Source: a virus
Taxonomy: Duplodnaviria; Caudoviricetes
DNA: 48,226 nucleotides
Virus record (IMG/VR): IMGVR_UViG_3300038393_000863
Location: 1 to 48,226 of that record
Strand: one strand, 5' to 3'
Part shown: piece after piece, positions 1-48,226 of the stretch
How positions within the stretch are numbered: position 1 is the first letter of the stretch
Layout of the letters: each line of letters begins with the position of its first letter
Program-made: the position numbers and the translations under genes
The notes under the pieces: model-generated
Database searches by the model: none
Told to the model about the DNA's origin: nothing
What the model saw: only the letters and a program-made list of their open reading frames with translations

Positions 1-130
1 TACGCGCCGCTCAGGGACGCGCCGCTCAGGTCCGCGCCGCTCAGGTCCGCGCCGCTCAGGTACGCGCCGCTCAGGTACGCGTCCCTCAGGTACGCGTCCC
101 TCAGGTACGCGCCCCTCAGGTACGCGCCGC
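1..130. repeat. 15-bp tandem repeat (TCAGGT(A/C)CGCG(C/T)C(G/C)C) encoding pentapeptide repeats
   Basis: Directly visible tandem units; the same unit occurs at 47985-48226. Confidence 0.95.
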
Positions 131-245
131 TGCCAACCGCGGCTTCCACCGCGCGTTGCACCTGAAGGTGAAGCGGCGTGGTGTCCGCGATGACGGCCGT
201 GAAAGGCACGGCTGCGCCCCAGCGGGACTTGATTTGGATTTCCAT
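1..245 (-). CDS. Pentapeptide-repeat protein, N-terminal part (runs off the window start; probably continues at 48226)
   Basis: Manual translation from ATG at 245: [75 protein letters not shown]..., i.e. A(D/Y)L(S/R)(G/D) pentapeptides; not in the ORF track because it is truncated. Confidence 0.85.
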   Translation of the reverse strand, partial: MEIQIKSRWGAAVPFTAVIADTTPLHLQVQRAVEAAVGSGAYLRGAYLRDAYLRDAYLSGAYLSGADLSGADLSGASLSGA

Positions 246-298
246 GCGTTTCGGCCCTCCCGAGCCATCATCAGGGACGCGGGATCAGCGTCCGACGC
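246..298 (-). ncRNA. Hammerhead ribozyme, type III (HHR1)
   Basis: Minus strand: GCGUC^GGACGC UGAUCCC GCGUCC CUGAUGA U GGCUC GGGA GGGCC GAAAC GC, then AUG; complete core, three stems, GUC site (cut 294/293). Confidence 0.92.
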
Positions 299-319
299 GG
301 CCCAGCCCCAGTTAAGAGG

Positions 320-333
320 CTGGGCTAATGCAG
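320..333. promoter_or_regulatory. CTG-N8-CAG box (CTGGGCTAATGCAG), candidate operator
   Basis: One of at least 10 related, mostly intergenic 14-mers. Confidence 0.6.
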
Positions 334-340
334 CGATTGA

Positions 341-907
341 CTAGGCGGCCAGCGGGGCAACCGCTTTGGCCACCTTGCGGGCCTTGGCGATGGCGTAGCG
401 GTCAGACGCCTCGACACGGCCGAACTCGGCGACCAGTGCCTTAGCGAGCGGGGCGAACCGCCAGACGTTCGCCTCAGTGAACGCCCGCTGATGGTCCGGG
501 AACTTGCCGTGGGTCCCGAACGCCTCCGCTTGGCCGATGACCTCGCAGAGGACCAGCGCAGCCATGGCGGCCACGTCGCGGCCGTCACCATAGAGGCGGA
601 CCAGATGGGCGACTTGGACGAAGGCCGCTTCGCGCTCGCCGTCGCGGGTGAACGGCAGGGCGTACCGATAGTGCGCCCAATCGTGCCACGCGCGGAACGC
701 CCAGTTGACTTCCGGGGAGCCGAAAATGGTGTCGTCGGAAGCACCGGCCCAGACAACCGCGGGGCCACTGTCCCAAGCCGCCTTGAGGTCAGCGAGGGTT
801 GACGGCGCGGTGTCCCGCGGGGTGAACCCCAGCGGAAACAGACGTCCCGCCAGGGTGAGAACGGCAGCGTCTAGCTGCGCGTTCACGGGTTCACGGAAGG
901 GGCTCAC
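341..907 (-). CDS. Early protein with FRAWHDxxH motif (possible zincin-like metal-binding protein); paralogue of 45193-45813
   Basis: NWAFRAWHDWAHYRYALPFTRDGE aligns with QFRAWHDWVHYRFGAAFTMPGE of the other copy. Confidence 0.75.
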   Translation of the reverse strand: MSPFREPVNAQLDAAVLTLAGRLFPLGFTPRDTAPSTLADLKAAWDSGPAVVWAGASDDTIFGSPEVNWAFRAWHDWAHYRYALPFTRDGEREAAFVQVAHLVRLYGDGRDVAAMAALVLCEVIGQAEAFGTHGKFPDHQRAFTEANVWRFAPLAKALVAEFGRVEASDRYAIAKARKVAKAVAPLAA

Positions 908-1074
908 AGCCGGTGCTCGCGGGTGAACGAGCGGGGTTCCGCGGAGGGGTCCCGCTTGACCTCGTAACGGCCCTTGGGGTCGACGGATCGGGCTTCCCGG
1001 AGCACGCGCTTAGCGCCCGCCAGGGTCAGGTAACCCGACACGACCTCACGGCCGCCCGAATACAGGGCGTACAT
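904..1074 (-). CDS. Small early hypothetical protein (56 aa, MYALYSGGREVVSGY...)
   Basis: Manual translation; purine-rich leader after HHR2; stop overlaps the next start (GTGA). Confidence 0.65.
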   Translation of the reverse strand: MYALYSGGREVVSGYLTLAGAKRVLREARSVDPKGRYEVKRDPSAEPRSFTREHRL

Positions 1075-1092
1075 GGTCGGTTCTCTCTGTTG

Positions 1093-1145
1093 GGGTTTCG
1101 GGCGTGCTCGCCCATCATCAGCGCGCCAGCGTCAGGCGCGGACCC
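1093..1145 (-). ncRNA. Hammerhead ribozyme, type III (HHR2)
   Basis: GGGUC^CGCGCC UGACGCU GGCGCG CUGAUGA U GGGCG AGCA CGCCC GAAAC CC; all stems Watson-Crick (cut 1141/1140). Confidence 0.93.
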
Positions 1146-1168
1146 GAGCCCAGCAGCGGGTTAGGCCA

Positions 1169-1182
1169 CTGGGCTGTCACAG
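1169..1182. promoter_or_regulatory. CTG-N8-CAG box (CTGGGCTGTCACAG)
   Basis: Intergenic, about 24 nt upstream of HHR2 on the minus strand. Confidence 0.55.
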
Positions 1183-1185
1183 CGG

Positions 1186-1359
1186 TTAGCGGCTACGATG
1201 GGGTTCCACCTCTTGAACCCAGACGTTGCCAGCGTAGCCATAGGCGAGGAGCTTCCGGCGATCCTTCTCCGCCTTCGCCTCAGCAGCTTCATATTTGCGG
1301 TGCAGAGATAGAACGCCACTTTGGGCCGGCGTAGTAGCCCACTTCACGACTGCGAACAT
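1186..1359 (-). CDS. Small early hypothetical protein (57 aa, MFAVVKWATTPAQSG...)
   Basis: Manual translation; GGAGG upstream; fills the gap between neighbours. Confidence 0.65.
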   Translation of the reverse strand: MFAVVKWATTPAQSGVLSLHRKYEAAEAKAEKDRRKLLAYGYAGNVWVQEVEPHRSR

Positions 1360-1362
1360 GGC

Positions 1363-1560
1363 CTATCCCTCCACCCCGCAAGCCCGCAGGAAACGCCCGC
1401 GGTCAAACAGCGGGTTCGTACTGCGGAGTTCGGCGGCGAGTGTCATCGCCACCTCATCGCAGGCGCGGCCCCACACCATCGCCTCAGACGGGCGGGTGAA
1501 GATTTGCGAACGTGAGGCGCGCACAGCCTCAGCGATCAACACGTAGTCTTTGCGGGTCAT
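1363..1560 (-). CDS. Small early phage protein (MTRKDY...NPLFDRGRFLRACG)
   Basis: ORF track; GAAGGGAAG upstream of ATG 1560; NPxFDxxRF-type C-terminus common in small phage early proteins. Confidence 0.75.
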   Translation of the reverse strand: MTRKDYVLIAEAVRASRSQIFTRPSEAMVWGRACDEVAMTLAAELRSTNPLFDRGRFLRACGVEG

Positions 1561-1585
1561 GGCCCGGCTTCCCTTCATGGTTGAT

Positions 1586-1637
1586 GCGTTTCGCCCTGCC
1601 GGGTCATCCTCAGGGGTGCGGCATCAGCACCCGACGC
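1586..1637 (-). ncRNA. Hammerhead ribozyme, type III (HHR3)
   Basis: GCGUC^GGGUGC UGAUGCC GCACCC CUGAGGA U G(A)CCC GGCA GGGC GAAAC GC; one bulged A in stem II (cut 1633/1632). Confidence 0.88.
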
Positions 1638-1656
1638 TAGACCTTGGCGGACACCG

Positions 1657-1670
1657 CTGGGTTAAACCAG
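1657..1670. promoter_or_regulatory. CTG-N8-CAG box (CTGGGTTAAACCAG, within the palindrome CGCTGG..CCAGCG)
   Basis: Intergenic, 20 nt upstream of HHR3. Confidence 0.6.
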
Positions 1671-1673
1671 CGA

Positions 1674-1910
1674 TTATGCAATCATGCTCTTGACGGTGAT
1701 CCCGTCGATATGGACGGAGCCGCCCCGCCGCACATCCCATTCGGTCACGCGGTCAAAGCGGAGCTGATCATCCGCCCATGCATCCATGGCCGCGTCGCCA
1801 CGTTCCTTGGCCTGCCGCCAACCGGCCATGCTGAAAGCGTTCTTAGCACCCTGCCAAGTGGCGTAGCCCTTGACCTGTCCCTTGTGATTGATGACGGCGA
1901 AGCGGTGCAT
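1674..1910 (-). CDS. First early gene, hypothetical (78 aa)
   Basis: ORF track; AGGAGG in loop II of HHR4 upstream. Confidence 0.75.
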   Translation of the reverse strand: MHRFAVINHKGQVKGYATWQGAKNAFSMAGWRQAKERGDAAMDAWADDQLRFDRVTEWDVRRGGSVHIDGITVKSMIA

Positions 1911-1911
1911 A

Positions 1912-1964
1912 GCGTTTCGGCCCTCCTAGGCCATCGTCAGGGGATCAGGATTAGACCCCGACGC
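1912..1964 (-). ncRNA. Hammerhead ribozyme, type III (HHR4)
   Basis: GCGUC^GGGGUC UAAUCCU GAUCCC CUGACGA U GGCCU AGGA GGGCC GAAAC GC U AUG (cut 1960/1959). Confidence 0.92.
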
Positions 1965-2177
1965 TTGCTTCCGCTGGAAACCAGACCGTGGGCCTAACCC
2001 ACGTTGCGCCTCAGGAGAGAGGGGAGCCCCGGCCTTGCGGCTTGTCTCCCTTTGTCCCGAGGATCAGGCCCGTAACCGGGCACGCCTACCAGACGGTTTG
2101 AACTTGCGTTCTGCCGGGGCCGGACAACCGGCCTAGGGGCTGAGCCGGAGCGGCGCTTGTCCGCTGCGACAGCCCAG

Positions 2178-2206
2178 TAACTAGGCTAGCCCAGCGATCA
2201 TGTCAA
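2178..2206 (-). promoter_or_regulatory. Host sigma70-type early promoter, overlapped by two CTG-N8-CAG boxes (2164-2177, 2181-2194)
   Basis: Minus strand TTGACA-17 nt-TAGTTA directly upstream of the early cluster. Confidence 0.7.
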
Positions 2207-2749
2207 CACCCCTCAACCTGCGGCGGGTAATCACGTGTCTGTGATCGCCTACTGGGCGAACCCATTAACTGGGCAAGCCCCATAGATGGCTCAAGAGGCC
2301 TCTTTGAGTGGTTCAGGTAGGGTAGTAGCCGGGCACCCTCCAAAGGCCCTGTAGCGCCCGGAAATCGGCCTTTAAACCGGTATCCGCTGCAAACCCTAGG
2401 GTTCAGCCGACCAAACCCCGCCGTTGCCCCTGCCGATAACCCTCCGGCTATCAACCCGGCCCCCTCCGATAGCCCCGAGGCTATCAGCCTGATTGCCCCG
2501 CAGGGTGTCCCGCAGGATGCACCGGCAGGTGAACCCGCAGGGGTTGGGTTCCTATGCATGTCCCCATGACGTGTCTAGGAAGCGGCCCTTTCCTATGCAT
2601 GTCAGGGCCAGGACGAAAAAAGCAGGGGACAATGAGCGCATGGGCCGAACCATCAATGAGCCCGGACACGCCTTGCGGGACCACTAGTGGTGCAGGATGG
2701 CACGCCTAGAGGGAATGCACCTTAGGAAAATCAATTAGTTGGCGATCAG

Positions 2750-3232
2750 TATGGAGTGGCCTTAGGCGTAGACTGTGCCAAGGCCCATCGCTTTCGGCCT
2801 GCCCCCGGCCTGTTGAGGCCCGGACCCCCACGGGGGGAACTGCGCGGGCCGCTGAACGCGCATCAGGCTGCGCTATTTCGACCCCAAAACCATCAGCCCC
2901 TTACCGAGCGGGAAGGTTTGTCAGAAGGAGTCCACATATTTCTGACAATCTGACCGAGCGGGATGACGACCCCTGCCGGTTACACCTGAGGGTTCTCCTT
3001 CGGGTTCCCCTGAGGGTTCCCCTATGGGCCTCGGCCTCCCGGCCTTCGGCAAGACAGGGTTGTAGGAGAAGGTCTCTTACTACTCTAGGCTGACACCTTA
3101 AGGTATATACCAGGGAACCTCCTCCGGTTCACCAGCCAGGGAAACCAGCCAGTGAACCAGTAGGTGGGTAGGTAGGGTAGTAGGTAGGTCTACACACCCT
3201 GAGGTGAACCTTGAGGATCACCTTAAGATGTA
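2750..3232. other. Putative terminal-repeat/concatemer-junction region
   Basis: Non-coding, between the large terminase stop and the early promoter as in T7; short CCT(G/T)(A/G)AG-type repeats at ~2985-3228, inverted repeat TTGTCAGAA..TTCTGACAA at 2918-2949, duplicated CCGAGCGGGA. Confidence 0.5.
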
Positions 3233-3235
3233 CCC

Positions 3236-4978
3236 CTAGGCATCACCCCAGGATTTCCGGCGGGTGACCCTTCCAGTGGGCCTGCCTACAGCCCGACCTC
3301 GGCCCTTCTGGGCCAGCCGGTCACCGAAGATGGTGCCCTTGAAGAACTCCCGCTCGAAGGCCTCATCCTGCTTCCGCTGCCATGACTCCTCCGCCTTGTT
3401 GGCGTCGGCGTTCATGTACGGAGCCCAGTACTCCAGAGCTTGGGCCAGCACGTCGATGAGGTCGTCGTGCTTTAGAGCACCCTTCTGCTCTGTCAGGTGG
3501 GTGAGCTGGTAGAGGCCCCGGTGGATGTTCGACGGGTTTGCCAGGTCGGCCCTGGCGGCTGTCGTGTCGAGGACCAACCGGTGTTGCTGGAGGGCAGGGC
3601 GGACCAGCGCCATCATGCGCTGCTCTTTCATCCCCGTGACCTTGTAGCCTTCGACCGTGACCGGGTAGACCCGAGCCACGACAGGCTCCAGCAGGGCGGT
3701 GAACATGCCGTCCCCGAAGTTGTCTTCCACGCCGATGTGGTTGACCTCCTCGTCCCTGGCGATCTCCGCCAAGGCCCTGAGGGTCTCCGGGCTGAACCCT
3801 TCCTGGAAGCCGCCCCAGCGCCGGATGTAGACCCAGCCGTTGAGGAACTTCGTGACCACGTAAGCGGTCCGGTCCTTGCCCCGACCCGAGGGGTCGATGT
3901 GCAGAGCGGAGCCGGTGAAGGGGACGAACTCGTTGGAGGCGAACAGCGGCCGATACATGCGGTCGCCGTCGAACCCGACGTTCGCCAGGTCCTTGTGGAC
4001 CTTCTCGGGGTCCTGACCCCAGACGAGCCGGATGGGAGCCAGCCGCTTGTCGACGTCCGTGACGATGAGGTCGCGGGTCTTTAGCGGATAGCGTTCGGCG
4101 TCGGTGAGGGTGGTGTCGAGCTGGTACTGGAGGAGGAAGCCGGCGCTGCCGCGCTTCAGCTCCTTGCCCTGGAGCACGAGCTCGTTGAACCGGATCGGGT
4201 TGGTAGGTGCTCCGCCCACCGTGGACCCCACCGGTTTCATCAGGTCGGGGTTCTCCTCGATCTCCTTCAGGAGGATCGGGGCGAGGGTCCCGTCGTAGTG
4301 GTGGAGCTTGTCTCGGAGGGGATAGCGGCCGGGCCAGACCCGGATGTCGTAATCCTGCTCCCGGAGCCCCTTGTAGATGCTCTCGAAGCTCTGCGGGGTC
4401 CCGAGATAGATGATCTCGGAGTCCGGCTTGGCGATGTCGCCGTACTCACCGATGAGGTGCCGCAGCTTGTCCCGCTGGGTTTCCGTCTGGGAGTTCTTGG
4501 GGACCTCGACGTCGTCCGAAATGAGGATGTCGGAGCGCGAGCCGGTGAGCTGGCCGGTGATCCCCACGGTCTTTACGGAGGGGGACTTGTCGGGGACCGC
4601 GGGACCAACGTCGAACGCCATGGTGGACGTCCGCTGGTTCCCCTTGGAACGGAGCTCCTTCCAGAACTCCTCGCCGGCCGGGTGATCGATGATCTGCTTG
4701 ATGAGGGTCGCGTTCTCGACCGCGAGGTCCTCGTTCGCAGAGACGATCAGGATTTTGAGCTGGGGGTTCTTCCACAGACGCCACACCACGTAGGCGCACG
4801 TCAGGAAGCTCTTGCCGACTCCTCGATACGCCTGGATGAAGCGACTGGGCGGTCCCTCGGCCAGGTAGCGACCGATGTCGAGCTGGAGCCGGTCAGGCGG
4901 CGGCAGCTCTAGGACGAACTTCCAGACGTACCAGAGGAAGCGAAGGAAGTCGGCCTTCAGGATGTCCGCGGAGGACAT
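3236..4978 (-). CDS. Terminase large subunit (T7 gp19-like)
   Basis: FIQAYRGVGKSFLT Walker A, GITGQLTGSRSDILISDDVE, LGTPQ, IDPSGRGKD nuclease motif, HDDLIDVLA. Confidence 0.97.
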   Translation of the reverse strand: MSSADILKADFLRFLWYVWKFVLELPPPDRLQLDIGRYLAEGPPSRFIQAYRGVGKSFLTCAYVVWRLWKNPQLKILIVSANEDLAVENATLIKQIIDHPAGEEFWKELRSKGNQRTSTMAFDVGPAVPDKSPSVKTVGITGQLTGSRSDILISDDVEVPKNSQTETQRDKLRHLIGEYGDIAKPDSEIIYLGTPQSFESIYKGLREQDYDIRVWPGRYPLRDKLHHYDGTLAPILLKEIEENPDLMKPVGSTVGGAPTNPIRFNELVLQGKELKRGSAGFLLQYQLDTTLTDAERYPLKTRDLIVTDVDKRLAPIRLVWGQDPEKVHKDLANVGFDGDRMYRPLFASNEFVPFTGSALHIDPSGRGKDRTAYVVTKFLNGWVYIRRWGGFQEGFSPETLRALAEIARDEEVNHIGVEDNFGDGMFTALLEPVVARVYPVTVEGYKVTGMKEQRMMALVRPALQQHRLVLDTTAARADLANPSNIHRGLYQLTHLTEQKGALKHDDLIDVLAQALEYWAPYMNADANKAEESWQRKQDEAFEREFFKGTIFGDRLAQKGRGRAVGRPTGRVTRRKSWGDA

Positions 4979-5146
4979 CTCGGCTGCCGGGCGGGTCGAA
5001 CTGGTCGAACCCAGCAGCTCAGACCGAGAAGTCAGATTGGATACCGGTTTGCTGACTCAGGGAAGCCCGTACAGGGCACTTGCGGGGTGCCCCGGTAGGG
5101 TAGTAGCCGGAGACCCTTAGCGGGGCTGTACGGGCTTCTGAGAGGC

Positions 5147-5656
5147 TTAGTTGTAGCGGACGGTGCCGACGATATCGCCGGACGAACCGGCGGTGGCACC
5201 CGCGGCGTCCGTGGTCACAGCCCACGAGAGGCCCGAGGAGCCAGCCACGGAGATCGACTGGCCGGGGTCCACGGTCTTACCCGTGGCAATCGGCACGGTA
5301 TAGACCGGGGTGTCCGTGCCGGGCACACCCGCGGTGGCCTTGTCGTAGACCTGGAAGTAGCGGGTGGCAGCGTTCGTGTTCAGGAGCACGAAGTTCGTCA
5401 TCTTGCCGGCCGAGGCCTTGATGACACCCGCCGCGCCGGTCGAGATGCGCGAAAGCGCTTGGTCCGCCACTTCGTTCAGCGAGATGGTGACCGTCGCGTC
5501 AGCGCCGAGCGCCGACACCACGACGCCATCGCCGACATCCGTGAAGCTCACGTTGCCAACGCCCGAGACGTTCACCGACTGGACGGAGGCCTTCTGGGTG
5601 GGGATGCGGAAGGTCGTGTCGCCGGACTTGGCGGCATAGGTTACTTTGGTGGTCAT
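5147..5656 (-). CDS. Beta-rich hypothetical protein, possibly virion-associated
   Basis: Thr/Ser/Gly/Val-rich 169 aa between the terminase genes; N-terminus resembles that of the tail fibre. Confidence 0.65.
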   Translation of the reverse strand: MTTKVTYAAKSGDTTFRIPTQKASVQSVNVSGVGNVSFTDVGDGVVVSALGADATVTISLNEVADQALSRISTGAAGVIKASAGKMTNFVLLNTNAATRYFQVYDKATAGVPGTDTPVYTVPIATGKTVDPGQSISVAGSSGLSWAVTTDAAGATAGSSGDIVGTVRYN

Positions 5657-5665
5657 GGAGGTCTT

Positions 5666-5956
5666 TCAGTGGGCTGAGACGCCGCGTTGGGCCTCAGCAT
5701 CGAGGTCGAGATCGCGGAGGAGACCGGCCATGCGGTCCTTCCGTTCGGATTGGGCGGGGCTGTCGACCCCGTTCTGGCCGAGGAACTTCATCACCTTGTC
5801 CAGGAGCTGGGGGTTGATGGGCTGGCCGGGATGGGTCTTGCCCTCATCGTCGGTCCAGTCCTTCGACCGCTCGATGGCGGCCTGGAGTTCATCCGCCAGG
5901 GCACCCGCCAGTAGCCCGTGGAGGGCGTCTAGCTGGGCTTCGGTAGCTCGGCTCAC
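5666..5956 (-). CDS. Terminase small subunit (T7 gp18-like)
   Basis: ATEAQLDALHGLLA...LLDKVMKFLGQNGVD pattern, size and position. Confidence 0.8.
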   Translation of the reverse strand: MSRATEAQLDALHGLLAGALADELQAAIERSKDWTDDEGKTHPGQPINPQLLDKVMKFLGQNGVDSPAQSERKDRMAGLLRDLDLDAEAQRGVSAH

Positions 5957-6041
5957 GGTCGGACGTACTCAGCCAGGCGGGACGTGAACACGCCCCACCG
6001 GAGGGCGAGGGCCATAGCCCCCGCCAACAGGTGCCGGCGCA

Positions 6042-6269
6042 TCAGTGATGCAGGCCCGGAAACAGGAAAGCGCCCACGGCGGAGACGGCCGACCCAATCG
6101 CCGCAGCGAAGCCGAGCCCGTAGGCCCGACCCCGCTCCAGCTTGGAGATGCGCTCGTCGTGGTCGTCCATGCGGGCCTCGGCCTTCGCCTGCGCCGCGAT
6201 GAAGGTGTCTACCTTCGCCTCGATGCGGCCCAGCATGTACTCTGTGGAGTTCTGGGGATTGTCTTCCAT
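6042..6269 (-). CDS. Small coiled-coil plus C-terminal TM protein (holin/XhlA-like)
   Basis: LGRIEAKVD...RISKLE followed by a hydrophobic segment; located after the tail fibre. Confidence 0.6.
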   Translation of the reverse strand: MEDNPQNSTEYMLGRIEAKVDTFIAAQAKAEARMDDHDERISKLERGRAYGLGFAAAIGSAVSAVGAFLFPGLHH

Positions 6270-6279
6270 TGCACTCTTA

Positions 6280-6293
6280 CTGGGGTAATGCAG
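6280..6293. promoter_or_regulatory. CTG-N8-CAG box (CTGGGGTAATGCAG)
   Basis: Intergenic, directly after the tail fibre stop. Confidence 0.55.
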
Positions 6294-6296
6294 CGA

Positions 6297-9107
6297 TTAC
6301 AGCCCAGAGCTCACATTCTTCTGGTGGATGTAGATGGAGTTGTCGGACTTCATCTTCCTGAGCTGGTAGGACAGACAGGAAGTGCCGATGAAGTCTCCAC
6401 CCTCGGCGACCGGGAGCTGGTGGAACTCATCACAGGTGATGCCCTTCGAGTTGTTCAGCACGACGCCAATCCGGCTCAGGCCGGACCCGAAGGTGTCCAC
6501 GGCGAGATTGGTGAAGTGAGTGTTGTACACACTCGGGGTCCCGCTGTTCGCCTCGTTGATCATGACGCCGATGGCGTTTGCCCCGGTCATGTTCATCCGG
6601 GTCTGGCCGCTGAACTCGTTGGAGTCCGACCAGTCCTCCAGCTTGATCCCGCGGAACAACACGTTGGTCCCCTGGAGGTCCTCGAAGTTGTTCAGCGTGA
6701 CCACCTGCGGGTTCCCGTTCACGCCGACAGAGGTGCCGGAGGTCAGCAGGAAGTAGCCACAGGTCCCGCGGTGGTGGGCGCGGTACTTGTTCAGCCCGTG
6801 GTTGGCGTCCGAGAAGGGGCCGACACCGGAGCTGTCCGCACGGATGCGGATGAAGGTTCCGGTCGAGACCTGAGTCCCAAGGCCAATCAGGTTGAACGTG
6901 TTGAAGTAGGCGGAGTGGAAGTCGAAGACGATCCCGGAGAAGGAGCTGCCCTCGTTCACGAACAGGTCGAGATGACACCCGTACAGGACCGTCGTGTTGT
7001 CGGTCTTGAAGATGGTGCCAGCGCTGGAACCTTGCCACGAGAAGTACGCGCCGCTCGTCATGCGGATCGACACGTTGGACTTCAGGGTGATCGTGCCGTT
7101 GATCTGGTAGGGACCCGGCGCGTTGAACCAGATGGTGCCCCCGCCGGCTGTCGACAGGGTGTTGATGAGGTTTTGAAGGTTCGTCGTGTTGGTGCCGGCG
7201 GTGTTCCCGGTGGCGACCCCGTTCTCCCAGGCGGGAGTGTACGAGTACGCCAGGCTGCCGCTGCCGGCGGCAATCGTGGTGACCCCGCCGGAGGTCGTGA
7301 GGGTGACCCCAGCGCCCGCGGCAAGTGCCCCGGCCACGGCCGTGCCGAAGCCTGAGGAGACGTCCGATACCGTCAGGCTGACCGCACCCGTGCGGCCGTT
7401 GACGGAGCTGACGCCGCCGCCCCCACCACCACCCGTGTTGGTGATCGTGGTGACACCGCCCGTGGTCGACAGGCTGATGCCAGCGCCGGCCGTAAGCACG
7501 CCGCTGACGGCCGAGCCGAAGCCCGAGGAGACATCAGAGGCAGACAGGGAGACCGCGCCAGTGCGCCCGTTGACAGACGACACACCGGAGCTTCCACCCG
7601 AGACTACGCCGTCGTTACGCAGCTCCAGCGCCCAAGCCTGCCCGCTGACCGACGAACCGTCACTCCAGGTGATGGAACTGTTGTCTACGTACAGCGAGCC
7701 GCCGATTGCGTCAGAGATCGCGACGCTTGTATTGCTCGCGCTTGAGTAGGCGTTCGACCGCGTTGTGAATGGTGCGCCGGGGGGCGTCGAAAGCACCGAA
7801 CCGAACTTATAGTAGAGGCCGACAGTGCCGATGTTGTGGCTGTCCTTGGGAAAGCCGGTCAGGGTGTGGGTTGTGCCGCTGCCGGCAACCTGTTCTTGGC
7901 CCACGCTGACCTTGGTCGGCCCACGCCACACTACCGCTTGCTGTACCCCGCCACCGGTCGCGTAACTGACGGTGACAGTCCCGGCCAGGACGTCTGCACT
8001 GTCCAAGACCTTATAGGCGAGGACGACGTACTGCCCGCCTGCGCCATCAGTGTTGGCATGGATGACTGTCCAGCTCGCGGGGGGTGTCGGGACCGTGCCC
8101 AGCGAACTACACATGGCTAAAAGAACGGCGAGGTCACCCGCCGCGGAACCGGCCGGCAAACTCGACGCGATTGACGCCGTGTTGTTGCCGACAAGAGTGC
8201 CAGCGCCGACGAACGTTGAACTGCTCGCACCGCCGCCGCCCCCACCACCAGTCACCGTGCTGGTGATCGTCGTGACGCCCGCCGAGGTGGAGATCGAAAT
8301 CCCAGTGCCGGCGGCGAGCGCCGAGCCCACCGCAGCTCCGAAGTTCGTGATGTCCGACGAGCTGAGGGTGATCGCCCCGGTGCGCCCAGCGACTGAAGTC
8401 ACGGGACTGCTGCCGGTGTAGGAGATCGTGGTGACACCGCCCGAGGTGGTCAGGCCAATGCCCGAGCCGGCTGCAATCGAGCCGGCAACGGCTGCACCGA
8501 AGCCAGACGTGACGTCGGAGGCGGTGAGGCTCACAGCCCCGGAGCGGCCGTTGACCGTGGTCACGCCCGCCGTGCCACCGCCGGTTCCACCTCCGGTGTT
8601 CGTGATGGTGGTGATGCCGCCGGTCGTGGAGAGGCTGATGCCGAGGCCGGCGGAGAGCGAAGCTCCCACCTGAGTGCCGAAGCCCGAGAGCACGTCGGAG
8701 GCCGTCAGGCTCACGGAGCCCGACCGGCCGTTCACCGAAGTCACACCGCCAGCGCCCCCGATGATGGTGCCGCCGGGGTCCGCGATGTCGAGGACGTCGT
8801 CGCTGATCTCCTGGTCCCGGTAGAGGGACTGGGTCACGGCGAGCTGTAGGTCTGGACCGGTTAGGACCGATCCGTTCTGGAAGTCAGCGAGGGGAGCGTT
8901 GACCGGAGTGATCCGGCGGACGCTCACCTTCTTGCCGGCGCTGGCCGGCGTATTGAGGGCGATGCGGGACGAGTTGACCCAAGTGTAGGAGACTTCAGCG
9001 CCGTCTACGAGGACGTGGATATGAGCCTTGTCCAGGTAGGGGAACGTATAGTCGAACTGGGTTTGCCCCGCAGTCGCCGTATAGACGACGCGAGAGGTGT
9101 AGGACAT
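6297..9107 (-). CDS. Tail fibre/spike (T7 gp17-type N-terminal anchor, five VNGRTGAV repeats, C-terminal pectin-lyase-like domain)
   Basis: N-terminus YTATAGQTQFDYTFPYLDKAHIHV...VRRITP...DFQNGSVLTGPDL; C-terminal NTTNLQNLINTLSTAGGGTIWF..GPYQINGTITLKSNVSI. Confidence 0.9.
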   Translation of the reverse strand: MSYTSRVVYTATAGQTQFDYTFPYLDKAHIHVLVDGAEVSYTWVNSSRIALNTPASAGKKVSVRRITPVNAPLADFQNGSVLTGPDLQLAVTQSLYRDQEISDDVLDIADPGGTIIGGAGGVTSVNGRSGSVSLTASDVLSGFGTQVGASLSAGLGISLSTTGGITTITNTGGGTGGGTAGVTTVNGRSGAVSLTASDVTSGFGAAVAGSIAAGSGIGLTTSGGVTTISYTGSSPVTSVAGRTGAITLSSSDITNFGAAVGSALAAGTGISISTSAGVTTITSTVTGGGGGGGASSSTFVGAGTLVGNNTASIASSLPAGSAAGDLAVLLAMCSSLGTVPTPPASWTVIHANTDGAGGQYVVLAYKVLDSADVLAGTVTVSYATGGGVQQAVVWRGPTKVSVGQEQVAGSGTTHTLTGFPKDSHNIGTVGLYYKFGSVLSTPPGAPFTTRSNAYSSASNTSVAISDAIGGSLYVDNSSITWSDGSSVSGQAWALELRNDGVVSGGSSGVSSVNGRTGAVSLSASDVSSGFGSAVSGVLTAGAGISLSTTGGVTTITNTGGGGGGGVSSVNGRTGAVSLTVSDVSSGFGTAVAGALAAGAGVTLTTSGGVTTIAAGSGSLAYSYTPAWENGVATGNTAGTNTTNLQNLINTLSTAGGGTIWFNAPGPYQINGTITLKSNVSIRMTSGAYFSWQGSSAGTIFKTDNTTVLYGCHLDLFVNEGSSFSGIVFDFHSAYFNTFNLIGLGTQVSTGTFIRIRADSSGVGPFSDANHGLNKYRAHHRGTCGYFLLTSGTSVGVNGNPQVVTLNNFEDLQGTNVLFRGIKLEDWSDSNEFSGQTRMNMTGANAIGVMINEANSGTPSVYNTHFTNLAVDTFGSGLSRIGVVLNNSKGITCDEFHQLPVAEGGDFIGTSCLSYQLRKMKSDNSIYIHQKNVSSGL

Positions 9108-9137
9108 TATCCTGGAATGGCGGCTGAGCCGCTCTGG

Positions 9138-12100
9138 TTATTGTTGCTGGAAGATCGTCTGAAGCGAGTTCAGGTCTTCACCAGACAGGCCAAGAACCCG
9201 CGCACGGTGACGCAGTCGTCCATTGACCAGGCCCTTCTCGGGGACTTCCTTCTGTAGTGCGGCGGTGGCCGTACGCTTGACCATCTCACCCATGTAGAAC
9301 TCGGAGTTCGGGTTCTTGATGGAGAGGTTGGCCTCGGCCCGGAACCTGGAGACCAAGTCCTTGAGTTCGTGAGCTCGGCGCTCATCCGTCCACTGGAGAT
9401 ACCGGTCGGAGGCGATGAGGTTGGTCGCCGCCTCCTCCATGTTCATTCCCGTGCGGCGCTCCCGGTAGAGCTGCCCCTGGATTTCCAGGATGCGGTTGTA
9501 CTCCTTGGGCGTCGTGGGTTGCCCGTTGAAGTTCCGGCCGGGGTCCTTGAGGGTGAAGTCGGGGATCACCTTGGCAAGGCGCGACTCCTCCAGGTCCAGC
9601 GGGTCATCCGTCAGGCGCGAGAGGGGGAATGCGGCCAGGAGACCGGCGGACCCCGCCGGGCGCACGATGGGTCGCCCAAAGGTGTCCCGGCGGGCCGGCA
9701 GGGTTTCAGACCAGCCGGGCGTCATGGCCTTGAAGTTGTCGAGGAGCGTGCGGGCGTCACGGACCGTGGGATCGATGTCCTGCGCCAGGTTGCGCTGGAA
9801 CGAGGACAGGGGGTCGAGGTTCAGGACGCTCTTGGAGACGCCTTGCGCCACGGCATTCCCGCCGACCTTGTCGGAGCCTTCGGAGCCCTTGGCGTAGTAG
9901 GTGTCGAAGAAGTCCTTGATCCCAGAGAGGGCCGCCTTGTTCAGGACGTTGTTCCTGATGGCGGCCAGCACCCCGCCGACCAGGGCGGCACCCTGAGAGT
10001 CCGTCGCAGGGCGATCCCGAAGGGTCTGAGCGAGGTCCGCCACTAGACCCAGGTGGGTTGCCACGATGGGGTCGAGGGAGCTGAGCTGAGCCCAGGTCTT
10101 CCCGTCCGGGAGCTGGACGCTGTACTCCTTGATGCCGTCGAGCTTGGTGGGATCACCAGCCTCGCCGCGCCTGCCGACCAACTTGCCGTTGGCCCACAGC
10201 ATGAACCCGAAGGACATGAAGCCGGCCCCCAGGAGGAGGCGAGCTGCCGCGAGGTCCGCCTCAGCGCCTCCACGGCCGAGGGCCGCTTCGTCGTTCTGGG
10301 TGGTCTCGATGAGACGGGTGAACGCCTGCCGGTTCTTGCCGAGCAAGCCCAGCGTCGCCGGGTTGCGGTCAATGAGACCCGCCTTCAGCAGCGCCATGGG
10401 CGTCTTGAAGAAGGGGACGTAGAACCACTTGATCAGCGGCATCATCCGCAAGGTGCGGTCGATCTGCTGCACGATGGGGCCGGAGTCCTGGAAGGCTAGG
10501 TGCTTCGCGTAGTCCTCGGCGAGCTTCTCGATGTCGACCGCACGCACGAGCTGGGAGAGCTGGTCCGCCTCGGAGCCGGTTGGGAATACGTCGTTCGGGT
10601 CCATGCCCCGGTCTAGGAACCAGCGCTGGGCCTGCTTGAATGCCTCCGCAGTCGGCTGCTGCTTCACCGCATCGAGCGTGGCCGCGAACTGCTTCGGGTC
10701 ACCGCTCACACGAGCGCGGTAGTCGGCTTCGCGATAGGCGAGGCCGGCGACTTGCGCCCGCCGGTTGACGACCTTGTAGAACTCGTCGGCTGCCACGGAG
10801 GGGCGGAAGGCGAGGCTACGGACGATCTCGAAGTAGCCGGTCCCGAGGACGTCTAGGGTGGTGCGGAGGTTGAAGCCCTCCTTGACCCAGTTGTCGACGC
10901 GCTCCTTGGTGAGCTGGAATGGGATTGGGCGCTCAAGCACCTCTCCGCCCCACGAGCCACCCTCGGCCGGTGCCCCCCGCTTGAATGCGGTAAGGGCCAC
11001 GACAGAGGCTTCGTGGAGTGCCTCGATGGAAGCCGAGACGTAGGCGTTCGCCTCGCCCATGGTCATCCGCTCCGGGGAGCCGATGCCTAGGCCAGTGCGC
11101 GCAGCCCCGATGCCCGCCCCGAGGTAGCGCTCCGCCGTCTCGAAGACGGCTAGGATGGGCGTACCCACGAGGTTCCTGATCCAGGTCTTCGGGGCGGACA
11201 GAAGCCCGCCTGTGACGCTGTACCCGATGTAGTCCGCCAGCCCGAGCTGGCGCATCTTCGAGACCTCGCCGACCACACCGGCCGCACCGTTCTTCCGGTA
11301 CGCCTGGTCAAGGTTGTCCATGGTCCGCTTCAGGGTATCCACGTCCACCGGCTTGCCGCCGTTGACCGCGTCCCCGAAGGTGTCGAGGGTTGACTGGAGA
11401 TCGTTGAGGACGTTCTTCGGCCGCTTCAGACGCTTCATGTAGTTCAGCGCCCTGGCGACCTCGGAGACCGAGCCCTCAGCCATGGACTCCAGCAGGATCG
11501 TCCGCTGGAGCGAGGCCGCGAAGTCGGAGACTCCGCTGAGGTCACCCTTCTCGATAGCTGCGCGGGTTTCCCGGAGCTGCGAGTGGAAGGCGTCGGCCGA
11601 CTCCAGAGCGGTCTGGGTCAGTGCGCCCACACGGGCCGCGATCCCACCTTCTCCGGTGACATCGGCATGGGTCTTGATGAGGTCCGACAGGTTCGCGCCG
11701 AACACCCGCGAGGCCCGGTCGATGTTCTCCCAGGTCTTGGTGGCATCGCCGGCCTTGTCGTAGACGTCCTTGAAGATGCCGGCCCGAATGTTCGCCCACT
11801 GGAGGAGGTCCTCCGGCTTGGAGTCGAGCTTCTCCCAGTCGACGTACTTCGGGTTGATAAAGCCGACCCGGTCCTCTCCGCCCAACTGACCAGCCACTTC
11901 CGGCCGATCCAGGGCAGAGACGAACTCCTGGACATGCTCAGGCTTGATGTACTGCTTCAGGAAGTCGAGGTGCTCGGCAGCCGCCTGAGCTCGCTCGGGG
12001 GACCGCATCTTGCCCCAGTCGATGGTCTTCCAGGGGTCACCCGCGGTGTCACCCGCAGATGCCCCGCCGGCACCCGTCTGGGAGCCCTCAGATTGCCCCG

Positions 12101-12818
12101 TGGAGGGCTTTGCGGGGGTCTCCGGTAGAGATGTACCCGCGGATTGTTTTGGGTCTCCCTGAGTCTTCCCTGAGGCTTGCGGCTCCTCGGGCGGCACGAT
12201 GGCCGGCGAGGGCTCCGGCGGGGGTTCCTGCCGGGGCTTCACGATGGGGAGCTGGGCGTCCTGGTGGGTGAGCGGCGGGTCGAAACCGGTGGGGGTCTCG
12301 TTGAACCGCTTCTCCAGGTGGGAGACCAGAGCTCCGGCCTCCTCGGCGTTCTTCGCCAGCCCCGCCCGCATCGCCTTCGGGCCGAGACCCATCAGGGACG
12401 TGTTCAGGGCGTTCTGGACGGTGTCCGCCCCTTGAGCCGCGGTCTGCCCCTGCGGGGCTCCAACCGCAGCGACAACCCCGCGGGCTGCCGGGCGGGTGAC
12501 CAGATTGGTAACCGCGGAGGGGATGGCGGTGGCCGCCTCGAAGCCGAGCTTCGCGAGGTCGACTGGCTCCATGATCTTATCAAGAGCCGGCGTGTTCGGG
12601 TTGGACGCCTTCCGATAGTAGGCGGCAGCATCATTCTTGAGCTGCTTGAACGGCTGGGCTGCGCTGCTAATCGCATCCCTGGCGACGTCCATGAACTGGG
12701 AGGCCGGGGAGGGAGCCGGGGCCTGAGCCTTCTGCTTCTCGGCGAGGCGTTCGTCCAGGAGCGCGTTCTCACGCTCCATCGCGTCGAGCTGCGCCTGGAG
12801 CTTCGGGTCTACGGCCAT
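9138..12818 (-). CDS. Large internal virion (ejection) protein, gp16-like
   Basis: 1226 aa helical protein immediately before the tail fibre; VPFFKTPMALLK and RRDTFGRPI motifs typical of this position. Confidence 0.8.
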   Translation of the reverse strand: MAVDPKLQAQLDAMERENALLDERLAEKQKAQAPAPSPASQFMDVARDAISSAAQPFKQLKNDAAAYYRKASNPNTPALDKIMEPVDLAKLGFEAATAIPSAVTNLVTRPAARGVVAAVGAPQGQTAAQGADTVQNALNTSLMGLGPKAMRAGLAKNAEEAGALVSHLEKRFNETPTGFDPPLTHQDAQLPIVKPRQEPPPEPSPAIVPPEEPQASGKTQGDPKQSAGTSLPETPAKPSTGQSEGSQTGAGGASAGDTAGDPWKTIDWGKMRSPERAQAAAEHLDFLKQYIKPEHVQEFVSALDRPEVAGQLGGEDRVGFINPKYVDWEKLDSKPEDLLQWANIRAGIFKDVYDKAGDATKTWENIDRASRVFGANLSDLIKTHADVTGEGGIAARVGALTQTALESADAFHSQLRETRAAIEKGDLSGVSDFAASLQRTILLESMAEGSVSEVARALNYMKRLKRPKNVLNDLQSTLDTFGDAVNGGKPVDVDTLKRTMDNLDQAYRKNGAAGVVGEVSKMRQLGLADYIGYSVTGGLLSAPKTWIRNLVGTPILAVFETAERYLGAGIGAARTGLGIGSPERMTMGEANAYVSASIEALHEASVVALTAFKRGAPAEGGSWGGEVLERPIPFQLTKERVDNWVKEGFNLRTTLDVLGTGYFEIVRSLAFRPSVAADEFYKVVNRRAQVAGLAYREADYRARVSGDPKQFAATLDAVKQQPTAEAFKQAQRWFLDRGMDPNDVFPTGSEADQLSQLVRAVDIEKLAEDYAKHLAFQDSGPIVQQIDRTLRMMPLIKWFYVPFFKTPMALLKAGLIDRNPATLGLLGKNRQAFTRLIETTQNDEAALGRGGAEADLAAARLLLGAGFMSFGFMLWANGKLVGRRGEAGDPTKLDGIKEYSVQLPDGKTWAQLSSLDPIVATHLGLVADLAQTLRDRPATDSQGAALVGGVLAAIRNNVLNKAALSGIKDFFDTYYAKGSEGSDKVGGNAVAQGVSKSVLNLDPLSSFQRNLAQDIDPTVRDARTLLDNFKAMTPGWSETLPARRDTFGRPIVRPAGSAGLLAAFPLSRLTDDPLDLEESRLAKVIPDFTLKDPGRNFNGQPTTPKEYNRILEIQGQLYRERRTGMNMEEAATNLIASDRYLQWTDERRAHELKDLVSRFRAEANLSIKNPNSEFYMGEMVKRTATAALQKEVPEKGLVNGRLRHRARVLGLSGEDLNSLQTIFQQQ

Positions 12819-12826
12819 CTAGGTCC

Positions 12827-14953
12827 TTATCGTTGTTGGAGCTGCCGCATCTTCTCGGCCCGCTGGCGTGCGAGCTCGTTGATCCGGGCGACTGCCGCAG
12901 CGTTGTCCGCCGGAGGCGGGGTTACTGCGGGGCGCTGGCCGGGTTTGATGGGAGCCGGGGGCTTCTGGATCGGAGCCTTCACGGCCGCGTCTATCTTCGG
13001 CTGCCATTCAGTGATCGTTTCCTCGGCCGCCTTCATGGGGTCTGTCCCGCTGTCCACCTTCTGCTCCCACGCCTGCTGCGCGGAGCGGTAGGCGAACGAG
13101 ACGCCCTTGTTGCCGGCGAGGTCGAGGCGATCCGGGCGGAGCACGTCGTTCACGTAGCCGCGGGCTGCTTGAGCATCGGGTTGGTTCGACGCCTTCGGAG
13201 CTCGGCGCGTGGACGCCTGCTTCATGACCGCGGTGTAGGCTTGGGAGGCGGCCTTGCCGGTCCCGAACTCACCCGAGTTGTAGGCATCGGTGGCTCGGCG
13301 GCGAATGTCTTCGACATCGACCCCGGACTGGGTCAGCTCAAGCTGGAAGCCGTTGGCGACCGCGTAATTCGCTTCGCCCTTCTCCGTGCGATCCAGCTCC
13401 GTGCGGAACCGGCTCCTCCAGGCCAAGCCTTCCTCCGGCGTGAAGACGCCGTTCTTGACTGCTTGGTCGATGGTGGGAGAGGCATCCTCGCCCTTGGAGA
13501 GGGCGGTGTAGAGCTGAGGCTCCAGGATGTCCTGAGCGTCCTTCCGGGCCTTGGTCTTCAGCCGCTCGGCATAGCCGATGGCCGTGACCGAAGCGTCCTG
13601 GATTTTCGCCCGCTCCTCCGGGTTCAGGCTCGGGGTCTTCCCGTCCTTCTGGGTGGCGTTGGCGAATGCGAGGAGCTCCTCGGGATGAGGATCAGCGGGG
13701 TTCGTGCCCCATCGGGTGATGGAGTCGATGAGCCCTTGCTTGGCCTTCTTCGGATCGATCCCAGCCGTTTGCAGCGTCGCCATGGATGCTTCGAACTGGG
13801 CCGAGATGTCCTGCTGGAGCGTACTGCGCTTGGCGAGCTGGGGCACCGGGAGGTTCACCCCCGGAGCCGGCTGACCGATGATCTGCTCGGGGTCCGCCAG
13901 GTGCCCCTGCGGGTCCCGGTAGACGAAGTGGACGTGGGGACCGGTGGTGTGCCCGGTGGTTCCGACCGTCCCGAGCTGGGTGCCGGCATCGACCGACTGG
14001 CCTTGGTTGGCCGAGACGGAGCCGAGGTGGGCGTAGCTGGTGACTGAGCCGTCCTGGTGCTGCACCTTCACGAAGTTGCCGGACTGGGAGTCATGGCCAG
14101 TGGCAATGACGGTGCCCGCGGCGGCTGCACCGACAGGGGTCCCGATGGGGGCCGCATAGTCGACACCGTCGTGGGACTTGCCGTTGTCACGGGCATCGCC
14201 GTACCGGGAGGTGACCTTCCCGGCGACCGGCGGGGCGTACTTCGGAGCCGCAGTCTCGGAGCTCTGGGCCTTCTGGCCGGCAGGCTCTAGCGGGGACGTG
14301 GTGATCCCTTCGCCAGTGGTCAGCCGGTTGGTGAGGTTGAAGCCCTCGTTGGAGACCAGCTCGTTATCCGCGTGGACCTTGAAGGTCGCTTGGGTCTTCG
14401 CCTCCAGCTCCGCCGTGAACTTCATCAGGCCGACCCCCAGCTCGTGCTGGGCGGTGGGCGAGGGGAAATCGTGGGGAGCCGAGGCGACGATGTCGTGGAC
14501 CCGCTTGGTCACGTACTCGTGGACATCCGAGGGCGTGCCGCCCTTGTCGATGATGTCCTGGACGTTCTGCTCGATGTCCGCTGACTGCTGCGTCAGCGTG
14601 GCCTCAGCCTTGGCCCCATAGTAGGCCGACTGGTAGGCCAGCGAGTGTGCGAGCTGAGGATCGGCGGGTGAACCGGCGGCTGCATCCGTGGAGCCCTTAG
14701 CGCGTTCGCCAGGGGCACGGATGGCGTCCATGTTGGTGTTGATGCCGAGGATCGCCTCGGCCCCATCGTTGACCAGGCCGAGTGCCCGGCGGGTTTCTTC
14801 GACAGGTGAACCCCGGAAGGCGTCCCGCTGGTTCGCGACGATCTGGATCGACGGAGCTTCATCGAAGCGCTTCGTCGGGAGGATCGCATCCCGGTTATTG
14901 GTGATCCGATCCTGCGCCTGAGCCTTCGGCTGTACGTTGGCGAGGTTAGGCAT
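12827..14953 (-). CDS. Internal virion protein (gp15 position) with peptidase M23 domain
   Basis: HDGVDYAAPIGTPV...YAHL...GTTGHTTGPHVHF = HxxxD / HxH M23 motifs. Confidence 0.85.
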   Translation of the reverse strand: MPNLANVQPKAQAQDRITNNRDAILPTKRFDEAPSIQIVANQRDAFRGSPVEETRRALGLVNDGAEAILGINTNMDAIRAPGERAKGSTDAAAGSPADPQLAHSLAYQSAYYGAKAEATLTQQSADIEQNVQDIIDKGGTPSDVHEYVTKRVHDIVASAPHDFPSPTAQHELGVGLMKFTAELEAKTQATFKVHADNELVSNEGFNLTNRLTTGEGITTSPLEPAGQKAQSSETAAPKYAPPVAGKVTSRYGDARDNGKSHDGVDYAAPIGTPVGAAAAGTVIATGHDSQSGNFVKVQHQDGSVTSYAHLGSVSANQGQSVDAGTQLGTVGTTGHTTGPHVHFVYRDPQGHLADPEQIIGQPAPGVNLPVPQLAKRSTLQQDISAQFEASMATLQTAGIDPKKAKQGLIDSITRWGTNPADPHPEELLAFANATQKDGKTPSLNPEERAKIQDASVTAIGYAERLKTKARKDAQDILEPQLYTALSKGEDASPTIDQAVKNGVFTPEEGLAWRSRFRTELDRTEKGEANYAVANGFQLELTQSGVDVEDIRRRATDAYNSGEFGTGKAASQAYTAVMKQASTRRAPKASNQPDAQAARGYVNDVLRPDRLDLAGNKGVSFAYRSAQQAWEQKVDSGTDPMKAAEETITEWQPKIDAAVKAPIQKPPAPIKPGQRPAVTPPPADNAAAVARINELARQRAEKMRQLQQR

Positions 14954-15432
14954 CAGCCGCCCCTAGCTGCTGCGGAACGCGAGGCCATGATGCCAGAGCC
15001 GGTGTAGTAGCCCTTCACGGCCGCTCCTGCGATTTGGAGCCCAGCCCCTAAGGCGGTCGGCTCCTGAACTTGTGAGAACTGCGAGGTGGCCTCAGCGCCG
15101 GCCCCTGCCACACGGTTGTCGGCGTTGGCGCGGATGCGCTCATCGTAGAGCGCTGTCTGCATGGTGCTGTCCCGCAGCAGACCGGCTACAGAGCCGGAGA
15201 GCTGAAGGCCCGCTTCGCCTGCGGCGACCTTGATGCGGCCCTGTTCCTTGCGAGCGGCCCGGAGACGGTCATTGATGTCCGACGTCTCGTTCTGCCTGAT
15301 CTGCTCGGTCTGGACGGCATACGCGTTCTGGATCGCAGCGTTCTGGGCCTTGGCCGTCTGTATCTGCTGAACCACGCCCACCGCGGTAGTCGTGACCGCA
15401 ACGGCGGCCATTAGGATCGCTGGATTACACAT
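14953..15432 (-). CDS. Internal virion protein (gp14-like)
   Basis: Likely start MCNPAILMAAVAV at 15432; Ala/Gln-rich; AAGEAGLQLSGS motif. Confidence 0.8.
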   Translation of the reverse strand: MCNPAILMAAVAVTTTAVGVVQQIQTAKAQNAAIQNAYAVQTEQIRQNETSDINDRLRAARKEQGRIKVAAGEAGLQLSGSVAGLLRDSTMQTALYDERIRANADNRVAGAGAEATSQFSQVQEPTALGAGLQIAGAAVKGYYTGSGIMASRSAAARGG

Positions 15433-15910
15433 GGGGCTCATACCGGGCGAAGGTGAAGAACAAGCGACCCTCCCGCCCGTGGTTGGGATGGGCCTCTGTG
15501 AGGCGGAAACCGAGCCACTCCAGCCACGCGGCCGACTGCCCGTTGCGGGCGTCGATGTAGTTCCAGAGGAGCGGGAAGCGGTCGTGCATGGCGCGGAGGT
15601 AATCCCACCCACGCTTCAGGAAGGAGCGGGCGATGCGGATCAGACCCGGCGTGCCGAGCATCCAAACATTGCCCGCCCCCACCAGCGGAGTCGGCGCGAC
15701 GCCAAAGGCGCACACCGGCCGCGTGTCGTGTAGGACGATCCACGCCAGCTCGGAGGCCACCACGGAGCCCACTAGGGACTCCAGAGGCCCGAGCTCGGAC
15801 GTGGCCCGGAGCTCAACCAGGTCCGCCGGCCGCAGGTTTGCGGCCATGTCGATGAGCCAATCCCGAAGCTGCTCAGTGGTAGCCTCGGAGACGGGGATGA
15901 CTTCGATCAC
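15425..15910 (-). CDS. gp13-like internal virion/acetyltransferase-fold protein
   Basis: NLRPADLVEL...GNVWMLGT...LWNYIDARN...WLEWLGF. Confidence 0.8.
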   Translation of the reverse strand: MIEVIPVSEATTEQLRDWLIDMAANLRPADLVELRATSELGPLESLVGSVVASELAWIVLHDTRPVCAFGVAPTPLVGAGNVWMLGTPGLIRIARSFLKRGWDYLRAMHDRFPLLWNYIDARNGQSAAWLEWLGFRLTEAHPNHGREGRLFFTFARYEPHV

Positions 15911-16302
15911 CGACTTTCAATCCAATCGGCTATGCGGCGGAGCTCCTCAGCAGTCCCATCGTTCTTTAGGCGATTGGCTCTCTGTGAGATCACCGCCACA
16001 TTTCCTGGAACATAGCCCAGCTCAGGCCGCAGGCGGTCGAGGCTGGGACTATGATCCGCAGGCTTGCCAGTGCGGCTTTTCGCGAGAGGAATGCCTAGGA
16101 TTGGACAATGGGTCGGGATTTGGACGTCTGCCTTCGTTATGTTGAAGGGGACGCCCTTTGCTCGTGCGCGTTGGCGAGCATTGTTGAACAAGACAGTCTC
16201 TGGATGACTAGCCGTCCAGAGACGGTCTTGAAGCCTAGCCTTCTCAGGGTCCCTTGCGCGCTCCGCCGCCTTACGGCGTCGGTCCTGCTCAAGTGTTCTC
16301 AG
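15907..16302 (-). CDS. HNH-like endonuclease 1 (start uncertain: CTG 16302 or TTG 16191)
   Basis: ARQRARAKGVPFNIT...CPILGIPL...SPSLDRLRPELGYVPGNVAVISQRANRLK; frame open back to a CTG overlapping the upstream TGA. Confidence 0.8.
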   Translation of the reverse strand: MRTLEQDRRRKAAERARDPEKARLQDRLWTASHPETVLFNNARQRARAKGVPFNITKADVQIPTHCPILGIPLAKSRTGKPADHSPSLDRLRPELGYVPGNVAVISQRANRLKNDGTAEELRRIADWIESR

Positions 16303-17936
16303 CCCCTAGACCTATTCCAAAAAAAGGCTTCCCATTCGGCTGATTGGAAAGAGCACCCGAAGATGCTGTCATTGATGATGTCGACCACGCTAGTATCGGC
16401 GTTGGAGTAGACCTGGATCGGGTGTCGTCCCTTCTGGAACTCCGCCGAGGCACCCGGCGTGAAATCGCCGAGCTCCCAGCCGGTGTAGTAGCCGGTGACC
16501 GGCTCACCCTTGTTCAGGCCATAGGGCCAGACCTCCCAACGGTAGTTGGTGGTGTCCTTGAACGAGAGCGTCAGGGTTCGGAGCTGGAGCCGGCCACTGG
16601 TGACCGAGGTCCCGTCACCCCGCTTGAGATACGGCCGGGAGAACCGGTAGCGGAACTCGTAGGGGTAACCGACGAAGCACTTGTGGCTGTAATCGCCCGG
16701 CACCTTGACGGTGTGCGCGTCGATCCAGGCCCACACGCTGCGGTTCGGCACCTCCTTCAACGTCTGGTCCCCGAAGGCGTCCGAGCGGACGATCTTGAAG
16801 TCGTTCCGATGGTCGACGTCGTAGGGGATCGCGAAGGTGGTCGTGCCAGAGACCGAGTCGTAGACCCCGGTGACTTCCGCGCGGTCGTCTAGGTAGAGCT
16901 GAGTGGGTGAGCCGGTGGGTGCCACGTTGGCTTCGAGCTGGAGCCTTTCGAGGTACATGCCGGTGGACCGCTGGAGGACCAGATAGAGGTAGCCGTCCAC
17001 GTAGGTCCCGGACTTCACCGTCACGTCGGACGGGAACTCCCACTGGTGCCAGGAGGACTGCGCCTTCGTGTCCGAGTTCAGCCAGTAGAATTGGTAGACG
17101 TAGACCGAATGGGGTGCCCCGGAGGTCAACACAAAGAGCGCGTTCTGGTCTGCCGCGGGGATGATCTGGAAGACACCCGCGGGGACATAGCGGGGGACGT
17201 GGGCGGTGATGTTGGCCGCCGCCGTGGCGTCCGAGCTGGTGGCGTGGGTGTACTCGTAGACGAGCGAGTGGCCCGCCTGCCCCGAGGGGAAGTAGACCTC
17301 CGAGTTCATCGTCACGGGCTGGCAGTTGCCAACTTCGTAGTTGGTGACCGGGCGGATCGCGACCGAGGAGGGCGAGACGCCGTTCTCCCCGTTGGTCAGG
17401 GAGAACTGGGTCTGGTCGGCGAACAGCATGATCCCATCGTTGAAGGGGACCGCGTCCCGTAGGATGGAGACCTTGTTGGAGCTCGCTGCGAACTCCAGGA
17501 CGTCGGAGTCGATGTAGTCGAGGACCGTGGTTCGCCAGAAGTCGCCGTACTCCCCAGCGCACGAGAGGATGATCTTCTCGTCGTAGAGGAAGGCCAGGCG
17601 GTTCTGATAGAAGAACACGCCCGAGATGTTCCGGCCGATGAAGCCAGGGCGGGGGTTCGTGTCGTCGTCGCCGACCCTCCGGTTGTCCCAGGTGAACGGC
17701 GTGAACAGGAAGCTCCCGTCCGCTTGCCGGATCAGAGCATGGGGCATCGTCGTCGCATCGATGACGTTCTCCAGCGACGGCGCGACCGTCTCATCCCACA
17801 CACCGTCAGAGCTGTATCGGACGTAGTAGGAGATGAAGTTCGTGTCGGCCCCGCCGACGACCTTGTAGAGGTCGCCAACCAGGGGGCTTGCTGGGAGCTT
17901 GTCGAACCGCTGGACGACCCCCGTCAGGGTGGTCAT
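16299..17936 (-). CDS. Tail tubular protein B (gp12), C-terminal part
   Basis: TMPHALIRQADG, RRVGDDDTNP, FFYQNRLAF, ITAHVPRYVP, QSSWHQW, GRLQLR; ATG at 17936 overlaps the upstream stop (ATGA). Confidence 0.9.
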   Translation of the reverse strand: MTTLTGVVQRFDKLPASPLVGDLYKVVGGADTNFISYYVRYSSDGVWDETVAPSLENVIDATTMPHALIRQADGSFLFTPFTWDNRRVGDDDTNPRPGFIGRNISGVFFYQNRLAFLYDEKIILSCAGEYGDFWRTTVLDYIDSDVLEFAASSNKVSILRDAVPFNDGIMLFADQTQFSLTNGENGVSPSSVAIRPVTNYEVGNCQPVTMNSEVYFPSGQAGHSLVYEYTHATSSDATAAANITAHVPRYVPAGVFQIIPAADQNALFVLTSGAPHSVYVYQFYWLNSDTKAQSSWHQWEFPSDVTVKSGTYVDGYLYLVLQRSTGMYLERLQLEANVAPTGSPTQLYLDDRAEVTGVYDSVSGTTTFAIPYDVDHRNDFKIVRSDAFGDQTLKEVPNRSVWAWIDAHTVKVPGDYSHKCFVGYPYEFRYRFSRPYLKRGDGTSVTSGRLQLRTLTLSFKDTTNYRWEVWPYGLNKGEPVTGYYTGWELGDFTPGASAEFQKGRHPIQVYSNADTSVVDIINDSIFGCSFQSAEWEAFFWNRSRG

Positions 17937-18454
17937 GGCAGGTAGGTGAGCCCATCCCAATAGCCGCCGGCACCGCCGGCAGGGGGAATGTAGTAGTCTG
18001 GAGGGGGAATGGTTTCCGGCGGCGGGTCGGTGGCCGGATCGTAGGCCTTCATCGCTGGAGAGGCCTTCTTGTTCACGACGAACGTGTAGTCGGCGACGGT
18101 GGTGAACCGGATGTCGGTTTCAGGGTTCGTCGCCGAGGCCAGGTAGCCCCAGCCGGCAGGCGCGTGAACGGTCTGTTCGACCCCGTTGAGATCGAAGACC
18201 CGCAGTTGGCCGCCCGAGGCGACCACGATGTAGCGTTCCGCGGTGTCGCGGTTGATGTGGTAGGCGAGGGCCGGCACAGCCGAGCCCGAGAGGAGTTTCT
18301 TGACGAAGGTAGTCGGCGAGCGCTTCAGCAGTCCATCGGCCAGCGAAGACCAGCCGTTGACCTGGAGCTCACCCTGGTCCGACGCGCGGACCACAGGGGA
18401 CTGCTGAGAGACCCCATTGTGGAGCGCCGGGACGGGGAGGTTGACTAGGCTCAA
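17933..18454 (-). CDS. Tail tubular protein B (gp12), N-terminal part
   Basis: NGVSQQS...GLLKRSPT...HINRDTAERY...TVADYTFVVNK are the gp12 N-terminal motifs. Confidence 0.88.
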   Translation of the reverse strand: MSLVNLPVPALHNGVSQQSPVVRASDQGELQVNGWSSLADGLLKRSPTTFVKKLLSGSAVPALAYHINRDTAERYIVVASGGQLRVFDLNGVEQTVHAPAGWGYLASATNPETDIRFTTVADYTFVVNKKASPAMKAYDPATDPPPETIPPPDYYIPPAGGAGGYWDGLTYLP

Positions 18455-19080
18455 CCGCGCACCTCAGTGCCGGTCACCCACCGGCCACCCCGCCGGTTCA
18501 CCTGACGGGCGATCCGCGGGTTATCCCGGAAGATGTTCGTGTCGGCGGCCGAGCGGTCATCCCGGAGGAGGAGAGACCAGGCGCGTTCTTCGTCCTCCTG
18601 GTTGTAGCCGTCGAGCTCAGTCGAGCCGATGATCCGCTTCTGGAACCGGCGGGCTGCCGCGAGGGTGACGTAATTCTTGGCGCTGTCCGGGAGATCGTCA
18701 AAGACGTAGCCCCAGACCAGCCGGAACTTGACCGGCTCGGCCATGCTCCAGGTGTGATTGGCGAGGTCCCAGAAGGCCCGGTAGCCGTCCGGGTGGCGGC
18801 GCGCCACGAGGCGCTGAAGGGGGTCCATGGGGTCCTGCCGGATGGAACCCTCGGGAACTCGGATAATGCCGGATGAGTCCGGCGTCAGGACGTAATCGAC
18901 GTCCGTGTTGAACGTGAAGCCGTAGAGCTGGACCCCACGGTTCATCGTCGTGAGATGAGCCTTGGCAATGGCCGGGTCGCCGTTCAGCGCCACCAGCGTG
19001 CCAACGGGGGCTTGCCCGATACTGCCGAGCATCTCGTTGACCGCGTCGAGCTCGGTCTGGATAGGGAGAATGGGAGACAA
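18451..19080 (-). CDS. Tail tubular protein A (gp11)
   Basis: TELDAVNEMLGSIGQAPV...FDDLPDSAKNYVTLAAARRFQ. Confidence 0.93.
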   Translation of the reverse strand: MSPILPIQTELDAVNEMLGSIGQAPVGTLVALNGDPAIAKAHLTTMNRGVQLYGFTFNTDVDYVLTPDSSGIIRVPEGSIRQDPMDPLQRLVARRHPDGYRAFWDLANHTWSMAEPVKFRLVWGYVFDDLPDSAKNYVTLAAARRFQKRIIGSTELDGYNQEDEERAWSLLLRDDRSAADTNIFRDNPRIARQVNRRGGRWVTGTEVRG

Positions 19081-19096
19081 GGGCAGCCTCGAAATG

Positions 19097-19135
19097 AAAA
19101 AATAGAGCCCCCACCGGGTTAACCGGCAGGGGCTC
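19097..19135 (-). terminator. T-phi-like intrinsic terminator after the major capsid gene
   Basis: GAGCCCC-TGCCGGTTAACCCGGT-GGGGGCTC followed by TATTTTTT. Confidence 0.85.
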
Positions 19136-19148
19136 CGAGGGTGGTCGC

Positions 19149-20105
19149 TTAGGCGATCTTCAGCTCCACCGCGGCCTTCGACCGCAGCGGGTCCGTGCCG
19201 ACCATCAGGCGCGAGATTAGCAGGGTGCCCTGCTTCTGCGGCTGGTCGACCACTTGCGAGCTGAGGCCTTGGACCTCGGCCGTCGCGGCGGCCATCGGGT
19301 TCCAGACCAGACCAATCGTGTTGGTGAAGTTGGCCCGGTACTTCGACGGCAGCGCCGAGTTCGCGGAGTCGTCCACGCCAAACGGCGTGATGTTCGACTT
19401 CAGGACGGTCGTGTCGTCGTAGCTCTTGAAGCTCTTTTGGATCGACCGGATCGTCTGGTCCTGACCGTTGTAGTCACGGCTCAGGTTACGGTCCGAGCGA
19501 GCCATCAGGCTGAACTGGAGTGGCTTGAACAGCGCGTAGAGCGGCTGGTCATCGACCGGCACGTCCTTCTGATCCATCGTGAGACGGGCGTCGGAGATGC
19601 CATCGAACAGAGCCGTCGAGCTGGTCGCGTAGCTCGCGTTCGTAAGAGCCGAACCGCCGACGTCACCGGAGAACAGGGCACCCTGCCGGGCAGCCTGGAT
19701 GATCCGGCGCATGACGTTCGTGTCGTAGAAGCGAGCCAGCGCACCGCCGAGCTCTTGCGCGTAGGGCGCGCGGAACTCGTAGTGCGATAGGATTTCGTCA
19801 ATGTCGGCGACGAACACATCGGAGATGAGCTTGTCGTCCGGGTTGATGACGACCTCGGTGTGGGGGATTTGGTTGCCGAGGATTTCAGTGCCGGGGGTGT
19901 GGTAACCCACGGTCGTCCGCCAGATGGCGGGGAAGCGGAAGCTCTTACCCTTCTCCAGGGTCTTCACCATGTGCTTGTCGCGCATGAGGACCTTGGTCTC
20001 GAAAGCGGTGAGGACTTCACCGCCAAAGAGGTCGAGGAAAAGCTCGTAGTTACCGCCGGAGCCGCCCTGCTTTACGCCAGGACGCGACGGAGTGGAGTCA
20101 GTCAC
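19149..20105 (-). CDS. Major capsid protein (gp10-like)
   Basis: LFLDLFGGEVLTAF, KGKSFRFP, YHTPG, DIDE..SHYEFRAPYAQELGGALA. Confidence 0.96.
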   Translation of the reverse strand: MTDSTPSRPGVKQGGSGGNYELFLDLFGGEVLTAFETKVLMRDKHMVKTLEKGKSFRFPAIWRTTVGYHTPGTEILGNQIPHTEVVINPDDKLISDVFVADIDEILSHYEFRAPYAQELGGALARFYDTNVMRRIIQAARQGALFSGDVGGSALTNASYATSSTALFDGISDARLTMDQKDVPVDDQPLYALFKPLQFSLMARSDRNLSRDYNGQDQTIRSIQKSFKSYDDTTVLKSNITPFGVDDSANSALPSKYRANFTNTIGLVWNPMAAATAEVQGLSSQVVDQPQKQGTLLISRLMVGTDPLRSKAAVELKIA

Positions 20106-20445
20106 GTTAGAACTCGTTGGACTAGGTTGAGGAGGTTTGTGGTTCCCCTCAGCTCAGGGTCCGCAGCGTGAACGGGGTTATCGGCCGCAGCCGGCCCCCG
20201 CCTCGGATTGTTCTGGTACTGGGAAGGAAATGGCCGGGCTCTCACCGGCCGCCGCCGCGTAATCGCCCGGTGTGGGCCGGGTAGTCCGGCCTTCCGCCAC
20301 GATGGGGGTCTCCGCGGAACACCCGCGGGGTGGCTCACCGGGGATCAGCCGGGAGCAATCTTTTCGCGCATCACGTGTTACACCTTGACGCACACGTGCA
20401 ACCATCCGAAATGGCTGTGCTTACGCAGTATCAGGAGAAATCGAG

Positions 20446-21021
20446 ATGCGCGTTGTGGGGGCGGCCGTGGCCGCGGTGGCGCTGATCTGGGCGAGCCAGG
20501 CCAATGCCACGGTGACGTTCATGGATATCACCTTCGAGCCCGACAACGGTCAGGTCGTCGGTCCGCCAGATGGTCTACTCTTTGGGTGGTCAGAGGCTGG
20601 GTGGCTGATGACGGATCAGACGCCTTATGCGCCCCAGAACAACACCCCGGATGTGACCGGGGGTGTCCTCCACGTTCACGCGGGAGACGTGCTTACGTTC
20701 TCCAGGAATGACACAGGTAGGTACTCGCTGGTGAGCCTCGACTACAAGGGGACGGCCCCGCTTTTCCGCTGGGTCGCTGGACCCACGGGTACGCAGTTGG
20801 CTCCGAGCTCCGATACGCTTCAATCGGACCTCATCATCCCCCCGCTCGTGCGGACCTTCCAGCTCTACTCGACCGAGGACTTCGAGCTCGACAACGTCCG
20901 CTTCGCTGACAACGGAGGAGCCCTCCCGGAACCGGGAACGTGGGCTCTCTCCATCATCGGCTTCGGCCTTGCAGGCTCAGCCCTCAGGCGAAAGTCAAAG
21001 TCAGCGTCGTCGTACGCGTAG
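20446..21021 (+). CDS. PEPxxWA-CTERM (PEP-CTERM) sorting-domain surface protein
   Basis: Signal peptide MRVVGAAVAAVALIWASQANA; C-terminus GALPEPGTWALSIIGFGLAGSALRRK; CAGGAG SD; the only credible plus-strand gene. Confidence 0.9.
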   Translation: MRVVGAAVAAVALIWASQANATVTFMDITFEPDNGQVVGPPDGLLFGWSEAGWLMTDQTPYAPQNNTPDVTGGVLHVHAGDVLTFSRNDTGRYSLVSLDYKGTAPLFRWVAGPTGTQLAPSSDTLQSDLIIPPLVRTFQLYSTEDFELDNVRFADNGGALPEPGTWALSIIGFGLAGSALRRKSKSASSYA

Positions 21022-24000
21022 TGCCGCCAGAGGCAGCCGCGTTCGTCTCGACAAGGTCAATCGTGTAGGTGCCCGAGAGGGTGCTCACGAGGGGTATCAG
21101 CACGCCCTTGTCCAGGGCGAAGCTCGCGTTGTCGTGGCCCGTCCCGAGGGCCACAGTGGACCCCGGCATGGTGCCGTAGACGGAAGCGAGCTGCTTACCC
21201 GCGAGGATTTTCGCGGGGAACGTCGTAGACGAGAGGTTGATCGCCTTCAGCGTGAAGGCTGACCCATACGCCGGGATGATCCAGCCCCAGGCCGTGGGGC
21301 CAAGCTGGATATCCTCGTAGCCGGTCCTGGCGTCATTCGTCGTCAGGACCTTCTGCATATTGGCCGTCAGGCAGCCGTTCCAGGTGTCCCCGGTCACAGC
21401 TCCGAACAGGTTGTTCGTAGAGGTCCCGCCCTGCGCGGTGATTGCGGTCGCGTCGCCGGCCAGGATCAAGCAGTCCTTGACGGTCACCCCACTCATCGAG
21501 ATGCCGTCCTGACCCAGGATGTTGAACAGCACACAGCGCTCTATGAGCGCCCCGCTGTTGCCCCGAGGGGCGGCATCGCTGGTGTTCGCGTACTGCTGGT
21601 CCCCCAAGGAAAGCCCTTGGGTGTACCCGAGGACCATCACACAGCGGTCCCAGTGGGAGTTCGTGTCACCCTCATCGACGCGGTCGAGGGGGGTGTGCGT
21701 ATCCCAGACACCGGGGACCGTGGTCCCCACATGTCTCGGCTGGGAGAGGATGATGTTCTTCCGGGTGACCGACTTCGGCGTGGACAGGTACGTCGCGTAC
21801 GGCATGTCCTTCGTCTGGGACGTCATCGGCGTCTGAGAGCCGAACAGCGCCCCGTACTGATGGGTGATGTTCCGCGAGTCCTGGTACTCGGTGAAGCCAT
21901 TCCCGTGGACCGCGACGTGCTCACAGCCGTCGACGTTCTTGATCAGGTTGCCGCCGCCGCTGCCATGGTAGATCAGCGTCCGGCCGAGGTTTCGGCCGAC
22001 GACGCCGTCCACCGTGGAGTTCAGCATCCCGGTGACGCGGAGGCCCGAGTGGGTCTTCGCCTCATCGAACACGGTGTTCGTGATGTTCCAGCCGGACCCC
22101 ACAATGTTGAGGAGCATCGGCCGGTCAGGATTGATGCACTGACGGAATGAACAGGACGAAAGCACCCCGTTGTCCCCGGTGCCTAGGAAGGTCGGGGGAG
22201 GAGTTCCCGTGTAGCCTTCAGCCGCAGTCCGCCCGAACTGGACGTTCTGGACCTTCCAGTAGTTGCCCGAGAGGCTAGCTCCCGTGGCGTACTTGGCGAT
22301 GGACTTTTCCTGAGCTCCGCCGCTGGTGCGCCAGATGACGTAGATGGTGCTGTCATCCAGGCTCCAGGCGAACTGCCCTTGCTGGCGGAGGTCTAGCGGG
22401 TGGCCCTGAATGGACCAGAAGAAGGTAGGGTGCGGGCCAAACGTCGTGGAGGCCGCGTAGGTGATCGTGATGCTGGAACCGGCCTGATCATAGGCGGTGA
22501 TCCGGCGGGCGTACGTGAGGTTGCCCCCCACGCGGAACAGGGCGAAGGCCCCGACCGGTGAGACCGCGCCATAGTGCGCGGCGATGGCGGGGTTGGTGAT
22601 CTTGATCGACCAGTTGGCCCCATCGTAGGAGCACTGAACTTCGCTCGTGCCATCCATCGCGGATGGAGCCGGAGTGGCCGCCTGGATCGTCGTCGGGTAG
22701 TGGAAGCTGTCACCACCGGGGAAGCTGTCGTCCCAGGCATAAATCGACGTAGGCCAGCCGCTAGAACCGCTCGCCGGAGACCACATACACGGGTGGTGCA
22801 TGAGGCTGTCGATGCAGGGGAAACACGAACGGATTTTGTCCGTCTTGGTGGTTCCCATCGGGCGTTTCTGGACACCCAGGCCAACAGCCGTGGTGTTGGT
22901 CTCGGCGGGGTCCGTGGCTGCGACCCAACCCGTTGAATAGACGATGTCGCCCGCGATAAGGGGATCGGTTCCCGTACCGTATCGCGTCAGGATCACCGGC
23001 TGCAAAGCAGTCGCGGAGGCCCCTGTAGCCAGGCTTAGCATGGTCTCGGTAGCGGTCGCCGGGGCACGCCCGCGGCGGTGAACTTGGCCTGCTTTCAGGT
23101 TGACGATGGAGCCGCCGGCCAATGGGCTGAGGGCTTCGATCTTCGCCAGCGTCTTCCAGGCTGTGGCGGGAGAGTAGCCGTCAGCCGCATCGCTGCCGGA
23201 CACCGCATCGACGTAGTAGATGGGGTCCTGCGCCTGGTAGGGAACGGACTTGAAGGCGGCGGCCAGCAGCGCGCCGTAGCGGCACGCGCCGGCTGTTCCG
23301 CTGTTCTGCCCGAGGAAGCTGAACGCAGCGCTCCCGGCCGCGACCTTCTCTTGAGTGAAAAGGCCTTGGATGTACTGGGCCGCTGCACTGGCGGTGGCCA
23401 CGCTGTTCGTGTCCATCCCGCTCGGCAGGGTCGAGGGAGACGTCCCGCTGGTGACCTCGGTGAAGTACATGCCGACGACCGTCTCGTCATCGGACGTGGT
23501 CGTCAGGCTTCCGGCGTAGGCATGGTTCAGGGTCGCGTTCGTATCGACCACGGGGGTCATCACGTCGGGCGGCGCGATCTGGGCGGCCGAGGTGAGCGTG
23601 ACGCCTTGGATGATGGTCCGAACGAGGGTGCTCGTGTTGGCCTTCACCGGGGTCATCACGAGGGTGCCAACCGGAGGGTTCAGCAAATACCAGAGCTCTC
23701 CGCGGAAGGCGCGGGTGCTGACGATCTGCGGACCCGTTTCGGTCAGCTTCGTGAGAGGATAGTCCGTCCCGGCTAGGGTGGCCTTCAGGGACGTCAGCCC
23801 ACCGGGATCAGTGGAGCTGCCTTGCTGCGAGACGCTGACGACCAGTACCCGGTTAGCCGCGCTTTCCACGACATGGTTCCAGGTGGCGAGCTGAGCTGAG
23901 CTCGAAGCACCATTGGTCGTCGGGGCCGAAAGGTTTCCGCGGACGAGATGGGCGTCCAGGATGGTGACCGAGATGGTCTGTGTAGCAGTCGAATAGCCAA

Positions 24001-24316
24001 CCCCATCATTCCGGGTGGCCGTGATCTGGACCTGATAGACGTTGTCCAGGTTCGCGTCGGTCGGTGCTTCGTAGTTGCGCGCCGACATGGTGAGGGTGTC
24101 GCCAGCGACGCTAAAGAGCGCTGCATCGGGACCCCCCGTGATGGCGAAAGTCGAGTCGATGTCGGTCGTCAGGACCAACGAGACGGGGACATTTTCGCTG
24201 ACGGAGGTGGCGTTGGCCGAAGTGAAGACCGGAGCCGGGACGGTAACGGAGTCGCCGTTGACCGAGCTGGACTCCAGTCTGGCCGCCACGTCGTACTTCA
24301 GAGGCAGCGCCCTCAA
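20984..24316 (-). CDS. Large cadherin-like plus beta-helix protein (putative second receptor-binding/depolymerase or head fibre)
   Basis: APVFTS...SVSEN...DAALF...NYEAPTDANLDNVYQVQITAT (cadherin-like); IYYVDAVSGSDAADGYSPATAWKTLAKI (pectin-lyase-type beta-helix start); no signal peptide. Confidence 0.75.
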   Translation of the reverse strand: MRALPLKYDVAARLESSSVNGDSVTVPAPVFTSANATSVSENVPVSLVLTTDIDSTFAITGGPDAALFSVAGDTLTMSARNYEAPTDANLDNVYQVQITATRNDGVGYSTATQTISVTILDAHLVRGNLSAPTTNGASSSAQLATWNHVVESAANRVLVVSVSQQGSSTDPGGLTSLKATLAGTDYPLTKLTETGPQIVSTRAFRGELWYLLNPPVGTLVMTPVKANTSTLVRTIIQGVTLTSAAQIAPPDVMTPVVDTNATLNHAYAGSLTTTSDDETVVGMYFTEVTSGTSPSTLPSGMDTNSVATASAAAQYIQGLFTQEKVAAGSAAFSFLGQNSGTAGACRYGALLAAAFKSVPYQAQDPIYYVDAVSGSDAADGYSPATAWKTLAKIEALSPLAGGSIVNLKAGQVHRRGRAPATATETMLSLATGASATALQPVILTRYGTGTDPLIAGDIVYSTGWVAATDPAETNTTAVGLGVQKRPMGTTKTDKIRSCFPCIDSLMHHPCMWSPASGSSGWPTSIYAWDDSFPGGDSFHYPTTIQAATPAPSAMDGTSEVQCSYDGANWSIKITNPAIAAHYGAVSPVGAFALFRVGGNLTYARRITAYDQAGSSITITYAASTTFGPHPTFFWSIQGHPLDLRQQGQFAWSLDDSTIYVIWRTSGGAQEKSIAKYATGASLSGNYWKVQNVQFGRTAAEGYTGTPPPTFLGTGDNGVLSSCSFRQCINPDRPMLLNIVGSGWNITNTVFDEAKTHSGLRVTGMLNSTVDGVVGRNLGRTLIYHGSGGGNLIKNVDGCEHVAVHGNGFTEYQDSRNITHQYGALFGSQTPMTSQTKDMPYATYLSTPKSVTRKNIILSQPRHVGTTVPGVWDTHTPLDRVDEGDTNSHWDRCVMVLGYTQGLSLGDQQYANTSDAAPRGNSGALIERCVLFNILGQDGISMSGVTVKDCLILAGDATAITAQGGTSTNNLFGAVTGDTWNGCLTANMQKVLTTNDARTGYEDIQLGPTAWGWIIPAYGSAFTLKAINLSSTTFPAKILAGKQLASVYGTMPGSTVALGTGHDNASFALDKGVLIPLVSTLSGTYTIDLVETNAAASGGTTRTTTLTLTFA

Positions 24317-24319
24317 GGC

Positions 24320-24874
24320 TTAAGCCTCCGCGATGATCTTAATGACGCGGTCGGCGGACTCGGTCGCGTTGGACGTGAGCGAGACGTAACGAGCGCCGAG
24401 GTAGTCAGAGGGCGACAGGATCACCCTGCGGCCGGTGCCGACGTTGATGGTCTTCTGGGTTCCAGCCGCGTCGTAGATCGGGTTGGAATTGACCCCATCG
24501 TAGGAGGTCTTCGGGGTGACCGTGGTGCCGGTGAATGCCGCCGGGAGCACGATGGCAACCGGCCGGAAGTTCCCCAGGTCAATGAGGGGTGTCGCCGTAC
24601 CGCCAGCCGCAATCGTGGCGTCCAGCACAATTTGCTGGGTCTTCCCGACCTCGGTAACGCCCTCTCCGAACTTGCGCTCCTCTCGGCCGATATCGTTGAT
24701 CAGGACATCGGCAGGGGAGGCGAGAGGCGAGGCCAGCGTTACGACATCGTTGGCGAAAGTGAAGGGAGCGCCCACGCCGCCGACCGTCACGGAGAGGTCA
24801 GAAGCGCTGAGCGCGACGAAGGGGACACGGAACGCGGACTGCCCCGCGAGGCCGCGGTAAGTCACGCTAGCCAT
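24320..24874 (-). CDS. Hypothetical virion/adaptor protein with fibre-anchor-like N-terminus
   Basis: MASVTYRGLAGQSAFRVPF...LSVTVGGV resembles the gp17 N-terminal strands. Confidence 0.6.
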   Translation of the reverse strand: MASVTYRGLAGQSAFRVPFVALSASDLSVTVGGVGAPFTFANDVVTLASPLASPADVLINDIGREERKFGEGVTEVGKTQQIVLDATIAAGGTATPLIDLGNFRPVAIVLPAAFTGTTVTPKTSYDGVNSNPIYDAAGTQKTINVGTGRRVILSPSDYLGARYVSLTSNATESADRVIKIIAEA

Positions 24875-24889
24875 GTATGATTGGTCTCG

Positions 24890-25795
24890 TTAGAGGCGTT
24901 GGGTGTGGTGTGTGACGTTGGTGCTGATGGTGCCGGCCTTGATCGACCGGTTCAGCTTCTCAGCCACTTGTTGGCGGTAGGCCGGGTCCCTCGCGTAGCG
25001 AGGATCGCGCATGGCCTCAGTCATCTGGTCTCGGCCGCTGAAGACGTCGCCCGAGCTTTGCGCCGGGGTCTCCGCCTCGATGAGCGAGCCTTCCGAAGGG
25101 TTCGCAGAACGGAACTTGCCGACCAGCCATTCCACCCCCTGCTTCATGGTCTGGGGGTTCGCCACCAGGGCGTTGTAGCTGTTCAGCTCCTCATCGGTGA
25201 GCTTCTGTCTCGCCCACTGGATGGCCTTGTCGAACGTGTCCTTGCCGCCGGCCGCCTCGTGGGCGTTCGCGAGGATCGTGGCCTCTTGAGCCCGCAGGCC
25301 CGCGAAGTAGTTGTCCACGATCTGCTTGCCAAACGCGGTGTCCAGTTTGGCGCGGGTCTCGGCTGAGACCTCGCCGTTCTTCTGGTACTCGGCGTTCACG
25401 TCATCGAAGCTGATGCCGGCCTGCTTGAGCACGTCCGCCACCGGGTTAGCCTCGGGTTCCCCCTCCGGCTTCTTCTCGATGGTGACCTTGTTGGCATCGG
25501 CCGGCTTATCCTCGGGCTTGGCTTCCGGCTCAGCCGGCTTGCCTTCCCGGAGCTTCTTCTCAAGCTCGGCGTAGGACTTCAGCAGCTCGTCTTGGCGGAC
25601 CTTGCCCGACTGAGCATCCCAGAACTTCTCGGGGATGCCCTCAGGCCGGGCGATGGCGGACGCTTCCTCGACTGTCTTGACGGCCGGCTCAGCGGCCACC
25701 TTGCTCAGCATCGAGTTGGCGTATTCCAGGTTCGGAGCCGCGCCGGAGTCGACTAGTGACTGGGCCTCGGCCGAACGGTCGGGAGCTTCGCTCAA
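24890..25795 (-). CDS. Capsid assembly scaffold protein (gp9-like)
   Basis: RPEGIPEKF, LLKSYAELEKKL, AGG...IQWA, MRDPRYARDPAYRQQVAEKL. Confidence 0.93.
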   Translation of the reverse strand: MSEAPDRSAEAQSLVDSGAAPNLEYANSMLSKVAAEPAVKTVEEASAIARPEGIPEKFWDAQSGKVRQDELLKSYAELEKKLREGKPAEPEAKPEDKPADANKVTIEKKPEGEPEANPVADVLKQAGISFDDVNAEYQKNGEVSAETRAKLDTAFGKQIVDNYFAGLRAQEATILANAHEAAGGKDTFDKAIQWARQKLTDEELNSYNALVANPQTMKQGVEWLVGKFRSANPSEGSLIEAETPAQSSGDVFSGRDQMTEAMRDPRYARDPAYRQQVAEKLNRSIKAGTISTNVTHHTQRL

Positions 25796-26115
25796 GCGGC
25801 GATCTCCTTACCGGCCGCGTCCATCAGGACGACACCCGGCTGGACACCGATGTAGCGCCGCTCGGTCACGCCGGGGCGGATTTCGACGTCCTCATACTTG
25901 GCTTCGCCTTGGACCTTCACCTGGACCTGGTCGAAGGTCTCGACCTTGGTGCCGGCGAAGGGCTGACGGACGACGTCAGTGTTCGTCTCGATCTTCGTCT
26001 CAGCGTTCACGATGGCGGGCGCGGCAGGCGCTTCGGCCGGGGTGACCTCAGGGGCCACCGCAGGGTTCTCAGCCGGGGTGACCTCAGGGGTCTCCGGCTG
26101 GGCGTTCTTAGGCAA
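25792..26115 (-). CDS. Hypothetical Pro/Glu-rich protein between portal and scaffold
   Basis: ORF track; PEVTPAE repeated; AAGGA SD. Confidence 0.7.
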   Translation of the reverse strand: MPKNAQPETPEVTPAENPAVAPEVTPAEAPAAPAIVNAETKIETNTDVVRQPFAGTKVETFDQVQVKVQGEAKYEDVEIRPGVTERRYIGVQPGVVLMDAAGKEIAA

Positions 26116-26124
26116 TCTGGTTCC

Positions 26125-27627
26125 TTATGACTGAGGCTTCGGCAGGAGAGACTCCGCTGCCGCCTTAGCGACTTGCGGAGTGGCCGCCTGAGCGGCTTGA
26201 GCCATGCCGGCCTGCTGGGTCTCTTGAGCTTGCTGCTCGCGAGATTTGACGAGGTCGTTCAGTCCGTCGATGCCATCACCCAACCTGCGGGCCAGCTCGT
26301 CGCTGTTGACCACAGTGGGGAAGGCCGCCCCGTAGAACGAGAACAGGTCTTGAGCCCAGGCGCGGATGCGGTTCACCGCAGCTCCGCGGCCCAGAGCGTC
26401 GAAGCCCGTGACGACCTGAGGGACGATGGTCTTGGGGAGCCGGGGGATGTCCCCCGCGCGCTCCGCCAGGTAGAGGAAGCGGTTCACCAGCCGGAGCTGG
26501 AGCTCCCCCGAGAGGACCGTGTAGGTGCCCCCGAGGACGGTCTCCAGCTCTTGGGCGACCATCTGGACTTCCTCCGCGGTGACCCGCTCGGCGTTCCGGA
26601 TGGTGCCCGCGCGGATCAGGAAGGCGTTGTTGACGCGCTCCTCGATGCGCTGGGCGAGCTGGTAGATCGTGGCCCAGTCCTGAGACTTCTCAAGCTGGAG
26701 AGTTCCGACCTTCTCCTTGTCCCCGTTCAGGTACGATCCGGTGTCGGCTTCTGCCAGCTCATCCACGTCCACCTGACTGTTCGGGTGGACCATGAAGATG
26801 ATGCGGGAGGCAACCGTGGCGAACTGCACCATGGCCTTCGACAGGTCCTCCAGCGAGTAGAGGTCGCCGATGACTTCGGTGACGTGGGCGCGGCCGTAAT
26901 CGGAGCCGGGGATCGCCAGCCACCGCAGGGGGAGCCAGCCGGATTTATCGGCGGGGGCACCCCCTGCGGAACCGGGGACGACCTTGCCGTTGATCTCCTG
27001 CTGCTGCTGCACCTGGCCGTTCGTGCGGGTGATCCGCGTGAAGACCTCGATGGGCTGCTCCTGGCCGTCCTTGGGCTCGGGGAGCTCAACGGCGGCACGG
27101 ACCTCGGCCGACAGGGACGAGGGCAGGACTTGCTCCCGGACTACGATCTCGATGAACTGGCCCGCGCCATCCCGCTTGACCACGTACTGGTCGAGCCGAA
27201 AGAGACGGGCGGGTTTACCCTCGGGGACGTGGAGGAGAACGTTGCCGGCCACGATGAGGTGCCGGAGCACCTCCATCAGGATCGGGCGGACGTCCGACAT
27301 CATCAGGAGGGTCTTCAGCGAGATGCGGGCGAGCTTCTCGTTCGCTTCGCCGAGCTGTTGCCCGAGGGCCTCAGCGGTGTCCTGGTCGATGGAGAGACGG
27401 AAGAAGGGGACGTTCGGGGGGAAAAGGGCCAGAAGGAGGTAGCTGGCGAGAGCCGCCACGCCACGAGCACCGACCGATTGGTACGGCTGCTGGAACACCG
27501 AATGTTCGTTCTGGCCTTCGTCGGGAATGATACCCGGTATCGTGAGGCGGGCAGCCTCACGCGCCCGCTCAAGGACCGTGATCCGAGCGGCGGAGAGCGC
27601 GTCGAAACGCGCCTTTGCGGACGGCAT
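26125..27627 (-). CDS. Portal/head-tail connector (gp8-like)
   Basis: PYQSVGARGV..LAS.L.LALFPPN.PFF, DYGR, RNAERVTAEEV...ELETVLGG.Y. Confidence 0.96.
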   Translation of the reverse strand: MPSAKARFDALSAARITVLERAREAARLTIPGIIPDEGQNEHSVFQQPYQSVGARGVAALASYLLLALFPPNVPFFRLSIDQDTAEALGQQLGEANEKLARISLKTLLMMSDVRPILMEVLRHLIVAGNVLLHVPEGKPARLFRLDQYVVKRDGAGQFIEIVVREQVLPSSLSAEVRAAVELPEPKDGQEQPIEVFTRITRTNGQVQQQQEINGKVVPGSAGGAPADKSGWLPLRWLAIPGSDYGRAHVTEVIGDLYSLEDLSKAMVQFATVASRIIFMVHPNSQVDVDELAEADTGSYLNGDKEKVGTLQLEKSQDWATIYQLAQRIEERVNNAFLIRAGTIRNAERVTAEEVQMVAQELETVLGGTYTVLSGELQLRLVNRFLYLAERAGDIPRLPKTIVPQVVTGFDALGRGAAVNRIRAWAQDLFSFYGAAFPTVVNSDELARRLGDGIDGLNDLVKSREQQAQETQQAGMAQAAQAATPQVAKAAAESLLPKPQS

Positions 27628-27821
27628 CAGCCAGTGGGCCTAGTGACCGTCAGGGGAGAGGTAACCGGAGAGGTCCGGTCGATGCGGAGGGTGCCAACCC
27701 CCTGCCGCTGGGCGGCAATGAGGGGGTTGATCCCATCCAGGTATGGATTGCGCAGGACCGGTGGGTCCTTCTGCGAAGCCGCGGTCTGTTGGACGACTTG
27801 CGGCTGCTTAATCGAACACAC
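27627..27821 (-). CDS. Small virion assembly protein (gp7.3-like position)
   Basis: MC start, RQGVGTLRID motif, immediately before the portal. Confidence 0.65.
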   Translation of the reverse strand: MCSIKQPQVVQQTAASQKDPPVLRNPYLDGINPLIAAQRQGVGTLRIDRTSPVTSPLTVTRPTG

Positions 27822-28014
27822 TGTCGGGGAGGTCCTTGGCGCTTGTCGCGATATCGAACTCGCGGCGCATCCGGCGGACCACGCTCCGTTGGCCGGAGAC
27901 GAACCGGAGTTCGTCAGGCGGGATGGTGTGGTCGAGCTGGGGCTCAGGGTAGCTCTTTTCCATGTACTCGATGAGCTCCTGAGCGGTGCGCGGGAAAAAC
28001 TTGCGTGAAGCCAA
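27808..28014 (-). CDS. Small hypothetical protein, first of the late cluster (likely TTG start 28014)
   Basis: ELIEYMEKSYP...SGQRSVVRRM pattern seen before portal genes; CAGGA upstream. Confidence 0.6.
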   Translation of the reverse strand: MASRKFFPRTAQELIEYMEKSYPEPQLDHTIPPDELRFVSGQRSVVRRMRREFDIATSAKDLPDSVFD

Positions 28015-28028
28015 GGCAGGGTCCTGTG

Positions 28029-28064
28029 AAAAAGGGGCCTCCCGCGTACGCGCGAGAAGCCCCT
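28029..28064 (-). terminator. Intrinsic terminator between the replication and structural modules
   Basis: AGGGGCTTCTCGCG-CGTA-CGCGGGAGGCCCC-TTTTT. Confidence 0.8.
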
Positions 28065-28109
28065 GAGGTAGTTGGAGAGAACCAGTTTTCGTGTTGGGTC
28101 GCCCTGCGG

Positions 28110-28134
28110 GGCTCCAAGGGTCCAAAGAAATCAG
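28110..28134 (-). promoter_or_regulatory. Candidate phage-RNAP promoter (CTGATTTCTTTGGACCCTTGGAGCC)
   Basis: Near-identical to 42227-42252 and 39255-39276; all three lie at module boundaries. Confidence 0.6.
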
Positions 28135-28952
28135 ACCGCTGGAGGCCGCCACAGGATCGGACCCCCGTCCCAGTCCTCATGGCGCAGGATGCGCGCCAGG
28201 CGGGCTTGGGTCAGGGCATCGGCCGAGGTCTTGCCGGCCTTGCGGAACAGGGACACGACGATGTCCCACGGCCGGTGCATCTCGGTCTTGTACCAGCGCG
28301 TCTCCGTCTGCCCGATGCGGGGGCCAGACCGGAGGACGTGCGGGTAGTCGATGAGCCCCATCCGGCTATCCAGGTATTGGGCTGCGGTCTCAGGCCCGAC
28401 GCCCGGAGCTCCCGGATAGCCATCAACCGTGTCGCCCATAAGCGTCTGCATCAGATGCCACCGGTCGGCTGCCTCCGGGGTCACCTCCTGGACCTCGGGG
28501 TCTTCCCCGTAGGGCCGATAGAGGAGGCCCGGAATGGTCAGCATGTCCTTATCTTGGGACACGATGATCCGGTCGCCCTGGTGGGGCTCCGTCGACCTGA
28601 TCCCCATGACGTCGTCTGCTTCGAGGCGCGGGCGTAGGTCGGAGGGGTACTGCTCCCCGAGCCACGCCTTGAGCTCGTACAGGTGGATAGGTCGGTCGTC
28701 GTAGTTCCGGTTGGCCTTGTACGTCGGGTCGACGTCCTTGCGGAAACAGTGGAGGTCGTCGCTTAGGCAGATGACTAAGTCGTCCGCTTCGAGCTCCGCC
28801 ATCCATTTGTCGACTTGCTGGCGGATGGTCTTCTTCGCGAGGCCAACGTCGGTGGCGACGGAAGTGACCCCGTCGCCCCAGTCGTAGTTCCGTTGGTGCG
28901 CGACGGCGTCCCTGTAGGCGACGGCGTCAGCGTCGATGAGGAGGGTCCTCAA
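28131..28952 (-). CDS. 5'-3' exonuclease (T7 gp6-like)
   Basis: LLIDADAVAY, FRKDVDPTYKANR, LEADDVMGI, SQDKDM..IPG, QTLMGDTVDGYPG; TTG start overlapping the upstream TGA. Confidence 0.93.
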   Translation of the reverse strand: MRTLLIDADAVAYRDAVAHQRNYDWGDGVTSVATDVGLAKKTIRQQVDKWMAELEADDLVICLSDDLHCFRKDVDPTYKANRNYDDRPIHLYELKAWLGEQYPSDLRPRLEADDVMGIRSTEPHQGDRIIVSQDKDMLTIPGLLYRPYGEDPEVQEVTPEAADRWHLMQTLMGDTVDGYPGAPGVGPETAAQYLDSRMGLIDYPHVLRSGPRIGQTETRWYKTEMHRPWDIVVSLFRKAGKTSADALTQARLARILRHEDWDGGPILWRPPAV

Positions 28953-29092
28953 AGCGGCCACCACCACGGCTTGCCGTCGTTCAGGTACTCGCGCCAGGTC
29001 CATCGATCATGGATTGTCGCCGCTGCCCCGAAGAGGCCAAAGACGGCTCCGACGATCCCGAAGCTCGCGGCAAGCACAACGAGGGGCCACAT
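28949..29092 (-). CDS. Small membrane protein (47 aa, MWPLVVLAASFGIVGAVFGLFG...)
   Basis: Manual translation; abuts the endolysin stop and overlaps the exonuclease start. Confidence 0.55.
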   Translation of the reverse strand: MWPLVVLAASFGIVGAVFGLFGAAATIHDRWTWREYLNDGKPWWWPL

Positions 29093-29671
29093 CTAGAGCC
29101 GTTGCCCCGTCAGGAACATGTGCTCGATGCGGTCAGCCCGCCCTTTCACCTGCCCGTGCCACTTGCTGGCCCTCAGGTGGGCTACTGTGTTAACCCAGTC
29201 TTTGGCTTGCATGAACCGCAGGGTGTTCGTGAAGGTCAGCAGGGTGGTGAGCCCCAGGTTGAAGCACATGTTCTTCAGCGCATCCTGGCGGACAGGGTCG
29301 AGAGTTCGCCACCAGGGAAGCTTGGCGTCGAGCCCTCGCTTCACCTCGGCGATGTCCAGCAGGCACACGTCATGGGCCTCGGCCGGTGTCATCCCGAGAG
29401 TGAGCCATTGCTGGATCACGGAGGGCGGAGTGCGGGTGTCGGCGTCGATGTTGTGGCCGATGCCGATGGTGCGCCGGGGAGGCTTGGCGGTGTCGTAGTA
29501 GGTCTTCAGCCGGAGGCCCTCATCGCGGATCAGGTCGGTGATCAGCAGGGAGTCCTCGTGGGAGCCCCCAGAAGGCGCAGGAGGGGCCTTTGGAGGAGGC
29601 TCCGCTACCCTAGTGGCCGGACGACCCAGATAGGCCTCAGCGAGGCTCATAAACGAGCTGAGGAGGCTCAC
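29093..29671 (-). CDS. Endolysin, T4-lysozyme-like muramidase (GH24-type)
   Basis: LIRDEGLRLKTYYDT...TIGIGHN, NMCFNLG, SKWHGQVKGRA; start GTG 29671 or ATG 29650. Confidence 0.9.
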   Translation of the reverse strand: MSLLSSFMSLAEAYLGRPATRVAEPPPKAPPAPSGGSHEDSLLITDLIRDEGLRLKTYYDTAKPPRRTIGIGHNIDADTRTPPSVIQQWLTLGMTPAEAHDVCLLDIAEVKRGLDAKLPWWRTLDPVRQDALKNMCFNLGLTTLLTFTNTLRFMQAKDWVNTVAHLRASKWHGQVKGRADRIEHMFLTGQRL

Positions 29672-29874
29672 GACGCGAGGAACTCCTCGGGGGTCCATCG
29701 ATATGTCGGTCGCCGGTCAGACAGGTAGGGGTTGTCTGGGAAGCGGAACACCTCAAGCTTGTATGTTCCCTGCTTAGCCAGCCATTCCTGCGCCTCCCAC
29801 TTCACCGTGAAGACGGCTTGAACGACGCCAGAACCTTCTTCCTGGATGACGTAGGTATTGGAGGCGCGGCTCAC
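29668..29874 (-). CDS. Hypothetical protein (68 aa)
   Basis: ORF track; coupled to both neighbours. Confidence 0.6.
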   Translation of the reverse strand: MSRASNTYVIQEEGSGVVQAVFTVKWEAQEWLAKQGTYKLEVFRFPDNPYLSDRRPTYRWTPEEFLAS

Positions 29875-30116
29875 TTACGGCACGCCTCGTTGGCCGTTTC
29901 GAGCTGGTCCTCGTAGCCCTGCCGCACCTTCCGGTCGGCCAGCAGGGTCTTCACCTTCGTGAAGATGTCGGCGTCAACCGAGAGGGTGTCGAAGGGGAAA
30001 CTCGGAGGTTCGACCTTCGCTGTCTGGCAGGGGACCAGGATGGTGCTCAGCCGGTGCGGGACAGTGTTGCAGCCGGCGAGCGCAAGGGCGCAGAGGCCCA
30101 GAAGTGCTAGTCTCAA
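29871..30116 (-). CDS. o-spanin (Rz1-like) lipoprotein
   Basis: Lipobox MRLALLGLCALALAG^C; Pro-rich; follows the i-spanin. Confidence 0.8.
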   Translation of the reverse strand: MRLALLGLCALALAGCNTVPHRLSTILVPCQTAKVEPPSFPFDTLSVDADIFTKVKTLLADRKVRQGYEDQLETANEACRK

Positions 30117-30487
30117 CGCTCCATGATCTCCTTGCGGATCAGCTCATCGGCTGACCGGCAGAGGTCCTTCGGGTTACCCGGCGGGGTTGCCAGGAGGGCG
30201 CGCGCTTGGGCGCTCTTGGAGTCCGCCCGCTTCTGGGCGGCGGCTCCGGCGACACGCGCATCCTCAGCACGGCGCTCGCTGTCGGCGACAAGCTGGGCCT
30301 GCTGCTGCTGGAGACCGCCGAGGGTTTGGTTCAGGCTGGTGTTGGCCCGCTGGAGGTGACTGACCTGGAGGTGCTCCAGGCCCCAGCCACCGAAGCCGAC
30401 CGCGGTGCTTGCGGCCAGGGCCACGAGCGCGATGGCTGATGCCTTCGAGTTGAGGATCAGCCACTTCGCGAGGCTAGTTAGAAACAG
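30113..30487 (-). CDS. i-spanin (Rz-like)
   Basis: N-terminal hydrophobic segment, coiled coil, C-terminal Cys; start uncertain (GTG 30424 or CTG 30487). Confidence 0.7.
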   Translation of the reverse strand: MFLTSLAKWLILNSKASAIALVALAASTAVGFGGWGLEHLQVSHLQRANTSLNQTLGGLQQQQAQLVADSERRAEDARVAGAAAQKRADSKSAQARALLATPPGNPKDLCRSADELIRKEIMER

Positions 30488-30740
30488 GAGGTTCGTCCTT
30501 TACCTTCTGGCCGATGCCGAAGCCGGCACCGCCCGCCATGGTCCCGAAGCCGCCACCGACTTCGAGGCCGTTGAAGTGCCGGTTCACGACGCAATCCCAG
30601 ATGGCGCAGAAGACGAAAGCCAGGCCGGCAAGGATTACGGTCACCCGGATGACATCGAACGACTCGCCGTCAGCGGTCGTAGAGATGTCCTTGAGGAAGC
30701 GCCCGATGGCGTTACGGATGGGCGCTGGGAGGGGGATCAT
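30474..30740 (-). CDS. Putative holin
   Basis: Two hydrophobic segments, charged C-terminus, first gene of the spanin/endolysin cluster; ATG overlaps the HNH2 stop. Confidence 0.6.
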   Translation of the reverse strand: MIPLPAPIRNAIGRFLKDISTTADGESFDVIRVTVILAGLAFVFCAIWDCVVNRHFNGLEVGGGFGTMAGGAGFGIGQKVKDEPPVSN

Positions 30741-31075
30741 GCGGGGTTCCTTCGCCACCGCTTGGGGCGGGGCGTCTTGAGCTCATAGAAGTCGACAAGC
30801 TGGCGCAGCTCATCGAGCGTCGCGTCTGACTTGATGCGGTTCGCCTTGAGGCTGACGACCACGATGTTGCCGGGCACATAGCCCTCGGCTGGTCGTATCT
30901 TGTCGAGTGAGGGCGAGGCGTCAGTCGCCCGTCCGCCGCCCTTCTCCAGCGGGATGCCGAAGACGGGGCAGACGTCCGGGATGACGATGTCTTCCTTGGT
31001 TATCGTGCAGGGGAAGCCCGCCTTCCTGGCACGCCAGCGAGCCCACTTGAGGAGCTCCGAGCGGGGGTCCCTCAG
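30737..31075 (-). CDS. HNH-like endonuclease 2 (missed by the ORF track)
   Basis: Manual translation: LRDPRSELLKWARWRARKAGFPCTITKEDIVIPDVCPVFGIPL...SPSLDKIRPAEGYVPGNIVVVSLKANRIKSDATLDELRQLVDF; clear paralogue of HNH1. Confidence 0.85.
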   Translation of the reverse strand: MRDPRSELLKWARWRARKAGFPCTITKEDIVIPDVCPVFGIPLEKGGGRATDASPSLDKIRPAEGYVPGNIVVVSLKANRIKSDATLDELRQLVDFYELKTPRPKRWRRNPA

Positions 31076-32994
31076 TGGGTCTGATCCCAGTTGTCGCCGA
31101 CGCTGTACGAGCCGGCCAGCGGGCAGCGGATACCAAGCTTCACGCCTACGTCCACGATAGTCTGGGAGGCGATACCGCCCAGCTCATGGGCGATGTCTTC
31201 GGCGGTCTCGTACTGGAGCTCGTCGTGGACCCAGAGGACTTGAGCGTACGCATCACCCCACCTCCAACCGCGGTTCCCGAAGTGGTGGAAGTTGTCGACC
31301 ATCCAGTGCTTAACGATGGCCGCTTCTCCGACCTGGAGCACGGAGCTCAAAGCGGTGTGGGCGGTCTTGATGATCGCGATGCGGTTGTCGAAGCCTCGGA
31401 ACCAGCCCTGCCGGGCCTTGTCCTGGACGACCTTCTGGAACTTCGCGAGGGCAGGGATGCTGGACTCGATGGCCTGCCGCGAGCGCTTGCCGATGCGGAC
31501 GAAGGCTTGGTCCCGCTTCGAGGGCGGGTTCTCACGGTTGAACCGCTCGACCTGTTCGTCCGTGAAGTCATCGAATAGGGTCTCGCCGAGCTTCCAGTCG
31601 CCGGCCCCGAGAATGTAGGCGTAGATGTAGGTCTTCGCCCGCTCCCGGTCGTTCATCTCCAGGATGCTCTTGTTGATGGAGTGGGCGTCGGTCCCCTTGG
31701 ACTTGTCGCCGTTCGCGACTGCCTCGGCGAACGCGCCGCCATCATAGCGGGCCAGGTAGTGACCTAGCACCCGGAGTTGAATACCCTCACCGTCCACACC
31801 CACGATCTTCCGACCGCGAGGCACACAGAACAGCTCTCGGCACTCGTGCCCGTAAGGCGACTTCGCCGCCGGCACCTGACCGAGGTTGGGACCGGAGTGG
31901 GCTCCGCGGTGGGTGATGGTCCCCATGGGGTTCACCCGGCCGTGAATGCGGCCGTCCTCTCGGACCTTCTTGAGCCACGCCTCCTTGCCCTCTGCGATCT
32001 GCCCCAGCCGCTTGTCGACGGTGAGGTACTCCACGATGAGCTTGGCCTCGGGGTAGTTGAGGCCGGTCAGCGTCGTTTCATCGACCTTCGGTTTGCCGCT
32101 GTCCGTGAACTCGACCGGCGACCAGCCGAACAGCTTGGTCATCCGGTTCGCGATCATGTCGCGGGAGCCGGGGTTGAACGTCTCCAGGTAGACCTTGGTG
32201 AACGGGACGTCGGCCATGTAGCCGCGCTTCTTGTCGTCACGCTTGGGGGTGAAGACGAGAGCCGCGCCGTTCTTCCGCTCGGGTTCCCACCAGGGCAGGA
32301 AGGTAGCCCGAAGCTGGTCCTCCAGCTCGGCCCGGCGGGCGATGAGCTTGGAGACGAGCGCCTCGGCCTTGGCGGTGTCGAACAGGACGCCGTAGCGCTC
32401 CTGCATCGTGACGATGCGGAAGACCTCGGTCTCCAGGTCCAGGACGTCGCGGGGGTATTCCTTGCTGTCGATCTTGTCGAACAGCGCCAGGTTCACCTCC
32501 GGGTCCTGAACGGCGTATTCGTCCATGACCGGCGTGAAGGCGTCCCAAGGGCCTTCGAACTCGCCCTTCAGGACACCCAGCCGGTAGCCCCAGGCCCCCA
32601 GCTTGTGGAGCCCGGTGTAGCCCTTCTTGATGAACTCCGGTGGACGGAGGCGGCGCTTGATGGCCCGGAGGTCTATGTCCTTGATGTCGGACCAGACGAC
32701 GCGGGCTTCCGCGAAGGAGTCGCGGACCTTCCCCCGCGGCTGGAACCACGGGTAGAGCTTTTGGAAGGCGGGGATGTCGAAGGGGATGACGTTGTGGCCG
32801 CCGATCTCCTCGGCGTCCTGTAGCAGGCGGAGCCCATCTTCGATGGAGCCGTCGCGCGGAGCCGGCGAACCGTCCGCGTAAGCGCCCTCGTTGAACCGCA
32901 GGCGTTGGCCCGTGGCTCTGTCGATGACGTTGATACAGTGGACGACCGTCAGCTCATCGAGGAGACCATCGGTCTCCGCGTCGAATATGAGCAT
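31072..32994 (-). CDS. DNA polymerase family A with 3'-5' exonuclease (T7 gp5-like)
   Basis: FDAETDGLL, GHNVIPFDIP, FNPGSRD, GRIHGRVN, PNLGQVP, VHDELQ. Confidence 0.97.
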   Translation of the reverse strand: MLIFDAETDGLLDELTVVHCINVIDRATGQRLRFNEGAYADGSPAPRDGSIEDGLRLLQDAEEIGGHNVIPFDIPAFQKLYPWFQPRGKVRDSFAEARVVWSDIKDIDLRAIKRRLRPPEFIKKGYTGLHKLGAWGYRLGVLKGEFEGPWDAFTPVMDEYAVQDPEVNLALFDKIDSKEYPRDVLDLETEVFRIVTMQERYGVLFDTAKAEALVSKLIARRAELEDQLRATFLPWWEPERKNGAALVFTPKRDDKKRGYMADVPFTKVYLETFNPGSRDMIANRMTKLFGWSPVEFTDSGKPKVDETTLTGLNYPEAKLIVEYLTVDKRLGQIAEGKEAWLKKVREDGRIHGRVNPMGTITHRGAHSGPNLGQVPAAKSPYGHECRELFCVPRGRKIVGVDGEGIQLRVLGHYLARYDGGAFAEAVANGDKSKGTDAHSINKSILEMNDRERAKTYIYAYILGAGDWKLGETLFDDFTDEQVERFNRENPPSKRDQAFVRIGKRSRQAIESSIPALAKFQKVVQDKARQGWFRGFDNRIAIIKTAHTALSSVLQVGEAAIVKHWMVDNFHHFGNRGWRWGDAYAQVLWVHDELQYETAEDIAHELGGIASQTIVDVGVKLGIRCPLAGSYSVGDNWDQTH

Positions 32995-33006
32995 CGAGCC
33001 TCTTGG

Positions 33007-33579
33007 TTAGCGAAGGCCGGCGGCCTCCAGGATTGTCCGTTGGAAGTCCCGGAGGTTGTCCTTCCGGTTCAACACGACGCCGTCCGCGTGGGAGACGATG
33101 GTGGCGAGCTCGGTCTCGCTGGCGTGCTGAGCTTCCTTCTCCCCGAGGGGGCCGACGTGCGGCGTCACGATGGAGATGATCCGGGCATCGGTCTCGCGGC
33201 GGAGGAAGAACGCCTCGTTGAGGAAGCGAACGTCATCGACCACGATGCCTCGGGTGCCGGCCCACGTCTCGTTACGGGCGTCGTTCAACCAGATGCGGAG
33301 CCAGAACTCCGGGTCCAGAGCGCGGCCCCATTCGGTGCCGAGCGTTTGAAGGAGCCGCCGCGCGGTGATGCCGCCGAGGCGGGGGATGGGGCACTCTTTC
33401 AAGTGGCCGTCCGTGTGCTCCTCGGTCAGCCCGAGGCCAGCCCGCAGCATGTGCTTGATGGGACCGGCGAGCGGCAGGCGCTTGAACCGCTGGTCCCTTA
33501 GGATCGCAGCAGCGGCGGTCGACTTACCCGATCCGGCTGGCCCCGAAATCCCGATGACCGGGATACCGAAGTCGCTCAA
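33007..33579 (-). CDS. Deoxynucleoside monophosphate kinase
   Basis: IGISGPAGSGKST, RRLLQTLGTEWGR, VVDDVRFLNE, HASE. Confidence 0.9.
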   Translation of the reverse strand: MSDFGIPVIGISGPAGSGKSTAAAAILRDQRFKRLPLAGPIKHMLRAGLGLTEEHTDGHLKECPIPRLGGITARRLLQTLGTEWGRALDPEFWLRIWLNDARNETWAGTRGIVVDDVRFLNEAFFLRRETDARIISIVTPHVGPLGEKEAQHASETELATIVSHADGVVLNRKDNLRDFQRTILEAAGLR

Positions 33580-34139
33580 CGGACCACCTGATTGACCACC
33601 CGCCGGTACACCGCCGAGGCAGCCTTGGGTTCACCGTTGGCGTACCAGCGTTGGCCCTCCGGGACGAACTCGTGGAAGACCTTGGCGATCTTCGCATCGA
33701 GGTCCTTGGCCTCCACCTCCGTCTGCCGGCGGCCGTAGTTCTGGTACGGCTTCACCCGCGTCAGGAGGACGTCGGTGTTGTCGAAGTGCTCGTGGGTCTC
33801 GCGCAGCAGCTTGGCGAACGTCTCGGTTCTCCAGCGAGGGTTCGCGTAAACCAGCGCCATTGGCAGGGGACTGTCGTTGATGGCGTAGTCTACCTGGCCC
33901 TCAAGCCGGTTGAGACGGTCGTACTGGGCTGCGGTGCCGCAGATTTGGCATTCAAGCCGGCGGAAGTCGCCGTCGTAGGTGAAGTCCTTGTAGGCCTCGG
34001 TCACGAGCTCGACCCGGAGGTCGTCGGCCTTCATCTTGGCGAACAGCATGGCCGCCATGGATGACTTGCCGATCCCCGGCCCGCCCCAGAAGTTGATGAC
34101 CTTCAGGCGGGGCGGGGTGGTGATGATGCTAGAGGTCAG
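33576..34139 (-). CDS. P-loop AAA/NadR-type nucleotide kinase
   Basis: VINFWGGPGIGKSS, ELVTEAYKD, INDSPL, GRRQTEVEAKDLD; start uncertain (CTG 34139 has a GAGAG upstream). Confidence 0.8.
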   Translation of the reverse strand: MTSSIITTPPRLKVINFWGGPGIGKSSMAAMLFAKMKADDLRVELVTEAYKDFTYDGDFRRLECQICGTAAQYDRLNRLEGQVDYAINDSPLPMALVYANPRWRTETFAKLLRETHEHFDNTDVLLTRVKPYQNYGRRQTEVEAKDLDAKIAKVFHEFVPEGQRWYANGEPKAASAVYRRVVNQVVR

Positions 34140-35805
34140 CGTTGCTCTCGTCTCTGAAGGGTGAGCCCTCGCCGTCCGGCATGGGGACCTCGACCAAGAG
34201 GCCGGTCTCCTTGTCGTAGGTGAGGGCGATGAGCGGCCCGACCGCATCCCCGGTGGGGCGATCCTTGAGGCCGCGAACGATGGTGGGGCTATCGGGGTCT
34301 TGCTTGTTGCGCTCCAGGCCCATCAGGAAGTGGGACCAGAAGGCGACGGCGCGGGAGCCCCGGAACTGCTTCTCCAGGACCCGGCCGCCTTCCTCGTGGG
34401 ATTTCCCCTCGGGTGTCGTGAGGTGAAACACGAGATGGATTGTGACGTCCAAGGCCTCGGCCAAGTCGGCGAGCTCCGACATGATGCCGTCGAGCGTGAG
34501 CCGCTCGTTCTCGTCGCCGGCCGTGAGGGCGGTCATCGGGTCGATGATGAAGTCGCGGACTCCATCGGCCACCGCGAGGTAGCGGATGGTCCCCTTCACC
34601 GTGTCCCAGTTGCGTGCCCCCTTGAGGGACACCGACTTGAGGAACGGACGGAGGGCGCGGATGATCTCCCGCAGCTCGCCCTTGTCGTACTCGGTTCCGG
34701 GTACGTGGACGCGCTTCCCCATCGCCATGCCGCCGAGCGTCTTGAGGGTCCGCTTGACGGGCTCCTCGTAGAGGATGCAGGCGACCGGCCGCGGGGGCGG
34801 CATCGGCATCAGCTCGGAGTGGTCTTCACCCAGCTCCGGCCGCATGGCCGTGAGCATGAGCTGCTTCATCAGTGTCGTCTTGCCCGAGCCGGTGCCCGCA
34901 CCCCAGGTGTAGAGGGCGCTCCGCTGGATGCCGTAGGAGGCCTTCGTCAGACTCAGCCAGGGCCAGGGGAGGCCCCAAGGCTGCTCCTCGGCGGCCTCCT
35001 CTATGAGAGCGTCATCGAGCTCGTTGAGGACCTCAGGCTTCCACGGATGTGCGGACCAGAGGGCGTCGACCAGCTCCTTCGAGCGGGCCGCCTTGACCAT
35101 CTCGTTCGCGTCCTTCAGCGGCAGCGAGGCCACGTAGACCTTGCCGGGGCTGAACAACATCGCGGCTTCCTCGACGGCCAGCCGACCGGCGTCATCCATG
35201 TCGAACAGCAGGATGATGCGCTCGTAGCGCTCCAACCACTGAACGTGCTTGGCGAGGTCTCGGCGGGCGGCCTTCGCTCCATTTGGAAGCGAGAGCGCTG
35301 GCCATTTGTTGCCTTGCGCCTGAGACACGGAGAGGGCGTCGAGCTCACCCTCCGTGATGACGATCATCTTGCCGCCGTCGCGGACAAGCTGCTGCCCGAA
35401 CAGCCCGGCCGCGTGCTGGTCGCCGAGCCAGGCGAACTCCTTCTCGCCGTCCTTCTTGTAGCGGACCTTCTGGGCCACCATCCGGCCAGCGTCGTCGTAG
35501 TAGGGGGCGAAGTGCGCCTTGGACCCGGCGAAGGTGCCGACGCGGTAGTTGAACCGCTCGGCCGTCTCGCGGGTCAGCCCGCGGTTAGGGATCGCTTCGA
35601 TCTCAGCGTCGAATACGAGGTCCATTCGGCTCCGGGTCTGGGGGGTGTACGTCCGGCTCCCGTCACCACGCTCGCGGTAGTCGCAGCCCGCCGAGAAACA
35701 ATAGGCGTGACCGTCAGAGTACCGGGCGAGGTTGTCGCGGGAGCCACACTTGGGGCACGGCTCGTGGCCTATGAGGACGCTGTCAGCTTCCTCGGCGTGG
35801 TTCAC
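34129..35805 (-). CDS. Primase-helicase (T7 gp4-like)
   Basis: CPKCGSRD...YCFSAGC zinc finger, ITEGELDALS, FDMDDAG, GAGTGSGKTT, FRGSRAV. Confidence 0.97.
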   Translation of the reverse strand: MNHAEEADSVLIGHEPCPKCGSRDNLARYSDGHAYCFSAGCDYRERGDGSRTYTPQTRSRMDLVFDAEIEAIPNRGLTRETAERFNYRVGTFAGSKAHFAPYYDDAGRMVAQKVRYKKDGEKEFAWLGDQHAAGLFGQQLVRDGGKMIVITEGELDALSVSQAQGNKWPALSLPNGAKAARRDLAKHVQWLERYERIILLFDMDDAGRLAVEEAAMLFSPGKVYVASLPLKDANEMVKAARSKELVDALWSAHPWKPEVLNELDDALIEEAAEEQPWGLPWPWLSLTKASYGIQRSALYTWGAGTGSGKTTLMKQLMLTAMRPELGEDHSELMPMPPPRPVACILYEEPVKRTLKTLGGMAMGKRVHVPGTEYDKGELREIIRALRPFLKSVSLKGARNWDTVKGTIRYLAVADGVRDFIIDPMTALTAGDENERLTLDGIMSELADLAEALDVTIHLVFHLTTPEGKSHEEGGRVLEKQFRGSRAVAFWSHFLMGLERNKQDPDSPTIVRGLKDRPTGDAVGPLIALTYDKETGLLVEVPMPDGEGSPFRDESNADL

Positions 35806-36071
35806 AGCGGAAAGGCGGGCTTCTTCAGCGCGTAGGCGGCGGAGACGCTGGTCTCGCCTCGGACGTAGTCGCGCTCAACGTCGAACCCGCCGAGCCGCCT
35901 CGCGGCACCCATGGATGCCATGGCGCTGTACTGGCGCAGGGCATCACGGCAGTTGCGCCCCTGCTGTTCCGCCAGTCGCCAAGCCGCCTCGGCCGTCTCC
36001 AGGTCTGCCTTCGGGACATACCCGAGCTTGGTGGCAGCCCAGTGGACGAACCGATCAAACGGCGTCGTCAT
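35802..36071 (-). CDS. Hypothetical protein (89 aa)
   Basis: ORF track; coupled to the primase start. Confidence 0.65.
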   Translation of the reverse strand: MTTPFDRFVHWAATKLGYVPKADLETAEAAWRLAEQQGRNCRDALRQYSAMASMGAARRLGGFDVERDYVRGETSVSAAYALKKPAFPL

Positions 36072-36202
36072 TCTGTGCCTGCTTGGCGACTTTCGAGGCC
36101 TCCATCACGTCGAGGATGGGGCGGTTGTGGAGACGCACTTGCGTCTGCCGTGAGACCACCGCCGGCCGAAGGCGCTGCATTCCCTTCTGGAACGACAGGA
36201 CG

Positions 36203-36415
36203 TCAGCGGCCACGGTTCCCGCCCTTCTTCACCCTGCGGGACACCGTCCAGGACGGGCGGGTCTTCACGCCGGCTTTCGGGGAGGTGTCACCCACGAGGT
36301 TCCGCAGACCGTTCAGGTCGCCGCCTCGGGCGGCGCGGTCAGCCACGGCAGCCTCGAAGGCCAGTCGCATCGGGGTCTTGGTCGTCAGGAGCTCGCGCCC
36401 GTTGGGGTCACGCAT
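36203..36415 (-). CDS. Small basic hypothetical protein (MRDPNGRELL...)
   Basis: AAAGGA SD before ATG 36415. Confidence 0.6.
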   Translation of the reverse strand: MRDPNGRELLTTKTPMRLAFEAAVADRAARGGDLNGLRNLVGDTSPKAGVKTRPSWTVSRRVKKGGNRGR

Positions 36416-36650
36416 GGATGTCCTTTCTGACGAGCCGGTACTCGGCAAAGAGATTACCGGGGACGTCGGTGCGGGGAATGGTGATGATCTCGTGGCCCTC
36501 AGGGATGAGGTCCTGGTGAGATGTGCGAAGGCGGTAGATCGCGTCGGCCAGCCGGAACGCACCGTAGGCGGCGCGAGCGGTGGCGTCGGTGATCCGACCG
36601 ATGGTCTTCAGGTGATCGATGACGATCACCGGCTTGGTCCGGTCAGACAT
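36408..36650 (-). CDS. Small winged helix-turn-helix DNA-binding protein
   Basis: VIDHLKTIGRIT...AYGAFRLADAIYRLR...AEYRL. Confidence 0.7.
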   Translation of the reverse strand: MSDRTKPVIVIDHLKTIGRITDATARAAYGAFRLADAIYRLRTSHQDLIPEGHEIITIPRTDVPGNLFAEYRLVRKDIHA

Positions 36651-36837
36651 GGGCGAACCCAATCCAGCTCGTGTCTCGGCACTGGCCCGCGCTGGCGTGG
36701 ACACAGAAGTTCCCCGGGTTGGAGATGCCGGGGCTTGTCCACTGAGGTTGGTGGCCGAGCTTGGAGGGCTGAGGACCGGAGGGAGACGCGCAGGCTCCCA
36801 GCAGGGCCACGGATGCGGCCAGGGCGAGGAGTCTCAC
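36643..36837 (-). CDS. Small lipoprotein
   Basis: Lipobox MRLLALAASVALLGA^C. Confidence 0.7.
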   Translation of the reverse strand: MRLLALAASVALLGACASPSGPQPSKLGHQPQWTSPGISNPGNFCVHASAGQCRDTSWIGFAHV

Positions 36838-37016
36838 GCCTTCTTCGGCAACATGGCGATCCGCAGCGGGTGAGCCCGCCGGAAGCGCCAGCCCTTCGTC
36901 GGGTGGAGGTAGTGGAGACGGCCGAACAGGGAGCCCATCTGCAACACGTTGCGGTAGGGCTGTCCCTTCGGCCCTAGCTGACGGCGCTCCTTAGCGCCCC
37001 AGAGGGTGGGCCTCAT
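36834..37016 (-). CDS. Small basic hypothetical protein (HPTKGWR motif)
   Basis: ORF track; coupled to both neighbours. Confidence 0.6.
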   Translation of the reverse strand: MRPTLWGAKERRQLGPKGQPYRNVLQMGSLFGRLHYLHPTKGWRFRRAHPLRIAMLPKKA

Positions 37017-37456
37017 TGGACCTCGAATTGGAGGGTGACGTAGATGCCGGGCGGTTCACCCGGCGTGGCCCAGCGCTTCCGCACCCGGCCCAGCTCGGCC
37101 ACCTGACTGTCGTCTTTCCAGAGCACCTCGGATTGCGTGATCGCGTCCATGAGGGACTTCAGGAAGTTGTCGATGTCGGGCTTCGGCCGGCGGAGCTTGG
37201 TGGTCTTCGGCGGGGTGGCGACGAACTCGGCCGAGAGAGTGACCTCGGCTTCGCGGTCGATCCCAGTGAACTGCGGCGCTAGGCCGGCGATGTAGTCCTT
37301 CGCGTCGTCCTTCCAGTCGCGGTAGGCGGCCGGGGTGTAGACCGTCGCGAACCTCCCGCGGCAAGTGCAGTTGGTGCGCTGGCCGGGGAAGGGATCACGG
37401 GGAATGAAGAACTGGACGCGGCCGACCTGACTAGAGGTCGTCGTCTTCGCCGCCAC
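37013..37456 (-). CDS. rusA: RusA-family Holliday junction resolvase
   Basis: KPDIDNFLKSLMDAI...WKDDSQV...KRW signature. Confidence 0.9.
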   Translation of the reverse strand: MAAKTTTSSQVGRVQFFIPRDPFPGQRTNCTCRGRFATVYTPAAYRDWKDDAKDYIAGLAPQFTGIDREAEVTLSAEFVATPPKTTKLRRPKPDIDNFLKSLMDAITQSEVLWKDDSQVAELGRVRKRWATPGEPPGIYVTLQFEVQ

Positions 37457-38096
37457 CAGCGGTCTCGTTCTGGAAGGCCGGGGGAGCGCCGTCCTCGATC
37501 TCGTCGCCTTCCTCTTGCTGGAAGCCGTAGGAGCCGAAGTCGCGGGAACCGCCGCCGGTCACAAGCTTGATAATCTGGGCCGCCTTCAGGTCGACCGACG
37601 CGATCACCGTCTTGTCCGTCTTGGTGAAGCCCTCGACGGAGACCGACAGTTTCACCTCCGAGCCGCCCCAGACTTTCGGGGGGTTCTGGAGCTGCTTGCC
37701 GGTGGCGTCGAAAATGTCGGGCTTCTGGGACCAGTGCTGGCCGAAGCGCGGCGAGTTCGGGTTCTTCACGATCCCGCCCGCGTTCATCGAGGTCGGCAGG
37801 AGGTAGAAGCCGGTCTCGGCTCCCGTCTCGTTGTCGCGCTCGACCTTCAGGACGTCGCCCTTCTTCAGCTCCGCGGCGACGGCCGCCTTCTTCTCGTCCT
37901 TGAGGCGCTTCACCTCGGCGTCGAAGTGCTCGTCCCGGATTTGCTCCAGCCGGGCCTTGAAGGATTGAACCGCAGGGTCATCGGCCGGCAGCCGGAGCTT
38001 GCACTCGTACTTGCCGTACTTGCTGGGTTCATTGAGGGACGGCCAGACGGCCACACCTTTCGGGGTCGTGATGATGACCCCGTTACGCTTTGCCAT
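37431..38096 (-). CDS. Single-stranded DNA-binding protein (gp2.5-like)
   Basis: TTPKGVAVWPSLNEP, IFDATGK, VWGGSEVK, LKAAQIIKLV, acidic tail. Confidence 0.92.
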   Translation of the reverse strand: MAKRNGVIITTPKGVAVWPSLNEPSKYGKYECKLRLPADDPAVQSFKARLEQIRDEHFDAEVKRLKDEKKAAVAAELKKGDVLKVERDNETGAETGFYLLPTSMNAGGIVKNPNSPRFGQHWSQKPDIFDATGKQLQNPPKVWGGSEVKLSVSVEGFTKTDKTVIASVDLKAAQIIKLVTGGGSRDFGSYGFQQEEGDEIEDGAPPAFQNETAGGGEDDDL

Positions 38097-38108
38097 GTGT
38101 TCCTTGGG

Positions 38109-38303
38109 TTAGCTGACCAGACCTTCGTTCAGCCGGGCGAGGTCCAGAGGCAACGCCTCCAGCACGTAGCCGGCGTCATCGAGGTCAGCCAGGATGTCGA
38201 TGGGGACGGGCTCCTCGCGGAGCGCATAGGGCGCTGCCTTCCGCAGCAGCCGCATGATGGCCGGCACGGTCTCAACCGGCCGGTTCGATCCGTAGCCCGT
38301 CAT
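38109..38303 (-). CDS. Hypothetical protein (64 aa)
   Basis: ORF track, tightly packed. Confidence 0.6.
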   Translation of the reverse strand: MTGYGSNRPVETVPAIMRLLRKAAPYALREEPVPIDILADLDDAGYVLEALPLDLARLNEGLVS

Positions 38304-38701
38304 CAGTCCGCGATGACGTCCTTGAAGGCCGACACGAGATGCCCGGAGATGAACCGGTGGACATCTGCAACGCCCCGCGGCACGTCAGAAGCCAGCTCGC
38401 GGATTTCATCCGCAATGGCGATACCAAGCCGAGCCACGACGCTGAGCGTGATAGCGCCAGTGAAGAATACCGGGGCCACCGTCACGGCGAGCACGCCCTT
38501 GTACGTCAGCTTGCCGAGACCCTTGATCCGGCGGGCCGACTGGAAGTCGTTATCGAAGACGACCTTCGAGGCCACGGAGGTCTCAAAGACCGGGCGATCC
38601 GGGGAGAGCACGTCAGCCGGGACCCGGCCGTCCGTGTAGTGGGTGTTGGTGAACGCGACGCCGACTTGCTGGCGGCGGATCACCGGCACAGTGATTTTCA
38701 T
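38303..38701 (-). CDS. Hypothetical protein (132 aa)
   Basis: ORF track; GAGG SD. Confidence 0.7.
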   Translation of the reverse strand: MKITVPVIRRQQVGVAFTNTHYTDGRVPADVLSPDRPVFETSVASKVVFDNDFQSARRIKGLGKLTYKGVLAVTVAPVFFTGAITLSVVARLGIAIADEIRELASDVPRGVADVHRFISGHLVSAFKDVIAD

Positions 38702-38708
38702 GGAGCCT

Positions 38709-38984
38709 CTAGGCTTGGCCCAGCTCGCTCCGGGCGTAGTCCCGGATGGCTTGGACCTGTTCTGTGAAGGGGCCTTCGGCCTGGCGCATCATCCGGCGGG
38801 CTCGGGTGACCTCCTCGTGGGGGTCTAGCCCGGCCGCTTCGGTGGCCGCGACGAAGGCGAGGGAGAGAGCCCGCAGTTGATCCGCCGGGTCGACCCGCTG
38901 GAGGCGGTCGATGAGGAGGAACGCGGGCTCCCGCAGACGGGCGACCGTGGAGGAGGTCCTCACACGGTCTGCGACGGGGGACAC
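38709..38984 (-). CDS. Hypothetical helical protein (91 aa)
   Basis: ORF track, tightly packed. Confidence 0.7.
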   Translation of the reverse strand: MSPVADRVRTSSTVARLREPAFLLIDRLQRVDPADQLRALSLAFVAATEAAGLDPHEEVTRARRMMRQAEGPFTEQVQAIRDYARSELGQA

Positions 38985-39224
38985 TTAGTCCTGCGGAGAG
39001 AAGCGCAGATAGCTTCCGTCGAGATCAAATCCCGCCGCGTCGAAGTCTTTGACCTCTGAGGAGTTGAGGTAGAACGGCCGGATGACGCCGTCGCTCGCGC
39101 TGATGAACAGCACGGTCGACTTACTAGTGCCGACCTGGACGTCGACACGGAAGTCACCGTCATCGTCAAGGTAGGCCGTGAAGATGGGCGACGTCGCAGG
39201 CTTTTCGCCAAAGATGAATTTCAA
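38985..39224 (-). CDS. Hypothetical protein (likely TTG start, MKFIFGEKP...)
   Basis: GAGAG upstream of TTG 39224. Confidence 0.6.
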   Translation of the reverse strand: MKFIFGEKPATSPIFTAYLDDDGDFRVDVQVGTSKSTVLFISASDGVIRPFYLNSSEVKDFDAAGFDLDGSYLRFSPQD

Positions 39225-39254
39225 AGCTGGTCTCTCAATCTGCTGGAGCGCTGT

Positions 39255-39291
39255 GGCCCCAAGGGTCCAAACTAATGCTGGTCTAACCCAG
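39255..39291 (-). promoter_or_regulatory. Candidate phage promoter (ATTAGTTTGGACCCTTGGGGCC) directly preceded by a CTG-N8-CAG box (39278-39291)
   Basis: Immediately after the RNAP stop, the position of T7 phi1.1 promoters. Confidence 0.6.
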
Positions 39292-39294
39292 CGA

Positions 39295-41769
39295 TTAGGC
39301 AAAAAGGTACTCGGCTTCCAGGACCTGGCTCAGGTCGAGGTCGCCAAGCGGTGGGATCGGCGGAAGCGTCTTGGCGAGCGCCTCGGGGAGCTGCGCCACG
39401 AGCTCATCCCGGAACTCCTCCAGGACATTGGGCTGGTACTGCCGCACGAAACTCGCCCGGAGCACCTGAGCCAACAAGCCAGCATCCGCGGCGTGAACCC
39501 CGAAGCTATCGTGGATCACCGCGAAGTGCTCCAGGCCGTACCCGTGGAGGTCGTTTATGACCGCCATCAGGTGGGCCGCGTCGAGCGAATGGACGAAGTT
39601 GGGCGCGATGCCGTTGGCCTGAGCCCGGCGGTTGATGCGCTCATCGTCCACCGCCAGCGTGAGCTGCATCGGCTGGCCGTTGTAGTGGATGCCGACGATC
39701 TTCCCGCGGACGGTCCGGTAGGCTTGGAGGACGGGAAACCCGGAGGGGGCCGTCCACCAGATGGGCTTGTCCGACAGGCTGGCGATGCGGGCCGCTGTGC
39801 GGAGCCACTCCATGGCTGAGGATGCCGCAGACACGGTCTCGGAGATCACCTCCCACAGTACGTGGGAGAGCCAGCTCGCGGCGTGGTAGTTGTCCGCCCC
39901 TTCGAGGTGGGGTGGCAGACCGGCCTCCTGGTTCTCCTTGTCGAGCTCGCGGAGGGACAGGAGGATCATGTCCTGCATCCCGAACCGGGTCGCGGAGTAA
40001 CAGTAGGTCATGCATGGCCGCTTGGTGATCTTGCGGATCACCTTGCCGCCGGCCCACGGGTTCGGCACCTCGCGGAGCCGGTCCCCGCTCATAATGAACG
40101 GGGTGGCGGCCGCGATGGCTTGCGCCTTCTCGGCGACCCGCGAGTAGATGTCCTCGGGCTGGTCGATGGGAAGCAGGTTGACCGCGCGAGCTCCGGTGGG
40201 GTCTCGGAGCATGGCGCTGAAGTGCTGGAGCCCGGAGTTCGACCCATCGAGCGCGATGGGGATGTGGGAGACCCAGTCCTCACCTTCGTCGGCGTAGCCG
40301 GCCCACTCCATGCACGCCGCCAGGGCGCAGTATGGGCTGTCGGCGGTCGTCCAGAAGCGGCCCCCGCCTAGCGGGTCTCGCCCGCTGTCGAGGATGGCGT
40401 CCTGGTTTGCGATGACCCAGTCGAGCCGGTCTTCGAACGACACCTTGTCGACCCCGAACAGATTGGCGAGGTGGACTGCCAGCCATCCCCCGCCACCCGG
40501 TCCAAGAGCCTTTCCATCAGCGAACTCGATGAGGGCCTTGGCGGCGTCATCGCCTTGCGGATGCGGGCCGCCGCTCGGGATAGGATAGACCCGGCCCCGG
40601 AAGTCGAGCTCGTGGGGAAAATAGATGCGTTCTTCATCGGCGAACTTCTGAGCGATCCATAGGCGTTGCTGGAGGGCGAGCCGGGAGGACATCGAACGGG
40701 CGTTCCGCTGGTGCGTCTGGGCGGCTTCGGCCTTCCAGCGCTTCTTGGCGTCTTCGTCAGTATCGAAGTCGACGGGTTTCGCCGGGACTAGCTCGTCCTC
40801 CCGGCGAGGGAGACCCCCAAGGCTGCCCCCGCCGTCCCACACCTCGCGCATCACGTCGAGCACCCGGCGGTTGATCCGCCAGGGCGTCTCTTGGATCGCG
40901 TTGATGGCCGCGTAGACCTCCGGCATGGGGTTCGACCGGAGCTCCTCGTGATAGGCGGAGTTCCATTGCTTCACCATCCGCAAGCCGGGGCGCTTGGTCA
41001 GGTAGCCCCCCGTGAAGGGGGACCGCCAGCGCTTGGGTCTGACGACCATCGGCAGATGGATCGGCTCTAGGATTTCGCAGCGGGCGTGCTGGCGCTCCAG
41101 CCAGGTCTGGACGGCCTCCGCCGGCCTGATCTTGTAGGAGCTACCCTTGCGGCCCGGCTCCAGCTCCATCGTGAACAGGCCGGTCGTCTCCACCAGGAGC
41201 TCGATGGCCTTCATGCCCCCGTGGAGCTGCTGAACCTTGCTGAACTCGATGCGGACATCCTCCTTGCGCATGATGTCCTTGCGGGCCTCACGCATCTTGG
41301 AAGACTGCTTGCCGCTCTTGGCCTTGCCGACCAGACCATCATAGCCCGGCCGGTTCGTGCCCTTGAGGGCAGCCATTTCAGCATGGTCGATGATCGCAGC
41401 GGCGATCTCGAAGGCGACTCGCTGAACAGAGGGCTCCGTAGCCGCCGCATTCACAACGATGCGCGCGGTCAGGTAGGCGATCTGCTCAGGGGTCGCGAGG
41501 CTCAGGAGCTTCAAGGCATCAGGGCGGCGGCCGGCTCCGCCGCTGGAGACCCGCTCCACGAACTCGCGGATGGCCTCGGCGGTGGGCTCGATGGCTTGCT
41601 TCATGAGCTGCCGGCCGGGCGGGAGGTCTGCCTCCTCATCGACCCCGGCGGTATCAGTGCGCCAGGGGAGGGGGCGGCGAGCTCGGTAGCGATCAGCGCC
41701 TAGGGCGCGGGACTCGTTCTCAAGGTCGAGCTGTTGGCGGACCTTGTCGCGGAACGTGGTGTCACTCAC
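39295..41769 (-). CDS. Single-subunit phage RNA polymerase (T7 gp1-like)
   Basis: LDFRGRVYP, LDGSNSGLQH, RKITKRPCMTYCYS, APNFVHSLDAAHL, IHDSFG. Confidence 0.98.
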   Translation of the reverse strand: MSDTTFRDKVRQQLDLENESRALGADRYRARRPLPWRTDTAGVDEEADLPPGRQLMKQAIEPTAEAIREFVERVSSGGAGRRPDALKLLSLATPEQIAYLTARIVVNAAATEPSVQRVAFEIAAAIIDHAEMAALKGTNRPGYDGLVGKAKSGKQSSKMREARKDIMRKEDVRIEFSKVQQLHGGMKAIELLVETTGLFTMELEPGRKGSSYKIRPAEAVQTWLERQHARCEILEPIHLPMVVRPKRWRSPFTGGYLTKRPGLRMVKQWNSAYHEELRSNPMPEVYAAINAIQETPWRINRRVLDVMREVWDGGGSLGGLPRREDELVPAKPVDFDTDEDAKKRWKAEAAQTHQRNARSMSSRLALQQRLWIAQKFADEERIYFPHELDFRGRVYPIPSGGPHPQGDDAAKALIEFADGKALGPGGGGWLAVHLANLFGVDKVSFEDRLDWVIANQDAILDSGRDPLGGGRFWTTADSPYCALAACMEWAGYADEGEDWVSHIPIALDGSNSGLQHFSAMLRDPTGARAVNLLPIDQPEDIYSRVAEKAQAIAAATPFIMSGDRLREVPNPWAGGKVIRKITKRPCMTYCYSATRFGMQDMILLSLRELDKENQEAGLPPHLEGADNYHAASWLSHVLWEVISETVSAASSAMEWLRTAARIASLSDKPIWWTAPSGFPVLQAYRTVRGKIVGIHYNGQPMQLTLAVDDERINRRAQANGIAPNFVHSLDAAHLMAVINDLHGYGLEHFAVIHDSFGVHAADAGLLAQVLRASFVRQYQPNVLEEFRDELVAQLPEALAKTLPPIPPLGDLDLSQVLEAEYLFA

Positions 41770-42128
41770 TCGACGTCGAACATCGTGTGGCGAATATCCC
41801 GGACGATCTCCGCCGCCTCCTCGGTCTCATGGCTAAGGATCGCCATAGTCAAGCGGGCGAGAGGTTCACGGAACTCGCCGAAGACTTGTTCCACGACTGC
41901 GCGGCGCATGGACCGCTGAACCTCCTCAACGAGTGAGGGGACGTTGGCTTGGAGGCTGTCGAGCCATGCGCGTCCGCCGATCCGGGCTTCGATCCGGTAC
42001 TCCTGGCGGTAGTCCAGGTCGAGCTTGTCGACCTTGGTCACCGACGCGCTGACAAGGGAGAGAGGCTTGTAGTCGGGCCGCCTCTCGCGGCCAGGCTCCA
42101 TGCGGAGCTGCTGTGCAAGCTTGCTCAA
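41766..42128 (-). CDS. Hypothetical protein upstream of RNAP
   Basis: GGAG SD before TTG 42128; stop overlaps the RNAP start. Confidence 0.7.
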   Translation of the reverse strand: MSKLAQQLRMEPGRERRPDYKPLSLVSASVTKVDKLDLDYRQEYRIEARIGGRAWLDSLQANVPSLVEEVQRSMRRAVVEQVFGEFREPLARLTMAILSHETEEAAEIVRDIRHTMFDVE

Positions 42129-42142
42129 TGGTTCTCCAGGGC

Positions 42143-42174
42143 AAAAGAAAACCCCCGGCGGTGAAACCGGGGGT
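42143..42174 (-). terminator. Intrinsic terminator upstream of the RNAP operon
   Basis: ACCCCCGG-TTTCACCG-CCGGGGGT-TTTCTTTT. Confidence 0.8.
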
Positions 42175-42226
42175 GACAAGTCAGGGGAACCGTGGGGGTT
42201 ACCCTAAGGGTGTGGCCTCATTCTTC

Positions 42227-42252
42227 GGCCCCAAGGGTCCAAAAGAAATCAG
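42227..42252 (-). promoter_or_regulatory. Candidate phage-RNAP promoter (CTGATTTCTTTTGGACCCTTGGGGCC)
   Basis: Shared motif with 28110 and 39255. Confidence 0.6.
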
Positions 42253-42380
42253 CGGGTAAGGGCGGAAGAAATCACCGTCGACGGCTCCAATCCGAGCACC
42301 GCCGGGTAGGCGGTCACGATGAACAGGGCGATGGCGATCCCCGCCACGAAAGCGGCGAGTAGGTCCCAGCGTGCGGTCAT
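42249..42380 (-). CDS. Small single-TM protein (MTARWDLLAAFVAGIAIALFIV...)
   Basis: GGAGG SD; hydrophobic stretch. Confidence 0.55.
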   Translation of the reverse strand: MTARWDLLAAFVAGIAIALFIVTAYPAVLGLEPSTVISSALTR

Positions 42381-42423
42381 GGCCTTGCCTCCGAGCTGGG
42401 CTAAGAGGTAGGGCATAGGAGTC

Positions 42424-42458
42424 GGTGTGCCAATAGGTGTGCCAAACGGGTGTGACAT
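42424..42458. repeat. Three direct repeats GGTGTG(C/A)CA(A/T), candidate integrase arm-type sites
   Basis: At 42424, 42436 and 42449; related TGTGCC..GGCAC at ~42567-42583 on the other side of the core. Confidence 0.6.
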
Positions 42459-42510
42459 TGGCCACACCCGGCTCGTATTGACCTAAAGGCTTGGAGTATC
42501 TAGGGGACGC

Positions 42511-42527
42511 TCCCTCCACTCCTGCCA
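42511..42527 (+). other. Putative attP core matching a tRNA 3' end (TCCCTCCACTCCTGCCA; tRNA-Trp-like)
   Basis: Reads as T-stem 3' strand + acceptor strand + G discriminator + CCA; CACTCCT complements the AGGAGTG 5' end I recall for alphaproteobacterial tRNA-Trp; about 220 bp downstream of the integrase. Confidence 0.7.
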
Positions 42528-42589
42528 CCCCTTTTCTGCAAAATCAGAGACTAAGGTTCCGGCGATTGTGCCGGAGCTGGCACGAATAA

Positions 42590-42603
42590 CTGGGCTTATG
42601 CAG
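42590..42603. promoter_or_regulatory. CTG-N8-CAG box (CTGGGCTTATGCAG) in the attP region
   Basis: Matches the repeated motif. Confidence 0.55.
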
Positions 42604-42746
42604 GAATTTCGAGTCCCGCAATCTACTCTACTTGGAGCCTAGTATGTTCTGGGCGGAGCGCTGCGCGTGCCGCAGCCACGCCTGACGCTGCCGAACCATC
42701 CTCATCCAACGCCAGCGCCGATAGAGGCTTTTGATCCAGAGCATCC

Positions 42747-43844
42747 CTACACGAGCTCCAGAAGATCAGACGGGGCCAGGTGGGCGTAGCTATTCCAGGT
42801 CACCTTGATGTCGCTGTGACCCGCGAAGCGGCTGATCTTGTGGATCGGAACGCCGTCCTTGGCAAGCCGGGTGAGCTTGGTGTGCCGCAGCGAATGGATC
42901 ACGACATCGCTGATGTCGATCCCTTGCGCCTTCATGTCGTCCCGCAGGTTGTCCCACATGTACCAGGGCGTGGAGCCCTTGAAGGGGAACAGCCGGCCAT
43001 CCACCGCAGCGAGCCGCAGGTAGGCCAGCTCGGCGACGGAGGAGGCGGCCAGCGGGAGCTGGCGCGGCTTGTCGTTCTTGGTGCGATAGCGGCGGAAGTG
43101 GACGAACGTCACCGTTCGGCCCTCGACCTCACGCTCCTCGATGTCCTCCTCCCGCACGTTCAGGGCCTCGCCCAGGCGCGCGGCCGTGTCCAGCAGGAAG
43201 CGCACCATGGCCCTGAACCGCCGCCAATCGCGCTGCGGCTCGTCCTTGATGCGGCGGTCGAGGGTCTCGAATAGAGCGACCTCCTCCTCGGGGCTGAGGA
43301 CACGCTCCCGCGCCCCCTTGGCCGTGATGGTCGGCATCTTCGGCTTGCCCGTGATGATTGGGCGGCCGGAGCTGTCCTCCCAACGCGTGGCGAGCGACAG
43401 AGCCTTGCCGACCATGTCGATCTTCCGCTTCACGGTGCCGGCGGCATAGCCCTTGGCGAACAGGTCGGCCGAGAGCTGCTCGATGCGCCCCGCCGTCATG
43501 TCGGCCACCGGCACGTCGCCGATCATGGCCCTGAGGATTTTCAAGTTGGACTTGATCGTCTTCTGGGACTTCGCCTCGCGGGGCGACCAGACGGTCAATT
43601 CGCAGCGACGGAACAGCTCATCCATCGTGACGCCGTTACCGGTCTTAGGTGGCGGCTGGGCTGACCCAGCAGTCGGGACAGAAGAAACCGGCGCTGAGGC
43701 CGGCGACAGACCCATCACGATCTCACGGGCCTTGATCCGCGCCTGAACCTTGTCGCGGGTGTGGGTGCTCGCGCGTCGGCGTTTCCCCTGGTCATCCAGG
43801 TAGTCAACTGCCCAGATACCGCTGGGCTTCTGGTAGAGGTTCAT
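42747..43844 (-). CDS. int: Tyrosine integrase
   Basis: Catalytic R (TAARLGE), K (TKND), HSLR, GH, Y (NSYAH); N-terminal arm-binding-like segment. Confidence 0.95.
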   Translation of the reverse strand: MNLYQKPSGIWAVDYLDDQGKRRRASTHTRDKVQARIKAREIVMGLSPASAPVSSVPTAGSAQPPPKTGNGVTMDELFRRCELTVWSPREAKSQKTIKSNLKILRAMIGDVPVADMTAGRIEQLSADLFAKGYAAGTVKRKIDMVGKALSLATRWEDSSGRPIITGKPKMPTITAKGARERVLSPEEEVALFETLDRRIKDEPQRDWRRFRAMVRFLLDTAARLGEALNVREEDIEEREVEGRTVTFVHFRRYRTKNDKPRQLPLAASSVAELAYLRLAAVDGRLFPFKGSTPWYMWDNLRDDMKAQGIDISDVVIHSLRHTKLTRLAKDGVPIHKISRFAGHSDIKVTWNSYAHLAPSDLLELV

Positions 43845-44293
43845 TCGGTGTCTCCCAAACGTAGGGCCTTCAGGATGTTCTCAACCGCCTCGACCCCGTC
43901 TGGGGTCAGGTGAAGCGTCTTGCGGCGGCGGTCGTCCTGATCCTCGACCGCGGTGACCCAGCCAAGCGCATCGGGCATGGACGAGCGGGGCTCACGGAAC
44001 GTGTCCATGGTCCGCTCAATCGACTGCCCGATGACGGATTGGCCGGAAGGGGTTTCCCCGCCAAGCCTCTGTAGGTCCTTCAGCGTGATCTCACGCCGCA
44101 TCGCGTCCGCGTAGGCGACGAACAAGAACGCTAGCACCTGGCGGGCGGTGGTGCGGTCAGGTAGCTCCCGTGTCAAAGTCGCTACCGCCGCTGCCAAACG
44201 CTCTAAGTCGCCTGCGGAAGTTGCTGACAAACTCCGCGGCGTCTTCACCCGGCCTCCGCGCGGCTGGGGCCTCCGATCCGGCATTTGAAGCAT
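43841..44293 (-). CDS. MarR-like winged-helix regulator (possible repressor or directionality factor)
   Basis: QVLAFLFVA...ITLKDL...LGWVTAVEDQDDRRRKTLHLTPDG; coupled to the integrase (ATGA). Confidence 0.8.
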   Translation of the reverse strand: MLQMPDRRPQPRGGRVKTPRSLSATSAGDLERLAAAVATLTRELPDRTTARQVLAFLFVAYADAMRREITLKDLQRLGGETPSGQSVIGQSIERTMDTFREPRSSMPDALGWVTAVEDQDDRRRKTLHLTPDGVEAVENILKALRLGDTE

Positions 44294-44492
44294 CCCTCGA
44301 TCCTCTAATTCGCCCGCTTATAGCGGTTCCTGAGGTGGAGTCAGTGGCCTCCGTTAAGACGCCGCCGCCCGGCCCAAGTAGGGCAGACTGATCATTTGGG
44401 AAGCCTCGATGATGCATTTCGTGACCGGTTTTTTCCATACGCATCCCCCTCATCGCGTAACTGTGTTCCATCGGCCACAGTTAGTTTCACTA

Positions 44493-44506
44493 CTGTGACA
44501 ACCCAG
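44493..44506. promoter_or_regulatory. CTG-N8-CAG box (minus strand CTGGGTTGTCACAG) upstream of marR-int
   Basis: One mismatch to the 1169 copy; lies in a lower-GC intergenic region. Confidence 0.55.
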
Positions 44507-44575
44507 AGACCTTCGTAAAGAGGGATAGCTGGGCTAGATCATGCGACCAAACGCCCAGCCGTCTCTCCGGTGTGG

Positions 44576-44776
44576 TTATAGGAGTGCCTCCAGCTCCCGA
44601 GCCGTCCGGGCTCGCTCCTCCATTCGTTCACGCTCCTCCTCGGAGACGTCATCGACTGTAAGGAGACGAAACTCGGACTCCAACCACTCGGCGAGCTGCC
44701 GCGCCCGGTCCTGAAGATCGCACCGTTCTACGTCAGTTTCGGACGTATCGGGGCCGGCGACTTCTGAAATGTCCAT
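44576..44776 (-). CDS. Small acidic early protein (66 aa)
   Basis: AGGAGG SD; about one-third Asp/Glu. Confidence 0.7.
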   Translation of the reverse strand: MDISEVAGPDTSETDVERCDLQDRARQLAEWLESEFRLLTVDDVSEEERERMEERARTARELEALL

Positions 44777-44786
44777 GGGTCGCCTC

Positions 44787-44954
44787 CTACAGGATCGTCA
44801 CGGTGGCACGGCCGGCTGACCCACAGGTGATGTGAGCCGTTTTCCCGTTGTGCCGGTGCTGGTAGGTCCGCTCAGCGAAGCGGTAATAACCGTTGGCCGT
44901 CAGCCAATCGGTGGCGTCGTCCGCATAGCGGAAGTCGAGCGCTTTAGCGCGCAT
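44787..44954 (-). CDS. Small early hypothetical protein (55 aa, MRAKALDFRYADDA...)
   Basis: Manual translation; GAGAG upstream. Confidence 0.6.
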   Translation of the reverse strand: MRAKALDFRYADDATDWLTANGYYRFAERTYQHRHNGKTAHITCGSAGRATVTIL

Positions 44955-45004
44955 TGTTGGGTACTCTCGATGATGGTGGGGAGGCGGCCGAAGCCGCCCC
45001 CGGA

Positions 45005-45196
45005 CTAGAGCTTGTTCAGCTCGTCACAGGTCTCGTGCCAGGGCTCGGCCTGCTCAGCGATCCGCTCCTCCGACGCGAGGGAGAACTCGATGTCGTGGAG
45101 CTGAGCCTCAGCGGCCTTCCGCAGGGCGGAGACGATGAAGCCCGAGCCATGCCGCTTGGCGATGCGGTTGACGCATTCGAGGCAGTCAGGGCTCAT
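45005..45196 (-). CDS. Small early hypothetical protein
   Basis: ORF track; GGAGG SD. Confidence 0.65.
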   Translation of the reverse strand: MSPDCLECVNRIAKRHGSGFIVSALRKAAEAQLHDIEFSLASEERIAEQAEPWHETCDELNKL

Positions 45197-45813
45197 GGCG
45201 GATCGCCTCCTCGTAATACGAAGGGCAGGGCGATCTCGGCGGGCAACGCCTGCCAGGGGACACGCGGGCCGAACTCCTTGCGGTAGTCGTAGGCCTGCTT
45301 GGCGAACTCGATGGCGTCCACGTCGGTGCGCCCTTGGTTCGCGACGATGTTCTTGGCGTAGTCACGCCAGGAGGCGACGTTCGCGGCGCAGTAGGCGTGG
45401 CCGTCCGGCACCGGCTTGCCCGTCTCCATGCCGGCTTCGAGCTGGCCGATGACGTTGCAGAACAACAGGGCGATCATCTCGACCACATCGTCCCCGCGGC
45501 CATAGAGGCGCATGAGCTGGCCCGCCTGGATGTGGCAGGAGGTGTGCTCGCCGGGCATCGTGAAGGCCGCGCCGAAGCGGTAGTGGACCCAGTCGTGCCA
45601 GGCACGGAACTGGAGCCAGGTCTCGGTATCGGCGAAGCACGTATGCGAGTAGTCGCCGGACCAGATGGCCATGCGGCCGTAGCAGTCCATGCGCTCGCAG
45701 AGCTCATCCATGGTGTTCGGGGCGGAGCGGCAGACATCGAACCCGAGGGGGAAGATGTGGCTCGCGATGTGGCACGACGCCTCGTTGAAGGTGGGGTTGA
45801 TGGGCTGGACCAT
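45193..45813 (-). CDS. Early protein with FRAWHDxxH motif; paralogue of 341-907
   Basis: IFPLGF...FRAWHDWVHYRFG.AFT..GE...RLYGRGDDV..M.ALL.C.VIGQ shared with the other copy. Confidence 0.8.
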   Translation of the reverse strand: MVQPINPTFNEASCHIASHIFPLGFDVCRSAPNTMDELCERMDCYGRMAIWSGDYSHTCFADTETWLQFRAWHDWVHYRFGAAFTMPGEHTSCHIQAGQLMRLYGRGDDVVEMIALLFCNVIGQLEAGMETGKPVPDGHAYCAANVASWRDYAKNIVANQGRTDVDAIEFAKQAYDYRKEFGPRVPWQALPAEIALPFVLRGGDPP

Positions 45814-45826
45814 TTCTCGATGACCT

Positions 45827-45840
45827 CTGGGTTTATGCAG
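45827..45840. promoter_or_regulatory. CTG-N8-CAG box (CTGGGTTTATGCAG) overlapping the kinase stop
   Basis: Matches the repeated motif. Confidence 0.55.
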
Positions 45841-46501
45841 CGATCAGGACCGGCAACTGCCGCTCCTGGCCGCGCACGTTCTTGCTGATCTTGGTCGAGA
45901 GCTCACGCGAGGAGCTTCCCGAGGTGATGTAGCCGGCGGGGTCGGTGATGACCACACGACCATCAGGAGCGACCATCACGTTCTCATCGTGGAGGTCGGA
46001 GTCGGCCTCCAGCAGGATGAAATCCACGATGTCTCGGAGCAACCGGTACAGCTCAGGCCGCGTGTGCTCCAGGTGCCTCACGGTCGGCGTGTACTTCCGG
46101 TACTTCAGGTTCCTGAGTGCCGAGACCATCTCGGAGTATTCGATACGCTGCGGATTGTTCGACTCCCTACTGATGGTGTGGTCCATCCGCTCGATCCGCG
46201 CGACGTAGAAGTCACCGAACCACTCCAGAGACTTCACTTGGAGCGCGTAGGGATTGCCGACATGGCGGGTCATCACGAGCGCGGCGAATGCCGGCCAAGC
46301 GTCGAGTTTGCCCCCGCCGACCTTGAGGACGTCGGGCTGGCCATCCTTCTCATAGACGTTGCCGAACGTGCCTTCGCCGATGAGCTCCCAGCCATTCTGC
46401 TCAAGGCGTATCTCGAAGGCACCCTTGGACTCGCCCGGACGGGGCACATCAGAGGCACCTTGGTGGACAGGCCACCAGGGAAGCAGGCCAATGCCGAACA
46501 T
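45833..46501 (-). CDS. Ser/Thr protein kinase-like (T7 gp0.7-type)
   Basis: LIGEGTFGNVY, VLKV, DLHDENVM, VITDP; likely start ATG 46501 after GGAGAG. Confidence 0.88.
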   Translation of the reverse strand: MFGIGLLPWWPVHQGASDVPRPGESKGAFEIRLEQNGWELIGEGTFGNVYEKDGQPDVLKVGGGKLDAWPAFAALVMTRHVGNPYALQVKSLEWFGDFYVARIERMDHTISRESNNPQRIEYSEMVSALRNLKYRKYTPTVRHLEHTRPELYRLLRDIVDFILLEADSDLHDENVMVAPDGRVVITDPAGYITSGSSSRELSTKISKNVRGQERQLPVLIAA

Positions 46502-46538
46502 CTCTCCGTACCTTCTCTCGATGTTGCGTGGTCTAAGC

Positions 46539-46609
46539 GCCACGGCCATCGGCCCGGCGGTTAGGCCGGGCCTAGGTTTCGCTGGGGTCTCACCAGCTCG
46601 TCAGGTGGC
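46539..46609 (-). ncRNA. Hammerhead ribozyme fold, type I, with non-canonical GCC site (HHR6)
   Basis: GCCAC CUGACGA GCUGG UGAGACC CCAGC GAAAC C UA GGCCCGGC CUAACC GCCGGGCC GAU GGCC^GUGGC. Confidence 0.7.
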
Positions 46610-46804
46610 TTGAAGATGCGTGCGCCGCAGGAGCCTCTCCGCACACTCCGCGAGAGACCCGTGGGCCTCCGCGAGGTGCTTCCAGAGCTCATCGTTGCTG
46701 AGCAGCCCGCGGGCCTCGCAGATGCTCCACAGGAGCGCCACGGCAGCAGCCGCGATGGCCCCTTGCAGAACGAACACGGCGGCCATGTCACGAAGGGTTC
46801 GCAT
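46601..46804 (-). CDS. Small early membrane protein
   Basis: GGAGG SD; hydrophobic N-terminal half. Confidence 0.65.
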   Translation of the reverse strand: MRTLRDMAAVFVLQGAIAAAAVALLWSICEARGLLSNDELWKHLAEAHGSLAECAERLLRRTHLQAT

Positions 46805-46947
46805 CGCGATCCTCCATGACCTTCCGTTGCATCTCGATGGTCCGCAGGAGGACCCGCATGGACGGCGCGATGCACGGAACCGGAGGTGGCGCGAAGCCAG
46901 CCTCGTTGATGTCCTCTAGGGCTTGCCGGAAGGCCGGCGACAGGTCG

Positions 46948-47163
46948 TCAGCCTTCATCGTCTTCTCCCGAGAGGTCAGCTTCCCAGGACAGGAAGCCGT
47001 CAGCCGTGAGGGTGAGCCCGGTCTCGGCCCCTCGCTTGCGCCCGTGGTGCTCCGAAAGGGCCTCGATGAGGGTTCCCTTGCGGAGTTCGACGGGACCGAA
47101 CGAGAAGCGGACAGAGACGGCGGGAGCGGCCCGGATGGCTGAGTTGAGGGAGCCCAGCTTCAT
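46948..47163 (-). CDS. Small early hypothetical protein (MKLGSLNSAIRAA...)
   Basis: ORF track; ATGA coupling. Confidence 0.6.
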   Translation of the reverse strand: MKLGSLNSAIRAAPAVSVRFSFGPVELRKGTLIEALSEHHGRKRGAETGLTLTADGFLSWEADLSGEDDEG

Positions 47164-47319
47164 GCCCGGCCCCCACACAATGAGAAGTCCGCCGGGCTCA
47201 GCCGAAGGCGGGCCTCAGCGATGCGTTCCAGAAGCCGCTTACGGGCGGCCCCCAGGTGCGGCGCATCGATGTCGATGGACATCAACCCATCGCACGCCTG
47301 AAAGCGGAACAGCATCGGG

Positions 47320-47493
47320 CTACGCTTCCATCAGGAGGCATCGGGCGACGTGGTCGAACGTCTCCCACATAGCCGAACGGGTATGGAACTTGGCCCGAAC
47401 CTCGCGAGCGATGCACTCGGCGTGGCGCGGGCTATCCGCCTCACGGATCACGGTTTCACCGGAGGCGAGCACAAAGACGTACTCGCGGGGCAT
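47320..47493 (-). CDS. Small early hypothetical protein (57 aa, MPREYVFVLASGETVIRE...)
   Basis: Manual translation; AAGGAGG SD. Confidence 0.7.
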   Translation of the reverse strand: MPREYVFVLASGETVIREADSPRHAECIAREVRAKFHTRSAMWETFDHVARCLLMEA

Positions 47494-47619
47494 GATGCGA
47501 AGCCTCCTTGGGTTGTGTGGAAGGGTGCGGCCGATCCCGAGGGGATTGGCGACGTGTCGTCCCGATAGGGACAGAACTTGGGATGGGTACGCCCCGCACC
47601 CGGTATGGTGAGGGGATCA

Positions 47620-47684
47620 GCCGCGACCATCGGGGACCCATGAAGGTCCCCTAGGTTTCACCCTAGACGGGCTCATCAGGCGGC
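47620..47684 (-). ncRNA. Hammerhead ribozyme, type I (HHR5)
   Basis: GCCGC CUGAUGA GCCC GUCUA GGGU GAAAC C UA GGGGACC UUCAUG GGUCCCC GAU GGUC^GCGGC (cut 47625/47624); G-U at the base of stem II. Confidence 0.8.
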
Positions 47685-47739
47685 AGGAGAGCCCAGCCCG
47701 TGAGGAATTGAGCCCAGGTGGTGCGGAGCGGGCGAGCCA

Positions 47740-48226
47740 TCACCACAGCTCTTGCTTGGCCTGCCCCTCAAGGAACCGGATGATCCTCAGCGTCTCGGCA
47801 GCCTTGGGGCTATCCGGGTACTCGGCCTTGACGTGCGCCTTGAACTCAGCCGCCGTGAACGTACGGCAACCGGCGCGGATCACCGGCTTGGAGTCCGTCA
47901 TGTCGAACATGATGAACTCGTAGCCATCCGAGCGATAAGCACGGCCGATGACCCGCGAGATGACCAGCTTGGGCTTCTCTTTAGTGCCCCTCAGGTACGC
48001 GTCCCTCAGGTCCGCGCCGCTCAGGTCCGCGCCGCTCAGGTCCGCGCCGCTCAGGTCCGCGCCGCTCAGGTACGCGCCCCTCAGGTACGCGCCCCTCAGG
48101 TACGCGCCGCTCAGGTCCGCGCCCCTCAGGTCCGCGCCCCTCAGGTACGCGCCGCTCAGGTCCGCGCCGCTCAGGTACGCGCCGCTCAGGTCCGCGCCCC
48201 TCAGGTCCGCGCCCCTCAGGTACGCG
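47740..48226 (-). CDS. Pentapeptide-repeat protein, C-terminal part
   Basis: About 16 A(D/Y)L(S/R)G units, then [24 protein letters not shown]...[22 protein letters not shown]...QELW*. Confidence 0.85.
47985..48226. repeat. 15-bp tandem repeat encoding pentapeptides
   Basis: Directly visible; same unit as 1-130. Confidence 0.95.

What the first reader, a model, noticed from the sequence alone, without database searches (positions are those of the whole stretch)
246..1964. Array of four type III hammerhead ribozymes punctuating the early operon of a T7-like phage
Seen: four intergenic minus-strand elements (246-298, 1093-1145, 1586-1637, 1912-1964). Each has a GUC site, a 6-bp stem I with a 7-nt loop, CUGANGA, an extra U, stem II with a 4-nt loop, and GAAAC closing stem III. 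The stem sequences differ between copies while pairing is kept. All are sense to the early transcript and lie directly upstream of a gene. Known: T7 cuts its early polycistronic mRNA with host RNase III at equivalent intergenic positions, and isolated hammerheads have been reported in phages. Inference: this phage processes its early mRNA autocatalytically into mono/bicistronic units with 5'-OH ends, which are poor substrates for 5'-monophosphate-dependent RNase E decay. With two more copies near 46.5-47.7 kb this would be a host-independent mRNA-processing system; I do not know of one described for Autographiviridae.
Basis: partly seen in the sequence, partly recalled or inferred. Interest (0 to 1): 0.95.

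Follow-up and report, generated by a model that had tools for sequence, protein, structure and literature searches.

The report
Phage hammerheads with built-in ribosome sites
Four hammerhead RNA motifs sit between the first genes of a T7-like phage and likely cut its early message into gene-sized pieces, a layout known from prophages since 2011; two of them also hold a predicted ribosome-binding site inside the ribozyme, which recurs in related phages and might tie cutting to translation.

Summary
Four type III hammerheads lie at the stated positions on the minus strand, with full cores (2 hits in 200 shuffled genomes). Their loops I and II pair, and the pairing covaries across relatives. The two further copies are type I; the one at 46539-46609 has C16.1 and probably cuts poorly. 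The window is a whole, likely temperate, T7-like phage related to Caulobacter phage S2B. Seven of 8 closest relatives found by protein search carry hammerheads in this region; the eighth has a 17-bp hairpin there.

The processing idea is plausible but not new. Perreault et al. 2011 described clustered prophage hammerheads, showed cleavage and proposed the same role, and this scan found such arrays before on other DNA, including a T7-like phage.

The fresh detail: copies followed at once by a start codon carry GGAGG in stem-loop II (14 of 14, against 3 of 50 without GGAGG; one clade), and loop I is changed to match. Cleavage, expression and any effect on stability or translation are untested; no RNA run was listed. 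S2B and LKA1 are cultured test cases.

The parts
1911..1965 (-). Type III hammerhead, first of the array; predicted cut 1960/1959; loop I UAAUCCU pairs with loop II AGGA; GGAGG at 1926-1922; ATG follows at 1910
1586..1637 (-). Type III hammerhead; predicted cut 1633/1632; loop I UGAUGCC pairs with loop II GGCA; stem II bulged, one base shorter than in L003
1093..1145 (-). Type III hammerhead; predicted cut 1141/1140; loop I UGACGCU pairs with loop II AGCA
246..298 (-). Type III hammerhead; predicted cut 294/293; loop I UGAUCCC pairs with loop II GGGA; GGAGG at 260-256; ATG follows at 245
47620..47684 (-). Type I hammerhead with full core; predicted cut 47625/47624; lies behind the pentapeptide-repeat gene
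46539..46609 (-). Type I hammerhead-like element with C16.1 (GCC triplet), probably weak or inactive; its counterpart before the kinase gene in L003 has GUC
2178..2206 (-). Candidate host-polymerase early promoter (TTGACA, 17 nt, TAGTTA) overlapped by a palindrome; inferred from position and from similar sites in L002, L003, L107; not called by the consensus scan
300..325 (-). 10-bp hairpin 6 nt before the 294 cut; would cap the 3' end of the upstream piece
1147..1175 (-). 11-bp hairpin 6 nt before the 1141 cut; would cap the 3' end of the upstream piece
1674..1910 (-). First early ORF, 78 aa, no Pfam or PHROG match
1186..1560 (-). Two small ORFs (1363-1560, start taken from the L003 homologue; 1186-1359), no family match
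341..1074 (-). Two ORFs (904-1074; 341-907, phrog_7806, homologues in early regions of cultured Autographiviridae)
1..245 (-). Start of a pentapeptide-repeat gene (PF00805; matches phrog_31265 from profile position 1); the contig breaks inside the repeat
47740..48226 (-). End of the pentapeptide-repeat gene, inferred to continue the ORF that starts at 245
45833..46501 (-). Protein kinase-like gene behind the GCC element (phrog_15752, E 5.9e-17, annotated as a kinase acting on RNase III and RNase E)
42747..44293 (-). Transcription regulator (43841-44293) and tyrosine integrase (42747-43844): context, marks the phage as likely temperate
39295..41769 (-). T7-type single-subunit RNA polymerase, 60% identical to that of Caulobacter phage S2B: context

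Best explanation
These are hammerhead ribozymes that likely cut the host-transcribed early message of a T7-like phage, as it is made, into one- or two-gene pieces whose ends are predicted to be capped by structure. Shown: motifs, position, covariation, conservation. Inferred: a host promoter near 2206 starts one long minus-strand transcript; the first cut (1960/1959) removes a ~210-nt leader; further cuts give pieces of 327, 492 and 847 nt, then the pentapeptide-gene piece. Each downstream piece would begin with a 5'-OH directly on the 6-bp stem I, and two upstream pieces end in a 10-11-bp hairpin plus a cyclic phosphate. The pieces would then decay and be translated independently, the job that RNase III sites do in T7. 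In two copies the ribozyme also supplies the predicted Shine-Dalgarno sequence of the next gene.
For: Descriptor scan and shuffles. A pattern fixing only core letters gave 48 matches in 47 viral loci, 36 distinct, and all 48 have 6 of 6 stem I pairs. On 31 aligned copies (4 from the window, 27 hand-picked from the pattern and descriptor hits) 94.4% of cells pair and 14 of 19 pairs show two-sided changes, including 2 of 4 loop-loop pairs. Loop pairing: 49 of 54 positions in 18 distinct loop combinations, shuffled mean 34.4, maximum 45 in 10,000. Hammerheads in the same region of 7 of 8 closest relatives found by protein search. The eighth (G277, L119) has a 17-bp hairpin before its first early gene. 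Published arrays of this kind cleave in vitro and, cloned in E. coli, in vivo; a halovirus early transcript end maps within 3 nt of a hammerhead cut site (PMC3088659). A synthetic hammerhead insulator raises mRNA about twofold and protein two- to tenfold (PMC6206723).
Against: No cleavage or expression data exist for this phage. The promoter is not called by the consensus scan, and a single long transcript is assumed. Minimum-energy folds of the 1911-1965 copy alone and of the 246-298 and 1586-1637 copies in context give competing pairings. Most T7-like phages examined lack hammerheads: 8 of 9 hand-picked cultured phages, T7 among them, and 6 of 6 more distant Caulobacteraceae prophages, so the feature is dispensable for the family. 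Copy number varies from 0 to 6 within the clade, and two window copies carry defects. In 2011, 4 of 18 consensus-conforming hammerheads were inactive. Type I cuts leave no 5' hairpin on the downstream piece.
Confidence: 0.7

Rival explanations
1. Cleavage gates translation. In the GGAGG copies the Shine-Dalgarno sequence is held in stem II and the loop-loop contact, and stem III covers the bases up to the start codon; cutting releases stem III and opens the initiation region, so the gene is read mainly after the cut. This adds to the best explanation, it does not exclude it.
For: 14 of 14 distinct type III copies with GGAGG in stem-loop II have a start codon 3-4 nt after A15.1, against 3 of 50 without. 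Loop I reads UCC in 11 of the 14 and CC in all. Annotated starts abut the ribozyme in S2B (44985) and jiawei (41133). Computed unpairing of positions -7 to -1 rises from 0.46 to 0.89 (1960 copy) and from 0.71 to 0.81 (294 copy) after the cut.
Against: The 14 copies come from 9 records, 8 of them inside one terminase clade, so they are few independent events. Spacing of 10-11 nt is longer than the 6, 8 and 9 nt of other GGAGG sites in this phage. The folding ignores pseudoknots, and a copy without GGAGG (1141) shows a similar rise (0.52 to 0.84). Fast constitutive cutting would leave little to regulate, and compact packing alone could explain the overlap.
Confidence: 0.2
2. Cutting lowers expression: it uncouples genes from the promoter and hands the pieces to host nucleases, shutting early genes off quickly or silencing read-through in the prophage.
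For: Recalled, no call: the glmS ribozyme's 5'-OH product is degraded by RNase J1, and alphaproteobacteria encode RNase J. The reviews say processing could change stability in either direction (PMC6765202). The phage is likely temperate.
Against: Stem I begins at the first base of the product and hairpins precede two of the cuts, which points to protection. The lytic phage LKA1 also carries a copy.
Confidence: 0.12
3. The ribozymes are passengers of exchangeable gene cassettes or decaying relics with little present function.
For: Copy number and neighbouring genes vary among relatives; the window has one C16.1 copy and one with a shortened stem II; G277 has none.
Against: Stems differ between copies while pairing, core and loop contact are kept, and the first-gene copy recurs across the clade.
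Confidence: 0.08
4. Pairs of cuts give 5'-OH and cyclic-phosphate ends that are ligated into circular mRNAs, for example the pentapeptide gene between the type III copy at 294 and the type I copy at 47625.
For: The end chemistry fits ligation (established knowledge), and the bracket exists.
Against: Perreault et al. looked for spliced and circular products of such arrays and found none. No RNA ligase was matched among the 70 window ORFs scanned with PHROGs.
Confidence: 0.04
5. The elements are chance matches or DNA-level repeats.
For: Rfam finds nothing; folding z-scores of the four copies are unremarkable (-0.13 to -1.66).
Against: Shuffle control, one strand only, G-U pairs, two-sided changes in all helices.
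Confidence: 0.01

Closest known systems
Clustered hammerhead ribozymes flanking genes in prophages (Perreault et al. 2011, PMC3088659; Agrobacterium tumefaciens ardA triple, Azorhizobium caulinodans, Clostridium scindens)
   Same: Several same-strand hammerheads bracket single genes or short blocks in a temperate phage; a stem I/II pseudoknot is used; processing into gene-length mRNAs is proposed.
   Different: Here four type III copies of one subfamily with an extra U after A9 and loop-loop pairing, missed by Rfam, plus two type I copies; two copies hold GGAGG with the start codon directly behind. The sections read do not mention T7-like phages or an embedded ribosome site. The type II and III tables of Dataset S1 could not be seen.
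RNase III processing sites of the T7 early region (R1.1: PMC6121014; R0.3, R0.5, R1, R1.3 recalled)
   Same: Intergenic cut sites in the early polycistronic RNA of a T7-like phage, the first one before the first gene.
   Different: T7 uses a host enzyme on long hairpins and leaves 5'-phosphates (recalled); no hammerhead was found in T7 1-7000. Here the RNA would cut itself and leave 5'-OH.
HHphage of haloviruses HF1/HF2 (PMC3088659)
   Same: Hammerhead just before an early gene; a mapped transcript end lies within 3 nt of the cut site.
   Different: Single core-variant copy in archaeal viruses, 13 nt before the start codon.
RiboJ insulator (PMC6206723) and engineered hammerhead switches that free a masked ribosome site (recalled, no call)
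   Same: A hammerhead before a ribosome site standardises the 5' end and can raise expression.
   Different: Engineered; the ribosome site lies behind the ribozyme or in stem I, not in stem-loop II and the tertiary contact.

Membership tests
Hammerhead ribozyme, type III | Core CUGANGA and GAAA around a three-way junction | tested here: met
   All four copies; one extra U between A9 and G10.1
Hammerhead ribozyme, type III | NUH triplet with A15.1-U16.1 pair | tested here: met
   GUC in the four copies and in 47620-47684; not met by 46539-46609 (GCC), which is not filed as an intact member
Hammerhead ribozyme, type III | Three stems, stems I and II closed by loops, stem III open, supported by covariation | tested here: met
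Hammerhead ribozyme, type III | Tertiary contact between loops I and II | tested here: met
   Complementary and covarying loops; sequence evidence only
Hammerhead ribozyme, type III | Site-specific self-cleavage | not testable with these tools
   Needs in vitro transcription or RNA end mapping
Rfam hammerhead families | Score at or above the family's gathering threshold | tested here: not met
   No hit in the window or in L003, L115, L121, which carry such copies
Clustered prophage hammerheads (Perreault 2011) | Several hammerheads close together, sense to the genes, flanking single genes or short blocks | tested here: met
Clustered prophage hammerheads (Perreault 2011) | Phage or prophage context near an integrase | tested here: met
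   Integrase at 42747-43844; related prophages in Caulobacteraceae genomes
Clustered prophage hammerheads (Perreault 2011) | All copies cleave within a long native transcript | not testable with these tools
   Shown for three other arrays in the paper, not for this one
T7-like phages with lysogeny genes (S2B, LUZ100, Pasto) | Single-subunit RNA polymerase and T7-type terminase and virion genes | tested here: met
   PF00940, PF22530, PHROG matches
T7-like phages with lysogeny genes (S2B, LUZ100, Pasto) | Regulator and integrase between the early genes and the polymerase | tested here: met
T7-type RNase III processing sites | Long double-stranded hairpin at the intergenic site | tested here: not met
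   Only hairpins of 11 bp or less beside the hammerheads in the window; a 17-bp hairpin stands before the first early gene of G277

The most novel reading that the evidence does not exclude
A natural cleavage-gated translation switch: in a clade of T7-like phages of Caulobacteraceae the hammerhead's own stem-loop II is the Shine-Dalgarno sequence, held in the catalytic loop-loop contact while stem III masks the approach to the start codon, so the first early genes are translated only after self-cleavage, and the phage swaps such ribozymes with RNase III-type hairpins at the same slot.
Probability: 0.2. Interest if true: 0.75.

Novelty: new variant of a known kind. Interest (0 to 1): 0.45.

Why it matters
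Why phages carry self-cleaving ribozymes between genes has been open since 2011 (PMC6765202; PMC10085705). This case places them in the early region of T7-like phages, where T7 itself uses RNase III, and identifies cultured phages that carry them: S2B on Caulobacter CB15 with three copies and LKA1 with one. The question can be tested there with point mutants and RNA end mapping. The GGAGG copies give a specific prediction about translation. The subfamily is invisible to Rfam, so it is missing from routine annotation. The arrangement itself is not new.

Tried and rejected
Rfam: no hammerhead hit in the window or in 16 related loci.

Expression: no RNA holder listed. Laid contigs of five DNA runs showed no substitutions, so no strain-level selection test was possible.

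Whether the 2011 Agrobacterium or Azorhizobium prophages are T7-like: not settled. Dataset S1 is held only to page 300 of 1018 and the type II/III tables start at page 982; paper searches did not answer it; a search with the Pasto integrase found nothing.

First count of negatives rejected: in prophages the polymerase sits at one end and the early region at the other (L031 upstream is host DNA), so whole records or terminase-integrase intervals were examined instead. Seven viral records with 52-55% polymerase identity gave no hammerhead-like match with a type I/III core pattern, which cannot see type II; L005 (64%, 67% complete) also gave none. In one search only 150 candidates per genome were scored.

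Descriptor hits rejected: L025 (inside an ORF, weak stems) and L003 2930-3013 (alternative pairing of a core already counted). L098, 1 of 8 hits, did not pass the descriptor. The type II pattern was noisy: 22 of the 85 loci scanned passed.

No sigma-70 consensus promoter was called, and the only minus-strand terminator-like hit in 1-3400 (2003-1987) lies within the shuffle expectation. The leader 1960-2172 is not unusually stable (z -1.56) and has no blastn match in related loci.

No paper in the library holds hammerhead, ribozyme and Autographiviridae together; searches gave none on this arrangement in T7-like phages or on an embedded ribosome site. The library lacks most subscription papers.
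Full report
1. Observation. A hammerhead descriptor run over both strands of the 48,226-base window returned five hits, all on the minus strand: type III at 246-298, 1093-1145, 1586-1637 and 1911-1965, and type I at 47620-47684. Allowing C at position 16.1 added a sixth, type I, at 46539-46609. In 200 dinucleotide shuffles of the window there were 2 hits in all, and none as strict as the four. C17 lies at 294, 1141, 1633 and 1960. Rfam gives no hammerhead match at gathering score or at E up to 10. Three of the four copies fold alone into the hammerhead shape; the 1911-1965 copy does so only with its flanks, and two others show competing folds in context.

2. In each copy the 3' part of loop I is complementary to loop II: UCCU/AGGA, UGCC/GGCA, GCU/AGC and UCCC/GGGA. 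A pattern that fixes only core letters found 48 matches (36 distinct) in 47 loci of the viral collection, and all 48 have a fully paired stem I. Among 36 copies with a clear stem II (of 47 listed), giving 18 distinct loop combinations, 49 of 54 loop positions pair, against a shuffled mean of 34.4 and a maximum of 45. On an alignment of 31 chosen copies 94.4% of cells pair, and two-sided changes occur in all four helices including the loop-loop one; the U15-A41 pair is broken in 12 of 31. Related sequences inflate such shuffle tests, but sliding the partners drops pairing to 35-44%.

3. The genome. The window is a whole virus record with a T7-type RNA polymerase, terminase and virion genes, a regulator and a tyrosine integrase. 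Its nearest named relatives by polymerase are jiawei and Caulobacter phage S2B, about 60% identical. Both ends of the contig lie in a pentapeptide-repeat gene that starts at 245, so the early region likely runs from about 2170 down through the break to about 44,500. A candidate host promoter (TTGACA at 2206, TAGTTA 17 nt on) stands 247 nt before the first cut, and L002, L003 and L107 have similar sites 247-302 nt before theirs. The consensus scan does not call it. Close prophages lie in 9 of 401 Caulobacteraceae genomes searched with the terminase, which makes that family the likely host.

4. Distribution. Relatives found by protein search that fall in the window's terminase clade (13 rows, support 93/96) carry hammerheads between terminase and integrase in 7 of 8 cases: S2B 3, jiawei 1, L003 5, L004/L080 4, G008 2, G310 3, G330 3, G277 0. 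The other four relatives in the clade were found by ribozyme patterns and are not counted. L006 and L007 (60% polymerase identity) have 1 and 2. L003 has the same order as the window, three type III then two type I, and its copy before the kinase gene reads GUC where the window reads GCC. G277 has a 17-bp hairpin before its first early gene; one case only. Six more distant Caulobacteraceae prophages and seven more distant viral records gave none. Of nine hand-picked cultured phages only LKA1 has one, at 1502-1554, before ORF2; T7, Percy, Lo5R7ANS, Pasto, LUZ100, BB8, Scott and PY065YO380 have none in the 7-13 kb read. The trait is patchy in the family and dense in one clade.

5. The ribosome site. 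In the 1911-1965 and 246-298 copies ATG follows stem III directly, and loop II with the 3' strand of stem II reads AGGAGG or GGGAGG, 11 and 10 nt before ATG. Among 64 distinct type III copies, after leaving out duplicates, one false hit, the three loci selected by a GGAGG pattern and loci L130 onward, all 14 with GGAGG have a start codon 3-4 nt after A15.1, against 3 of 50 without. In an earlier count 30 of 36 copies with a distant start had a separate purine-rich site behind the ribozyme. Loop I changes with it, to UCC in 11 of 14. The starts are supported by annotation in S2B and jiawei, by the profile match from position 1 for the gene at 245, and by one gene that starts with ATG, GTG or TTG at that place in L121, L063 and L115. 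Against: the 14 copies come from nine records, mostly one clade; the spacing is longer than at the three other GGAGG sites among 20 starts looked at (6, 8, 9 nt); and the computed gain in accessibility after the cut is modest and also seen in a copy without GGAGG.

6. Mechanism. Shown: motifs, position, covariation, conservation. Inferred: one host-made transcript, cut while it is made into a leader and pieces of 327, 492 and 847 nt and onward. Each type III product would start with a 5'-OH on a hairpin, and hairpins of 10 and 11 bp stand 6 nt before the cuts at 294 and 1141. That 5'-OH ends resist the 5'-monophosphate route of RNase E, and that RNase J can attack them, is recalled and comes from no call. 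The synthetic insulator RiboJ raises mRNA about twofold and protein two- to tenfold (PMC6206723, passages). I put self-processing with protected ends at 0.7, cleavage-gated translation at 0.2 as an addition, silencing at 0.12, passenger status at 0.08 and circularisation at 0.04.

7. What is known. Perreault et al. 2011 (PMC3088659; passages, sections 6, 8 and the first part of 11, text of Figures S1 and S2, first part of Dataset S1) report hammerheads that flank single genes or short blocks in prophages, show cleavage for three arrays, propose gene-length mRNAs, describe pseudoknots in all three types, and note at least tenfold lower activity for changes at 15.1/16.1. [quoted passage not shown] LUZ100 has MarR-tRNA-integrase before its polymerase (PMC10134795, passages). 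Two proviruses with a T7-type polymerase show parts of that order together with hammerheads: L140, one type II copy before ArdA and an integrase, and L169, four copies before MarR, tRNA-Leu and integrase. The 2011 case may therefore be T7-like; I could not verify this, and the unseen type II/III tables bear on it. A 2019 review calls the purpose undefined (PMC6765202, passages). PMC13725137 (passages) links hammerheads to translation initiation in eukaryotic RNA viruses, not phages. PMC6121014, PMC6630229 and PMC10085705 were seen as passages. No held paper joins hammerhead, ribozyme and Autographiviridae. The scan's own notes list such arrays on other DNA, one in a temperate T7-like phage, and a type II copy with a ribosome site in its core; these are unchecked leads.

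8. Verdict. A real and clean array of a kind known since 2011. It is a variant worth recording: a subfamily that Rfam misses, with covarying loop pairing, a predicted ribosome site built into some copies, and cultured phages in which to test it.

Noticed in passing
window 320-333, 1169-1182, 1657-1670, 2181-2194, 6280-6293, 39278-39291, 42590-42603, 44529-44542, 45827-45840: A palindrome of the form CTGGGYTARCCCAG occurs 25 times with up to 3 mismatches (7.4 expected), often a few bases behind stop codons and inside the candidate early promoter; it precedes three of the four hammerheads and recurs in L003 and L119. Possibly the operator of the phage regulator.
   Followed up: partly
L001, L002, L107, L116, L195, early leaders: TCTTTGACA-led motif 23-24 or about 170 nt before the first hammerhead, resembling the rRNA antitermination boxA (label recalled); absent from the window's leader.
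   Followed up: partly
L119 (G277:C3), before the first early gene: 17-bp hairpin with UUCG loop and a second hairpin, in the slot where relatives have the first hammerhead; candidate RNase III site.
   Followed up: partly
window 45833-46501: Kinase-like gene matching a PHROG annotated as regulating RNase III and RNase E, directly behind the GCC hammerhead variant.
   Followed up: no
window 341-907 and 45193-45813: Two paralogous early genes (both phrog_7806); L003 has both too.
   Followed up: no
window 16299-18454: The tail tube B-like gene is in two frames (profile positions 1-144 and 247-791 of phrog_457), next to an endonuclease VII-like ORF at 15907-16191; frameshift, split gene or assembly error.
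   Followed up: no
window 20984-24874: A 1110-aa and a 184-aa ORF without PHROG match stand between the scaffold and major capsid genes.
   Followed up: no
L002 (OR464703): The phage jiawei, deposited with a Mycobacterium host, falls in a terminase clade with Caulobacter phage S2B and Caulobacteraceae prophages; the host label looks doubtful.
   Followed up: no
L116 9803-9861: Type III copy with an extra A instead of U after A9 and loop II GGAA in a prophage whose terminase has an internal stop.
   Followed up: no
window 45138/45486: One contig of run X2 joins these places on opposite strands; single contig, may be an artefact.
   Followed up: no

What the first reader, a model, noticed from the sequence alone, without database searches (positions are those of the whole stretch)
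255..1953. Covarying loop I-loop II pairing across the four type III hammerheads
Seen, loop I / loop II: UGAUCCC/GGGA, UGACGCU/AGCA, UGAUGCC/GGCA, UAAUCCU/AGGA. In every copy the last three loop I bases are Watson-Crick complementary to the first three loop II bases (CCC-GGG, GCU-AGC, GCC-GGC, CCU-AGG), with an invariant first U in loop I and last A in loop II. Known: loop I-loop II contacts give natural hammerheads fast cleavage at physiological Mg2+. Four different compensating triplets in one genome argue for selection on activity, and all four copies also share a U inserted after A9, which defines a compact ~53-nt subfamily.
Basis: partly seen in the sequence, partly recalled or inferred. 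Interest (0 to 1): 0.8.

Follow-up and report, generated by a model that had tools for sequence, protein, structure and literature searches.

The report
Phage hammerheads with paired, covarying loops
Four small RNA motifs between a phage's early genes have the shape of self-cutting hammerhead RNAs, with two loops whose letters stay complementary across dozens of related phage copies; they likely cut the early message into gene-sized pieces, and in two copies one loop likely doubles as the next gene's ribosome landing site.

Summary
Observation confirmed. Four type III hammerheads lie on the minus strand of a T7-like temperate phage related to Caulobacter phage S2B. The loop I/loop II triplets pair as described. 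Four copies alone are weak evidence: 1 in 24 by permutation, and only two of three positions vary. Relatives settle it: 68 of 95 unique relatives keep three Watson-Crick pairs (shuffled mean 24, maximum 36), in eight triplet types.

The extra U after A9 is common but does not define the family (U 53, none 6, A 5, G 4 of 68).

Loop-loop helices, the U·A contact, the extra base and hammerheads flanking phage genes are all published. Not found in my searches: this three-pair phage subfamily (no Rfam match) and a sub-variant whose loop II reads GGAGG with loop I carrying CC. In that sub-variant the start codon follows the core by 1-3 bases (17 of 26, against 0 of 16), as in copies 1 and 4. This scan noted a loop II ribosome site before, on other DNA. 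Cleavage and rates are untested. New variant of a known kind.

The parts
1912..1964 (-). HH4, type III hammerhead, first in the early transcript; predicted cut between 1960 and 1959; loop I 1953-1947, extra U 1933, loop II 1927-1924; AGGAGG at 1927-1922, AUG at 1910
   Evidence: 64.4 bits against model R1 built without the window's copies
1584..1637 (-). HH3, type III hammerhead with a bulged A in stem II; predicted cut between 1633 and 1632; the next gene has its own purine-rich site before the AUG at 1560
   Evidence: 56.7 bits
1093..1145 (-). HH2, type III hammerhead of the commonest family type (GCU/AGC); predicted cut between 1141 and 1140; next AUG at 1074
   Evidence: 71.2 bits
246..298 (-). 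HH1, type III hammerhead; predicted cut between 294 and 293; GGGAGG at 261-256, AUG at 245
   Evidence: 60.6 bits
1674..1910 (-). 78-aa early gene of unknown function that starts 3 bases after HH4's GAAAC
   Evidence: 5 homologues at 63-84% identity begin at or within a few residues of the same Met
1363..1560 (-). Small early gene after HH3 (65 aa from the AUG at 1560), no family match
1186..1359 (-). Small early gene (57 aa) ending just before the hairpin and HH2, no family match
904..1074 (-). Small early gene after HH2 (56 aa), no family match
341..907 (-). 188-aa phage gene of unknown function (phrog_7806), ending before the hairpin and HH1
1..245 (-). 5' part of a pentapeptide-repeat gene that starts 2 bases after HH1's GAAAC and continues across the contig join to 47740
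   Evidence: PF00805; phrog_31265 matched from protein residue 1 to profile position 1
301..326 (-). 10-bp hairpin with a UUAACU loop just 5' of HH1; predicted 3'-end hairpin of the upstream cleavage product
1149..1177 (-). 11-bp hairpin with a CUAACCC loop just 5' of HH2
1654..1675 (-). 8-bp hairpin with a UUUAAC loop 5' of HH3
2178..2206 (-). Possible host-polymerase promoter: TTGACA at 2206-2201, then CTAGTT after 16 bases; read by eye, not called by the promoter scan
   Evidence: similar TTGAC...CTA text upstream in jiawei and S2B; 0 sites called
47620..47684 (-). HH5, type I hammerhead with an internal loop in stem III; predicted cut between 47625 and 47624; same early transcript
46539..46609 (-). 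HH6, type I hammerhead shape with GCC in place of GUC, likely impaired; lies before a gp0.7-like kinase gene

Best explanation
The four motifs have the complete sequence and stems of type III hammerhead ribozymes, with loops that keep three complementary letters across relatives; those letters likely pair to hold stems I and II together, and the ribozymes are predicted to cut the phage's early transcript between genes. Shown: anatomy, position between genes, covariation in relatives. Inferred steps: (1) the last three bases of the 7-nt loop I pair with the three bases before the last A of loop II, while loop I U1 makes the known reverse-Hoogsteen contact with that A, giving the docked, fast fold; (2) cuts at 1960, 1633, 1141 and 294 give pieces of 327, 492 and 847 nt with one or two genes each, starting with a 5'-OH and the stem I hairpin and, for HH1-3, leaving the upstream piece with a 3' hairpin, a role like RNase III processing in T7; (3) in HH1 and HH4 loop II plus stem II also serves as the Shine-Dalgarno site of the next gene, with loop I carrying the compensating CC.
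For: Core and three stems intact in 4 of 4 copies. A model from 60 relatives finds the four at 57-71 bits and nothing else in the window. 68 of 95 unique relatives have three WC pairs; 20,000 shuffles give mean 24, maximum 36; slid registers give 0 and 3; 8 of 33 distinct triplet types are WC against 1.06 expected. Pair counts on 60 sequences: outer pairs GC 50, CG 5, AU 2, UA 1 and UA 41, CG 8, GC 2, UG 2. Among disjoint nearest-neighbour pairs that differ, both sides change and stay paired in 9 of 17 and 7 of 9. The middle pair changes to U-A in 3 relatives with a 6-nt loop II. All four copies are intergenic and followed by a gene. Start codon within 3 bases of GAAAC: 11 of 12 motifs with GGAG across loop II against 1 of 87 without; 17 of 26 against 0 of 16 in a scan that fixed neither start nor loop I (the sets overlap). 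The annotated gene starts in jiawei (6634) and S2B (6486) fall at this place. Clustered prophage hammerheads cleaved polycistronic RNA in vitro and in E. coli in PMC3088659.
Against: No cleavage, rate or transcript was observed. 27 of 95 relatives lack the full three pairs. The middle pair shows no compensatory change in the 60-sequence alignment (58 CG, 2 unpaired). Among GGAG-type relatives only 2 of 10 keep all three pairs in this register. Nearest-neighbour pairs include breaks: 6 of 17, 2 of 2 and 2 of 9. Shuffle controls do not remove relatedness. In HH4, and in HH1 at one boundary, an alternative pairing of GUC or CGUC with the core scores as well as or better than the hammerhead fold. 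9 of 26 GGA-loop motifs have no ATG/GTG start within 3 bases. Rfam models do not recognise the motifs.
Confidence: 0.8

Rival explanations
1. The ribozymes are real, but the loops dock by non-canonical contacts (U1·A reverse Hoogsteen plus an extrahelical pyrimidine, as modelled for viroid and satellite hammerheads); at most one or two of the three apparent pairs form.
For: PMC2632901 models a 7-nt loop 1 and an RNnA loop 2 this way and does not propose a WC triplet. Loop I position 6 is a pyrimidine in 90 of 95 relatives, which fits that motif without a WC partner. Three pairs plus a U·A contact from a 4-nt loop is sterically tight (inference).
Against: Two-sided changes at both outer positions with several pair types, and C-G to U-A at the middle position in 3 relatives. 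Non-canonical contacts would not predict WC-preserving changes at three positions.
Confidence: 0.1
2. In HH1 and HH4 the loop letters are driven mainly by the Shine-Dalgarno role, and the ribozyme acts as a translation gate: loop I (CCU or CCC) masks the site in the docked fold, and the ribosome can load only after cleavage lets stem III fall apart.
For: GGAGG with start codon next to the core in 17 of 26 against 0 of 16; CC in the last four bases of loop I in 25 of 26 against 3 of 16. Predicted duplex with the 16S tail is -10.5 and -10.4 kcal/mol in HH1 and HH4, against -3.3 and -4.0 for the separate sites after HH2 and HH3.
Against: At the secondary-structure level, opening the initiation window costs the same before and after the cut: 11.7 vs 11.7 kcal/mol for HH1 and 10.2 vs 10.9 for HH4 (pseudoknot not modelled). 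The GGA/CC type also occurs with a separate downstream site, so CC may simply be the ribozyme's compensation.
Confidence: 0.25
3. The motifs are small mobile or vestigial units, and the pieces between them are ligated into circles or have no role in gene expression.
For: The stem III 5' strand GCGU is shared by HH1, HH3 and HH4, so the piece from HH4 to HH3 could rebuild a hammerhead from its own ends (inference). Gene neighbours differ between phages. HH6 looks decayed.
Against: Stems differ between copies (62-77% identity) yet keep pairing. Motifs sit directly before a ribosome site and start codon in most relatives: 67 of 87 non-GGAG motifs have their own site and ORF downstream. PMC3088659 looked for spliced or circular products of such clusters and found none.
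Confidence: 0.07

Closest known systems
Clustered hammerheads flanking genes in phages and prophages (Perreault et al. 2011, PMC3088659)
   Same: Several hammerheads of mixed type between short phage genes; proposed and shown to cut polycistronic RNA; base-paired stem I-stem II contacts reported for about 40% of hammerheads of all three types.
   Different: Their pseudoknot count used at least 4 bp (Figure S4 text); here it is a 3-bp loop-loop helix combined with the U·A contact. No ribosome site inside loop II in the passages I read. The type III part of their Dataset S1 was cut in the stored file, so I could not check whether LKA1-like copies are listed.
Chrysanthemum chlorotic mottle viroid hammerheads (Dufour et al. 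2009, PMC2632901; review PMC3705267)
   Same: Type III-like layout with a 7-nt loop 1 that starts with U, a loop 2 that ends in A, and an extra base between A9 and G10.1 in the plus strand. The loops printed in the paper (UGACGUC with AUGACA; UGAAGUG with CGCACA) show the same three-letter complementarity, and phage relatives L056 and L062 have almost the same loops as the plus strand.
   Different: The authors modelled a reverse-Hoogsteen pair and an extrahelical U, not a Watson-Crick triplet. The extra base is A there and mostly U here. RNA replicon rather than DNA phage.
sTRSV type III hammerhead (Chi et al. 2008, PMC2553840)
   Same: Terminal loop I (7 nt) docks on a 4-nt loop II; conserved U·A Hoogsteen pair between the first U and the last A.
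   Different: GNRA-type loop II and a U·A·U triple; its loops (UGUGCUU, GUGA, as printed in PMC2632901) do not give three WC pairs in this register.
RNase III processing of T7 transcripts (PMC6938266, passage)
   Same: A T7-like phage whose polycistronic RNA is cut at fixed sites; this phage also has a gp0.7-like kinase gene in the region.
   Different: Cut by the RNA itself, leaving 5'-OH and 2',3'-cyclic phosphate ends, not by a host enzyme. Functional analogy only.
Engineered ribozyme insulators and ribozyme switches that free a ribosome site (RiboJ type; details recalled, only a citation seen)
   Same: A type III hammerhead placed directly before a ribosome site removes upstream sequence.
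   Different: Natural; in HH1 and HH4 the ribosome site is inside loop II and stem II.

Membership tests
Type III hammerhead ribozyme | Core CUGANGA, GAAA and UH at a three-way junction | tested here: met
   4 of 4 copies, with GUC cleavage triplet and one extra U after A9
Type III hammerhead ribozyme | Stems I and II closed by loops, stem III open, with covariation | tested here: met
   stem I 100% paired with 6 of 6 pairs changing on both sides, stem II 97% (relatives were filtered for stems, so the percentages are partly by construction)
Type III hammerhead ribozyme | Self-cleavage 3' of C17 | not testable with these tools
   needs an in vitro assay
Rfam hammerhead families (covariance models) | Score at or above a family's gathering threshold | tested here: not met
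   0 matches in the whole window; 0 at E up to 1 in 1-3300. This shows the models miss this subfamily, not that it is no hammerhead.
UNmYN / RNnA loop-loop motif (PMC2632901) | 5' U and penultimate pyrimidine in loop 1; 5' purine and 3' A in loop 2 | tested here: met
   4 of 4 copies; U1 in 42 of 42 with the position left free; last base of loop II A in 92 of 96 by stem parse (partly fixed by the search patterns)
UNmYN / RNnA loop-loop motif (PMC2632901) | Reverse-Hoogsteen U·A pair and extrahelical pyrimidine in the 3D fold | not testable with these tools
   needs a structure or double mutants
Pseudoknot-stabilised hammerheads (PMC3088659) | At least 4 predicted base pairs between the stem I and stem II regions | tested here: inconclusive
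   3 covarying pairs; a fourth U4-A4 is possible in 3 of 4 copies and 51 of 96 relatives, but position 4 is otherwise free
   U 53, none 6, A 5, G 4 among 68 relatives with the full triplet (some scans fixed U, so its share is inflated; in the insert-free pattern 36 of 55 had U)
Autographivirales (T7-like) temperate phage near Caulobacter phage S2B | Single-subunit RNA polymerase, T7-type terminase, integrase | tested here: met
   RNA polymerase 60.5% to S2B and 60.9% to jiawei, next best under 39%; terminase and integrase families; host itself not shown

The most novel reading that the evidence does not exclude
A natural cleave-then-translate switch. One C-to-G change in loop II turns the family's AGCAGG into the ribosome site AGGAGG, loop I compensates to become an anti-Shine-Dalgarno, and the docked catalytic fold and the ribosome compete for the same letters, so the first gene of the phage is translated only after its ribozyme has cut. 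The same three-pair register may also be the unrecognised basis of loop docking in well-studied viroid hammerheads.
Probability: 0.25. Interest if true: 0.75.

Novelty: new variant of a known kind. Interest (0 to 1): 0.45.

Why it matters
The purpose of phage hammerheads is a stated open question (PMC6765202, passage). This subfamily gives a small, natural, covarying set that predicts exact rescue pairs. It occurs in cultured phages (Pseudomonas phage LKA1, Caulobacter phage S2B), so both the docking model and the processing role can be tested in laboratory strains. The ribosome-site variant ties one ribozyme letter to translation of the next gene, which makes the link between cleavage and expression measurable. 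The family is missed by Rfam, and compact 50-nt ribozymes with interchangeable loop pairs could serve as insulator parts.

Tried and rejected
Rfam search: no match at gathering or at E up to 1. Sequencing runs: no RNA holder listed; not used as evidence. Contigs of runs X2-X5 showed no variant letters, so no strain-level covariation could be read. The promoter scan called no site in 1-3300. Folding z-scores of the isolated motifs were weak. A search for loci of the gene after HH4 gave one weak locus, not followed. blastn of the leader against the held loci printed no hit. Look-ups of this scan's earlier findings by place and by sequence found nothing. De la Peña and García-Robles 2010, which reports bacterial type III hammerheads (cited in PMC6155905), could not be read: the id I tried is not held. 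Exact-string searches of the PMC3088659 supplements found nothing, but the dataset is a gapped alignment and was cut before its type III part, so this is no evidence of absence. Rejected: that the extra U defines the family; that the four triplets arose by compensation inside this genome; that cleavage opens the ribosome site at the secondary-structure level. No tree was built: 43 columns are too few, so nearest-neighbour pairs were used. R-scape was not available.
Full report
Context. The window is a whole 48,226-base contig, broken inside a pentapeptide-repeat gene that runs across its two ends. Its RNA polymerase is 60.5% identical to that of Caulobacter phage S2B and 60.9% to the record named Mycobacterium phage jiawei; the next best are under 39%. 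It has a T7-type terminase, an integrase and a gp0.7-like kinase. The finding lies at the start of the early region, on the minus strand. The host is probably a Caulobacter relative (inference); two Caulobacter genome contigs hold similar tandem motifs.

The observation. Each reads GUC, 6-bp stem I with a 7-nt loop, CUGANGA, an extra U, stem II with a 4-nt loop, GAAAC. Contigs from another study's DNA run cover the four sites without a differing letter. Rfam gives no match. Taken alone the four copies are modest evidence: the middle C-G pair is the same in all, the two outer pairs take two states each, and 1 of 24 permutations of the loops matches.

Relatives. I scanned IMG/VR, metagenome and genome collections with patterns that did not ask for loop complementarity. 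In the pooled parse, 300 pattern matches gave 149 with stem I of at least 5 of 6 pairs and stem II of at least 4 pairs. The other 151 were dropped as lacking stems. The 149 collapse to 100 unique motifs: 4 from the window and 96 others. One of the 96 had no anchor A and was dropped. Of 95, 68 have three Watson-Crick pairs between the last three bases of loop I and the three bases before the last A of loop II; 20,000 shuffles give a mean of 24 and a maximum of 36; sliding the register by one gives 0 and 3. The types are GCU/AGC 43, GCC/GGC 14, GCG/CGC 3, GUC/GAC 3, ACU/AGU 2, and CCC/GGG, CCU/AGG and ACG/CGU once each. Collapsed to 33 distinct type combinations, 8 are complementary against 1.06 expected. 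On a gap-free alignment of the 60 unique relatives of the 49-base class, 93.9% of loop cells pair and 18 change on both sides, 0 of 500 shuffles reach this, and the best slid control pairs 51.7%. There the middle pair never changes on both sides; its change to U-A appears only in three relatives with a 6-nt loop II. As a rough control for relatedness, disjoint nearest-neighbour pairs that differ at an outer position change on both sides and stay paired in 9 of 17 and 7 of 9 cases; 6 and 2 are breaks, 2 are wobbles, and both differences at the middle position are breaks. A covariance model from the 60 relatives, which exclude the window, finds the four copies at 57-71 bits, plus copies in jiawei, S2B and Pseudomonas phage HHBS51_1 (the LKA1 copy was in the training set). 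The metagenome scan read 3 of 64 parts and 27 of its 117 matches passed the stem filter, so the family is larger than sampled.

U1, the last A and the extra U. With both loop ends left free, U1 was present in 42 of 42 stem-bearing motifs. The A was at the expected place in 36; the other 6 have a 4-bp stem II and a 6-nt loop that also ends in A. This is the U·A reverse-Hoogsteen contact described for sTRSV, Schistosoma and viroid hammerheads (PMC2553840, passages; PMC2632901, passages and parts 3-4 of 6). The extra base after A9 is U in 36, absent in 10, A in 5 and G in 4 of 55 motifs when the pattern leaves it free. It is therefore common but not defining. An extra base at this place is known from a viroid hammerhead, where U gave the fastest trans-cleavage of the isolated ribozyme (review PMC3705267, passage).

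In HH1 and HH4 the start codon lies 2 and 3 bases after GAAAC, and the only strong Shine-Dalgarno text is GGGAGG or AGGAGG across loop II and stem II, 10-11 bases upstream. The starts look real. Five homologues of the protein after HH4 begin at or near the same Met, and the pentapeptide protein matches a phage family from position 1. The annotated starts in jiawei and S2B fall at the same place. Across the pooled set, 11 of 12 motifs with GGAG in loop II have an ATG or GTG within 3 bases that opens a frame, against 1 of 87 others; 67 of those 87 have their own site and ORF further on. A scan that fixed only the core and stem II gave 50 matches, 43 unique. One was not type III and was dropped; 17 of 26 GGA loops and 0 of 16 GCA loops have such a start, and CC lies in the last four bases of loop I in 25 of 26 against 3 of 16 (this set overlaps the first). 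The downstream proteins differ from one another by eye. Against a strict link: 9 of 26 GGA loops have no adjacent ATG/GTG, and only 2 of 10 GGAG-type relatives keep all three pairs in this register, many showing CC/GG shifted by one base.

How it likely works. Shown: anatomy, covariation, position. Inferred: the three pairs and the U·A contact dock stems I and II and give fast cleavage at low Mg2+, as for other natural hammerheads (PMC6155905, passages). Cuts at 1960, 1633, 1141 and 294 would give RNAs of 327, 492 and 847 nt with one, two and two genes. Each would start with a 5'-OH and the stem I hairpin. Hairpins with UAAC loops lie just upstream of HH1, HH2 and HH3 and would cap the 3' ends. 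The 50 bases upstream are more structured than a control stretch in 36 against 12 of 95 motifs (window copies included; the control is often coding). That such ends stabilise RNA is recalled knowledge, not tested. The role parallels RNase III processing of T7 RNA (PMC6938266, passage). Two type I motifs later in the same region extend the series; the last has GCC for GUC, seen in 2 of 80 members of its family, and is probably impaired. Whether cleavage gates translation in HH1 and HH4 is open: the computed cost of opening the initiation window does not fall after the cut (11.7 to 11.7 and 10.2 to 10.9 kcal/mol), though that model ignores the loop-loop pairs and the docked core.

What is known. 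PMC3088659 (parts 2-3 of 8, passages, Figures S1 and S4 as text) reports clustered hammerheads flanking prophage genes, their activity on polycistronic RNA, and base-paired stem I-II contacts in about 40% of hammerheads, counted from 4 bp. PMC10085705 (passages) states that the contact can be non-Watson-Crick or a helix. PMC6765202 (passages) calls the purpose of such ribozymes unresolved. PMC13725137 (passages) concerns eukaryotic RNA viruses. The loops printed for both CChMVd hammerheads show the same three-letter complementarity, which the authors did not model as pairs in the parts I read. Their single-mutant rates fit either reading (my inference). Eight literature searches showed, in their listings, no paper on this three-pair phage subfamily or on a ribosome site inside loop II. 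The library lacks most subscription papers, one key paper was not held, and the type III part of the 2011 dataset was not visible, so prior listing of these motifs is quite possible. This scan's earlier notes report a ribosome site in loop II (e1-9759968) or in the core of type II motifs on other genomes. They are unchecked and not counted as support; I had reached this reading before the look-up.

Verdict. The covariation is real and better supported than the four copies alone could show. Each ingredient is known; the combination in a widespread phage subfamily, and its ribosome-site variant, is a new variant of a known kind. Interest 0.45.

Noticed in passing
window 47620-47684 and 46539-46609, minus strand: Two type I hammerhead motifs share GAAACCUAGG-hairpin-CCGAUGG, with a UA/GAU internal loop in stem III. 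The same stem III occurs in 80 unique viral motifs, of both type I and type II layout (layout read by eye); 78 have GUC and 2 GCC. The second window copy has GCC.
   Followed up: partly
window 2161-2178 and 1168-1185: An 18-base complementary pair (one G·U; -39 kcal/mol as RNA) between the presumed 5' end of the early transcript and the stretch before HH2's hairpin; 0 of 60 shuffles reached 18. A second, weaker one links 1982-2000 with 1158-1176.
   Followed up: partly
window 314, 1163, 1664, 46563, 19121 (minus strand): All five hairpins of 7 or more pairs with UAAC in the loop are on the coding strand; three lie just before HH1-3 and one is stem III of HH6.
   Followed up: partly
window 1960-2178, minus strand: A highly structured, apparently non-coding leader of about 220 bases would be released whole by the cut at HH4.
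   Followed up: no
window 45833-46501, minus strand: A kinase gene of the T7 gp0.7 family (phrog_15752, E 4.5e-17), annotated as a regulator of RNase III and RNase E, follows HH6.
   Followed up: no
window 341-907 and 45193-45813: Two distant paralogues of phrog_7806 in the same early region.
   Followed up: no
L002 (OR464703.1): The record named Mycobacterium phage jiawei is as close to this phage as Caulobacter phage S2B and has the same early layout, so its recorded host may be wrong.
   Followed up: no
L001:4012-4088 and 4553-4675: S2B has two type I hammerhead motifs in its early region besides the type III one; one has an extra U after A9, and its loop II can pair with GUCUC in the 3' tail.
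   Followed up: no
window 1-135 and 47980-48226: The contig is joined inside 15-base pentapeptide repeats, so the repeat number and the exact join are uncertain.
   Followed up: no
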